Positions 1 to 64,000 are shown, numbered from the stretch's first letter. The stretch is DNA of 64,000 nucleotides from Amphiscolops sp. MND2022 (GCA_964187785.1 OZ076420.1:29326001-29390000), one strand, 5' to 3'. Notes: generated from the letters alone by a model not told the origin. A program made the numbers and translations.

Positions 1-807
1 TAAAATGTCTATTGTTGTTTTATAATGCGTATGCTAAGTCTGTAATTTGCTTTGGACTATTGGTTTATGGGAGAGCGGCGAAAACGAACCTTACCAAAAT
101 TGAAATGGCACAGAGGAGAATTATCAGAGCTATTTTATTCAGAAAGAAGTTTGACAGCTTGCAAAACATTCTGCACCAAACCACTTTAAATACAGTTTTT
201 GAATTGTTCATTCAGGATGTATTTCGAGAAATCTTTAATCAACTGAGATCTAATGGTACATCGAAACTTTCGAAACTCATTGCTGAATGGAAACAACGAA
301 AAACGCGAGGATCGATAAAAGGCCTCTTACCAATACCCTACAGCCGAACGAAAAGTAAATCGAAGTCAGTTGAGCATACACTCATCAAAGGCTACAACTG
401 GTTATTGCAAACGGATTTAATGCCTGGTAATATCGAAACCATGACCCAAACGCAAATCAAAACGTACCTGAAAAATCTAAATAGGCTATATATTACAGAT
501 AGTAGTGAACTTTTTGCTTTGTTTTTCCAATGATAAGGTCAGTCGCTGAAATTGAATCACAGCCGAAAACTTTATTATTCACATTAGTTGATCAATAAAG
601 GATAAAAGCTTTATTGTGTGAGATAAAGAGACTTCTGAAAAAGGAAGGTTAGATATGAGTTGGTCTGAATTTGGTTCTCTCTTATACAGGGCAAAAACTC
701 GAAGAGCTGATTATGCTCCTTTTTTGTCCTGCTTGAACGTTTATTTTAGTCTTTTCATAATTATGTTGGATTATGTAATCGTTCAAGAAAAATAAACTTT
801 CAACTTT
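1..807 (+). mobile_element. 3' end of a non-LTR retrotransposon (CR1/L2-group-like): C-terminus of ORF2 plus 3' UTR
   Basis: ORF 12-533 reads YNAYAKSVICFGLLVYG...KIEMAQRRIIRAI, the typical post-RT C-terminal segment of LINE ORF2. AATAAA at 791-796 is followed by a short ctttcaacttt tail. Lies in an SLC26 intron. Confidence 0.65.
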
Positions 808-899
808 ATGGTCCAAGAAAACGTCGTCGATCCTTTTCAATTTTTCTCTAGCTTCTCGGGTTCGCTACAAAACGTCTGTCTAACTTATGAATGTTTCAG

Positions 900-1425
900 A
901 CATACTGCTGCACATGCGCGAAACCAATATATGTTCATTAACTGTTGGACTCACAACCGGATTTGTTCTTTACATTTTGGTTGTAATCAACGAGCACTTC
1001 AAATCTCGTCTCAAGATTCCCATCCCTGCGGAACTACTTTGTGTTGCCATTTCTATCATCATATCTCACTTCTGCAAGTTGAGTGAAAAATTCAAAGTAG
1101 GTGTAGTAGGGCATGTTCCTACTGGATTCCCCGAACCGTCGGTATCTTTCTTCCATACACCTGCTCTAGATCAAAACTCCTCCATGATTTTGAGCAACGC
1201 TGTCACAATTGGGTTAGTGAGTTTCGCTGTCTCCTTGGCATTGGCTAAACTCTTGGCTGAGCGGCATGGGTATACCGTGAGGAACAACCAAGAATTAGTG
1301 GCTTTGGGCTTTGTGAATATTGGGACTTCCTTTTTTGGATGCTTCCCCTCCGCAGCCTCACCTAGCAGAAGCCAGCTGCAGAGCCAGGTTGGAGGGAACA
1401 GTCAGTTTGCCAGCGTCATTGCCAG
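900..1425 (+). CDS. SLC26/SulP anion transporter, internal exon (transmembrane domain); upstream exons lie outside the window
   Basis: Acceptor tttcag at 899 and donor gtataa at 1426. Translation includes IPIPAELL, GVVGHVPTGFP, GYTVRNNQELVALG and SPSRSQLQSQVGGNSQ, all characteristic SLC26 motifs. Confidence 0.93.
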
Positions 1426-1706
1426 GTATAATAATGTTTCAAACTTTTCCGTATAGAATTTTTTTCGAAGCCAAATAACGTACCAGGTTGTAATCAACAC
1501 TACTGAAATTTATCAATATGAGTATGATGTGTGAATTAATTGAATTTCCAGAGTTGGCTTTTTACCGTGAAACATTTTTTCCTGTTTTTTTTTCGGTCCA
1601 TCTTTTTTTCTCTATTATAATTTTTAGCTTTCAATCAAGGTTTTCCCGAAAAGTAGCTGTGCTTAGCGTTTTTATTTCTTGTCTAGAAATCATGTTTTTC
1701 GCGTTT

Positions 1707-2134
1707 TTAGTCAGCGCTTTTATTAATAAAAGAGCCCGGCTATTGGCCACTCGTTTTTTTCAAGACAGACTCGAAGCGACGAAATTTTTGTTCAGATTGT
1801 CCAACTAAACGAACACCTGGGAAACGCATCTAAGTTATCGCAAAGGGTCCCTCTTTCAGTTTTTACTTTTTAAACGTAACATACAAAACCAGATGAGACT
1901 GAAGGGTCCCCGCTTTCAATTTTTTCGGCGCTGAGACTTTTTTTCGAAAAAAATTTCGTCTTTAAGCGCTATATCCGAACTTCTGACGTTATATCCGAGC
2001 TATATTGCGTTTTTGTAAGGAGGAGGCGGAAGTCCGAAAACAGGAGTTTTTCATGAAAACGTCCTACGCATATTTCAAATCTGCGCTTTTTGAGCCTTAG
2101 ATGTAGCGTCGACTTTAGACGTTCCCGTCTTGTT
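1707..2134 (+). mobile_element. Non-autonomous Helentron-type element (HINE/DINE-1-like family), single copy
   Basis: 5' end agtcagcgc...ggct at 1709. 3' end gagccttag...gcgtcgact followed by hairpin agacg-ttcc-cgtct (2117-2130) and tgtt. Confidence 0.7.
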
Positions 2135-2559
2135 ATTTCTTGTCTAGAAAGGATGGTCCACGAGTAGCAATGAATGCATAAACTTCAAATACTTGCTTTT
2201 TTAAAACTCATCTTTTTCAATGCTCATTCAAAGTTCTTTGACAGCGGCCCCGATCGAAAGATGATCACTTTTAGATTGATTTAAATGGAGCCGGCTTCGC
2301 TTCATTTCTGAGAACTACATATACGAAGTAGCTCAAAATGTCATTTTTTGACGAGTTCGAAAATAGCCTTTTTTGCAAATATGCCTTACTTAATTACTTT
2401 CAAATCAAGCCTAATCAAAAGCTTTTGATATGTAGATTGGTGCAAGTGGGCCAGTTCTACGTAATATTGCTTTTTTTTATTTATGTTAGTCGGAAAACTG
2501 TGGAAAAACCACGTGACCATCTTCCGTTCGTATAGCAATGGTTTAGTCGGCGCTTCTTC

Positions 2560-4567
2560 AATGCAAGAACTGGTACCGTACAAGATTGTATAGACATAGA
2601 TGGCGAAGGACTTGAACCGTCTGAACGAACAAAGACTCTAAAATAAATACAAATGGCCGCTCACTGATTGACGTATGTAAGACAACTGATATGTTGATAC
2701 TGAATGGGCGAAGTGGCAAGGATAAAGGTGTTGGTAGTTTTACTTGTAACAATTACAACGGAAAGAGTGTGGTAGATTATATAATTGCGGACAGTTCGTT
2801 GACTGATAAATTAAATAACTTTGAAGTATTACAATTTGACCCAAGTTTATCAGACGTCCATTGCGGTCTGAAAGTTGAAATCTTAAGATGTGGAAGTTAA
2901 TAAAAACAATGAATCTTTCGTTGGGATGAAAAAAGTCTGGAATGATGTGTTAAAGTCCAGTTTTTTGAAGTCACTGGAAAATCAAGACCTTAGTAATATT
3001 TGTTTTTTGCTGCAAAATAAAAACGCAACGTTGTCTGAAGTCATTGAAATTGATCGAGAATTAAGACGTATACTTGTTAACTCTGCAGAAGTATCGAATG
3101 TTTTGCGTACCCCTTCTCGAGTGTCCAGAAAAAACCAATGATTCGACTTGGAATGTCATGTAAAAAAGACTGAATATAGAAGCAAGTGTAGGAGCTCGGG
3201 AAGCATAACTGAAAAAAAAGCAGCTCTCAAAATATACAAAAATTTCATAATCCTGAAAAAGAAAACGTTCTTGAAAAACTTCAATGAAAAACTATTGAGA
3301 CTTCGATCAAACAACTCCAAGGAATACTGGTCGGTAATAGGCAGTTTCAAAAAGAAAAGCCCCCTGCCACAATTAGATATTAAAACTTTCTCTGAACACT
3401 TTCAACATTTGCATCTGCTACCATCGAACTTTTGTGTTGATGAACTAGAGTTCCCAGAAGGGAACATCAATATTGAATTGAATAGAAATTTTAGTTATGA
3501 AGAGGTGCGAGAATCTTTGCAAAATCTTAAATGCGGGAAATCAGCTGGTCAAGATAGTATTTACCCGGAATTTCTGAAATATGTCCCTCTGTCCCTCGTT
3601 GAAGTACTTATTAGTTTTTTCAACCTAGTTTTAAATACAGGAATCGTCCCCGATGATTGGGCTAGGTGAACTATATGTCCAATTCATAAGGGAACAATGA
3701 CCGACCCTAATAATTACCGGGGATTTTCGTTGATTAATTGCATTGGAAAAGTTTTCTCGTCAATTTTAAGTACCAGGATCAAACACTATTTAGATTTAAC
3801 GAACAGAATTGGTTCGGAACAGGCTGGCTTTAGGAAGGGATACGGCTGTGGGGATCATACGTTCTCCTTGACTAAAATTCTATCTTTGTATTTGGCAAAT
3901 GGCAAACGAATGTACGCCACCTTTCTTGATTATGAAAAGGCATTCGATTTAGTCGATCGATCAATTCTTTGGAAGAAGTTACATGATCATAATATCAATG
4001 GTAAAATTTTCAATGTCATACGTGGTCTCTACTCGAAAACAGAAGCATGTGTCAGAGTGGGCAATAGTTATTCTAGTTTTTTCAAATGTGAGGTTGGAGT
4101 TAGGCTGGGTGATAATTTATCACCACTATTGTTCACAATTTTTGTAAATGACTTCAAAGCCTACTTGAAAAACTACTGTAAAGGATTGAGTTTTCTATCG
4201 AATTTACTGAAGAGCAACTCAGATGATGTCGACGAGGAGGAAATCTTTGCCCGTCTGTATGCAGATGATACCATTATTCTGACTGAAAGCGAAGAAGACA
4301 TGCAAAAAGCATTAAATGCTGCATATTGCACATGATCAATATTGCAGTAACTTTAACATTCGAATAAATTGTTCCAAAACAAAATATATGATCTTCTCCA
4401 GGGGAAAAGTTCGTAAATCGTCAGGGATGTTTATAAACAACAGCCCAATAGAAAGAGTTGACAGTTTTAGCTATTTGGGGATAATTTTCAAGTACAACAG
4501 TACCTTTCAATTAACGATAAAAAACAACGTTGACAAAGCGAAGAAAGTGTTATTTCCGCTAATGTAA
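2560..4567 (+). mobile_element. Decayed LINE (CR1/L2-group-like) fragment: end of APE endonuclease plus reverse transcriptase
   Basis: Across several frames: (F)NARTG, NGRSLIDVCK...LNGRSG, SVVDYIIA, SDVH (APE); KSAGQD, DPNNYRGFSL, EQAGFRKG, FLDYEKAFD, GVRLGDNLSPLLF, LYADD (RT). Broken by stops and frameshifts and truncated at both ends. Confidence 0.92.
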
Positions 4568-5085
4568 TCCCTAGCTAACGCTAAAGCGGCGCTATTAGCG
4601 ATTAGCTTCAAATCTCTGGTTTGTGATCTAAACAACTTGATTGCCTAATCACTCAAAACAGTTCTGTGGAAGAATTGGACATTAAAATATTTTTGTGAGC
4701 TTTCAATGAGCTCGAAAATTACTCGGAATAGCGTTTTTTAATACGAAAAGAATTTGAAAATTGTATTTTCATATGTATTAAGATCATATAATTATTTTCA
4801 AGAGTCTTTTACTTGCTGTATTCAAAACTCAGCTATGTAATATTAACAAAGACAATAAATTTTTACTTTTTCGGAGAATTGATTCCTTTTACATGTATTA
4901 AGATTAGTAGGTATAGGAGTAATTCTCCATGATTGTTGACTTGCTCCTGAAATTTGTTTCGGAGAAAACTGAAAGTATTGCATCAAGTTTAAGTACTTAA
5001 AATTCTAAAGTTGAGACCTGAAACAGCTCTGTTAATACATTCATAACGAAATTTCAAAAGTGTGATGTTGGTGATAGAAATTTCA

Positions 5086-6092
5086 AACAAGACGGGATCG
5101 TCTCAAGTCGGCGCCATATCTAAGGCTCAAAAATATTCAAAGAACAACTATTGGAAACATTTGGAAAAATTATTTTTTTCAAAAAAAATTTTGAAAATTT
5201 TTTTTTTCGAAAAAAGTATTTTTTTGGAAAGTCGCACAATGCCGAAAAACTCAAAAAGAGGCCATTCAGGCTCATTAAACGTTTTTACAAACCGAAAACT
5301 TCAAAAAAATGCAAGGGGTTACCCTTTGATAGAATCCGAAAATTTTCGAAAAAAATGTCGCATAGTGCCGAAAAAAAACCCAAAGAGGGGACCCTTTGGT
5401 CTCACCTGCTGTACTTTTGGAAGCATAAAAATATTATGGTTTAGTGCGAGAATCGAACCCCCGCTCTCCGGCTTGGAAGATGAACAAATATGAAAGATGA
5501 ACAAATTGTAAAAAGTGGACCATTCAGAGTGAGATTGTAGGCTGAAAAGGAAAAAAAACAAGACGGGAACGTCCCAAGTCGGCGCCATATCTTAGGCTCA
5601 AAAATATTCAAGGAACAACTATTGGAAAAATTTGGAAAAATTTTTTTTTTCAAAAAAATTTTTTGATTTTTTTTCCGAAAAAAAGTATTTTTTAGGTCGC
5701 ACAATGCCGAAAAACTCAAAAAGAGGCCATTCAGGCTCATTCAACGTTTTCTACAAACCGAAAACTTCAAAAAAAATCAAGGGGGTACCCTTTGATAAAT
5801 TTCGAAAATTTTCGAAAAAAAGTCGCATAGTGCCGAAAAAAAGCCAAAGGGGGGACCCTTTGGTCTCACATGTACTTTTGGAAGCATTAAAAAATTTATG
5901 GTTTAGTGCGAGAATCGAACCCACGCTCTCCGGCTGGGTCGAAGATGGAAGATGAACAAATATGAAAGATGAACAAAAATTGTAAGAAAAGTGGACCACT
6001 CAGAGTGAGATTGTCAACTGAAAAAAACAAAAAAAAACTACTCACTGTAAGAGTCGGGCTTTTTTCCTTAAGGGAAAAGGCGCCGACTAAAA
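5086..6092 (-). mobile_element. Head-to-tail pair of HINE-like elements
   Basis: Two reverse-oriented 3' ends (aacaagacggga...aagtcggcgccatatct at about 5086 and 5566) and one 5' end (...aaggcgccgactaaaa at 6080-6092). The bodies are near-duplicates with a period of about 480 bp. Confidence 0.75.
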
Positions 6093-6237
6093 ACATCCTT
6101 CTGTAAACTCAATGTAATTTCAATAAACTTTGTTAAACTATTTTAGACCCTTGTTGAGTTTTTATGCTTTTTAGTTAAAATGATTTTGTTTCGTGTCCCA
6201 TTTCTTCTTCACAGAACTGGCTGAGTTTTTGTTTCAG

Positions 6238-6361
6238 TGTGATGTTGCTGTGTGTTCTATTGTTTGCTGGGCCTCTTTTCACTTCACTGCCTTTCTCAGT
6301 GTTGGGTGCTATCGTCATTGTCGCCCTCCGTTCTTTTTTCAAACAGGCATTGCTGTTGCCA
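6238..6361 (+). CDS. SLC26 exon (TM helices)
   Basis: Acceptor tttcag at 6237 and donor gtgagt at 6362. Reads (S)VMLLCVLLFAGPLFTSLPFSVLGAIVIVALRSFFKQ; phase matches the previous exon (AG|T). Confidence 0.92.
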
Positions 6362-7111
6362 GTGAGTAATCTCTATATACTTACTGCCCTGAAATATGAT
6401 TTCAAAAATATGACAGGTAATTTTGAATGTACTAAATTGTATCATCGATGTTTTCCGTATTTTTCACATAATTTTCGTGGATAGGTATTTTCGAACAAAG
6501 TTGATAATCCTTCATTTTCGTTTTGTCTCTAGATCTTGGAAATGACGAAACGTATGTAACATGGTGCTAGATCAATTGGCTGATGGCGCTGTTGACCGAA
6601 TGTGAAGTTGGCCGACGAAATACATCAGAATATCGGAATTAGCCGTAAATGGAGCTCATAAAAAATTGAAAAGAAAAATAAAATTAGATTTTCGTAGCGC
6701 TCAGGAAATGAAACTGGTTTTGATTGAAAATCGTTTCAACTTTTTGTATCCTTTTGAATGAGAAATTGCAAACGTGTTTAGTATTGTTTACGAACGAATT
6801 TCTGATAACTTTTAATCCAATGCGAATTGCATAAAATTCAGAATACCTTCACTGATATCCAATCACATTTAATCGGGTCAGCTAACTGCTCGGTCGGCCA
6901 TTTGAGCAGACGGTCAATTGCACGGTCGCCATGTAACAAGCCATTGATATCAAAGATTGCATCACCGCGAAATCATCGGATGCTTGCTTGCTTTTCATTA
7001 AGAGAATTTTGAGAATCAACTTGATTTTGAAACAATTCTTGACTTTAAAATAGTCTTAGCAATACGTGGTATCATTTCGCCAATTGTTTTTCAAATTCAC
7101 TTGTAGAATAG

Positions 7112-7210
7112 TTTTGAATCAGAGACTTAAAATTTGAAAATCGGCACCCAATGAAGTCTGAAAAAAGCAGATTTGGGCCGATTTTCGAATTTTAAGTCTC
7201 AGATTCAAAA
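7112..7210. repeat. Small inverted repeat (hairpin or MITE-like)
   Basis: ttttgaatcagagacttaaaatttgaaaatcggc (from 7112) pairs with gccgattttcgaattttaagtctcagattcaaaa (to 7210): 34-bp arms with 2 mismatches. Confidence 0.8.
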
Positions 7211-8941
7211 TTATTTTTATATGCTCAGGGACAGTTTTATATTATTTATTTATAAATTATTTATAAATACTATTTTTATTTAAAACTGTTATTTATAAAT
7301 ATGCTCACGGACAGTTATTGACAAGACTCATTAATCTAGCACTATGGAAAAATAACCAAGAGATCACCCTTGAAACTCGGAAACGGTTTTCTTCAAAAAA
7401 CATAAAAGGTGCTCTCGCAAACATGAAAAAAGTTCAGTGCAAGATTCGAACCCATTCACTCCTGCTTTCAAACCACGAACTCTCCGGTTGGCCAAGTGGT
7501 GGAATAAGAAACTAAGAAATTCATAGAATGTGTCAGTTCTGTCTGAGACAGCTCGGACTAAAAATCAGATTCTGGATGGAGTCGACCTGGTGATAATATT
7601 ATAACAGAAACACCACGCTTTGGCTACTAGACTATCCAACCTTAGATATTTCAATGGAATGAACGCGGTAACTATTTTGGCCGATCCATGTAGCCTTCAA
7701 AATTTAACAGACAAAAGAATACTAATGTAGGTCAGCCCAGAAAAATTATTTCATCATATTAATCGAATGTGTGTCATTTTTCCAAAATTTAATCTGACTT
7801 GGTTTTTACTTCCTAATTGTTCTTTGTTCCTGATTTTTTGACATCGAAAAAAATTCTTTTGAAGTTTTTAAACATTTTTTTGCTTTGTCACTGGATTAGT
7901 GGTATGGTCAATAATTAACAAGCCGGGAACGGCCCAAGTCGGCGCCATATCTAAGGCTCAACAAGATTTTCAAATATGCAAAGGACAATTGTTATATTTT
8001 ATCAATTTCTCAGCGCCGAAAGTTAAATATCCCATGGGATACACATGACTGACTCGAAAATTTACAATTACACAATCATAAAAAAAATACATTAAATTAT
8101 TAGAACACAAGGCTGTCAACCTAGGAGCAGTCACAGGCACTATGCCCTACTAAATAACCGCCCTAACCGCTACTATTACTTCTACAAATACAATACATCT
8201 TTGAGGAGGTTCAGTTTTGGTAGGAGTTGGAATTTTCACGGAGGAAAACTTGACTGAAGTCCCTACAATGAAGACAATCGTTTCACGATATCTATATAGC
8301 GCACTAGCATGTACGACTAGAGTTCAGTTGTATCACAAAACGAGGTGCGAAAAAGTTAGAACAAAGATTTTATGTTCAACATAAGTGATGAAGTTGAAGG
8401 AAAGTAATGAAAAAGGCAACAAAAAGTTAGGTTGATCAAAAGAAGCGGCTCTCATAAAGGAACTTTCGGAGTTTTCTGAAGTTTTAACAAACCGACAGCA
8501 TCCGGTCTTTAGACAGGGTCAGAGCAGGGAAAATATCAAAGTTCAAGTCTTAGAATGGTGAAAAAACGAAGGAGAGCTGAAACGAGGGCACAACCCACAC
8601 GGGGTCCATCGTACTAAGTTTTTGGGTCCGACGAAACAGCTCAAATCCCAGGTTCTTTCACCAAATACAAAAATGAAAATGGAAAAAACTAGTCCTAAAC
8701 ATTGACAAATTGAAAGTTTCGGAAAAACATCGTTGATCATTATTAAGTGTTTGGCTATAAATGTCGATCTGCAAAGCAAAAAGAGTACGCAAGTTTTTGG
8801 CATTTCAAACTGAATTTTTTCCACCTCGTTACCATATTATCTCATTTATGTTTCCTTTTGAAAAACGTTTTGTAGCAGAAAGTGTATAATTGGCATCGTG
8901 TGAGCATGGACAAAATATAAATCAAAATGTATAAATCGAAG

Positions 8942-11900
8942 CTAATCAAAAACATTTACAACAATTCTTTCGTTGTCGGAATAATAAACAGGGTGTAAAA
9001 AACATTCAGCATTAAGATTTCGAAGGAAGCAGAGGTCCAATTCGTTTCCATCCCGGTGGGTGTTCGACTTAATGACTTGACAAAGTTTTTTGCATCCATG
9101 AATGATGGAAAATTTCGGCAATGAGGATAAGTAAAGTCTCCAACAACTATTTTCACGTCCTTTGTCAGAGCGACCTTCATCTGCTCGAGGAAATCTTTCG
9201 AATTGCGCCGAGGGTTCCGGTAAACATGAACGATTGAAAAGCCGTGTTGAATGAGGTGAAGTTTTGGAAGTCTTGGAAACTGACTGCATGTACTTTTAGT
9301 TCGTGGTCTTTGAAAGCACTCGAACCTAGTCCACGACCACTTTTCAAATGAGAGACGCTTGTGAAGTGCGGTGAAAGAGATGGGTCAGATTGATTGTCCG
9401 CATACCACGTTTCAGACAAGAGGAGCAGATTTGTGGCTCGGAGAACATTGTCCGAAAGAATGTCGACAGTTTTGAGATGAAGCGACTGAATATTCAAAGA
9501 AACGACAATTAACGAGGCCGTGCTTCTGATGGGAAAAATCTTGTGCAAAAAACATCGCTCCGCGCTTCTAGCTGCTCGCACATAAGTTTGGCAGTGAAAT
9601 CGCATCGAATTTGCTTCGGGTCGAAATTTCCATTAATAAAAATATCTTCAATTCTCTTTGAGCGGCTCAACATTACGTATACCATACCAGCTGGTAGACC
9701 CTTGCTCCATTGAATAACAGTTTTTGTGTTGCAACCAAAAGTCTGCCCTTGAACCTTATGGCAAGTGATACCCCAGGCCAATCGAAGAGGTAGTTGTACA
9801 AGCGTTGCTCGTGCTAGGTGTTTGCCTGAACTGCCAAGATTGTACGTAAAGCGTTCTTCAAAGATAGGAACGGATCTCGGTTGTAAAGCTGCGAGTCGAG
9901 AATACTTCTTAGACTGATCTGTTCCAACATTAACATCGTCAAATCTAACAAGAACGACATAAATTTGTTTTTTTCGGTGTGAACTCAAATCCTGTAACCG
10001 TGCCAAGTTGACCTTTTGTGAGAACTTGTCTGGAACATTCACATTGTGTATGAGAATAACCCTAGCTTTGTCTTTGAGTTGCAATTCGTTTTGGAAAGCT
10101 GTGCCATCAATTCGACCGTGCTGACTAACATGGGAAGAGCAACCTTGAAACGAAAACGAACAAATGCTAGAAAAAAAACGAATAAACGATATCAATGGAA
10201 AGAAGAAAATAACCTATAGGGCAAGATTTGATTGCGTTTACTTTGTGCAGACAACCAGGTGTGCTGGAGAGCAAATCAGAATTATGATCCGATACATCCT
10301 GATTTGTGTAAAATTTCGGGTTTCATTGTTTTTGGCAGTGTTACTGGAGACTCGACTTTTCAACTGTTCAACGTCTTCAGGAGTTACTTTCTCGGTTCGT
10401 ACACGTCGAAGAACATTCGACCACACGAGGTCACCTTTGGTCTGAAACAAATAGAAAGGACTTTCAGATTCGGTTCCCGATGGGATTCAGAATTTCATTA
10501 AATCAGATGTCAATATAGAAAACATAGAAAATCTACAATCTATATTTCGAAATTGTTCAGAAAAGTTTGTAAAGCAACTTCAGAACATACCTGTGGATTT
10601 CGTTTAGCACAACAGCGTCAAGTTTCTCCCATAAGTTTTCAAAGTCAAAAAAAGTCAATACTTCTCGTTCCTTGGCCGTTGAAAGACAGTTTCCTTGAAC
10701 TGGTCTGAGCTGAAGGAGATCGCCAAACAGAACGATGCCAACATTGCCGAAGATCTCACCACTTTGTCAATTTTGCTGCAAACGTTCATGTATTTGGTAG
10801 AGAAGATCTGATTTGACCATACTCATTTCGTCAACTATGAGTAATCGTAAGTCACCGAGTGTGGCTCTTTGGTTATCCAGTGCGGCATCACTAAGACTGG
10901 CTAGCTTATTTCCGAAACCCAGACTAAATGCAGAATGAATAGTGATACCATTTACAAGAGATGCCGCCATACCAGTGGCAGCAACTACTAGGGCATGCGG
11001 TTTATCGACATTGCTTCCAGCTCTGGTAAATTTTATGTAGAGCGTAATTCATTGTGCAGCTAATAAGTAACGACTTCCCGGTGCCTGCTTCACCTTGAAC
11101 TATTAGTCGGGGCCCGTGTATTTCATTTTGCCGGGTGCAGTCATGAATAAACTTTGCTACGTAATCAAAAACCAATCGCTGTCGACGATCTAAACTTCTA
11201 ATTTCGCAATGAACTTCCTGCTTGGATCTAATTTTCAATTTTGGTAAGGTGACTTTTGACGCGCCCTCGGTAGAAGTCTCGAATGTTCCTGGATGCCGAT
11301 CAGTGAAGGTTATTTCAGAGGGGTTGAAAGAGTCATATACGTTTTCCTGCACTCCTTGTGGATCTAAGAGGTCAGCTATGTGCCGAGAGCGTAAATTGGC
11401 CGTGTCCAAGTCAAGACATTTCTGTAGAAGTGGCTGGTCAGGGACCAGAGGAAAGACCTTTCTTTTGTTTTGCAAGATCATGTGGGATGAACTATTGTAA
11501 AGTTTCATGCAAAGAGCGGCTGAATTTCGATGTAGGTCCAAAATTTCATTTCGCCAAGGATAAAAGAAGGCACTCCCTGTAATAAAATTCGTGTTCTTCA
11601 GTTTTTTTTGTGAGTCATGAAGTCGGATAACACACTGACTTCGTCGGTTTTATGCGACCAAAATTTTCCTTCAGAAGAATAGATTCACCCGTATGAGGAT
11701 AACTGGTGGGAACAGATTGATACTCAATAGCAAACATCGCTAAGCACATGTCATTCAACGCGTCTGGTCGGTTACTGTATTTTTGATGCAGTGACTTCGT
11801 AAACACAAAATTTCCTTCTCGACCTTCGATAGCAACACAACTTTCCATGTTCACGTTGCCGCACTCGTCCACAAATTTCAAAAGTCTATTTTCCGGGAAA

Positions 11901-14900
11901 CCGGTGGAAACAAAAATAGTGGTAACATTTGATTCCTTTAGGTGTAGCTGGGGCAGCAGTCGATATGTGGCTTCACACGCGCTCAGCTGGCGATGACTTA
12001 GACGTCTTTCATTTGTTGTAAGAGGGCGGCGCTGCCTTGACTTTTATCATGGGATTTGATTGTTTCCCTCAGAGGATCTGTCATTCCAGTTTCATCTTTC
12101 GTATAGTAGTCACAAATATATGTAATGATGGCATAGGTGTCACAGCAAAACTGTAGATCTATATTGGCATCCCAAGCATCCAATCAAAGAGGATTGTAAT
12201 TATCAATGAAGAGTTCGTCGGAATTCCGCCTCAAAACAACAACTTTACCACCACGCGAAATTGACAGGGCTCGGTGATATTCATCCGACGTGACAGACAA
12301 CAAAGTGAAAAATTCATCGAAAGTTTCTGGCAATGTACTGCTCAGCAAAATTTGTTTGGCGTCAGACAAAATGTTGATTGATTTTTTGACTTGTTCCTTG
12401 TTCAAGTTCGCGCCATTAGGTTTAGCTATCAAGGTTTTTTGTGACGGGAGGCGAGGATAATTGAAGCGACAGTTACCACTCCGTTTCAGGCAAGATTTTG
12501 TATGATGGTGAACCTGTAGGTCAAGGACTTTCTGACGCAGGAGATCATGAGCAGGAAGTGAACAAGTGATAAACTGATCCACCAGATTGGGCAATTTGTC
12601 GTCATCCAGTGTATCACCCTCCATGAATTGTTGCATGAATGCTTGAGTTAGTCAAAGACATCCATGTACGTGAGCCATTCCACGCAACTGCATTTCTACA
12701 CGATAATTATAAAACTCTACAGGTAAACAGCCATCGAAGTTTGCCATAAGAATAGTTTTGATGAACAATTGTAAACGTTTGTTGAAGACACGAGTAACCT
12801 GAACCACGTGTTTCTTCAAAACATCTGCTCTTGCGATTGGATGAGCTTTTAAGAACTCTTCGAAAAGCGTTCCATCAACAAATACATCAATATTGACATC
12901 ATTCTCAGACAACTGGCTAGTGAAGGTAATTTCATGACCAAGACTCTTCAAAATACTGATTGACACTTCTTGCCATCGAACTTCAGCGCATGAAAGTGTA
13001 AAGAAAAAATGAAAGGGCTCCAACTGTTTTTCTTTCGCTGAGATGTCTGATCTTGCGACTCTCCAATACTGATTAGTTCCCCTCAACCGTTGAAATACAG
13101 AGAGAACTTCTTTTTGTGTAACAGAACATACACCAGAACTTTGCGTTTCTACTTTGCCGTTTTTTGAAAAAAAAATTTTCGAGCTGTTCTCTCTCGATTC
13201 GATGTTGAGCGGCAATAAGATAGGTTGAATCGGAGCTAAAGCGAGAGTCAGAATTCATGAATCTCTGAGTGAAATACTGGTGGGATGTTAACTTAACGGG
13301 TCGGTCTTCACTCAACGTGTTCCGATCTGAAGGGAAATAGCAAGGAAAAGCTTTGGCTTCGAAGTCTTTATTTTTCAACCAGTTTGTGGTACCTTATTTT
13401 CTCCGGGTGCCAAAGTAATACTTATCCATTAATTTGGTCTCGTGTGAGTGTCTCGACATTACGAAAGCAGTTGGGTTTTCTGGAATCAGGCAGGTGTCTA
13501 ACCCTTCATCAGTTTCCAAACAGCACTCTGAATCAAATGCATCTGTTATTTGTTTGTTACTGGCTTCATCGTCAATATGTACCTCCAAATTAGTCATGGC
13601 TGAACTGTCGATTTCAATATATTTGTAGTGTGGGTTTCCCAGTTCTTAAAACTTTTTCAAAGCGTTGATTATAGCAGTCGGGCGAACAAGTGATTCGGAG
13701 TGAACATTTTTCAAAACATTGGTTCGCTTCAGTTTAACATTTACGAAGAAGCTATCAGATGTACCACGAGGTTGTTGTTGACACAATGTCATCACAAGTG
13801 AGTGGAACATTGATAACGCGATCTTTGATTGCATACATTCTCGTACGAGGAAGACTGAAAATTTAAAGAAACAGCAAATCTTTGGCAACCAATTCGTCTT
13901 TTAAGTCGGTGAGGGTAAATTCATCAGTCATTTCGTCTTGTTCCAGTTTGTTTTTATTTGACATTGGCGGTAACGTTCCTTTTTTCAAAGCCTTCCTGCA
14001 AGTCCAACTCACGTCGATGCAACTAAGCGAATTTGAATTGAAGAGTTTGATGTCGAAGGGCAAATGTACGTCGTCAGAGTGCTTCCACTCTTTCACACAG
14101 TCTCCAAAAAAAATCCTTTGGCAGCACGAGCAATCGAACACCAAACCTGGCAACAATTGATGACGGAACAAACGAACCTGTCTTTGGAACAAGGACGACA
14201 ATCCTCGTTCAAGCGTATGCTTTTCCGTTCTCTGTTAGGATATTGTGGTACGGTTCTTCTGATAGGACACAGCCTTTTCAACTTTTCGGGCTTTCGCATT
14301 TTCCTGCAAGCTACGCCTAAATTTTATGGTTGTTCGATACTTCTCTTGTAAAGGTTGCTTGAGCTTTTGTTGGTAAGTTTCTTCCAGCCGAGGCTTCAAA
14401 ACTTCAAGATATTTTCGCCTCAATTTAAATGAGATGCATCTCGTAACGACGTTTCAACTTTTCAGCCAAACACTCTTTGTAACGACGTTTCAAGTTTTCA
14501 GCCAAAAACACTCTTTGTAACGATGTTTCATTTTTTCAGCCAAACACTCCTGGTAACGACGTTTCAATTTGTTAGCTAAAGAGAGATTAGTTCTCAATCG
14601 AGCTGCCAAGAGAATCCGATACTTTTCACTACTCAGCCCTGTTTTTCAAATAATGGGCTCTGTTGATGTGGTAACGACGTTCTAGGCGAGATAATTTAGT
14701 ATCCAGCTTTTTTGTTTGCTCTGACGAATCCAAATGTTGAAAGCTTTGTAGTGTTGTTTACAGCGACTGCGACTGAAATGATTTCGTGCTGTTTTTTTAT
14801 CAATGAAAGTTGCACCGCGGGTCTACTGTGTAGGTCCAAAAAATTGTTGAGACGTCCTAAATCTGATGATTCTGTGTTATCAACTAACATTGACTCTTCA

Positions 14901-15813
14901 TTATCAAGACGAGTATTCTTGCACGTACGTTTCAAGTGTCGGGATAGTGTTACTGAACTGGAGAAAGTCTTTTGACACTTCGAGCAACTACTCGGGACAG
15001 CACATTTTAGTCTCTTTTCGTTGGTATGTTCGTCACCAGAAATAGTGGGGGTAGAAATCCAAGACATTGTGCAAGGGATATCAGGCAAAGAAGAAGGCTG
15101 CGAAGCCTTTTTGTCGAAAATCGTGAAGAGCAACTCTCCAAAAAAGACTTCTTGCATTATTGATTGATAGAAATTCACCGAAGAACATTCGGAATGGAAC
15201 TGCTGACTCGAGTAGGAATTACATCTGAGACAATGTTCGATACTGCTTTTTTCCAAATTCGATGAAACGTAACATTCCATTTTGCCAGATGGTATTTCTA
15301 CGACGAATCCTTTGATTCCAGCAAACATGAATTTGTCGAACATATGTGTGTGACAATCCTTTGAACTAAACCCAACTGGTGTTCCCCTCACATGTGTATG
15401 GAGCCACCCCAGAAGTTTTGCCAGCTATACAGTGTTTGCCAAGGTACACAGTGTCATTTTCGTCGATTCCTGTGAACAAATACAAAGAAATCAATACGCA
15501 TAAAATACTAATGACAGTTTATGTTAAGGTATTATCTTGACGGGACGAACTTTAGGAATGAAATTGAAATGAAAAAATTTCGCTGTGCAACTATAGTGCT
15601 TTGAGATATAGCATTCAACAACTTACCATTGTCTTCGACATGACACGAGGAAGCTGATTGAGTTGGTAAAACAATGTCAGTGATGATTTCACAAGTGTCA
15701 CTCTGTGTTCCTAAAAGAAAAGCGAGAAGTTCAACGTGATTTCCATCCTGATCCACCGTAGCTGAAGACAACTGGAGAAAAAGCTCGAAGAACTTTCGTG
15801 GAAATAAAATCAT
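8942..15813 (-). pseudogene. Fragmented Helentron polyprotein: JAMM/MPN - Zn finger - DUF6570-like region - HUH Rep - PIF1 helicase - APE-like endonuclease
   Basis: Rep: CSCCQRIFF / CWTCRKAL..P.S..N.L, APGENKVP...EAKAFPCYFP...YFTQRF, FFTLSCAEVRW, YRVEMQLRGMAHVHG (HUH), QVHHHTKSC...CRFNYP, YICDYYTKDE, RQLSACEATYR. Helicase: GEAGTGKS, AATGMAA, IVDEMSMV, GDLLQLRPV, LPLRLAWGITCHKVQGQT, VYVMLSR. Endonuclease: SLNIQSL, SETW, VVGDF, GNELDLCF, YSDN. Many stops and frameshifts. Confidence 0.92.
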
Positions 15814-18800
15814 GAACCTGAAATGAAAGGTAAGAACAACTCAGAAACTGTAGAGGTTGTATCAATGGGAAAATGCGGCGAAAAAACACTCTTATGAAGT
15901 TGTTCTGAAAAAGGTAAAAACGAGAGCTAAATTGTAGTGAATTGCATTTATGACTGAACCTGAGCAAGGTCTAAACGGGAAGGCACAAAAATTGGAAGAA
16001 TTTCAGCATTCAACTTGATTTAATCAGAGCCTCAGAACCAAACGCATTCTAAAAAGTTCACATGCATCGACGAGATCGAAGCGTGTGACGAACGCAGTAC
16101 ATGATACAAAGCAAAAAGTTGTAATGACACAACACATTATGATAAACTCAGAAAAGTATAGAAATAACTAGTGGTAAAAGTATACACAACAAACTATCAA
16201 AAACCATGACTGATATGGAACGCTAACAAAATCAAAAAACTGAAGCAAACAAATTATGCCAAAAAACAACTGAACTCAAGACAAACGTTTTACTCAAAAC
16301 ATCTCATAGTCACTGTCGCTTGAAAACTCTTTGTATAAAGTCTCTTTCAGCAAATTGCGGTTAGATTTCCGACTAACTTCAACAGCCTGGCTGTGAGAGC
16401 GCTTTTTCGACTTTTTAGTAACTATAGTCTGCATGTCCGCCTTCTGATCGACTGTGGCCCCAGGATTGTGACCTTCAGACCGAGGCAGAACGGTGGAGAA
16501 TTGCTGGAAAATTTCACTGCTGTATCCGCTGGCGTCGAAAATTCGGCTGAAGGTTGTTTGGTTTCGATATGCTCCTGGACAGGATTTCGGGTTTTCTCCG
16601 GATCGCCAGCGACGAAAGAAACAGGATCCTTTAATTGCACACGAAGAGCCGAGTTGGAACAGCCATGGGTGTCATCAAATTCAATGGGAAGTGCAGCAAT
16701 TACTTCATCTACAGAGCTGTTGTCAAATGATATCAATGAACTTTACTCGGAAGATACTGCTTAGTTTGGCTTCTTTGAAGATATCTTTATCGTTTTCTTG
16801 ATCTCTGCATCATCACCTGTGACTGATATTTTCTTGAACAGGTTTCCAGCTGGAGCAGTTGAATTATTTCCTTCAGTCGAACTCCGTTGAAAAAAAAGAT
16901 GCTATTCCACGACTAGATTGAGGTTTCTGTGAGCTGCATTGTTCGATTTTGGGAGACTCAACTTACGGCATAGAAGCCTGTTCTCTGAGACTACGAATTT
17001 TCAAAGCATTCAGGTAATTTTTGTGAGCTCGTTGGGTAGCTTCATTTCGTGATGAAAACATTCGATGGTCACGATTGGCGCGATCAACTGATGCTTTGGC
17101 ATGAACCATAGCTCTTTCGATGGCTCCCAACAAAAGTTTTTCACCGTCATTAAGAACTGGATTATCTTTCAACTTCGTAGCTGTTGGCCTCTCTAAAACA
17201 GCTTGTTCAAACCTCGTCTTTGCCGAGAACAGAATATCATGGATAGTCTCCATATCATTGATGTGTTGAGACACCATGGAAGCCTGGTCAGTGTGTTTAC
17301 TTGTCATTGCAAAACCTGAAATTAGAGAAACTGCCTGTTTTGGATTAACAGCTAACTTCAACAACCATGGTCGCCATAATCACGACATTTTGGCGCCCGC
17401 ATAGAAAAAGGAATTCAACGCCTACTGCAAAACGGGTGGATTGTGAATTTAGCAACCGAGTCACAAATTCCAAAAAAAATAACTGTCATCAGTTTTTGAG
17501 CACCGAGGAGACGCAAAAAACAGCTTATTAATTTTGTTTTTGATATATGCGATCTTTTCTCTCAGTGGTACCAAATGATAAGTACTAAAATAGGAAGAAG
17601 TCTTCCCAAAAACACCTGATTCTGGAAAAACACAAAACAACTTGGACACAGGCGAGGCCGTGCTTCGCAAATACTGCGAAGCCGTGAAGGATCAAGGGTT
17701 AAGGGGCAAGACAGTTGTTCTACTTATTGAAAATTTTAAGAACAGCAGAAAACGGCCCAAATCAGGTTCCGAAAAACGATTGCTTGTCGAACCGCCCAAA
17801 AATGTCGTGAGTGGTTATTCCTCTCAGAAAGGGCCTGTATTATTGACGATTGCATGTTTCAAAATCTCTCTGGAATTGAATGTTGAATCAGGGATACGTT
17901 TGAACGTTAGATAATGGAACAACGTTAAAATTTAAAGTTATGACTTCGACAGGTGACGAACGTTGAACTCACTAGCACCTTTCCCAAGAAAACCGGAATG
18001 GAGTCCAGGTCAATTCACTTGTAATAAAAACAATGTGCCAAAAAAGCATAACCTAAGAAACTAAAAATAAAAATCAAACTTCAGATAGAACAATGAAATC
18101 AAAGCCAAAAGTCATCAGAAGATTCACAAAACTCCGAAAACTATGTAACATCATTGTGTCAAGCAAAAAAAATCATACCTAAAGGAACTAAATGTGCAAA
18201 ATCAATTTTCAAAATAATACAATCAGATCAAAAGTCAAATCAATCCACAAGTCTACGGGAAGAGAACCTTGAAAGATTCACTTTCGTTTGGGTAGTTCCT
18301 TATCAACTTTCTTCTTCAAGGATTGTCGAACTTTAAGCGGCAGGCAACGAGTTGTAGCATTTTGTTGAAATGCTGTTCGCAGATTTCTTTTCCTTCGTTT
18401 CTTCAGCGCTGTAAACTTTGCTTGCATGCAGCCTGTCGCTTCTATCACGGTAGGCATTGTGTTTTCTTTGGATACCATCTCGGAAGACGGGGTTTCGGAG
18501 TTGCAAATTGGCCGGTGTAAGGACAATCTTTTGTTTGTGGATGAAATTCTTCAACTTCAAAGCTCTGAAGAGGGCCGATGCAGTCTGATAAAAAAAGTAG
18601 ATTAGAGTTCTAAGAACGAAAGATTTTCAAACTAAAGGCATTAAATGTGGACTGAAATGCAGATGCTGAATCAGGATGAAAAGCAGAAAAAACGTACAAG
18701 ACAAGTGAATAATCTATGTAACCTACAGCATTTAAAATTTCACATTTCATCTTTATATTTTTAACATTAAAAATCAACCTCAGAGTTGTCGCAATCGACG

Positions 18801-19164
18801 TGAAGGATGAGATATCGATAGTTCGTGACTTGAACTTTAAATCCAGTAAATCCCATTGATTGAATCTGCTGGATGAAAAACTCCTTAGCTTCATTCTTGT
18901 TACGGTAAGACGACAGAAGATTGGATTGCATTCTGATACTCAAAAACCTCTGGTCATCAGACATGGGTTGCAAAGTAGAGGATGTTTTCATTCTGTCTGA
19001 AAAAGATGAGATGATTGAATTGAACATTCAAGTGAATAACAATTATTTGCATCACAAAGCTTGCAAAAAAGATCGGAAACATTCCAAAAAGGGCAGATAA
19101 TTAATAAATGTTTCTATTCCTGAACGATAGTAGCCCAGTGACAACAAACATATGCTAACCCGGA

Positions 19165-21040
19165 AGATGCTTTTCGAAATCGTATTAAATCAAATCAAGG
19201 AAAAATGGCGTTCGTTACAACATAGGATGATTCTGACTCGAAAGAAATCGAAAGAACCTCAAAAGTTTCGTCAGTCCTTGTATGAAAAGCTGAAATACCG
19301 GAAAAAAAGCCAGCAACCTCTGAAAATCTCAAGAGGTCCCTACAGGAAACAAAGGCAAAAAACTGGTTGATTATTTCGTAGCGAATGGTTCGGATAACGT
19401 TCATTCTCCGAAGAAAGATTTCAGCTTTCGTGAGGCTTCGCATATCTATTTTGTCATCATTAGCCGATTTGAGGTTGCTCGGAATGACCTTAGTTGAAGA
19501 AGACAAGTAACTAGAACACGAAAAGGTAGTGACAATAATATAAGATGAAACCAAAGAAGTTGCCGATTGACGAAAAAATATCGTAGAAAAAATTGTATTA
19601 CACATTTAGCACCACACGAATAGCGTTTAATGTTAACAACTCGATGAATATCACTTGGCAAACGAAAATTTGTTCTCGAAACAAACATTTTTGAGAGAGT
19701 GAATTGGTTGAAACATCATGGAAGTGCTCGATTGTATAGGCAACGAACTTTTCGTCTGAATTCTCAATTTAGTAGAGTTGTTAACATCGAATAGAATGTG
19801 AAGAAAAATCACAGGGGCAAAGCGAAGGGGTTATGAAAAATTTGGGCATAGGTTAACCACTAGGGCAGGGTTTTCCCATACACAGGTTCGACAATCCAGA
19901 AAAACTGGATCAGGGCAAGGTCGAACCCGGTTTGGGAAGTTTCAGATTTTAGGCTTAACTTGGAGTTTTCTTTTGAACAAAATCCAGAAAAGCTGTTCAA
20001 AATCGTATTAAGTGAATTGAAGCACAAATGGCGTTCGTTAATACTTGGGGTGATTGCTTCAAATTTGGCATTTTAGAACAGACAGGTGTCAGATATAAAA
20101 ACTGGATTAACTGACCGAAAAAAACTCGAAAAAACCTCGCAAATCTATTTTTGATTTTTAGCCGTTTTGAGGTTGCTCGGAATGACCTGGTTGGAGAGAA
20201 GTAACTAGAACACGAAGCGGTAGTGACAAAAAGTGAAGATGAAACCAAAGAAGTTTACGATTGACGAAAAAAATATCGTAGAAAAAATTGTACCACACAT
20301 TTAGCACCACACGAATAGCGTTTAATGTTAACAACTCGATGAATATCAGTTGGCAAACGAAAATTTTTTTCTCGAAACAAACATAACGGAGCGGTAGTGA
20401 CAAAAAGTGAAGATGAAACCAAAGAAGCTGACGATTGACGAAAAAAATATAGAAAAAATTGTACCACACATTTAGCACCACACGAATAGCGTTTAAAGTT
20501 AAAAACTCGATGAATATCACTTGGCAAACGAACTTTTTTCTCGAAACAAGCATATTTGAGAGTGAATTGGTTGAAACGTCATGGAAGTGCTCGATTGAAT
20601 AGGCAACGAACTTTTCGTCTGAAGTCTCAATTTAGAAGAGTAGTTAACATCGATTATAAAGAAAAATCACATGGGCAAAGCAAAGGGGTTGGAAAAAAAT
20701 TGGGCATAGGTTAACCACTAGGACAGGGTTTTCCCATACACAGGTTCGACAATCCAGAAAAACTGGATCAGGGCAAGGTCGAACCCGGTTTGCGAAGTCT
20801 CAGATTTTAGGCTTAACTTGAAGTTTTCTTTTAAACAAAATCCAGAAATGCTGTTCGAAATCGTATTAAGTGAATTGTAGCGCAAATGGCGTTGGTTAAC
20901 ACTTGGGGTGATCGCTTTAAGTTTGGCATTTAAAAAGGACAGGTGTCAGAATAAAAAATGGATTAAATGACATCGAAAAAAAACTCGAAATGACCTCAAA
21001 AGTTTCGTCAGTCTTTCTAAGGAAAACTGAACTACCTACT
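19165..21040. repeat. Diverged tandem array (~700-850 bp units) in the 5' region of the Helentron
   Basis: 19441-~20130 is repeated at 20141-~20990. The second copy has an internal ~180-bp duplication (20218-20555), and a partial third copy lies at 19165-19300. Confidence 0.85.
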
Positions 21041-22758
21041 AAAAAATTCGAAATTTTTGTAAAGTTTCATATTTTTTACATGTGTTTAACCTTGGGTGGC
21101 CCGGAACGACCTGCACGGGAAGGACTCGCTACTTTCGCACCCCTTCTACGTGCAACTTGCTAAGGTCTCGGACTCGACAGTCTTGGTACGCCATGTCTCA
21201 ACTGTTGAAATTTCCTATTTTGTCGTCGACATCAACTGCTGCAATCTTCAGCCTGACAAACCTTTTTGTTATGGCTGATTTGTTCCAAGATTTGCCGGAA
21301 CGTTTTTCGGGTAAACCTCGTATACTAAAAATTAAAACCTTGCTAGGTACATCATTACATGTTATATGAATGCATGAGCTTAACTTGATCATTAAAAAAA
21401 ACCTGTTTCGAAACAAGTGCAAATATAGAACTACTGCGCCTTATTGTCCTGTACCTTCTTTTGATTTCTGGCAGAAATTGAGGAGGAACAATTTTTTAAA
21501 AAGTCGCAAACACAATTGATTTTACCTCACAGGCTTCGGGCAGAAAAACAAGCAACGTACCTGAAAAAAAATAATTGGAGGAGGGAAAACAAAAACAACA
21601 TAAAAATTGAAGGGGTGACCTTCGGTGGAAAGAAAAATTGGGGTGATCTTCGGTGGGAAAAAAGGTTTTCCAACATCCATTTTGTCGGAAATCTCCGTAA
21701 AAATGAAGGGGGTACTCTGTGGTGGGGAAAAATTTTCGGAAAAAGTCGCACAATGCCGAAAAAAAAATTTGAAAGGGGGGACCCTTTAGTCTCGCCCGGT
21801 AATGTATGTTACGCGGAATATAGGGAAAACCTTTTTAGTTTAGTTCCCTGGGCCAAAGGCCAACTGGTGAAATTTGAAATTTTGTAGAACTTTTGGTAGA
21901 ACTATTTTGGTCAGTTCCGGTGGTCTTAAAAAACACTGACGAAAAGCCATGACTATAGTCGACTCTTTTCTAAAGAAAAGCGCCGACTAAAAAAGAGGGT
22001 GTTTGCGACCTTGAGCAAGTCACTATGAAAACACAGCTTCAAGCCGACCATTGCTTGATCCTTTGGCTGCAAATTTGGTACCATAGCGTACTGACTACTT
22101 AGAAAAGTAGAACTGCTTATTCGGCATCCACCCCATATAATTGAGGAAATAAACACTCGTCACGCACTGAGTTACATTTTGTTTAGACAAGATATGCTAA
22201 AACGAACGCTTTTCCACACTATCCAACGTTCCTCCCCTGAATGAGTTTCTAGTGTTTCAATTCAATAGTTGGAGAGATATTGCCGGTTTGTGGCCAGTGA
22301 TAAAACCAGTGGCTTTAACCATTGGTTGAGCAATTCGGTATTTCAAATCACCGATTCGGGTCAATTTGAATTAAATTTATCCGGTTAACACAGTACTGTG
22401 GATATGCACTAAAACATATAGCGGAAATTGCAAATTTGTTCCCAAAAACTTTCTCAAATTTGTTCTCAAAACCTCATGTGTTGAAACACCATGTATTGAG
22501 TATTACTGACCTTCTCGAATTCCAATTTACTCCTCTTTGAGTTTTCAGAAACTTCGAGTGTAATAAAAGTTTGTTTTGTTGGTCGAATTCGTTGTTCGTT
22601 TAAAGTTCGGTGTAACCGATGTGATTAAAAAGCATTTTCGAAAAAAAAACGTTTCGGCGAATTGTTTGATGCATTTGTTTCAATTGTATCACGACCTAAT
22701 TATCTCGTATGTTTGATCATTTGAAATGTTAGATGAATTGGCTTTCAATGCGTTTTAG

Positions 22759-22973
22759 AAACTTTACAAAGCTGATAAGTGGGACTTCGGTGTGTGGGTT
22801 GTAACGGCTGGTGTCACCCTGCTGATGAACATCACATGGGGTCTCTTATTGGGCATTGGGTTCTCGCTTTTTACAGTGCTGTGGAGATCCCAAAACCCAG
22901 AGTGTGTCGAAATTGGCCTAATTAAGGGCACCCACAAGTTCCGCGACGTCAGGAGATTCACAGAGATTCAACA
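22759..22973 (+). CDS. SLC26 exon (last TM helices and linker)
   Basis: Acceptor ttttag at 22758 and donor gttagt at 22974. Reads KLYKADKWDFGVWVVT...GLLLGIGFSLFTVLWRSQNP; phase matches the previous exon (A|AA). Confidence 0.92.
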
Positions 22974-23518
22974 GTTAGTTCTGAAACAGTATCATTAGGC
23001 GAGCGAAGCTTATTTGCCAGAAGATTCTCTTAGGCGAAATTCCACTTTTCCTGTCGCGTATATGTGAATTTTTCGTGGTTTTTCAACTTTCAACCCTTAA
23101 TCTTCCTATCTATGATGGAAATGCGTTGGTTTTTTTTTCAAAAAAATGTCCTACAAAACTCGACTTTTTTCGTTTCCAGAAATGTTTTGCCAGCATTGAG
23201 CTTTCAGAAAACTAGTCAGCCTTAAAAGTTAATTTTTCGTGAGCTTTGTTGACATTAGCGTCTGTTTTTTTTTATAGATTAACACGGAATAATTCACGAT
23301 GCTTTTAGGTGTGGTATTTTAGTTGAAATTGTCCTTTCTGTGAAAATTTTGATGCCCGTCCAAAATATGAAAATTGAGTAGAATTAACCTCGAAAGTACA
23401 CCGAGAAGTCGAAAAATTGACAAAATTTTGGCAAAATTTTTTCAAAGCTTCATTTCTCCACAAATAATAGCCGCAGCTCCAATCGGTTTTCTGTTCCTGA
23501 AAGCCCTTTACCTAAGGA

Positions 23519-24053
23519 AACAAGCCGAGAACGGCCAAAGTCGGCGCCATATCTAAGGCTCAAAATTTAAAAGGGGGACCCTTTGGGCTTTGTGAAACTC
23601 CAGCTGGTTGCAAAAAATTAAAAAAAATTGAAGGGGGGACCCTTTGGAGACATGAAAAAATTTCCCAAAATTTTTTTTAATGAGATTTTTGAAATCAAAG
23701 TGCCGAAAAATGTGAAAGGGGGGACCCTTTGCAATTTTTTGACATCCATTGTGTTGCAAAACATCAAAAAAATTAAAGGGGGGACCCTTTGGGGAAAAAT
23801 CTTCAATCCAAAAAGTTTCAAAAAGTCGCATATTTCCGAAAAAAGTGGGGGATCCTTAGTGTGATTTCGAGGTTGTGGACGTCTGTTTTGTTTTTTCTTT
23901 TCGTTTTGGACGCGCTTCTGAGGTTGGAGTTGTTGAGGTTTGACGTTGTTGAGGTTTGAGGTTGTTGAACAAAAAAGTGGACCTTTCGTGTCTAAAAAAA
24001 ACTACCCACTGTAATAGTCGGGCACATTTTCTACTAAAATGCGCCGACTAAAA
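23519..24053 (-). mobile_element. Complete HINE-like element
   Basis: 3' end aacaagccgagaacggccaaagtcggcgcc at 23519 and 5' end ...aatgcgccgactaaaa at about 24040-24053. Contains a short (gaggtt/gttgtt)-type microsatellite at about 23920-23970. Confidence 0.8.
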
Positions 24054-24273
24054 ATCTATATTGACACAAATAACAAATCGCACCAGACAGTCCAATAGAT
24101 TGTCGATAAGAAAGACAATTTTTCGTTTTCCTCTATGCTTTTTGCGTGTCGTAATTTATTATTGATTGCGAAAAAATTCGCTGTCCTCATTTGAGGACGA
24201 AATCACTGTCGAGGTTAAATGTTTTGTTGGTTCATGGTTTTAGACATTAATTGCACTTGTGTTTCTTTTTCAG

Positions 24274-24844
24274 AGTACCTCAAGTACTAATTTTTCGCTT
24301 CAATATGTCTCTGTTCTTCGCAAATGCTGAGAAGTTTCTGAAATGCTCCAAATCTTTCATATCTTTGAGATTGGCCCAGTGCAAAGAACGAAACGAAGAC
24401 TTGAAATGGATGATTGTCGATGGGAATCCTTTCAATTTTATGGATCATTCCGGCATCAATGTCCTTAGAAACTTACACGAGCACTGCAAAAACATGGATA
24501 TCAAGTTAATCATTACCAATTGTCGTTTTGACATCTTGATGAAGTTTCGCCAAGAAGGATTGACTGATGTGTTGGATGCCGATAGTTTTTTCCCTAGTAC
24601 CCACGATGCCATTCGGTTCATCGATGAACTGAGAGCAAAAGATGACCCCGCGAGGGAATCGAACTCCGGTATCCTTAGTGAGCTGAGTCCTGATTCCGAC
24701 AATGGACGGGATGGCGTGGAGCATAGTGCTCGGGTGTCTTCAGGAGGATCTTCGGTGGAAATGACAGAACAGGAACGTGATGTTGTTTCAAGTCTTCCTA
24801 GTTCAGAGTCTCCCCAGAAAAATGACCAAGACTCTTATGTATAG
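24274..24844 (+). CDS. SLC26 terminal exon (STAS domain)
   Basis: Acceptor tttcag at 24273. Reads VPQVLIFRFNMSLFFANAEKF...IVDGNPFNFMDHSGINVL...FFPSTHDAI (STAS), with stop at 24844. Confidence 0.93.
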
Positions 24845-27800
24845 CTTCATCCATTACCTAGGGCCACATAACTTGTATAAGTTAGAATCTCACCTCATTC
24901 ACCAACTTGCCAATATTCTGAACAGTAGCTTTAGTTTTGTACTTATAAAATCATGCTCATGTAATTTCTGCAAGACTTGCAACAAAGTCATTAAATTTGT
25001 ATTTTATTCTGAAGAATTATTCTTAAAGGATGATTTTGTATTTGTTTCTTTTTACTAATTCCAATCGACGAATTCAATTTAAAATTGCTTCAGTATTTGA
25101 AGATCTCATGCTAGTTTGCAGTCCATTTTTCAATTCAATAAAAAACAGTAAATTAATGGAAATTTTGATAAAAATTGCTTCTCAGTTTTTTTGTTTGGTT
25201 TCATCTTTTCAAGGCTGGTTAAATCATTGGAAATTTATCAAGCTGAAAAAAGATTGTTGAAAAAAACGAACACTTAAATTCTTAACTTTGGTATAGAAAT
25301 ACAAGAGTGTTACGAGAGTGTAATAAACTCGTATGAAAATACAATAATATGAAAAGTAAAAAAAATACTAAAGTCAACTTTTTTTCGAAGAGAATCTTGA
25401 CAAAATGTTCAAGATGTCTGCAATTTAGTTTGTTTACTTGTAACTCGCTTAGCAGCTAAGTCAAGCATTTTTGTTGACATGAAGCGAACGCGTATTTAGC
25501 TTGGAGTTTCTGTTTTTAAATAATGCAGAAAGACTTAAGTGCTCACTTAGAAGCTCAGGACTCATTGCTCATTGTTCAACATTCCGGAAACAAACATTTT
25601 GCATTATTGAAAGTTAGAATACAGTAGGCCCAAAGATGTTCCCTTTTAGTTGTTTCTCAATTCTGTGAGATTAAGAATTATTCTGAAACAGTTGCTTTGG
25701 ATATTTTGAGCCTTAAGCGGCACCGTTCCCGGCTCTTCCAAATACTTTTTTGAAAAATATTCCTTCGAAAAATTGCACTGTATTCGAACTATTAACGTTA
25801 TATCCGAAATACGCTTTACCTCGTCAGGGAAAAGGTGGGGGTTTGAATTTAATCAATGCCGAATCGTTTCAAACTAAGCTATACCATCTTCTGGTATAAC
25901 GTATATAACAAAATATAATGTGCTGTATCCAATTTGTCGACGTTATATCTGAATTTTAGGTCTGACGTCAAAGAAAAGTGGGGTTTCTAATCTGAATGTC
26001 TTTTAATTTTGAAGTGGAATAATTTCACTGATATGAACGTCTTTAGAACGTCTGAATTCGGCGCCCGCTTAAGGGTCAAAAAGCATCGTCTCATAAAGAT
26101 GCTCAAGGAAGTTTTTACGAAATTGACGTATATTATTTGAAGGATTCGAACTCTTGACCTGCTTGCGAAGCACGCATCATAAGCTCTGAACGGTGTGACA
26201 TCATAAGTGACGGGACTTTGTCTCGAGTGTCTGTTCGAAAAGTGGAACGTTCAGTGTGAGGCCTCAGACCCTACAAAACAGAAACAGGACGGGAACATTT
26301 TGCTATGGAGGTTGAGAAATTTGAAATTTTCATTGGAAGTTCGTTTATTTGATGACTATTTCACTTCATTTCCAAAAACTGTCGAAAATATGGTGGAAAG
26401 ATCTTCCAGTGTGTATCGAAAAAGGCTTTGCTGTATTTTAATTTCATGAAGTTGTCTTAGAAAGTCTGATGAATAAGCATTTAAAAACGAAATAATTTGA
26501 AATGTTGTAACACTTTGGTGTTTGAGTTCGAAATTGTCTCGGTTGGGAGCATTTGTGATAGTAGTTGCATTTTGAACTGAAGTTGCTTTTTGGGACATTG
26601 TTTTTGCTTCAATGAAGCATTATCCGCCCAAGGCTCAAAAAGCGCTAAGTTTTGAAAATATTTTCAGGGCGTTTTTGAGTGAAATCATGGAGTACCAAAC
26701 AAGTGGCAGTTAAATGGTACTAAGTCATCTCAAAGAAATGTGTCAAATCGCTGGTCTTAGAACACCAACATTCAAATATAGCGCAGTATTTTCGAACCTC
26801 CGCCTTCTCCTTGATAGAAAGCAAATTTACTGATGTAGCGTCAAAACTTCGGATGTAGCCTGCTGAGAAAATGGAGCGCTTTTTCTCGAAACTCGGCCTC
26901 CTCTTAAGTAAAATGCAATTTACTTCGGATACAACGTCAAATCCGGATATTGCGCAACGTTCTCAAACCTCCGCTTCCTCTTTAGTAAAACGCATTTACT
27001 TCGGATATAACGTCAAAAGTTCGCATATAGCGTGCTGGGGCAAATAGGGGCGCTTTTTTCGAACATCGACCTCCTCCGTAGTAAGACAGACTTTACATCC
27101 CATTTAACGCCAAAATCCGGATATAGAGCTTCGTGCCACGGCGGCCACAGAATTGTGCCGGAGATTGTAAAAGTTGACCATTCAGTGTATATTGTCATCT
27201 GACAAAAAAGTTGCCTTCCAAGAGTAGGGTTTAATAAACGAGAAAGCTTTTTTTGTCGCGAAATGGTTGTCCAAAAGCGGCAATGAATGCAAAAGTCACA
27301 TTTTGACTATTTTCAAAACCATTTTTCTCAATTTATTCTGTTTCTTCGACAGTAGATCCAATGAAAAATATTTGCATTGGTTCAAGTTTAGCCGATTTTT
27401 GAAAAATTTGATCGAAAGTAGCACTCGTTTCTCCCGAATTGATTCCAGTCAGTTTCTTGCAAATAGTCTGATTAAAAGCCCTTGTATTAGTTGGTATCGT
27501 TTGAAGATGCCCGATGTTGTGAGCCCGCCCCATTCGGTTTTCACTGTCAAAGTTTTCACTACTTTTCCAGTCGTTTTGTAACTGTTCCCGGAAATGATTT
27601 CACTAATGGGTTCTTGCTTTTCGAGTGTTTTCTACCCAAGCAATGTTCCATTTTTCCTGCTAATTGACAGGCTGTTCAATCGACTATGTTTGTCGTCCAC
27701 CCTCGTATCGTCTGATTCAAAGTTTACCTGTAAAAAGTTGAACTAAAACGAATGACCACCAATGAGTGGAAAAACTGAACAATTTAGCTATTGAAACCAT

Positions 27801-28411
27801 GGATTCATCCTTCCTTGCATTCTGAAGTCAATCTCTCAGATCGAACAGGGAATTCCGGGGAAAAGCAGTTTGTACGCGAATGAACTTTTGACTTCTCATA
27901 TAAAATTTTTTTTGTGTTGAATTGGTTTTTGAAGCTAGAATTTTGTGTAGTAAGTCTAATTGTTTCATGGGACTGAAATTTCGCCTTAAATGACTAGTAG
28001 TTACGTGACACTTGATTTTCCTCACTGAATATTACGTAATTTTGAGCTGTAAGAGTCCAGGCGAGCTTTATGAGAGCACAGTTGTTAGGGCTCTAATAAT
28101 TTGTGGATTGATTAAACGGACCATTTTTACGCCAGTTCGGACGTTTGGGTTTTTCGTAAGTGTTTCGAAACTTTTTCGTGAGTTTTTCATGAAAAAGGTC
28201 CTAAGCATATTTTAAAAAGTTTGCGCTTTTTGATCCTTAGGTATTACGCCGACTTGAGACATTCCCGTCTTATCTTGCTTACCTTCTGAAAAAGCTTTTA
28301 ATCACTGGCTGTTTTGCTTTCTACGATGAGTGTGTTTTGCTTTATATGGTTAGTGTGCATTTATAATGAGTTGGCTATTTCACATGGAGTATATGTAATT
28401 TCAGATACACA

Positions 28412-29134
28412 ATGGGTCATCACAAGAAAGAAAAGAAAAAGAAACATAAATCTGGAACCAATGAGAGAAGTGAAGATGAAGATGAACATCCATCATTGGA
28501 CCAATCAAAAAAAGTAGTTCAACCCACTGTGGAATCCTCACATGGAGACAAGCACAATGATAGCGGAGATGGCCCCAAAGAGAAGAAATCCAAAAAACAT
28601 AAAAAGGAAAAGAAAAGCAAAAAGGATCATAAAAGCAAGAAGGAAAAGAAGAGGCGAAAACGAGAAAGCGAATCTGCTGAAAGTGAGGCTGAGAACGATG
28701 CAAGCGATGACAACGAAAACGATGATTCAAATAGAGCTAGCAAAGAAAATTCGAAACATGTAAGCCCGAAACTGACAAAGTTGGTGGATTATGACGATGT
28801 TGGGCAGAATTGTGCTTTGGGATCAAATTCCAATGGTGTCAACGACGACATGAACCTGAAAGTATCAGCAACTGATAATGTTTCAACTCATGGTTCTGAA
28901 GACGTATTAGATTCTAAAGCGTGGATCGCTGCCCCTGCAGTTGCAGATTTTGAGGAAGACGATGAAATGACAGAACACCCCATGATATGTAATTTAGTCC
29001 CGAGGCAAGCGGTGTCTTCAAGTGTCCCCTCAGCTAAAGTTACGTCACTGAAGGGCCAAATTGTTTCCTCTTCGTCAGTTGTTGCAAATGGAAAGACTTC
29101 CACTAAGCCAGACAGCTTGTCCAAAACAGCATCG
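28412..29134 (+). CDS. PRPF4B: PRP4 kinase exon 1 (Lys/His/acidic low-complexity N-terminus)
   Basis: ATG at 28412, KKHKKEKK tracts, and donor gtaata at 29135 in phase 0, in frame with the next exon. Assigned by continuity with the kinase exon. Confidence 0.7.
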
Positions 29135-30404
29135 GTAATACTTCATGGTTGGATTATGTGGTAAAGGAGAGCTTTCTGTATTTCAACCTACTAGTTACGT
29201 CTATTGAATTTTTAAAAACAACATTAGGACCCAAAATTTCTCGATCTGTTTTTGATTTTTGATAGGTCTTAGTCGAGGTTCTCTACGACAAAGGTTCTCC
29301 TTTGTTGTGAAATTTACTCAAGCATTGTTCGATTTCAATTTTGAACAAATCTGCTGTGAGTATGCTCTAGAATGTGCTCAAGAGACATGGAAGAAGACGT
29401 TTCTGTCATTTAGGTCAGGCGCATCATGACGTAATTTTCAAGGGCATCACTCTCAAAGCTCTTGAAGGCGAATGATGATGTGGTACCTCTGTAGAGAAAT
29501 TACGTCTGCAGTGCGACACTTTTACCGTGGCTCTACTGTAGTGCCGAGTGGAATTTCTTTTGCCAGAGTGGTTAGTTTTTGCGATAGTTTCCTTAGTGAA
29601 GCTAACATTGGCAAACGACACCAGGTAAGCAGTTGAAACACCGGTTTCTCATTCTTAACATTACCTGTTTTTGCACCAAATGAAATATAGACCGATTCTT
29701 ATCTAGATTTTTTTTCGGTTTTTAGTCGGCGCTTCATTAGGTAAAACGCTACTATAATGACTTCTTCAATCCACACGAACTGGCCTAGTTTTACTTACAA
29801 GTTCTACAAATTGTACCATTTGGCCCAGGGAACAGCTATAATAGTTGTTCTTTTTTTGGCGTAACATACAAAACCGAACGAGACTAAATAGTCCCACCTT
29901 CCAAATTTTTTTTGGGACAGACTTTTTTTCGAAAATTTTCATCAATCACTTAAGCTCGGCGCCGAGTCGGGCGTCCCCGAATTGTTTTCGGGTGTGACTA
30001 GTGACAAGCTTGGACAACGCTAATTTTCAAATTGTTCACCTGAAAGCATTGGAGATAGCACGTTTTTAGGACAAGATAATGCTTCATTGAAGCAAAAACT
30101 ATTTCCCAAAAAGCAACTACAGTCTTCGAAATGCAACTACTATCAACAAATGCTCCCAACCGAGACAATTTCGAACTCGAACACAAAAGTGTTTTAAATA
30201 TTTCAAATTATTTCGTTTTTAAATGCTTATTCATCAGACTTTCTACGACAACTTCATGAAATTAAAATGCAGCAAAGCCTTTTTCGATACACGCTGGAAG
30301 ATCTTTCCACCATATTTTCGACAGTTTTTGGGAATGAAGAAGCTTCAATCATGAAATAGTCATCAAATAAACGAACTTCCAATGAATATTTCAAATTTTT
30401 CAAG

Positions 30405-30660
30405 AACTCAGAATTCGAATGAAATTTTTACAGTCGCTCTACCATCATATTAGGGTCCTATGTGTGCAATGGCATCAAAATCGTATGATTTGCATTTGAG
30501 AAACATATCCAAAACTCGTCCAAAAATAGCCAAAAAGAGGCTATTTTGTACTTTTTTTGATTTTCTCAAAAACTGTCTATATGATTTAAACGAAATTTTG
30601 TACAATCATTCTATACCATATTAGGGTCCTATGTGTGCAATGACATCAATATATCATTTC
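30405..30660. repeat. Dispersed/tandem repeat family (core atattagggtcctatgtgtgcaatg)
   Basis: Core at about 30448 and 30619 (period 171 bp), with another copy at about 36085 inside a related block (35810-36130). Confidence 0.7.
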
Positions 30661-31097
30661 TGCGATAGCAGGAATATTATTGAAATTTCAAGATTTCAAC
30701 TTTTCAGTAAAATTTTTGTCGTGATGCTGAAACATTGATATTTTGTTCGGCAGTGACTGTAAGCGTGAGATTTAAATTTCTCAAGCTGCCGACAACAATT
30801 CATTTCTCGTGCGATGCAACGAGCGAGTGGTAATTATGCTTTCGTACGCCGAGTTATTGAGATGAAGCGAACGAGTGTTAGTTATTCGTTCGCCGAGAGC
30901 TTCGCCTGCATTCAAATGCGAATGCGAAACTTCGTCTACGCTCAGTATTTATATTTTCTTTAGTCCGGGAAGAATTGAAGGCGGTGTAAACTGGTAAAGT
31001 GATTAATTGTGCGCCATTAAAATGAATAAGACATGCTTCTATTATTGAAGATGAAAGAGTAAAGGCAGAAATAATACTGTGCCCCGCAGGGGCCTAT

Positions 31098-31600
31098 TTT
31101 TAGTCGGCGTTTTTCTTCAGAAAAAAGCCCGACTATTACAGTCACTCGTTTTTTTTATTTTTTTTTCTTTTTTTTTATTTAAGACAGACTCGAAGCGACG
31201 AACGTTAAAATTAACGTTCAACCACTAAATAAGTACTAAACTACTGGACCGCTAAAGGCAAACGGGGAGCGCATTCATTTACTTTTTAAACGTTACATAC
31301 AAGCCCGGACGGGACTAAAGTTTCGTACCCCCCCTTTCGATTTTTTTTCGGCGCTGTGAGATTTTTTTTTCGAATTTTTTTTAATGTCCCCAAAGGGTCC
31401 CCCCTTTGAGTTTTTTGTTATTTTGCTACAGAATGCGTGTTTATAAATCAAAAAGGGTCCCCCTTTTACATTTTTCGGCACTGTCCGACATTTTCCGAAA
31501 GAATTTTTTTTTCGAAAATTTCAAGTTTTTTTCCAAAAAAAATGTTTTGCGCTTTTTGAGCCTTAGATATAGCGCCGACTTGAGGCGTTCTCGTCTTGTT
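31098..31600 (+). mobile_element. Complete HINE-like element
   Basis: 5' agtcggcg at 31102. 3' gagccttagatatagcgccgact-tgaggcgttctcgtcttgtt ends at 31600. Confidence 0.8.
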
Positions 31601-32269
31601 CAATATTTAATTTCGTTTCCGACTCTCCTAAATGAAGTTATCGACGGGGTTTGCAAATTTGGAGAATAGTGGTAAAGTTTGGTTTATAGGTTTTGGAAAA
31701 CTGACTGATTTTCGTGTTCAATAATTCTGTTTAAGCAGGAATATTGAAGCACTAAAATATAACTTTCCTCCTATTCCGTCTGTTCAGTTCTACTCAAATC
31801 AAACAGCTGGAATTCTTGACATAAATCGATTGATTGTTCGCTGTGAGCTTTGACTGCCTTCAAAAGAATGGCTGCAAAAGGTCACCATCGCTTATCATTA
31901 TCTCCTTTCATTCAAGTACAAAAATTTTTCTTTATTCAAGTACAAAAATTTTTCTTTATTCAAGTAAAAATACTTGTTTTCAAGGTTCGGATGCTTTCAG
32001 TTAAACTTGCACGTTTTAAAAATCGAATGGTGTTATTTCAACGTTTTATGCCTGCAATTGTTACTAATTCAAGTTGTATAAAAATGACATGTTATGCCGG
32101 AAACCGGCATGAAAATAGATATACATTTTGAAATTCATTTGGATTTTGCAGTTGAAATATTTCGAGCTCCGAAGGGCGGATTTGTGATGGTTTTCATTGT
32201 TACGGTTGTGTTCAATAAAGAGATTAGCTTTCCTTGAGACAAGTTTTCAATCCAACCATGATTCTACAG

Positions 32270-32914
32270 GAATCGAAGACGGCCTTGTCATCCTCGACAA
32301 AGGTAGTCAAAGCTTCGAACGAAGATGGTCTTGAGAAGTCATCTGGAGATGTTCGTGTTAATGGAAAGGACAAGGAAGACACCCATCGATCGCGTTCCAG
32401 ATCTATCAAACGCAATGACCGCAAAAGATCTCGCTCAAGATCCAAATCTGGCGGTGGGTCTAGAACTAACCGACACAGAGAGACTGACAAAGATCGGAGA
32501 GAGCATTATTATCACAGTCGTGACTCAAAACGGAGACGCAGCAAATCGCGGTCGAGAGATTATCAAAGAGGTCATAATGCTGAAAGTCGTGTGAACGGTG
32601 GATCCCGTGGCGATTTGAAATCAAAAGATGACTCAAGAGCTGCAGAATCCAGTGAATCTGAAGAACTGGATATCACAATGGAAAGTGAAGACGAGGAAGA
32701 GATCATAGAAAGAAGACGCCGTGAAAGAAAGTGTTTGGTCGAGTTTTTGTCGGAAGTAACGGATACCACGGAGCCGGCACCTGTGGGCTCTTTGGAGATT
32801 GACAGTGGGAGGAAGGCGAGTAAGAAACAGAAGAAGCGCAACAAGAGAGACTCGTCAGATTCTTCAAGGAGTAGCTCCTCTTCTTCAGCATCGCCGTCTA
32901 TCAACAGTGATGAG
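32270..32914 (+). CDS. PRPF4B: PRP4 kinase exon 2 (RS-rich region)
   Basis: Acceptor ctacag at 32269 and donor gtcagt at 32915; 645 nt, phase 0-0. Contains RSRSRS tracts and EDEEEIIERRRRER, typical of the PRP4K N-terminal region. Confidence 0.85.
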
Positions 32915-33545
32915 GTCAGTGTTTGTCGAATCTTGTATATCTTGAAATTATTGATTCGAAAAATAGCGACCCCTCTAAGCCGCATTTTTTGTTCAGCTAT
33001 AGAAATAAAAGCCACCATCTACTGCAAGGCGAATCGTTACCGGAATTCTCTGAATCATATCTAACGGGCCATTCTGCCCAATTTTTTTAAAAGTGTCTAC
33101 CAAATAGTTTATTTGTGCTAGTTAAATTTCGAACTCTCGTGTATGAAATTATTATAAAGCTATTCCGGGACCGCGATCGGAAAAAAGTGACTTTTTTCCA
33201 AAACTATGGCAAGTGTGTCAAGTTAGATGTGTTAAAATGTGAAAGTTGTTCGTCAAGTTTGCAGATGATAATTTTTTCTCAGCCCCAAGGTTCAATACAT
33301 TAATTAAATCGGAAAGTATTTTGAAAAGGTCATAGAATAATGGCACATCGCATAAATGATTATTTCAACTTGGAACGAAACTCCCAATAGAGGTTCTTTT
33401 ACCAACTGTATCAAGTAACAGGATTTAAAAGATGAACTGTTTTTCTCACGCAACAAAATAAGCGAAGCACTGTTTTTTTATAATCAGCTAAATCTTCAAG
33501 TCGCGGTGTTACTGAATTTTGGGACAGAAAACGTTTGAATAGTGA

Positions 33546-34760
<1,215 letters not shown>

Positions 34761-36888
34761 AAACCTTCAATTGCTGTTTTCTTATCTGTTACATTTAATG
34801 TGTTAGATGACTTTTAATGAATCATCCTATAGATTTGAATTTTGGCTTATTTTGGTTGTATCACAAATCATTTTGCGATTCAATACAATATATTTGGTTT
34901 TTGATTCGTTATTTTTGTCTGTCTCGCGAGTTGATGACATTTGTCTACAGCGATGGAAAATAGTCGTAATGTTTGTTAATTTTTAGAGTCATTTTTCAGC
35001 GGAGTCGAATTTGCGAGTCGAATCCCGCTCAGCGCCAGTTTCTTTGATTTCAAATTAAACTCTTGAATTAGAGTTCATTGATGATATATCGTATACTTGG
35101 TGCGGTATAAAACGGTTTTAACGTCAAAAAATCAAAAATGCGCATTTTTTGTTTTTGCAATTTGCCATGTGAAAAATTCCGAATATAACCAGAATTTTTA
35201 GGTTGACTTTTTTTTAAAACGCAAAGCATAGTAGTTTTTTTGTATCACTCGAATCACTTCGCAGGACGGACGTCGTGGATTCGAATACCGCGCAGGACCA
35301 AACGCTTTTTCTACTTGCGAAGCTAAACGGTACCAAAGTTTCTCGGCAAAGTTTTCTAATGTTTTCAGTAGTAGAACGTTTTTTTTTAGTTTCAATGCTT
35401 CTCCTTAAGGTATTTTCCGACACCGTGAGATTGATAAGCAAAGAAAAGCTTCCCCTTTTGGTTTTTCGGCACTGTTAGACTTTTTCAAAAAAATTCGGGG
35501 ATATTACTGAAGTTTTCGGGGAAGTTTTCTTACAGGACTCAAAGGTGCCCCTCTGGGTATCTTTTGGCACTGTGAGATTATTATAGAGTTTTCTCAATTA
35601 TCACGAGCATATATGAAAGACTAAGCTCTTTCTGAGCCTTAAGCGGGGCTCCGCCTTGAGCCCTTTCCCTATGTTTCATCTAATTCTATGCCGTTCAATT
35701 AACTTCAAAAATATGGCCCTATTCATGAAAGATCCCTTGTTCAAATTGGTTTTTGAAGGTTGCCAACATTTACTATGATTTTGTAAAATTCGAACGAAAA
35801 CTTTCTTGCGTTAATTTTGTTCTTAGGCACTCGTACTTTTTCTCCCGACATTTCAATGAAAATTCCAAATTTCTCAAAAATTGTCTATATGAAGTTAATG
35901 AAATTTAGAACAATCATTCTACACCCAAAAGTGCTCGTGCGTGCGCAAAATTGTATGACTGGGATTCGAGAAAGAATAACAAAATTTGTCCAAAAATTGC
36001 CAAAAAACAGCCATTTTGGACATTTCGATTTTCTCCAAAAATCCATACGATTCGAAGGAACTTTTTAACCGTCATTCTACACCGTATTAGGGTCCTATGT
36101 GTGCAATAGACTCAAAATCGTATGAATTGGAAGACCAAATGAGAATAAAGTACGTAATTTCAATATTTTAATCCGTTTCCGACTCTACCGCACATGTGGC
36201 TCTGGTTCCTTGTTGTATTTGACTTTCTAAAGCTGCTTGAATGATTCATCTGAAATTTGGCGGTTATATCAGATCTTGAAATTTTTCAGGTTTCACTTTG
36301 CATCAGTTTTAATTTCAAATGGAGCTGAGACGTCAGTTTTTACCATTTTATGGCAAAAATTCAGTCACGTTATGAACTGGCGTCCTCTTCAGCGTCCCGC
36401 TTGATTACAATAGATAAGTAGTTGCGAACTCAATGTATGAATACAACGTGATCGTGTCGGTAACGAAGTGGGAAATATTTTCGGTATTCTTGGCAATAAT
36501 GGAAACTGCAGTGTAATCCTACAAAATTAACCACCGGAAGCTTGCTGAAGTTTGTAGCAGCCTCAAAATCTTGACCTCAATGGTAGCAATATGAGTCTGT
36601 CATAATTTAAAATATTTTCGTAACCGTTCTTGAATATTGTCCTGAGTGTCAGTTGCTGTACACTAGAGAGGCGGTATTATGGCTGCATTTTGTGAATATT
36701 TATAATTTAGTAAGAAGTTGTTTCCTACCTTTCTGGGCCCGAAGTCATGATGTGTGAAAAGGTAATAAAGTTGCCAGCAAAAGTAAGCATCATCTGCACA
36801 ATACTTTCAGGGGTATGAAGTGTCTTGACTGTCTATAGAACCTGAAGTCTTTTTCACGGATTTTCCGATCGTTGGTTGACTTGGCATC

Positions 36889-38763
36889 ATGAATGGACAT
36901 GCCTATGACCCAGTTCAGGCGCCTAGACAGTCGCAGCAGGCGGAGGCTGAGAATGTAGTGGCTGACGTCAATATTCTTTTGAATCAAGAAATCCCGAATT
37001 GCCAGCAAACTTTGCTATCCAGTCACCAAAACTTGGATGTTTTGGCAACGTACTGCGATGAAAGATATTCGGAGCACCCCAACAAGAAAGAAGTTCTGGA
37101 ACAAACCAGAGAGTATTGTACTCAGAGTTTGGCCAGCGTGGCGTACCAGATTAATAATCTGGCTGGAAATTTCATCGCCGTGTTGGACTTACAAGCTGCC
37201 CATATGGAAACCCTGGAACTAAGTTTGCGCAACCTCAATTGTGCTGTCGACATACACCGGGAAAAAGTGGCGAGGCGGGAAATTGGAAATATTACCTCGA
37301 CTAAACTAGTGGTGGCTACTCAGGGTGCAAAAATTAGAAAACCTGCGACTGAACTTTCTCCAATTAAATATTCACGGAAACGTATTGATTTCACAGAACT
37401 GGATCACATTGGACATGGAATCTCATTCAGGCCTGAAGAACAACCGGTGGTGCAACGCAGAGTTTCCATTGCGCAACAGGGGGCTATGGATCAGTCATCA
37501 ATGGCGAGCAGCACTTTGTCGAGATCTTCTATAAATTCCACCTCAAATACTTCCTCCGGAATTTCCACAATGTCTGGCAGTGGAACTCTCAGAGGAAAAC
37601 CTGTCTCGGTTCCGGCCGCACCCATGGCTCCAGAGTCTTACCAGCCGGGCTCTTTAGCCATGAGGTCTCTGCAGGATAAGAAAAAGAGTGATTTGGCTGC
37701 TAGAAACATTGAATCTGTAGGTCTACCAATTTCATATGAAGATAATCGCAGTTATGACATGCAAAGAAATATTTCAAGAAGCAGTGCTGCTTCAGAGGCG
37801 CATAACAGTGACACCAGTAGTATATCTTCAAGTGGCGTTGGTTCTGATTACAAGTACGCAGCTGAGGCATTCGGTTACGGAGGTTATGGTGCCCAAGCCA
37901 GAACAAGTAGTGTAAGCAGCAATTCAGGAGGAGTCGGTGATTATAAAGTCCGCGGTGACGCTTTCCGTTACGCCCCTCCCGACCAAGTGGTGATGATGCA
38001 GCAACGTCTGGGACGAAACATGTCGCAGAGTTCTCAAGGAAACACTCCAAATATTCCTGAAGATCTTGTTTATGTGGGTGGAGAATTTAGACCTGTGTTG
38101 AAAGAGGAACCGCAGCCTCAAGACTACAGTCCGTATTATCCGAACCAGCAACAGAAACCCAACTTCGTGCGTCCTCAAATGCAACTGCCGCCCCATTTGT
38201 CCAACACTGGTGCCCCCAGCCAAGTTCCACCGAATCCAGTTTCGGTCAACAGTGCAAGCATAAGCCAACAGCTGCAACCTCCGCCCCCGCAAGGAATCCT
38301 CACTAACAGTAAAAACAATATGCAAACTAACCAGTACGGTCACGGGTCATCAGTGAGTTCCAGTTACAACGTACCTCAACCTCAGCAACTTCAACAGAAG
38401 CAGGTGAAAGTTATGCAACAACCACAAGTTACTAATTTGGCGGATATTTCCCAGAACTTCGCCAACCAGCAAATGCACAATCCTCCAGCGCACCCTCAGT
38501 TTTCGCCCATGACGGAACAGCCAGGGATGAATCCAAGATACAACGGGGCACCGTCAGTTCCACCGGCTAGTCTGGACAAGTGTGAAAAGGTGGTGGCACT
38601 TTACGACTACACGGCCGAGCAGGACGATGAGTTGACGTTCGTTGAAGGCCAGATTATATTCGTGTGGAAGAAAAACGACGACGGTTGGTATGAAGGCTTG
38701 ATGCCCCCTACCTACCAACGTGGTCTTTTCCCTGGTAACTATGTGGAAGCAGTTCCGAGGTGA
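36889..38763 (+). CDS. ABI: Abl interactor (Abi family, WAVE complex subunit), single coding exon, 624 aa
   Basis: N-terminal TQSLASVAYQINNLA...VDIHREKVARREIG, then KYSRKRIDFTELDHIGHG, a Pro/Gln-rich linker and a C-terminal SH3 (ALYDYTAEQDDELTF...GWYEG...GLFPGNYV). Confidence 0.95.
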   Translation: MNGHAYDPVQAPRQSQQAEAENVVADVNILLNQEIPNCQQTLLSSHQNLDVLATYCDERYSEHPNKKEVLEQTREYCTQSLASVAYQINNLAGNFIAVLDLQAAHMETLELSLRNLNCAVDIHREKVARREIGNITSTKLVVATQGAKIRKPATELSPIKYSRKRIDFTELDHIGHGISFRPEEQPVVQRRVSIAQQGAMDQSSMASSTLSRSSINSTSNTSSGISTMSGSGTLRGKPVSVPAAPMAPESYQPGSLAMRSLQDKKKSDLAARNIESVGLPISYEDNRSYDMQRNISRSSAASEAHNSDTSSISSSGVGSDYKYAAEAFGYGGYGAQARTSSVSSNSGGVGDYKVRGDAFRYAPPDQVVMMQQRLGRNMSQSSQGNTPNIPEDLVYVGGEFRPVLKEEPQPQDYSPYYPNQQQKPNFVRPQMQLPPHLSNTGAPSQVPPNPVSVNSASISQQLQPPPPQGILTNSKNNMQTNQYGHGSSVSSSYNVPQPQQLQQKQVKVMQQPQVTNLADISQNFANQQMHNPPAHPQFSPMTEQPGMNPRYNGAPSVPPASLDKCEKVVALYDYTAEQDDELTFVEGQIIFVWKKNDDGWYEGLMPPTYQRGLFPGNYVEAVPR

Positions 38764-40527
38764 AAAGTCAACTGAAATTCGGAAAAATGTCTCCAGTTTC
38801 ACCCAATTTTTTGTACTGATTGACCGATTGAAACACTTCTCAATTGATGCATCCTAATCTAGATGAAAAGTTAATTTAAACATATGAGGCTATATGTTCA
38901 CGTTAGTTTGCTGCTCAAGACAAAAAAGTTCATTAATAATCTTTTTTGAAGCTTCCATGAACTAAGACTTCGGGATAAATGTAGAATTGAAAATGTTACT
39001 TCACTATCGATCCTGATAATTTTAAGAACCTAATCCAGTACTGCTGGCAATCTTGTTGCAAAATTGAACCATTCAGTATTGCCTCCTATGTTATTGAATT
39101 CGTTTGCACCGGCTAGTAATGCTATTTTTTTACGTAATACTAATTTAACATTTGCTGTCAATTTTACCATTGCTGTTTGCAACAGTAATTTGATTGAATT
39201 CACCAAAAAGTGATTGTCGTCCGCTCTTTTGTTTAGTTCTTTCACTTGCCAACAAAGAAACTTGGATTTCTCTTCATTTCAATTTGTTTTGGATTCGATA
39301 TTCTGCGTTTAGAGCAATTGTTTTGTAGCAATTCAATTCAAACTCGTCTTCCAATGCGTTGCCGGTGTACTTTTTAAACCAATAAAAATAGCATTTTGGG
39401 CTAGACTAATTTCATGTTGAAAGTCTTCTATCTCCACACAAATAATGAATGTTATAGGTACTCCGAACGTTTTTTGTAGAAACATTGCGCTTTTTTTATT
39501 CCGGTTGATAATGAAACGCTTCAAACCCTTATTGAAATTTTGACATAAACCGTTTTTGTTGGTCAGTGTGATTCACGTTCAAGTGCAAGATGATGATAAT
39601 TCTTTTTGTAATTTTGCTCATATTTGCTATAACTATTGGTTATAACTAATGAATAATTTATTAAATTTTGTTGGCGTTGCATGAATTGATTATGCCAATA
39701 AAACGAATGAGTCCTTTTAGTAGAACCATTTGCCTTCCGCTTTTCCACAAAGCAGTAAATTGAATTCTAAAGTAGCAGCCCAAAAATCCAAACGTCCCTT
39801 GTTTTTTCGTACCATGTTTTACAGCAGCCATGATATTTGCATTGGATATTGACAGATTGAAAATATTAGAATTTTTAGTCTTATTGATTTCACTTATCAG
39901 AGCTAGAGGATTTCTAACAAAAATAATTGATTGGTCCTATCCGAAACAGAGGCTGTGATTATTATTTTCTGTTGTTTAACCAGTATATGTCTAGGTGATC
40001 GATCTGCAAATCATTTCTAAGTTGACTCACCGCAGTTTTGCAGATTTGCTTTTGATGAAGCTTCTCTCAAAGTGCTCTGGTTGTAGATTGTTGGTTCACA
40101 CTGTGCAACTTGTTTTTTTATACCAAATATATATTCAATTTTTTCGACTACAGTCTCCGTTTTTACTTAAATAAGAACTAATTTTAGACTTATAATTTGA
40201 GACAGGGTTATTATATCGTTATTTTCCCTGGACTGTTCTTAATTCTATATGAACCATGTAAGCTTCTCATCGGAAAAGTGAAAACCTGGAACCTACGCTT
40301 TTTCGGCACTGTGACACCAAAAAGTATCCTTTCAATCTCATAATTGTTGCTGCACTGACATTTTTTCAGCCTTGCCCTTGATTTTTCTTGTATTATCTTA
40401 AATTATCTCAATTAAGCCCACCTGAGCTGTGTTTTTTTTCAGTTCATAATGTGATGGACAGTGTCTTTGGCAATCTGAAGTTAATCTCATGACAATACTT
40501 TAATTTATGTCCGTCTAGTTTTACACT

Positions 40528-43500
40528 ATGGCCCCTTTGTCAGAATACTTTTCAAAGGAAAAGAAACCACCATGTGAGGCAATTCGCACCAAAATGGTGG
40601 ACTGTTTCCGATTCAGTGACTGCTACACTCGCGTGAGTTCTGTTTTTCTTTACCTAATCACTAGATTCCGCAGAAGTTCACGCGGCGTGACCTCGTGTAA
40701 TTGCGTGAGTTATTGGCAATCAAATTTCAGCGTGTCACTGAAAATGAAAGCGTGAAATCACTCATTTCTTGTTCAAAATTACGTAAATGGGTGTGGAAAA
40801 TACCAAAATTATCGAATTTTTTCATAGGTTTCCTAATAGAAACGAAGGAGCGAATTTTTTACAACCAATTGTAACCGCTCATGAATGAGTGTTAAAATAT
40901 GCATTTTGAAACTGAAGCTATTGTTGTTCTTTGTGAAAATTTTAGTTTTTGTCGTCTACGAAAACCCATTGCTTTTGCGCGAAGCACATACGCTAGGCAG
41001 AACTATGTTAATTATGTTTTTAGACCGCCGGAATATTGAAAACAGCTGAACAGGCTGACAATAGCATGCTTCGATATGACTTATTTGGCAAACTAGGTAT
41101 TTACTTAGTAAACGAAAGTTCTAAGGCAAAATTAACGAGCTAGTGAGTGACGTCAGCGAATAAATTGTTCGAATTAGCTAAGTTAGAATCGACCGCTTCG
41201 AGCAAATGTTTTCAAGTTTTTCTTCCGTACGAAAAGGAGCCATGCAGGCAAAAACACCACCCTCCCCCTTCTTGAGAAGGACTTATCCGATCGCGCTGAA
41301 ATTTGGCATGCATTTACTAGAGGTGTTAACTCAACTTTCGACTCGGAGTACCCGACCTCGTACCTCCCCCAGTCCCGGGCTATTAGCACAGGAAGTGACA
41401 TAGGTCGACCCCTCTACGAACTCATCGGCGAAACACGGAATAATTCGTATTATATATGGAATTGGTAGCCTATAGGATAGTGAGCCGTTTCCGCATATTT
41501 TCGGAGCCCTACGACGCGCGTAGGAGGAGCACGGACCCTATGTAAATAAACACCGAACGTTATGTAAATAGCCAACGGACGACCCGAGGATCATGAAACT
41601 TACCCAAGATGTTCACCTAGTAACCCTAAGTAATATACATGAAAGTTACATTAATCGGTCCACCACGCGCGGAGTAATGTTTGTTTAAGGCACGCGGGAC
41701 CGACCGATAAAAGACTTTTGACCTTGGCTTGTAATACGTCAAACGAACCGGAATGATCAATGTAGTCGATTACAAACAAGAATGAAGCCGTAGTTGTAAC
41801 CCATGCGGGGGTAACCGCCTTAAGTAAACAAACGAGACGCATATCATGTAACTCGGGAACTATTGACCATTGGACGATATAACTTGGCAGGTAGCAACCT
41901 TGGATGAGGACAAATAACTTCAAGGTCACTGATGAGCCTCTAGGTCATTTTAGATGTAATTCCGGAACATACGGAAAAACTTGCGATAAAACATGTAAAT
42001 CAGCGTCGTTAAGTGATAATTTATGCATTTCAGTCAGGCGGAACAATTCGCGATGCACCGAATAAGAGAAAATAACCCCTTACGTGTAGAGAACATGTAA
42101 ACCATGTAATTGAAGGTCATTGAACAATTGGCCCGATATTAGAAATATCCTGGGTGACTTGAATTATTATTGAAAATGTGAACTTTGTACAACTATTGCC
42201 GAATTTTTTGTCGTTGGCGGCGAAGAATGTCTGACCGAAGTATAACTAGGGAGATGCCATGCCATAAAAGGAATGGAGCTACATGAAGTCAAAAGCATGC
42301 AAATAAAAGAGCGACATCGAAACAACAAAAATGCGGACGATGAATAAATATAATTGAGGCGGAATTGCAATATACTTGAATAGGCAGAACCGAGTTAGAA
42401 AGCTGGGATCGAGTTGAGTCTTGCTGAGACAAGATACTTATTCGGAATAACACTCGCGCTTCTCAACCGAGTAAGAGCTAGAAGAAAGTTGAGTCTCGCG
42501 GAGACAAGAGACACTTCTAGAAGATCACGTAGTCGCCAGTTCAGTAGATTTACTGACAAGTCAGGGACTGAATCGAAGATTGTTCCTTCGATTGGTGAAT
42601 AGAAGTTAGACGGATTTGAATTGCCCAGTGTTTTTTTGGAATTATAATCTGTTTTCTATTATACAGAAGTAATTGTATTGTTACTTTACTCGAAGTTTTG
42701 GAAGACACGTGCCGAAAGAGCAAATCTGGAGAGAAAAACTGACAGTAACAACAAAAGATTCGGCTAACTCACTAAAACAACCTTTCTTTCTGCTAAGCTT
42801 CCAATTGGAGGTAAAACCTCTCTCCGACCCCCTAATTGGATTTTCTTACATTCTTGTATCTCAGGGCAAAACTAAAGAAATTTTCCCATTTTTGGTGAAA
42901 AATTCGTGAAATTTAACTGTCGCTGATCTCTATAACTTTCCGATCTTTTCTCCTTTTGTTGTTATGAATGCCTCGCGTTGCTTACATGTCAAAAAATCAA
43001 CGAAGAAAGGTGCATTAGTTTGTACGAAACTTCGGAAATTGTATAAAAATGAGCTAATAAAAGCTGCTCTCTAGAAACGATGAAAAAATGTTCATACGGT
43101 GGGATATGATAATCATCCTACAATTGTTTCTTCACCTGATAGACCTTATAGACTTTTTAAATCAAATTCGGGATTTGTTAGGCCGTGAATTCTTGCTTTT
43201 CGAATTTCATTTTAACTATAATACATCACACTTTCATGTTAATGAACCGTTTTTGTTGATGAAATGTTTACGGTGTTTTTTGCAGGATAAGAAATCAATC
43301 CGAGAGTGTCTAAATGCCACAGAAGGCGTTCCCGACGAATGCAAGGCGCTGGCTGCTCAATTATACCATTGCAAGCGATCAGTTGTTAGTGTGACCCTAC
43401 TTCCAGTTTCAGTGAAAAATATTCACTTTTCCTGATTAGCACTTCTTCAAAATAGCGATATCGGTGCCTCCTGGGAAACTTAAAGTTGATATCACGAACT

Positions 43501-44437
43501 AGATGTTTACAGCGACGATTATGAAAATTGTGCGCGAAATTTCATTTGTGCAATAAGGATTTGCAATTTTGAAAATGTTTTCACATATCCCATATGGAAC
43601 ATCAACATATCCCTCTCATTGCTGTTTTATAAAAGCATTAATGTTATAATGCTTTATGTATCGCAATATCTTGCAATTCTTCAAAATTTGTTTTTTATTG
43701 TTCCAATTTTCATCATCGGCACTATAGTTGAGAAACCCTTATTTTAACAAGTTACCCTAAGGTGTTTTAGACAGCGTTTTCAAAGAAAAAGCAAGACTCT
43801 CACTGACCTTTTTTTCTCCAGTAGCTCTGATCCGTCCACTTTTACGGAGAACATATGGAGCAAATGTTATTCATACGATGAAGTCCTTTTGCCTAGCCAG
43901 CACGCACGCTATGTCCAAACTTTTGACGTTATATTCGAAGTAAATTGCGTTCTATCAAGGAGTCGGAGGTTCGTAATATTGCTCTATAACCAATTTTTTT
44001 AGACCAGCGAACTGACAGTTTTTATGAGCATTTCTATAAGTTAGTAACTTTTCTCTGCCACTTGGCCCAGTGGTTCCCGTGGATTTTTTGTCCTGGTGGC
44101 GAGTTCTGAGAAACAGGAGTACGTGCGTTCGAGTCTCGCACTAAACCAAAAACAAACCGGGAACGGCATAAGTCGGCGCCATATCTAAGGCTCACTTCTC
44201 GATGTTTTCGGCGTGGAGTCCAAAGAATGACCTTATTGAATATTTTGTGGCCTGTTTCAGTGGATTTCTGATTTATGTTTTTCAGTTTGAAGTTTTCCAT
44301 CAAATATAACTAGAATTGCCTCCCTGTGTTATTTTTAGCAATCGTCATTCTGGTTTTGAAAACTTTCCTTGGTGTTTCAGTTTGACCCGAGATTCAGAAT
44401 ACAAGGACGAAAGGATGAATTCACGGATCGCAAGTGA
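40528..44437 (+). CDS. COA5: Cytochrome c oxidase assembly factor 5 / PET191 (3 exons: 40528-40632, 43286-43384, 44381-44437; 86 aa)
   Basis: All junctions are phase 0 GT-AG. Protein ...PPCEAIRTKMVDCFRFSDCYTR|DKKSIRECL...DECKALAAQLYHCKRSV|FDPRFRIQGRKD... has CX9C pairs and the conserved CKRS-x-D-x-R C-terminus. Confidence 0.88.
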
Positions 44438-44908
44438 TACAAATTTGTATGTGATTCATGTACCGATTTGAATACGAAGTAGCCTTGTTTTAGACAATAG
44501 ATTTTTCCAAGAATTCTATTTCACTAGAAAGTTTCAGCAAGTTTCTAGCAAATTTGGGACTTCACTCAAGACCTGGGACGTCAAAAACGTGGGAAAAGCA
44601 GCCGACTACAAAGCTGAGGAAAATTTCCGGTCAAAAGTTTTCGTCAGTCTCATAGGGCCGCAAAAACATCCGCAAAAGTTTCATTAGTAAAAATGACCCT
44701 AATGCTTTTCAAAAACTGACAGAAAAAAAATTTACTGAACAACCGGAACCGGAAAAGTTGAAAGGACCCTGTAGTCTCTGTTGGATTTTGCTGAACTGAC
44801 AACACCACTCTTTGCTTCTACGATAGTCTTCAATTTCTTTGAAAACTCCGATTGAAAGGTTAACATTGCAGTGTGAAATTGAGAAAAAACACATTAATAC
44901 TCCTGCTC

Positions 44909-46731
44909 TTTTTAGTCGGCGCCTTTTCCTTTAAGGAAAAAAGCCCGACTATTACAGTGGCTAGTTTTTAGTCGGCGCATTTTCCTTTAAGGAAAAAAGC
45001 CCGACTATTACAGTGGCTAGTTTTTTTTTCTTTTTTTTTCGTCAGACCACAGAGCTCATCGCGTATGTACCACTTTTTACAGAAACTGATAAGTTCACTC
45101 AGGCCAAGTTCGACCAATGCAAACTTACTGCAAAGGGTCCCCCTTTCGTTTTTTACCTTTTTTACGTAACCTACAAAACCGGAAGACTCCAAAGGGTCCC
45201 CCCTTTCAATTTTTTTCGGCACTGTGCGAATTTTTTTTCGAAAATTTTTAATGTCTCAAAAGAGTCCCCCCTTCGGATTTTTTGATATTTTGCAACAGAA
45301 AGTATGTTATTGAATCCCAAAGGGTCCCCCCTTTTCATTTTTCGGCACTATGCGACGTTTTCGAAGTTTTTTTCAAAAAAAAAACATTTTTTTTCAAAAA
45401 AATTTTCAAAATTGTTTTTGTTTCCAGTCGGAAAAAGTGATTTTCCAGTCATATCGAGCATGAAAGGCACACTTTGGGTGTCTCCAAAGTGTTTTCAAAG
45501 CTTTTCATGAATACATCCTGGACATATTTAGAAAACTGCGCTTTTTGAGCCTTTGATATAGCGCCGACTTTAGACGTTCCCGTCTTGTTTTTAGTCGGCG
45601 CATTTTCCTTTAAGGAAAAAAGCCAGACTATTACAGTGGCTAGTTTTTTTTCTTTTTTTTTCGTCAGACCACAGAGCTCATCGCGTATGTACCACTTTTT
45701 ACAGAAACTGATAAGTTCACTCAGGCCAAGTTCGACCAATGCAAACTTACTGCAAAGGATCCCCCCTTTCGTTTTTTACCTTTTTTACGTAACCTACAAA
45801 ACCGGAAGACTCCAAAGGGTCCCCCCTTTCATTTTTTTTCGGCACTGTGCGAATTTTTTTTTCGAAAATTTTTAATTTTTCAAAAGAGTCCCCCCTTCGG
45901 ATTTTTTGATATTTTGCAACAGAAAGTATGTTAATGAATCCCAAAGGGCCCCCCTTTTCATTTTTTGGCACTATGTGACGTTTTCAAAGTTTTTTTCAAA
46001 AAAAAATTTCAAATTTTTTTTTGATTCCAGTCGGGAAAAGTGATATTCCAGTCATATCGAGCATGAAAGGCACACTTTGGGTGTCTCGAAAGTGTTTTCA
46101 ATGCTTTTCATGAATACATCCTGGGCATATTTAGAAAACTCTGAGCTTTTTGAGCCTTAGATATAGCGCCGACTTTAGACGTTCCCGTCTTGTTTCTTTT
46201 TTTTCCGTCAGACCACAGAGCTCATCGCGTATGTACCACTTTTTACAGAAACTGATAAGACTACTCAGGCCAAGTCAGGCCAATGGAAACTTAATGCAAA
46301 GGGTCCCCCCTTTCATTTTTTACCTTTTTTACGTAACCTACAAAACCGGAAGAGACCAAAGGGTCCCCCTTTCAATTTTTTTTCTGCACTGTGCGAAATT
46401 TTTTTCGAAAAGGTTTCAAAAGAGTCCCCCTTCGAGTTTTTTGATATTTTGCAACAGAATGTATGTTAATGAATCCCAAAGGGCCCACCCTTTTCATTTT
46501 TCGGCACTATGCGACATTTTCGAAGTTTTTTTCAAATAACATTTTCAAATTTTATTTTGTTCCCAGTCGGGAAACAGTGATTTTCCAGTCATATCGAGCA
46601 TGAAAGGCACACTTTGGGTGTCTCGAAAGTGTTTTCAAAGCTTTTCATGAATACGTCCTGAGCATATTTAGAAAACTTTGCGCTTCTTGAGCCTTAGATA
46701 TAGCGCCGACTTTAGACGTTCCCGTCTTGTT
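44909..46731 (+). mobile_element. Head-to-tail concatemer of three HINE-like units with a duplicated 5' terminus
   Basis: 5' termini at 44914, 44970 and 45593; 3' termini at about 45590, 46194 and 46731. Direct junction cccgtcttgttttt|agtcggcgc; unit 1 is 623 bp. Confidence 0.85.
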
Positions 46732-49700
46732 AAAACAAAGTCGTACTACTATTTTATCTTTTATGAATTTCCCTTCTGTATTGTCTACTCGTATATGTTG
46801 ACGGATCTCTACTTGTATCTGGATGTGACTGTATATGTTCTCTTTTGCGGTGTAAATTAAATTTTTAGTCAATGCTATTAGCTGAAACTAAAATTGCCAG
46901 ACTATTAGTCATTTTTACGACAGACACTAATGCGACAAAAACTGATACGGTAGTTGACCTTGTGGTTAGAGCGTTGGCTTCCGAATCAGGAAAACGGAGT
47001 GGGAGGTACTTTTCAGTGGTGCTTTTCTAGTGAAAAGTGCCCGGCTATTAGAGTGAGTAATTTTTTTCATCTCACTTTGAATGGTCCTGTTTTTTGTTCA
47101 TTTGTTCAAACGTTTTCAATGTTCGGGTATAACGTTTTCAAAGTTCGAATTTAACATTTTCAAAGTTCGGGCATAACGTTTTCTAAGTTCGGATATAACG
47201 CTTTCAAAGTTCGGATATAACGTTTTTTTTTTACACACCTTGAAGTCCTATTTTTATTGAGCGTTAGATATGGCGCCGACTTGGGCCGTTCCCGACTTGT
47301 TTCGACAAAGCTGTTTGAGATCCCATTTTTGATGTTTTTTGGCACTGTGCGGTTCTCTGGGTTTTTTGATGATTTTGGTTCTTTCCTCTGATATTTTCTG
47401 GCACTGAGGATTTTCAGGTTCTACCAAAATACCACCCGTGAGCTAAATTAAAACAATTGGCGCTGTTTGATCCTCGAGCGAGGAACCGACTAGAAGCTGT
47501 TCCCGGTTTGTTCGTTCTAATTATAACACGAAGGAAAATCATGCCGTCCTTTTTTCACATATTTTTTCTGAAGTGTCTCGGTCTGTTAAAGATTTCGGAA
47601 AAATATAGAAACCATAGTTTTTCTTCTAGTTTGAGCGATAATCTGTTCTAATGATATCTCTTGTTTATCCTGAGTCATTGATATCTGTATCAGTGAAAAA
47701 AATTCATGGCTTCTAAATTTTTCTACTTTTCATTTCATATTCCAATGAACCGCCTGTTCTTATTGTTCTTCTAATGCCTAATCCGATGGAAACAATTGAA
47801 ATTGGTGACAACAGCTCAATGTTGGCGCTCCAGAGTGTAATAGACATTTTGCAAAGAAGTCGCATAATGCCGGAACGACGGATTGGCATCAGTCTAAAAC
47901 ATGGTATTTCCGTTGGACGTAATTATTCTTGCGATAACCAAGTATTTTGGGAAAGTGCGTGTGCTTTTTTCCGCGCGACAACTCGTTTCAGGCGGCAAGT
48001 CACCCAGTTGAGACGTTCATGGTATGGTGGTAAGATGCTTGCTTTTCAACACAGAGGTTTCGTGTTTGAGCCGGTGCGTATGCGCTAATTTTTCGTTGTG
48101 TGCTCTAATTGTGCTGCTTTCAAGCAGTTTATATTAGCCGCGGGTTTCAGTCAATGATACCCAATGTGTTTTATGAGATTGTTTTCAAAGCTTTTCATGA
48201 AAACATCCTGGACATATTTAGAAAACTGCGCTTTTTGAGCCTTAGATATAGCGCCGACTTTAGACGTTCCCGTCTTGTTTTTAGTCGGCGCATTTTCCTT
48301 TAAGGAAAAAAGCCCGACTATTACAGTGGCTAGTTTTTTCTTTTTTTTTCGTCAGACCACAGAGCTCATCGCGTATGTACCACTTTTTACAGAAACTGAT
48401 AAGTTCACTCAGGCCAAGTTCGACCAATGCAAACTTACTGCAAAGGGTCCCCCCTTTCGTTTTTTACCTTTTTTACGTAACCTACAAAACCGGAAGACTC
48501 CAAAGGGTCCCCCCTTTCAGTTTTTTTCGGCACTGTGCGAATTTTTTTTCGAAAATTTTCAATTTTTCAAAAGAGTCCCCCCTTCGGATTTTTTGATATT
48601 TTGCAACAGAAAGTATGTTAATGAATCCCAAAGGGCCCCCCTTTTCATTTTTCGGCACTATGCGACGTTTTCAAAGTATTTTTCAAAAAAAAATTTCAAA
48701 TTTTATTTTGTTCCCAGTCGGGAAACAGTGATTTTCCAGTCATATCGAGCATGAAAGGCACACTTTGGGTGTCTCGAAAGTGTTTTCAAAGCTTTTCATG
48801 AATACGTCCTGAGCATATTTAGAAAACTTTGCGCTTCTTGAGCCTTAGATATAGCGCCGACTTTAGACGTTCCCGTCTTGTTAAAACAAAGTCGTACTAC
48901 TATTTTATCTTTTATGAATTTCCCTTCTGTATTGTCTACTCGTATATGTTGACGGATCTCTACTTGTATCTGGATGTGACTGTATATGTTCTCTTTTGCG
49001 GTGTAAATTAAATTTTTAGTCAATGCTATTAGCTGAAACTAAAATTGCCAGACTATTAGTCATTTTTACGACAGACACTAATGCGACAAAAACTGATACG
49101 GTAGTTGACCTTGTGGTTAGAGCGTTGGCTTCCGAATCAGGAAAACGGAGTGGGAGGTACTTTTCAGTGGTGCTTTTCTAGTGAAAAGTGCCCGGCTATT
49201 ATAGTGGGTAATTTTTTTCATCTCACTTTGAATGGTCCTGTTTTTTGTTCATTTGTTCAAACGTTTTCAATGTTCGGGTATAACGTTTTCAAAGTTCGAA
49301 TTTAACATTTTCAAAGTTCGGGCATAACGTTTTCTAAGTTCGGATATAACGCTTTCAAAGTTCGGATATAACGTTTTTTTTTGACACACCTTGAAGTCCT
49401 ATTTTTATTGAGCGTTAGATATGGCGCCGACTTGGGCCGTTCCCGACTTGTTTCGACAAAGCTGTTTGAGATCCCATTTTTGATGTTTTTTGGCACTGTG
49501 CGGTTCTCTGGGTTTTTTGATGTTTTTGGTTCTTTCCTCTGATATTTTCTGGCACTGAGGTTTTTCAGGTTCTACCAAAATACCACCCGTGAGCTAAATT
49601 AAAACAATTGGCGCTGTTTGATCCTCGAGCGAGGAACCGACTAGAAGCTGTTCTCGGTTTGTTCGTTCTAATTATAACACGAAGGAAAATCATGCCGTCC

Positions 49701-50342
49701 TTTTTTCACATATTTTTTCTGAAGTGTCTCGGTCTGTTAAAGATTTCGGAAAAATATCATAGAAACCATAGTTTTTCTTCTAGTTTGAGCGATAATCTGT
49801 TCTAATGATATCTCTTGTTTATCCTGAGTCATTGATATCTGTATCAGTGAAAAAAATTCATGGCTTCTAAATTTTTCTACTTTTCATTTCATATTCCAAT
49901 GAACCGCCTGTTCTTATTGTTCTTCTAATGCCTAATCCGATGGAAACAATTGAAATTGGTGACAACAGCTCAATGTTGGCGCTCCAGAGTGTAATAGACA
50001 TTTTGCCAAGAAGTCGCATAATGCCGGAACGACGGATTGGCATCAGTCTAAAACATGGTATTTCCGTTGGACGTAATTATTCTTGCGATAACCAAGTATT
50101 TTGGGAAAGTGCGTGTGCTTTTTTCCGCGCGACAACTCGTTTCAGGCGGCAAGTCACCCAGTTGAGACGTTCATGGTATGGTGGTAAGATGCTTGCTTTT
50201 CAACACAGAGGTTTCGTGTTTGAGCCGGTGCGTATGCGCTAATTTTTTCGTTGTGTGCTCTAATTGTGCTGCTTTCAAGCAGTTTATATTAGCCGCGGAT
50301 TTCAGTCAATGATACCCAATGTGTTTTATGAGATTGTTTTCA
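46200..50342. repeat. ~2.15 kb near-identical tandem duplication (HINE plus ~1.45 kb flank)
   Basis: Matching ORFs recur at offsets of 2151-2154 (46645/48796, 46954/49105, 47160/49311, 47457/49608, 47774/49928). Confidence 0.95.
47107..47225. repeat. 22-bp minisatellite (aacgttttcaaagttcggatat), ~5 copies; duplicated at about 49260-49380
   Basis: Visible tandem units just upstream of a HINE-type 3' end at 47260-47302. Confidence 0.8.
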
Positions 50343-50889
50343 CTTGAGCGGCCTATTTTCTAAATTTGTCTTTTGATCTTTGATCGTTTGACGACAAGAC
50401 GCCATTCTTATTTCTAGACCCGAATTGTGTCGATTTTGTGCTATTTTTTTTAAATTGATGAGTTAGTAGAAAAATTGTCCGACTCCTTAACCTTGGTTCT
50501 CCGTATGGTATTGCTCATTAGGTTTTCTCTTCAAACGTTCGCAACTTTCTACGTATGTGTTTGCGAAGTACGGCTTCGCCTCTGTGTAAACGACGTATAC
50601 TGCATTGAGTTCTTCAAGCTAGCTTTCTTGCGTGTTGACTGCATTTGAGTTAATACTTGACACAGCACGCAAACTTAACGGTGCTGTGGGACGCTTTCAT
50701 TGGAATTCATTCAGTTTGTAATTTGATGGTACTGCTTGAACATTGCTTAGAAGTTTTTGCAGTGGCCAAATGTGTAAAACAGCTATCTTGAGGTCAACTT
50801 GGCGAAATTTGATTTTCTCAAGTAAGATTTTTTAGAATGAATTGATTGCATAGAAGTTGCATAGTTGGCCCACTAAGTGTCTGTCGCAG

Positions 50890-53800
50890 CTGAAGTGATG
50901 ACATCCGGGGACAGCGAAATAGGGTCTAACTCTTCTATAGACGAGCTGGTAGGCAACTTTCCTTGTGCCCAAATTGCCCCAGAGTGTAATCCCGGAAAGC
51001 TGAAGATCAGGAAAGAGACAGGTTTGCAAATTTCTCTAGCGGAAATAACTTCCAGTTTGAGCTTTCGATTGTTTAATCATTTTTCTTTCGCCTTTGCCCA
51101 ATCAATTGTCTGGTGTCGCTTTTTGACGGAGGGAGGTCCTGCGTAACTTCTGATGATCGAAATTGTCGACCCCTTAATGATGAAATCAGGAAAAACGGCA
51201 TAGATAGATTCGATCCTGCAGTCTTATACTTATCGGGCAGCTTTTCTTTGTTCAATCTGAAATTATTGGGGAGACGGCTAATTCATGATCGAACTTATGA
51301 GTGATTCTGTTCCAGAATGTTCAATATTTGATGGAATTGAGTTTTGTCACAATTTTCCCCCTTTTGTTGAAACCCCTGGGTATTCTTCAACAACCCGACC
51401 CCTCTGCAAATGGTACCCCGGGAAACAGGCACACTAGAGAATGACAATGTTCGCGGTAGTTTTTAGTCGTCCTTTTTTGAAAAGTGGAATTTTTTTCTCC
51501 AGTTGCCACATTCAGAATTCTACAAACAGAAAATTTATCTGATGTGAGGATCGATGGCCTAGTTGTTAAGGTGTCGTTTCGACTTCCAATCCCGCGCACC
51601 ACTAAAATTTTTGTTTGCAAAGCTAGACTAGGTGAAGGGGTTTTCGGGTTTTGCGTTCGGTACTGTGCGACTTTTCTCGATTTTTTTCATTTCCCTGTGT
51701 TTTGTGACCCTATAGGTTCCCCCTTTGGGGGTGACCATATGGGTTCCCGAGCTTTGGGTTTTCGGTACACTTTCTTCCTCAATTTTGGGTTTTTGATGTT
51801 TTCTGTTGGGGAAAAGCGTTTATCGCGAGTCTCAAGATGCCCTGTGGTACCATCTGGATATTTTTGGCTCTGCGAGATTGATAGTTTTGTCAATGATCGT
51901 TCTCAAGCATTTTTAGAAGAGTATTTTTTTAGCCTTAGACGGGATGTAGACTTGGGCCGTTCCCGGCTTGTTTGGTTTTTCAAACGCATTTTTTGTACCT
52001 TCATTGTTATTTGGTCATGCTTTGTGTCGTGTTCGATGTAAACCGGTCGAACTCTGACTCATAATCGGTAATTTTTCAGATGATACCAGAAATGACTCGA
52101 AAAGAAGCGTCATTGAAGAACAATCTCCTTTGAAGTCTGTCGAAAATCGCAGCCCCTTCAGAGAAGCCTCGTTAAACAATCGAGGAACTTCAAATGAGCC
52201 GCAAGAATGTGTGAAAATCAAAGCGGAGCCGACCGATATAGCCAACGGTTAGTTATTAGTCGGCGCTTCATGAAGTGAAACGCGACTATTATAGTGGCTT
52301 TTCTTTTTTTTCAATCCACACGAACTGACCAAAATAGTTCTTAAAAGTTCTACAAAATATTATTGCACCAAATTGCACTAATTGGTCTAGCGAACTGAAC
52401 CAAAAAGGTTTTTCCTGTTTTCCCGCGTACCATACCATACCCGGGGAGACCAAAGGGTCCCCCTTCCAATTTTTTTTGGCACTGCGAGACTTTTTCCGGA
52501 AAATTTTTTCCCCAAAGGGTCCCCCTTCAATTTTTTTGCTGTTTTGCGACAGAATGGATGTTGAAAAACCTCAAAGGGTCCCCCCTTTCAGTTTTCGGCA
52601 TTGTGAGACTTTAGCGCGCCACTCGGTCCATTTTTTTTCGAAAAATTTTCGATTTTCGAGTACTGTAAAAGAGGATACTTGACACTTGGAAGTTTTTTTG
52701 CTATTTTTGAGCCTTGGATATGGCGCCGACTTGAGCCGGTCCCGGCTTGTTTTATAATTGTATAATTTCGCATCATTTTGATGTGTAGATTCATCACTCT
52801 ATGTATAGGTTGATGTCTAGATTGTTTTCCAGCAGGGTTTTCACTTTCTGCATCATTCTGGTTTTGTTACAGTTCATGACTTGTTCCTTGAAGTGATAAG
52901 AGTAAATGCCAAATGATTTGCGCTACTCTGAGTTGTTAGCTAGTTGGTTTAATTCTCGTAGCAGTGAGGCAGCGCTTTCATCGAGATGAAGCGAACAAAT
53001 GTTAATTATTCGTTCGCCGAGTTCGCTAAGATCAAGCCAACTAGCGTTTGTTATTCATAACCCGAGAGCTTCGTCTGCATTCAAATACGATAACGAAACG
53101 TCATGTACGTTTAACATTTCCATCTTCTTTAATCCGAGAAGAATCAAAGAGGCGGTGTAAACTAGTACATTGATTAATTTGGAGCTGTATTATGAATTAA
53201 CAGAAGTGTATGGTTGAGATACGATTTCATTATTGATGGTTATTGAAGCCTAAAGCAGAAATATTACTCTGCTCCACTTGCGCCTTTTTTTAGTCGGCGC
53301 TTTTCTTAAGAAAAGAGTCGACTATAGTCATGGCTTTTCGTCAGTGTTTTTTAAGACCACCTGAAGTGACCAAAATAGTTCTACCAAAAGTTCTACAAAA
53401 TTTTGAGAAGACGCCAAATTGTACCTGTTAGCTAAAGGAACTGAACCAAAAAGCTTTCCCGCGTAACATACAATACTGGACGAGACCAAAGGGTCCCCTT
53501 TAGATTTTTTCGGCACTGTGCGACTTTTTTCAATTTTTTTTCCACCAAAGGGTCCCCCTTCATTTTTTGGAGTTTTGCAACAGAATGAATGTTGAAAAAT
53601 CTCAAAGGGTCCTCCCTTTCAGCTTTTTTCGGCATCAAGAGACTTTGTTTTTCAATTTTTTTGATAAAAAGGTCCCCAATTCACCAATACTTTGACATTT
53701 TGAAGTCCTTTTGCTATTTTTGAGCCTTAGATATGGCGCCGACTTATGCAGTTCCCGGTTTGTTTAAGTTTGGAACTGCAGGATTAGCTTCTGAACTATC

Positions 53801-55174
53801 GTTAGTTTTTGTTTTCGGTGTCTGTCGAGCATGCTCTGTAACTGAGTGAAAGTGGCTTAGAATCAATGCCCCAGCTTTGCATTGTTCTACACTGTCCTAC
53901 CATCGATTGAAGTATTTTTCACATCCAGCTCACATATACAGTTTGTCTTCTCTGCATTTCAGATCAAATCTCTGCCCAAGTTGCTGAATTTGCGAATCCG
54001 GTTATTAGACAATCCGCGTCTTGTGAAACCGACCCGAACTTGTTGGCATTCCTGAAGTCTTTGGAAGTCACGCTGCCTGGTCAAACTTCGCCACCACAGC
54101 AGAAAGTTCAGAAAATCATGACAACTCCAAGTGAGTTCATTTTTTTAAATCTAGAAACATCATTCTCTTATCATATCATCTTTCGTTTCTTGATCATGTT
54201 TGAAATGGGTGTGATATTTACATTCAGCACAATTTGAAAGGAAATTTCCCCGACTATTACAAAGACTAATTTTTCTTTTCTCCAGACTACATAATTTACT
54301 CGAATGGTACCATTTCCCAGCAGACATTGTTCACGCCCCTTGGCCTGCCACTTGCCCTAGGGGGGGGGGGACGAGAAACGTCTAAGGAATAACGTCTAAA
54401 AGTGTTTCGGGAATAACGTCTAAACTCCAATGTATTAAGATTGGGAATAAGCATGATTGAGCATAACTTGGCTTTAGACGTTGTTCCTTCGGCGTTATTC
54501 CTGGTCCCCCACTTGGCCACCTGCCACAGTAGTTAGCGTACATGGCTGGGGAACAGGAGTTAGTTCGTTCGAATCCCGCGCTCGTTAAGTTTTTAAACGT
54601 TTGTTAAGGTAGAGGAGGCTAAAAGGTCCAGTTTTTTTCGACAATGAGTTTTTTGGGGTGAACATTTGTTTTCGAAGAATCAATTTCCATCATTTCGCGT
54701 TTTTGATGTTTTCACTTGGAGAAAGGGGTTTTTCTAGTCTGAAAGTTATGAGAATATCATAAAAAAACGAATTGCGAATTGGAATAACTTTACGTTTTTC
54801 GGGCCTTGAGTGTGGCGTCGATTTCGGTCGTTCCAGCTTGTGTTTGGCCTATGCTTCAAATTTATCTGATTTCAAAAAGTAGTTAATGTAGTTGACCTTA
54901 AATGCTGCAATCGGGAGGACGTGAAACTGATTTTTGTAATCGGATGCTTCTTTCTTTTCCAGTATTCGGAACGAGTACAAGTATCTGGTATGGGAAACTG
55001 AAGAGAAAAAAGAGGTCGAAATCTTTGAAGAATCTGCAATTCCTTGATGAGACGCGGGTATCAAGACGTAAATCCAAGAAACCCAGAAAATGCCATGCAG
55101 CAAAGCCTTTTCCTGATGTTAAGTGCTCTCCTCAATGCGGTTCTGCGACACAAGGTGCTGTTGACTCTTATTGA
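50890..55174 (+). CDS. Unidentified low-complexity protein; exons 50890/50898-51021, 52080-52247, 53963-54130 and, tentatively, 54963-55174
   Basis: Four AG...GT-bounded open segments that all join in phase 1, with good donors (gtttgc, gttagt, gtgagt) and polypyrimidine acceptors. No recognisable domain. The first and last exons may not be terminal. Confidence 0.55.
52256..52751 (+). mobile_element. Complete HINE-like element inserted ~8 nt after a splice donor
   Basis: 5' agtcggcgc at about 52258. 3' gagccttggatatggcgccgacttgagccggtcccggcttgtt ends at about 52751. Confidence 0.75.
53290..53764 (+). mobile_element. Complete HINE-like element
   Basis: 5' agtcggcgcttttcttaagaaaagagtcgact at 53292 and 3' gagccttagatatggcgccgact...ggtttgtt. 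Confidence 0.78.
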
Positions 55175-55502
55175 CTAATATAACTTGTTATTTGTATTAA
55201 TATCAATCCAGACTTTTTGAAATCCAATCAAAAATCTAAATTTGAAAATATTATGCTCATTTTTTGAAGCTTCCAATATAATTTTTATGGTGTAATAATC
55301 TGAACCGGAGTAAAATCCTGTTTTTTTTTAAGCACAAGCGCCATTTCTTCAGTTTTACTTAATTAACACACGGTTACCAGACAAAAACGTCCCAAATACA
55401 CAGTCAAAAGCGCCCCAGTCTTAAGCGCCCCAACCAACGGCTACAGATTTGCTTAATCTTGCTTTGCTTACTTTCACCACCAACATTAAGTTCCTCGCTC
55501 CT

Positions 55503-56141
55503 ATTAAATAAATAATCATCAGTTTTTAGTCGGCTCTTCATGAATTGAAACGCAACTATAATAGCGACTCGTTCTAAGTTTTAAGGGGCCAAATTGTACC
55601 ATTTGGCCCAGAGAACTGAACCGTAATAATTGTTCCTTTTTAGTCGGCGCTTTTCGTAGAAAACGCTGACTATAGCACTTTAAGACCAACGAGGTGACAG
55701 ATTTTATAAGCTTTATAAGCTTGCACTAACTGCCACACAGCATCTTCTACTGTCACTTGGCATAGAGGTTAATCAGGATTTTTTGAGGTCTTGGAAGCAG
55801 AAGGACATGGGTTCTAGTCTCGCCCTTGACTAATTTTTTTGTGCTTTTTATTTCGGTTTTGTGAGACTTTTGTGAGTCTCCAAAGGGCCCTCCTTCAATT
55901 TTTTATCTTTTGCAACAGAATGGATGTTCAAAAAATCCAAAAGGGTCGTCCCCCTTTTACATTTTTGGTACTATGCGACCCACCGGAGACTTCAAAAAAT
56001 TTTTTTTTAAATTCGGAAAAATTGTTTCCTCAATTTATAGTTTTTTGGGAGGTTTTGTTGTCTCTAGTTGTGGAAAAAGTGGTTTTCGAGTCTTATTGAG
56101 CCTTAGATATGGTTCCGACTTGAGCTGTTCTCGGCATGTTT
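55503..56141 (+). mobile_element. Degenerate, nested HINE-like copies
   Basis: 5' termini at about 55506 and 55642, and a 3' terminus gagccttagatatggttccgacttgagctgttctcggcatgtt at about 56098-56141. Confidence 0.6.
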
Positions 56142-56559
56142 AGCGTAACAGTAACATATAATACCGGACGAGATTAATGGGTCCCCTTTCAATTTTTTTT
56201 GGTACTGAGACTTGAAAACTTTTTAAATGTCTCCAAAGTGTCCCCCTTCAAGTTTTTGATATTTTGCAACAAAGTGGATGTTGAAAAAGCCCAAAAGGTC
56301 CCTTTTTTACATTTTCGGCACTATGAGACTGTTTCAAAATTCTCATTTTCGTCTGAAATTAGGTTTCCTCAATAAATTTCCTTCAATAAAATTTTCTTTC
56401 AATAATATCCCAATTTTTGACGTTATATACGAAGTTTCGTTTCCTTAAAGAGGAGGACTTCACGCAAAAACCCAAAAACCTAGCGCGCCGATTCAATTCC
56501 CCTTTGAGATTTTCGGGAACAGTGGAAAAGAATACTTGACGCTTTGAAGCTCTTTTGCC

Positions 56560-57169
56560 TGTACAAGACACTCACAGCAGTTAGTGAGGTAGATATTATC
56601 AGCTGAAAGCAATTATAGATTATTGACTATCAACAAACTGATTAGTTCGCTTAGAGCTTTCTGACTTTCAAAGGCGTGAATGAAGCAGGTTATTGTCGCT
56701 CATCTAATATTCTATGTTCAGTGAAAAGGGTCTCGTTCTAGTTATTCAAATAAGGAAGCTTAGTTTCAAATTTGAATGCTTTCAGTGAAACTTACTGTGA
56801 AACGTTCTGAGAAATCTGTCTGAAATTGAGAGATTTACTGCTAGAAGTTGTTATTGAAGAAACCATAGTTTTCGGGAGCTAAGGTCTGTTTAGTAGAAAA
56901 CAATAAATTCAGGATATTTATTGGTCCTTTTTATCGTCGTAAATCGAAGCATCAATGTTTTTGAAATATATGTTTTTATCAAATAACAAACGGCAAAAGA
57001 ACATAAATGCAACAATATTAACAAATATTGGTAAACAACACTTTTTGAACTGAGTAGCAAGGCCTTTTCAAGAGCAATAATTCTAGAATATTCTCGAATT
57101 TCCAAAACACGCAAATGAACTAATTCTATTAGCTTTTAATCTTATCGCTGAGCTAATTGCTTGTCAACA
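56560..57169 (-). repeat. 3' LTR of the BEL element (starts TGTTGACAAG at 57169; distal CA end at either 56887 or 56560)
   Basis: PPT-like tract at 57170-57182 directly abuts TGTTG on the - strand. Two candidate ends: ...ctaaaCA (283 bp LTR) and ...ttgtaCA (610 bp LTR). Confidence 0.55.
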
Positions 57170-57314
57170 TCCTCCGGGCCCAAGAAGATGTGGAGAAACG
57201 AATCAATTAAACAAAAAAAATTTTTTTCGAATTTATATTTTCATACATGTTACATGGAATATAATATTGTAAATAAAGTACCGTGAAATGAAACAAAATT
57301 TTATGACTTATAAA

Positions 57315-60300
57315 TTATTCGGGAATAGGGAAAACGGGAGCGAGCTTAACAACGGGACGGACGAGATTACCAGTTGACGTTTTGACTTCGGCGGATCTGG
57401 CGACGGCATCGGTGCCGAAGTTTAGCTTCACAACACGGGCAAGCGGGTAGTGTCCTCTAGGTGCGGTTGGCTCAACTATCCAAACAAGATCTCCGGTCTT
57501 GAGGTCTCTGTTGGACGATTTGCACCATTTTGAACGGTGATTCAGATTTGGAACGTACTCCTTGAGCCAGCGATTCCAAATTGCGTCTGAGTACGCTTGG
57601 GCACGAACGTACCGCTTTCGGTGATCTATTTCAGCATGAAAGTGAGTAGGTAATGTTGAACTAGCGGTCCCCAGCAGGAAATGGTTTGGCGTTAGCGCGT
57701 CTAGGTCTGCCGGGTCGGTACTCGCGGGGGTAATCGGACGAGCATTCAAACATTGTTCTACCAGGCAGAACGTTGTCATCAAAATTTCATCCGTCAGACG
57801 GCGGTTTCCTAGGACAGCGTAAAAAACGTGTTTAAAGCTTCGGACAGCACGTTCCCAAACACCTCCGTGATGCGGAGCACTAGGCGGATTAAACTTCCAC
57901 TTTATGCCTTTCTTTACGAGTGTTTCTCCGAGGACTTGCTGGTTCCAGTTTTTGATATTCATCAAAAGTTCTTTTTCACTGGCCACAAAGTTTGTCCCGT
58001 TATCGGACCAAAGAACGGAGGGAATGCCACGACGGGCGCAGAACCTTTCAATTCCCATCACGCAACTACTGGTGTCCATGCTTGGGACTACTTCGAAGTT
58101 TACAGCTCGAGTCGTGAGGCAAGTAAAGAGAAAACCCCAGCGTTTTTCAGTAGAACGCTTGACCGATACGAAGAAGGGTCCGAAGTAGTCAACGCCAGTG
58201 TTTGAAAACGGAGGTTCTTGGAACGCAAGTCTTTCACGGGGTAGATCCGCCATTATTGGATTCAGTGTTTCAGCTCTACGTTTGCGGCAATTTACACACC
58301 TCGAAACAATTGTTCTCAGGGCTGTTCTTAGCTTCACTACAGCAAATCGCTGCTGTACCAATGCTCTGAGGTAATCAACACCCTGATGACAATGTTGAGC
58401 GTGCAAGTGTTCCAACAGTAGTCTGATCAAAGGATGGCGGGCATCCAGTATGATGGGATGTTTCACATCAAACGTGGCAATCTGAAGTTGTTTCGTTCGT
58501 CCAGACGCTCTTACAAGACCGCTTGGTCCGATAAAGGGGGAAAATTGGGCGATTTTAGACCTACTACTGAGTGCCGACGACTTCAGCAGATTACTTTTTT
58601 CCATTGGGAAGGACTCGGTCTGAACCATGTAGAAGAGATGTTGTTCAGCATTTTCGAGTTCCGCGGGATCAGTGATGGCAGCAGTGCTAGTCTTGTACAA
58701 GCTACTCTTCGACGAAAGGCGCAACATATAGGCTGCAATGCGCAGGAGTTTCTCGTATGAGCAATACTTCTGCCACTCGAAAGTTTTTGCAATTGCAGTT
58801 TGGTGTGCGGATAACAATGTCGACGACTCTGTTGCTAGTTCATCACTCAGATCCAGTTTCGCTTGCTTCAATTTACTTCGAAAGTTTTCGCATGGCTTGA
58901 ACGGCCATTCGGTGGTTCTCAAAAAACTCGGTCCTTTCAACCAGCAACTTTCAAGGAGTGCTTTGGAAGACAAACCTCTGGTTCCGGCGTCCGCAGGGTT
59001 GTCAGCAGACTGAACGTAAAACCATTCGTCTACAGTTGTAAGTTCCAGTATTTCTGCGACACGGTTTGCGACAAAAACCGGTTGCTTTTCGAGGGAATGT
59101 AACCACTGCAGTACCGTGGTACTGTCTGTCCACATGAAAATCTTTTCTATTTCCAGAGTCAAGGCTTGTTGGATGTCATTTCTGAGCCTTGCGGAAAGTA
59201 GTGCAGCTTGGAGTTCAAGCTTTGGAATTGTCAAAGCTTTCATTGGTGCAACACGTGCTTTTCCGAAAACAAAGGCTAACTCTGTTGAGCTGCCATGTTT
59301 CGAAACCATCTTTCCTCTCAGAAAGGCCACGGCACTGAAGACGTCTTGCGAACTGTCACCAAACATGTGTAATTCCAAACGCTCGACGTTTCGCGGAAAG
59401 TAGCTTCTAGGTATGACAATTTCGCTAAGTGATCCCAATTCGGAACTCCAGTCTGTAAACTTGGTTACGATGTCATCCGGCAGGACGTCGTCCCATTTCT
59501 GACCACTCAACCTCCAAATGTCTTTCAAGAGAAGTCGAGCCTTAACTGTATACGGGGCTACGAGACCAATAGGGTCGTACACGGCAGAGACAAGACTCAG
59601 CACGACTCTCTGAGTGACAGTTTGTTTAGTGTCCGGTGTTGTACCTCGACTGACAACAAGTGTGTCTGAGTTGTGATTCCACTTGAGGCCGAGGACGTGG
59701 GAAGACTCGTCCTGTGTCGGCAATTGTTTTCCATCATTGCTTTGATTCTCCGAATCCGGTTCAATTTGACTCAAGATCTTCGGGTCGTTTGATACGAACT
59801 TCGTGAGTTTGAAACCACCTATTGAAAGCATTTTCACTAAGTCTTTAGCCTTTTGGGCAGCTTCTTCTGCGGTTGGGCTCGACTCGAGATAGTCGTCCAT
59901 GTAGAAGTTCGTGTGCACGCTCTGAGCGGCTTTTGGGAACATGTCTGCGTTGTCTGTTGCGGTTCTCTTCAAAGCGTAATTTGCGCAAGTCGGAGAGTCC
60001 TTCGAACCGAAAATGTGTCTGACGTATTGAAACACAGAAACTTCGGTTGATGGATCCTCCCGCCACAAAAAACGAATGGACGGCTGGTCTTTAGGAATTA
60101 CTCCTACTTGCAGGAACATTCCTTCAATGTTGGCGGATACGGCGTTGGGGTACTGGCGGAATCGGAAAAGGATGTGGATCAAGCTTTGCAGCAGATCCGG
60201 GCCGGTTAAAAGAGCATTGTTCAAAGAACACCGGTGAAATTTTGCGGCACCATTGAGAACTCTTCTCACTTTACCGGGTTTGTGCGGATGTATCACGGGG

Positions 60301-61244
60301 TGATGTGGTAGGTACCACTCACGACGGTTATCGGTTCGGAAGCACTCAGATTTATCGACTTGAACAATGTACTTTTTTTCGAAATCCTCGTTGATTGTTT
60401 TGCTATAACTTTCTTTCAGCTGAGGATCTTTTCCGAGGCGACGCTCTAGAGACTTCATTTGAACGAGAGCCGAGAAGTAGTTGTTCGGTAACGTACTTTC
60501 TTCATCGGCCCACAACATTCCAACTTGGTAACGGCATCCATCGTTGAATGTGGTCTCTTCGAGAATTTTCATCGCTCGCGCGTCGGCTGCGGAGCGAGAG
60601 TCAACTTGTTTGTAGGCTCCATATGACTCCATGTCATACCAGCTACGAAGTTGTTCGGCGAGAATCGAGTCCTTCTCAGAGCTAGCAACAGCCTTAAAAC
60701 AAGTCGAGACAAGACCCGTGGCAGAAGGAAGTGGACCACTCAGTACCCAGCCCAACGGTAAACGAACGGCTATCGGAGTATTCGCACGGTCGGATTCGAA
60801 GTACTCCAATGGGCGGATAGAATGGAAAACATCCTGGCCAAGAATCATCTCGACGTCGGCGTAGCTGTACTTACTTAGAGAAATCGGTTCCAAGTGCGGG
60901 TACTTTGCTTTCAGATTGTCAACGTCGATAAAATCATTTCCGATCTTCAAGTCATTTCGAACAAAGGGTTTCACGGGGAAAGATGAACAAGAGCCACCCG
61001 AATGAACGGGTGTCAACTTAAGTTCAACTGTTTCCGTGTCAATTTGTTGCTGCGAATTTATCCCGTGGACAGTTAGCTTGGTTGGAGAGCCTTTAACCTG
61101 GAGTTTGTCCGCCAGTCTTTTCGAAATCCAAGAGTGACTGCAAGCTGAGTCACACAACACGAGCACCTTTTCGGAACATGACGGAGATTCCAACTCTACT
61201 TCCGTTATCTGTAACAAACCTTTGACGTCGGACACGGCAGGCAT
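57315..61244 (-). CDS. BEL/Pao pol, 1309 aa: aspartic protease, RT, RNase H (peptidase A17 region), integrase
   Basis: LCDSACSHSWIS (protease); YLPHHPV and FYMDDYL (RT); LHMFGDSS (RNase H); HAQHCH...CVNC, TGVDYFGP, SDNGTNF, GGVWERAVRSFK (integrase HHCC and DDE); C-terminal DUF5641-like WNRWLKEY. Confidence 0.96.
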   Translation of the reverse strand: MPAVSDVKGLLQITEVELESPSCSEKVLVLCDSACSHSWISKRLADKLQVKGSPTKLTVHGINSQQQIDTETVELKLTPVHSGGSCSSFPVKPFVRNDLKIGNDFIDVDNLKAKYPHLEPISLSKYSYADVEMILGQDVFHSIRPLEYFESDRANTPIAVRLPLGWVLSGPLPSATGLVSTCFKAVASSEKDSILAEQLRSWYDMESYGAYKQVDSRSAADARAMKILEETTFNDGCRYQVGMLWADEESTLPNNYFSALVQMKSLERRLGKDPQLKESYSKTINEDFEKKYIVQVDKSECFRTDNRREWYLPHHPVIHPHKPGKVRRVLNGAAKFHRCSLNNALLTGPDLLQSLIHILFRFRQYPNAVSANIEGMFLQVGVIPKDQPSIRFLWREDPSTEVSVFQYVRHIFGSKDSPTCANYALKRTATDNADMFPKAAQSVHTNFYMDDYLESSPTAEEAAQKAKDLVKMLSIGGFKLTKFVSNDPKILSQIEPDSENQSNDGKQLPTQDESSHVLGLKWNHNSDTLVVSRGTTPDTKQTVTQRVVLSLVSAVYDPIGLVAPYTVKARLLLKDIWRLSGQKWDDVLPDDIVTKFTDWSSELGSLSEIVIPRSYFPRNVERLELHMFGDSSQDVFSAVAFLRGKMVSKHGSSTELAFVFGKARVAPMKALTIPKLELQAALLSARLRNDIQQALTLEIEKIFMWTDSTTVLQWLHSLEKQPVFVANRVAEILELTTVDEWFYVQSADNPADAGTRGLSSKALLESCWLKGPSFLRTTEWPFKPCENFRSKLKQAKLDLSDELATESSTLLSAHQTAIAKTFEWQKYCSYEKLLRIAAYMLRLSSKSSLYKTSTAAITDPAELENAEQHLFYMVQTESFPMEKSNLLKSSALSSRSKIAQFSPFIGPSGLVRASGRTKQLQIATFDVKHPIILDARHPLIRLLLEHLHAQHCHQGVDYLRALVQQRFAVVKLRTALRTIVSRCVNCRKRRAETLNPIMADLPRERLAFQEPPFSNTGVDYFGPFFVSVKRSTEKRWGFLFTCLTTRAVNFEVVPSMDTSSCVMGIERFCARRGIPSVLWSDNGTNFVASEKELLMNIKNWNQQVLGETLVKKGIKWKFNPPSAPHHGGVWERAVRSFKHVFYAVLGNRRLTDEILMTTFCLVEQCLNARPITPASTDPADLDALTPNHFLLGTASSTLPTHFHAEIDHRKRYVRAQAYSDAIWNRWLKEYVPNLNHRSKWCKSSNRDLKTGDLVWIVEPTAPRGHYPLARVVKLNFGTDAVARSAEVKTSTGNLVRPVVKLAPVFPIPE

Positions 61245-61300
61245 GCCGGAACTCTCGCTACCGGTTGATTTCTGACTGACTTTGGTTGACCTACCAGTGG

Positions 61301-63714
61301 TTACTTTGTTGTCTTTGTTTTCTGCGCCTGAAACCCTCGGGGGAAAATTTTTTCTGAGCCGTGAAGTAAAGTGTTGTGAGAGCTACTACAGACTTCCTTG
61401 GTGCATTTTCTTGGTTGTGGGCACTGTCGGAAAGCATGCCCTTCGTTGAGACAAGAAAAGCAGAGTTTGCTCTCAGCAGCTAACTTGGTTCGCTCTGTTG
61501 GTGTTTTCCTGCGGAAAACTGGACAACGCCAAAGCGGATGACTCTCTTTGCACGCTACACAAGGTTTTTCGCTTCTGGGTTTCGTTCCCGTAGTCTCTTT
61601 GTTACTAAGGGTAGCTGCAAAAACCTTGGTTCCTGTTTTGGTCTTGGTCACAGTTGAGGCAGTAACGTCATCAGTTTTGGCTTTGCTGGAAGTGGCTTTC
61701 ATTCTTTCATGTGCCTCTGCTTTCCCCTTTAGCCAGTCATTGAACTGAATCAATGTTGGTCGGTCCAGATTTCGTTTCACGGTGTTCATCGACCACGCTT
61801 CCTTCAAGTTTGGCGGAAGTTTCTGTATAGCTTGACCCAGCAGAGAAGCACTTGACAAATCTTGTACATAATTCAAAGATCGGAAAACACCAACCAGTGA
61901 GGAGACAGTGGCAGAATAGCTGATAATGCTGTCACTATTATGCATTTTGACTGGTGGGTAGTTTGCAAGTTTGTCTAAATAAGCGCTCACGACGGTTTGT
62001 GGTTGTCCGAACTTGCGCTCTAATGTCTTTAAGGCGTCCTTGTACATTGCACCACAGTAAGCAAATTCGGCAATTGCCGTCTTTGCCTTGCCGGAAACCA
62101 GGGTTTTCAAGTAAGTCAGTTTCACGTCATCGGTTAAAGGCGCTGAGTCGATGGCACTCTTAAACTGGCCGAACCACTCGTGCCATTGAAGTGGATCTCC
62201 ACCGTACTGAGCCAGTTTCCATTCAGGGAGATGGTCCTTTTTCGATGACAATAACAGTTGTGCCAGATCTTGAACTGTGAAACTGCTCGTCGATGGTTGT
62301 GGAGTGGCGATTGTTGAAGACGATGGAAATGGCAGTGCGGTTGGTGAAACAGTAGAGACGGTCGGAAGTGGTGCACTAGTAGGCATCGTTACGGTAGCGA
62401 GGGACGATGGACTGAGATAGTACACAGTTCCTCCTGCAGTGACTGGAATAACGGGTGTTGAAGTGGGATAACCAGTGGTAGTAGGAACCACTGTATATAA
62501 CGTTGGTGTTAGTTGAATCGAAGTGGTGACGGGAATCACACTTGTCGGCGCGTTGTTGGTGGCAGTTGGAAACGTCCATGCAGACAAATTCGGTAAAACA
62601 TGGCTTGCGGGTACGGTTAACGGTTGTGATTGCACCATTACGGTCGGCACGGTGGGTGGCGCAGTTACATTTGTCATCGGTGTACTCGTCACCGGTGGGT
62701 TGACAGGTAAATGGGCCGCAGCCATGGTTGGTTGTGGATCGGTATTGTTCTGTAGTTGCATTGCTGGTGCATTATATGATGTCGAGGCTACAGGAGCGGT
62801 TGTAGTGTGTACATTGGTAAACCCAGTAACTAGATTAACGACTGAGTTCCTAGTTGTAGCAGGCAGAACAAATTGTTCCGTTGGTGGCAAAGCCACAGAC
62901 ATTGCGTTCGTAGGAGCAGGTTCTGTCACAATCGGCGAGTTGTTCACCCAGTCGTTAACGCGTGCTGTGTCGTCAGCTTTGGACGAAACCGAAAGTTGTG
63001 ACAGAGTTTCTTCTAGGTTAGGCTGGGAATCGGACAAGTCTTCTCTCAGTTCGAGTTCAGTGAGGGTTGCTTCAGCAAGTTTTTCCGATTTTCCTCCTGC
63101 AGTTCTTCGACTCTGAGCGCTTGTTCCTTCTTCAGGCGATCAGCTCTCAACCTGAGTTGCTCTTGTTCCTGTTGAAGTCGTTCAAGTTCTAGTTCTTGTT
63201 GTTGTTTCGCGATTCGGAGCGCTGCTTCATTCTGCTTCTCTATTTCTTCTCTACGTTGTTTCGCTATCAACAAATCTCTTTGACGTTGACTAGATGTTCT
63301 CGATTGTCGCGACGTTTTTGCGCTCGATGTTTTGCTTGGTTGCTTGTTTTTTGAAGTCGCTGTTGTTGATGGTTGAGATGCTCTATCAACGCTCGGACAT
63401 TGATCGATGTACTCGCGAGCCTTTTTCAAAATCATGTCATTTTGAGTAGTCACTTCACTCAACCAAGTTTCCAAATCGTGTTTCACTAGTGACGGGTCTT
63501 CTGTTTTCGTAGCCAAATCGAACAAAAGTTCATGCTTTGAAAACAACTTCGTCATCGCTTCGTCACATGAACTCACAAGTCTCTCGACGCGCACGCGTCG
63601 ATCTTTGTTTTCTACAGCATCATCAATCTTTTGCTGGATTCTACGTAATTCATCTTCTGCCTTGGAGCGACTTTCGAACAGTTTTCGAACTTTTTCTTGC
63701 ATGGAGTCAGCCAT
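61301..63714 (-). CDS. BEL/Pao gag, split across ORFs 63046-63723 and 61301-63037 by a 1-nt frameshift
   Basis: Coiled-coil N-terminus; DUF1759-like LPEWKLAQYGGDPLQWHEWFGQFKSAI...KLTYLKTL; three Zn knuckles CVACKESHPLWRC, CFSCLNEGHAFRQC, CTKEVCSSSHNTLLH. Confidence 0.92.
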
Positions 63715-64000
63715 TTCTGTCAAACTATCAGGAACGAAGAAGAACCTGGTATGTACGGTCTGTTTTTGTTATCACAAATGCTCACAACAAAGCTCAATTA
63801 CAGCGTCAACCAAGCAATTAAGCTTTGGACACAGCTGATTGAAAGAAAAGTTGGAGCTGAGGGTTTTTTAGATGTTTCTTTTAAAAGTAGTAACCAACTA
63901 CAGTACTACGGTTGACGGGACGAAACGACGATTTTAAAAAGGCGCATTTCCCGAAAAGATGATAATTCGTCCTTTTTATTGGCGCTCAATGAGCGATTAA

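What the first reader, a model, noticed from the sequence alone, without database searches (positions are those of the whole stretch)
15100..15813. Helentron carrying an AMSH/STAMBP-like JAMM (MPN+) deubiquitinase domain ahead of Rep-helicase-endonuclease
Seen: on the - strand, 15813-15627 encodes LFPRKFFELFLQLSS..NHVELLAFLLG..IITDIVLPTQSASS. After a 157-nt GT-AG intron (15626-15470) and a 1-nt frameshift it continues LGWLHTHVRGTPVGFSSKDCHTH..MFAGIKGFVV..HCLRC..QFH. Known: this matches the AMSH/AMSH-LP JAMM domain segment by segment ([44 protein letters not shown]). The catalytic Glu, H-x-H and S-x-x-D are all present, with one extra residue in the spacer. The frame runs on through a Zn finger, and only further frameshifts/stops separate it from the Rep region. 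Helentrons are known to carry APE endonuclease and sometimes OTU cysteine protease; I do not know of a described JAMM metalloprotease cargo. Inference: the active element made a JAMM-ZnF-Rep-PIF1-EN polyprotein whose DUB edits host ubiquitin signals (AMSH is K63-specific) at the replication or insertion site, or processes the polyprotein. That would be convergent with OTU-bearing Helentrons.
Basis: partly seen in the sequence, partly recalled or inferred. Interest (0 to 1): 0.85.

Follow-up and report, generated by a model that had tools for sequence, protein, structure and literature searches.

The report
Rolling-circle transposon carrying a metallo-deubiquitinase domain
A decayed Helentron (rolling-circle DNA transposon) in this animal genome starts its polyprotein with an AMSH-like zinc deubiquitinase domain, and intact relatives elsewhere carry the same strongly conserved domain, a deubiquitinase class I could not find reported for these transposons.

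Summary
On the minus strand, 15813-15627 plus 15469-15095 encode a JAMM/MPN+ domain. It is split by a 157-nt GT..AG intron and broken by one frame change.

Alone, the window pieces give no Pfam JAB hit. They do match a family of 77 relatives (hhalign E 3e-17 and 6e-28). The family profile hits AMSH-LP, STAMBP and Sst2 over the whole catalytic domain (E 3e-20). An AlphaFold model (pLDDT 91) has only AMSH-family structures as its top 24 Foldseek matches.

Glu, HxH, Ser, Asp and a putative second zinc site are conserved. The 8-residue spacer, one longer than canonical, is family-wide.

A 2152-aa intact relative (JAMM, zinc finger, DUF6570, Rep, PIF1, AP endonuclease) is colinear with the window from 15810 to 9297. 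Five further loci share this layout. The domain lies inside an element (7917 to about 21988) whose Helentron termini are shared with roughly 500-bp non-autonomous copies.

Between two intact families, JAMM has the lowest dN of any domain (dN/dS about 0.11). The window copy is a pseudogene.

OTU, VTD, UCH and Ulp1 domains are published in Helentrons. I found no report of JAMM. Enzyme activity and linkage preference remain untested.

Unchecked first-reader notes s1-170862 and s1-151803 record the same combination elsewhere in this genome.

The parts
7917..21993 (-). Whole Helentron, about 14 kb. The 5' end is at about 21988 and the 3' end at 7917. It lies antisense between two exons of an SLC26-like gene.
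   Evidence: Both ends are shared with roughly 500-bp small elements at 52253-52751 and 53286-53764, and the 3' end is shared with at least 10 further sites. BLAST homology reaches 21993, but the last bases are a T-run, and the conserved sequence starts at about 21988.
21980..21988 (-). 5' subterminal inverted repeat AGTCGGCGC, followed by a short palindrome (CTTTTC..GAAAAG).
   Evidence: It is the reverse complement of GGCGCCGACT near the 3' end and is conserved in the small elements. This layout matches the published description of Helentrons and HINEs in PMC4067079.
19169..21036 (.). Internal duplicated and tandem repeats in the 5' part of the element, including a 171-bp unit present twice at 20212-20554.
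   Evidence: Self-BLAST and TRF.
15627..15813 (-). Exon 1. It holds the polyprotein start codon and the N-terminal half of the JAMM domain, with the candidate catalytic Glu at 15732-15730.
   Evidence: Translation. hhalign to family alignment A1 gives E 3.3e-17. It is 52% identical to the N-terminus of P0006 and 60% identical to exon 1 of L012.
15470..15626 (-). A 157-nt GT..AG phase-1 intron.
   Evidence: The boundaries are GTAAGT and CACAG, and removing the intron restores colinearity with relatives. L012, from another sample, has a GT..AG intron of about 69 nt at the same codon position. No RNA evidence was obtained.
15095..15469 (-). Start of exon 2, holding the C-terminal half of the JAMM domain. 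There is a frame change within about 15424-15410. Key residues: HxH at 15400-15392, Ser at 15367-15365, Asp at 15358-15356. Putative second zinc site: His 15352-15350, Cys 15232-15230, His 15196-15194, Cys 15187-15185.
   Evidence: Translation and residue coordinates. hhalign to A1 gives E 5.8e-28. All these residues are invariant or nearly so in A1.
14921..14986 (-). C2HC/C2H2-like zinc finger directly after JAMM, in the same open frame.
   Evidence: Pfam zf-C2H2 at E 4e-4, below the gathering cut-off. The CxxC..H..C pattern is conserved in the family consensus.
14238..14822 (-). A second finger-like motif (..NHFSRSRCK..) and a Lys/Glu-rich repeat linker. Both are in other reading frames.
   Evidence: Three-frame translation. 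Colinear with P0002 residues 222-585.
13620..14186 (-). Cys-rich region corresponding to DUF6570, a domain found upstream of Helitron Rep.
   Evidence: tblastn of P0011 residues 368-567. DUF6570 is called by Pfam in P0011, P0018, P0014, P0032 and P0041.
12037..13422 (-). Rep (HUH) domain.
   Evidence: Pfam Helitron_like_N at 63.9 bits on 12652-13215. P0011 residues 646-1125 align at 39% identity.
9557..11646 (-). PIF1-type helicase, broken by frame changes.
   Evidence: Pfam PIF1 at 36.6 bits on 10770-11048, above the 25.9 cut-off. Colinear with P0011 residues 1293-1937.
8951..9521 (-). C-terminal AP-endonuclease remnant, which is the end of the polyprotein.
   Evidence: tblastn with the endonuclease regions of L004, L002 and P0094. 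Pfam sees Exo_endo_phos in the relatives but not in the window pieces.
7917..7964 (-). 3' terminus, with the subTIR GGCGCCGACT at 7946-7937, a short hairpin at about 7934-7921, and the end ..CTTGTT.
   Evidence: Conserved at 12 or more sites in the window. Compensatory changes in the hairpin arms (GCCG/CGGC versus GACG/CGTC) are seen among copies.

Best explanation
The stretch is the N-terminal domain of the single polyprotein gene of a Helentron, a rolling-circle DNA transposon with a C-terminal AP endonuclease. The polyprotein order is JAMM/MPN+ metalloprotease, C2HC zinc fingers, Lys/Glu-rich linker, DUF6570, HUH Rep, PIF1 helicase, endonuclease.

The JAMM domain belongs to a distinct, Helentron-borne branch of the AMSH-like subfamily. 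It has the catalytic Glu, the HxH and SxxD motifs and both AMSH-type insertions. A His/Cys/His/Cys set sits where AMSH has its second zinc. The spacer between HxH and SxxD is 8 residues rather than 7.

The window copy is dead. It has one frame change inside JAMM and many more downstream. Intact relatives keep the domain under strong purifying selection.

Shown here: the domain's identity, its place in the polyprotein, its position inside the mobile unit, and its conservation.

Inferred: in active elements it is a zinc isopeptidase that removes ubiquitin, or a ubiquitin-like modifier, from the transposase itself or from host proteins at the transposition site. This would protect the transposition machinery from ubiquitin-dependent degradation or damage signalling. 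It would be the same job proposed for the OTU and VTD deubiquitinase domains of other Helentrons.
For: Identity of the domain:
- The family profile A1 hits AMSH-LP (2ZNR, 7L97) at E 2.7e-20 across profile positions 3-193. STAMBP gives 7e-19 and Sst2 4e-16. RPN11 (4e-11) and CSN5 (3e-8) align only to positions 148 and 129, that is, without the AMSH-type second insertion.
- The AlphaFold model of P0011:55-270 has pLDDT 91 and pTM 0.87.
- The top 24 Foldseek PDB hits are all AMSH, AMSH-LP or Sst2, with target-normalised TM 0.75-0.83. The top AFDB cluster hits are AMSH-type proteins at 18-22% identity.
- 33 of 74 family members hit Pfam JAB at E <= 0.01, and P0006 scores 28.3 bits against a cut-off of 22.5.

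Catalytic residues:
- In A1, Glu is present in all 13 sequences reliably aligned there. His, His, Ser, Asp, His(D+2), Cys and Cys are present in 16 of 16, and the remaining His in 15 of 16.
- All of these residues are present in the window copy.

Transposon context:
- P0011 (2152 aa, one ORF) carries DUF6570, Helitron_like_N, PIF1 and Exo_endo_phos. It aligns colinearly to the window from 15810 to 9297, and the endonuclease region extends to 8951.
- The same layout is found in L002, L004, L007/L008, L009 and L012.
- The termini and the small non-autonomous copies enclose the gene.

Selection:
- Between the intact P0011 and P0094, JAMM has dN 0.136, the lowest of all domains (Rep 0.158, PIF1 0.214, EN 0.216), with dN/dS about 0.11.

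Precedent:
- Helentron VTD domains are experimentally active deubiquitinases. The authors argue that helitrons benefit from deubiquitination supplied by different DUB classes (PMC9741609).
Against: - No enzymatic data exist for any member of this family.
- The HxH-x8-SxxD spacing departs from the canonical x7, so the metal-site geometry is assumed from a predicted model whose coordinates I could not inspect.
- The window pieces alone do not reach Pfam JAB significance.
- No RNA evidence for expression or splicing was obtained. The runs that hold the sequence look like genomic DNA.
- The substrate (ubiquitin, NEDD8, another modifier, or the polyprotein itself) and the linkage preference are unknown.
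- dS between the two intact families is near saturation (1.22), so the dN/dS value is rough.
Confidence: 0.8

Rival explanations
1. The JAMM domain is catalytically active, but its substrate is not host ubiquitin chains. It might process the Helentron polyprotein in cis, or remove another ubiquitin-like modifier such as NEDD8, as CSN5 does.
For: The JAMM fold serves many substrates. RPN11 and CSN5 are also significant hits. Helentron VTD domains cleave NEDD8 as well as ubiquitin (PMC9741609). PMC4067079 proposes polyprotein cleavage as one possible role for the OTU domain.
Against: The best sequence and fold matches are consistently the AMSH branch and include the AMSH-specific second insertion. 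Pfam finds no ubiquitin-like domain in P0011 that could mark a cis cleavage site.
Confidence: 0.2
2. The domain is a non-catalytic MPN scaffold that binds ubiquitin or a host partner without cleaving, as in Prp8, RPN8 or CSN6.
For: The 8-residue spacer is non-canonical. Prp8 MPN domains are the next group of structural hits after AMSH.
Against: MPN-minus domains typically lose the metal ligands, as a matter of general knowledge. Here Glu, both His, Ser and Asp are invariant across about 65 clusters that share less than 50% identity. The domain also has the lowest dN in the polyprotein.
Confidence: 0.07
3. The JAMM reading is a host AMSH-type pseudogene, or a recent gene capture private to this copy, that lies next to the Helentron by chance.
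For: Helitrons are known to capture gene fragments (PMC11417382). The window copy is broken.
Against: The domain is in one uninterrupted ORF with Rep, helicase and endonuclease in P0011, P0078 and P0094. It occupies the same position in L002, L004 and L012. It is only 18-22% identical to cellular AMSH proteins. There is no MIT domain. It lies inside the element's termini.
Confidence: 0.02

Closest known systems
AMSH/STAMBP, AMSH-LP/STAMBPL1 and S. pombe Sst2 catalytic domains (JAMM/MPN+ K63-specific deubiquitinases; PDB 2ZNR, 2ZNV, 3RZU, 4JXE)
   Same: The fold matches over the whole catalytic domain (target-normalised TM 0.75-0.83, profile E 3e-20). The Glu, HxH and SxxD motifs are shared. 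Both AMSH-type insertions are covered by the alignment. His at D+2, a Cys and a His align with AMSH-LP second-zinc positions.
   Different: Identity is only 18-22%. The spacer has 8 residues rather than 7. Both insertions are longer, by 11 and 5 residues in the HMMER alignment. The last putative zinc ligand is Cys rather than His. There is no MIT domain or STAM-binding motif. The domain is at the N-terminus of a transposase polyprotein rather than the C-terminus of an endosomal protein. Activity and linkage preference are unknown.
Helentrons carrying OTU or VTD (Herpes_teg_N) cysteine deubiquitinase domains (PMC4067079; PMC9741609), and the UCH and Peptidase_C48 domains listed by HELIANO (PMC11417382)
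   Same: The transposon type is the same: Rep, PIF1 and AP endonuclease, with subTIRs, a 3' hairpin and HINE derivatives. A ubiquitin-system protease domain sits upstream of Rep in the same polyprotein, with catalytic residues conserved across families.
   Different: The catalytic class differs: a zinc metalloprotease of the JAMM fold rather than a papain-like cysteine protease. None of the papers found mentions JAB, MPN or JAMM in Helitron-like elements. JAMM, MPN and JAB have zero occurrences in the main texts of PMC11417382 and PMC4067079. PMC9741609 mentions JAMM only as a cellular DUB class.
Canonical Helentron/HINE structure (Thomas et al. 2014, PMC4067079)
   Same: There is a 9-10-bp subTIR close to the 5' end and about 20-30 nt from the 3' end. 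There is a short 3' hairpin, a T-rich insertion site, internal tandem repeats and abundant short non-autonomous derivatives.
   Different: This lineage has a spliceosomal intron inside the JAMM-coding part, at a conserved position in two lineages. It has no RPA or OTU ORF.

Membership tests
Helentron (Helitron-like element with endonuclease) | HUH Rep domain (Helitron_like_N) | tested here: met
   Pfam PF14214 scores 63.9 bits on window 12652-13215(-).
Helentron (Helitron-like element with endonuclease) | PIF1-type helicase downstream of Rep | tested here: met
   Pfam PF05970 scores 36.6 bits against a cut-off of 25.9 on 10770-11048(-). Colinear with P0011 residues 1293-1937.
Helentron (Helitron-like element with endonuclease) | C-terminal AP endonuclease fused to Rep-helicase | tested here: met
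   tblastn of the endonuclease regions of L004, L002 and P0094 to 9521-8951. Exo_endo_phos is called in the relatives. There is no direct Pfam hit on the decayed window pieces.
Helentron (Helitron-like element with endonuclease) | Subterminal inverted repeats, 3' hairpin, T-rich target site, and HINE derivatives sharing the ends | tested here: met
   AGTCGGCGC at the 5' end pairs with GGCGCCGACT near the 3' end. The hairpin shows compensatory changes among copies. The ends are shared with elements of about 500 bp. The criteria come from PMC4067079.
JAMM/MPN+ metalloprotease | Catalytic Glu plus the zinc ligands His-x-His and Asp, and the conserved Ser | tested here: met
   All are present in the window copy. 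All are invariant in the family alignment wherever the region is reliably aligned.
JAMM/MPN+ metalloprotease | Canonical spacing HxH-x7-SxxD | tested here: not met
   The spacer is 8 residues in 66 relatives and 9 in one. HMMER places a one-residue insertion relative to AMSH-LP.
JAMM/MPN+ metalloprotease | Match to Pfam JAB (PF01398) at the gathering threshold | tested here: inconclusive
   The window pieces give no hit. Among relatives, P0006 scores 28.3 bits against a cut-off of 22.5, and 33 of 74 members hit at E <= 0.01.
JAMM/MPN+ metalloprotease | MPN fold | tested here: met
   The AF2 model has pLDDT 91. Foldseek gives probability 1.00 to AMSH, Prp8 MPN and related structures.
AMSH/STAMBP subfamily | AMSH-specific insertions Ins-1 and Ins-2, with a second structural zinc site | tested here: inconclusive
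   The profile aligns through both insertions of AMSH-LP, whereas RPN11 and CSN5 alignments stop earlier. His(D+2), Cys, His and Cys are conserved. Coordination was not checked on the model coordinates.
AMSH/STAMBP subfamily | N-terminal MIT domain and STAM-binding region | tested here: not met
   JAMM starts at residue 1 of the window ORF, of P0006 and of P0018. P0011 has only a 54-aa leader. No MIT hit was found.
AMSH/STAMBP subfamily | K63-linkage-specific isopeptidase activity | not testable with these tools
   This needs a di-ubiquitin cleavage assay.

The most novel reading that the evidence does not exclude
Helentrons have recruited the only metalloprotease class of deubiquitinases, in addition to the published OTU, VTD, UCH and Ulp1-type cysteine proteases. 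On this reading, the JAMM branch (HxH-x8-SxxD, with AMSH-like insertions) is an active, linkage-selective DUB that the transposon needs in order to escape a ubiquitin-dependent host block on rolling-circle transposition. Repeated convergent capture of unrelated DUB folds would then mark ubiquitination as a general host restriction on Helitron-like elements. JAMM-zinc-finger genes without Rep (L005, L010, L011) would be derivatives on the way to domestication.
Probability: 0.35. Interest if true: 0.8.

Novelty: new variant of a known kind. Interest (0 to 1): 0.62.

Why it matters
Helentrons are already known to carry cysteine-protease deubiquitinases (OTU, VTD), and one of these classes has been shown to be active. 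Finding an unrelated zinc-metalloprotease DUB fold in the same position, and under the strongest constraint of the whole polyprotein, strengthens the idea that removing ubiquitin is a core need of these transposons rather than accidental cargo.

It also defines a new AMSH-like JAMM branch with an atypical active-site spacing. Natural intact copies exist and can be expressed and assayed directly. The family is absent from named database entries in the collections searched. Surveys of transposon domains that apply Pfam thresholds to single copies could miss it, because individual copies hover around the Pfam JAB cut-off.

Tried and rejected
- Pfam on the window pieces alone gave no JAB hit.
- phmmer of single pieces against the PDB gave only E 0.58 to Sst2 for the second piece and nothing for exon 1. 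The family route was needed.
All searches used the pieces separately or natural intact relatives.
- I looked for RNA evidence for the intron and for expression. The four runs that hold the sequence give even, intron-containing contigs and no joints, so they behave like genomic DNA. There is no evidence either way on splicing.
- The ESM Atlas feature search returned only unnamed or Prok-JAB clusters at scores around 0.9, which was not informative.
- Word-indexed homologue searches found few extra members and no named ones.
- I tried to identify the organisms behind GCA_029979865.1 and the ENA samples through the literature and got no hits.
- The HELIANO supplementary domain table is not held in the library, so I could check only its main text for JAB/MPN.
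- No Pfam domain was found in ORFs of the element's 5' region, 15900-21600.
- The 'chance host pseudogene' and 'private capture' readings were rejected because of the intact fused ORFs and the six loci with the same layout.
- I did not build a tree against cellular JAMM families, because no tool supplied those sequences. The ranking of profile E-values and fold hits was used instead.

Full report
**1. What is in the sequence**

On the minus strand an ATG at 15813 opens a 187-nt exon (15813-15627). It encodes a segment with the motif NHVELLAF.

It is followed by 157 nt (15626-15470) that begin GTAAGT and end CACAG. Removing them keeps the frame, giving ..VEDNG|IDENDT...

About 50 nt later, within about 15424-15410, the reading frame changes by one nucleotide. 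It then continues as ..LGWLHTHVRGTPVGFSSKDCHTH.. in an open frame of 242 codons (15424-14699). That frame also holds a C2HC-type zinc finger at 14986-14921.

The frame change and the intron are not assembly errors:
- A second assembly of the same locus (L003, 99.4% identical including flanks) shows the same frame pattern.
- Contigs of four public runs from one sample cover 15370-15667 without a difference.

**2. Is it a JAMM domain?**

The window pieces alone are not enough. There is no Pfam JAB hit. The PDB search gives E 0.58 to Sst2 for the second piece and nothing for exon 1.

An exhaustive phmmer search of the 242-aa piece against 1.84 billion cluster representatives found 77 proteins at E <= 1e-3. 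Of these, 67 carry H-[ST]-H-V-...-S-S-[IV]-D, with an 8-residue spacer in 66 and a 9-residue spacer in one.

A 16-member alignment of the complete domain (A1) matches both window pieces: exon 1 at E 3.3e-17 and the second piece at E 5.8e-28.

The A1 profile gives these hits against the PDB:

| Target | E-value | Extent of alignment |
|---|---|---|
| AMSH-LP | 2.7e-20 | profile positions 3-193, the whole catalytic domain |
| STAMBP | 7e-19 | positions 3-177 |
| Sst2 | 4e-16 | positions 3-156 |
| RPN11 | 4e-11 | to position 148 only |
| CSN5 | 3e-8 | to position 129 only |
| BRCC36 | 6e-4 | positions 82-135 |

An AlphaFold model of a natural intact member (P0011:55-270) has pLDDT 91 and pTM 0.87. 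Its top 24 Foldseek PDB matches are all AMSH, AMSH-LP or Sst2, with target-normalised TM 0.75-0.83. In AlphaFold DB clusters the best matches are AMSH-type proteins with a C-terminal MPN domain, at 18-22% identity.

Thirty-three of 74 family members reach Pfam JAB at E <= 0.01. One (P0006) passes the gathering cut-off.

In A1 the candidate catalytic Glu is present in all 13 sequences reliably aligned there. The two His, the Ser and the Asp are invariant. So are a His two residues after the Asp and two Cys, and a further His is present in 15 of 16. HMMER aligns that His(D+2), the first Cys and the later His with AMSH-LP positions that, from my knowledge of the AMSH-LP structure, belong to its second zinc site. 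I could not inspect the model's coordinates.

The window copy retains every one of these residues.

**3. Does it belong to the Helentron?**

P0011 is a single uninterrupted ORF of 2152 aa on a metagenome contig. Pfam finds DUF6570, Helitron_like_N, PIF1 and Exo_endo_phos in it, and the JAMM domain lies at residues 55-270.

tblastn lays P0011 residues 58-2025 colinearly on the window's minus strand from 15810 to 9297, switching frames many times. The endonuclease regions of other relatives extend the match to 8951.

Pfam confirms Rep on 12652-13215 and PIF1 on 10770-11048 directly in the window.

The same order is seen in these other loci:
- L002, an NCBI genome assembly, with only one frame switch.
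- L004, a second and much more divergent lineage from the same sample as L003. It has no intron in JAMM.
- L007 and L008, which encode P0094, an intact 2165-aa ORF.
- L009, which encodes P0078, an intact 2152-aa ORF.
- L012, from another sample.

In L012 exon 1 is 60% identical to the window's. It is followed by a GT..AG intron of about 69 nt at the same codon position and phase. The intron is therefore a lineage feature, not a private insertion.

**4. The mobile unit**

The element's ends are shared with small elements of about 500 bp (52253-52751 and 53286-53764). The 3' end is shared with at least ten more sites in the window.

The 5' end reads T|AGTCGGCGC. The 3' end reads ..GGCGCCGACT-hairpin-CTTGTT. 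This gives a 9-10-bp subterminal inverted repeat, a short 3' hairpin whose arms show compensatory changes among copies, and T-rich flanks. This is the published Helentron/HINE architecture (PMC4067079).

The JAMM exon lies well inside the unit (7917 to about 21988).

**5. Selection**

P0011 and P0078 differ by 3 nucleotides over 6.5 kb. Both are intact, which suggests recent activity.

P0011 and P0094 are two intact families found in the same assembly (ERZ27293226), 78% identical in JAMM. Between them the domain values are:

| Domain | dN |
|---|---|
| JAMM | 0.136 |
| DUF6570 | 0.156 |
| Rep | 0.158 |
| PIF1 | 0.214 |
| Endonuclease | 0.216 |

JAMM has the lowest dN of any domain. Its dS is 1.22 and dN/dS is about 0.11. 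dS is near saturation, so the ratio is approximate.

**6. State of the window copy**

It is a pseudogene. It has one frame change inside JAMM and about ten further frame switches along the polyprotein. A stretch of about 300 bp (11997-12296) is absent from the other assembly.

All searches used the separate pieces or natural intact relatives.

**7. How it most likely works**

Shown here:
- It is an AMSH-like MPN+ domain with a full set of catalytic residues.
- It is fused to the N-terminus of the Helentron polyprotein.
- It is co-mobilised with the element.
- It is conserved more strongly than Rep.

Inferred: it is a zinc isopeptidase acting on ubiquitin or a ubiquitin-like modifier, either on the transposase or on host factors at the site of rolling-circle transposition.

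The inference rests on precedent. Helentron VTD domains are active deubiquitinases. Their discoverers concluded that helitrons benefit from deubiquitination that can be supplied by different DUB classes (PMC9741609).

K63 specificity is suggested only by the resemblance to AMSH. The loop that contacts the proximal ubiquitin in AMSH-LP is where the extra residue sits, so I would not predict the linkage.

The rivals are a different substrate or cis-processing, a non-catalytic scaffold, and a chance host pseudogene. Their odds are given in the Rival explanations section. The last one is refuted by the fused intact ORFs.

**8. Comparison with what is known, and novelty**

Published accessory domains of Helitron-like elements include RPA, OTU, EN, VTD/Herpes_teg_N, UCH, Peptidase_C48 and others (PMC4067079, PMC9741609, PMC11417382).

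I searched the held library for these combinations and found no description of a JAMM domain in a Helitron-like or other eukaryotic transposon:
- Helentron alone;
- Helitron with JAMM, MPN or JAB;
- Helitron with AMSH, STAMBP, metalloprotease or Mov34;
- JAMM with transposon or polyprotein.

None of the family members listed in the protein collection carries a source name.

There are limits to this. Repbase and Dfam could not be searched, the HELIANO supplementary table is not held, and subscription papers are missing from the library.

I class this as a new variant of a known kind: a Helentron lineage with a new class of deubiquitinase domain, and a new AMSH-like JAMM branch.

It works like the AMSH catalytic domain but is not an AMSH orthologue. 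It has no MIT domain, shares about 20% identity, and has an x8 spacer.

First-reader notes s1-170862 and s1-151803 recorded the same combination on other pieces of this genome. I did not check those places. L004 shows independently that a second JAMM-Helentron lineage exists in the same sample as L003, the other assembly of this locus.

Noticed in passing
window 887-1456(+) and 24251-24844(+): A Sulfate_transp exon and a STAS-domain exon of an SLC26-like transporter flank the region. The Helentron and a reverse-transcriptase fragment (3697-4335) appear to sit, antisense, in a roughly 23-kb intron of this gene.
   Followed up: partly
window 52253-52751 and 53286-53764; 3' ends at 5086-5137, 5557-5608, 23519-23563, 31552-31607, 44151-44194, 46655-46733, 47254-47301, 48806-48884, 49405-49452, 56091-56140: There are many short non-autonomous HINE-like elements that share the Helentron's termini. 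Their 3' hairpin shows compensatory base changes among copies.
   Followed up: partly
L005:388-2196, L010:432-2237, L011:18-1826: A 601-602-aa ORF joins the JAMM plus first-finger module (53% identical to P0011 residues 1-374) to an array of C2H2 fingers. No Rep is present in the 3 kb downstream. It occurs as a repeated unit of about 2.4 kb, 99% identical, in several metagenome samples, with dN/dS 0.24-0.41 based on few differences. It could be a derived or domesticated gene, or a non-autonomous element.
   Followed up: partly
window 17468-17835: Summed contig depth is 2000-7700 here, against about 90 in the neighbouring sequence, in all four runs. This points to a very high-copy repeat inside the Helentron's 5' region.
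   Followed up: no
window 11997-12296: About 300 bp inside the Rep-helicase linker region is absent from the otherwise 99.4%-identical locus L003 in another assembly.
   Followed up: no
window 15207-15308 and 15703-15761: Contigs from the sequencing runs show a second copy about 90% similar, at similar depth. Its similarity ends near 15804, just upstream of the start codon.
   Followed up: no
window 57315-63723(-): A BEL/Pao retrotransposon with an open 1309-aa pol ORF (Peptidase_A17, RVT_1, Integrase_H2C2, DUF5641) and a DUF1759 gag-like ORF.
   Followed up: no
window 33627-34760(+) and 36889-38763(+): A protein kinase (377 aa) and an Abl-interactor homologue (624 aa, Abi_HHR plus SH3) are each encoded as a single uninterrupted ORF. 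They may be intronless genes or retrocopies.
   Followed up: no
window 14238-14645(-); P0002:270-500: There is a Lys/Glu-rich linker of imperfect repeats of about 12 residues (..LK.KLKEKY..) between the zinc fingers and DUF6570. It is much longer in P0002.
   Followed up: no
same genome, other pieces (notes s1-151781, s1-170847, s1-193584): First-reader notes list other ubiquitin-protease cargos in this genome's transposons: USP domains fused to a Helentron, and OTU genes in LTR and BEL/Pao elements. These are unchecked.
   Followed up: no
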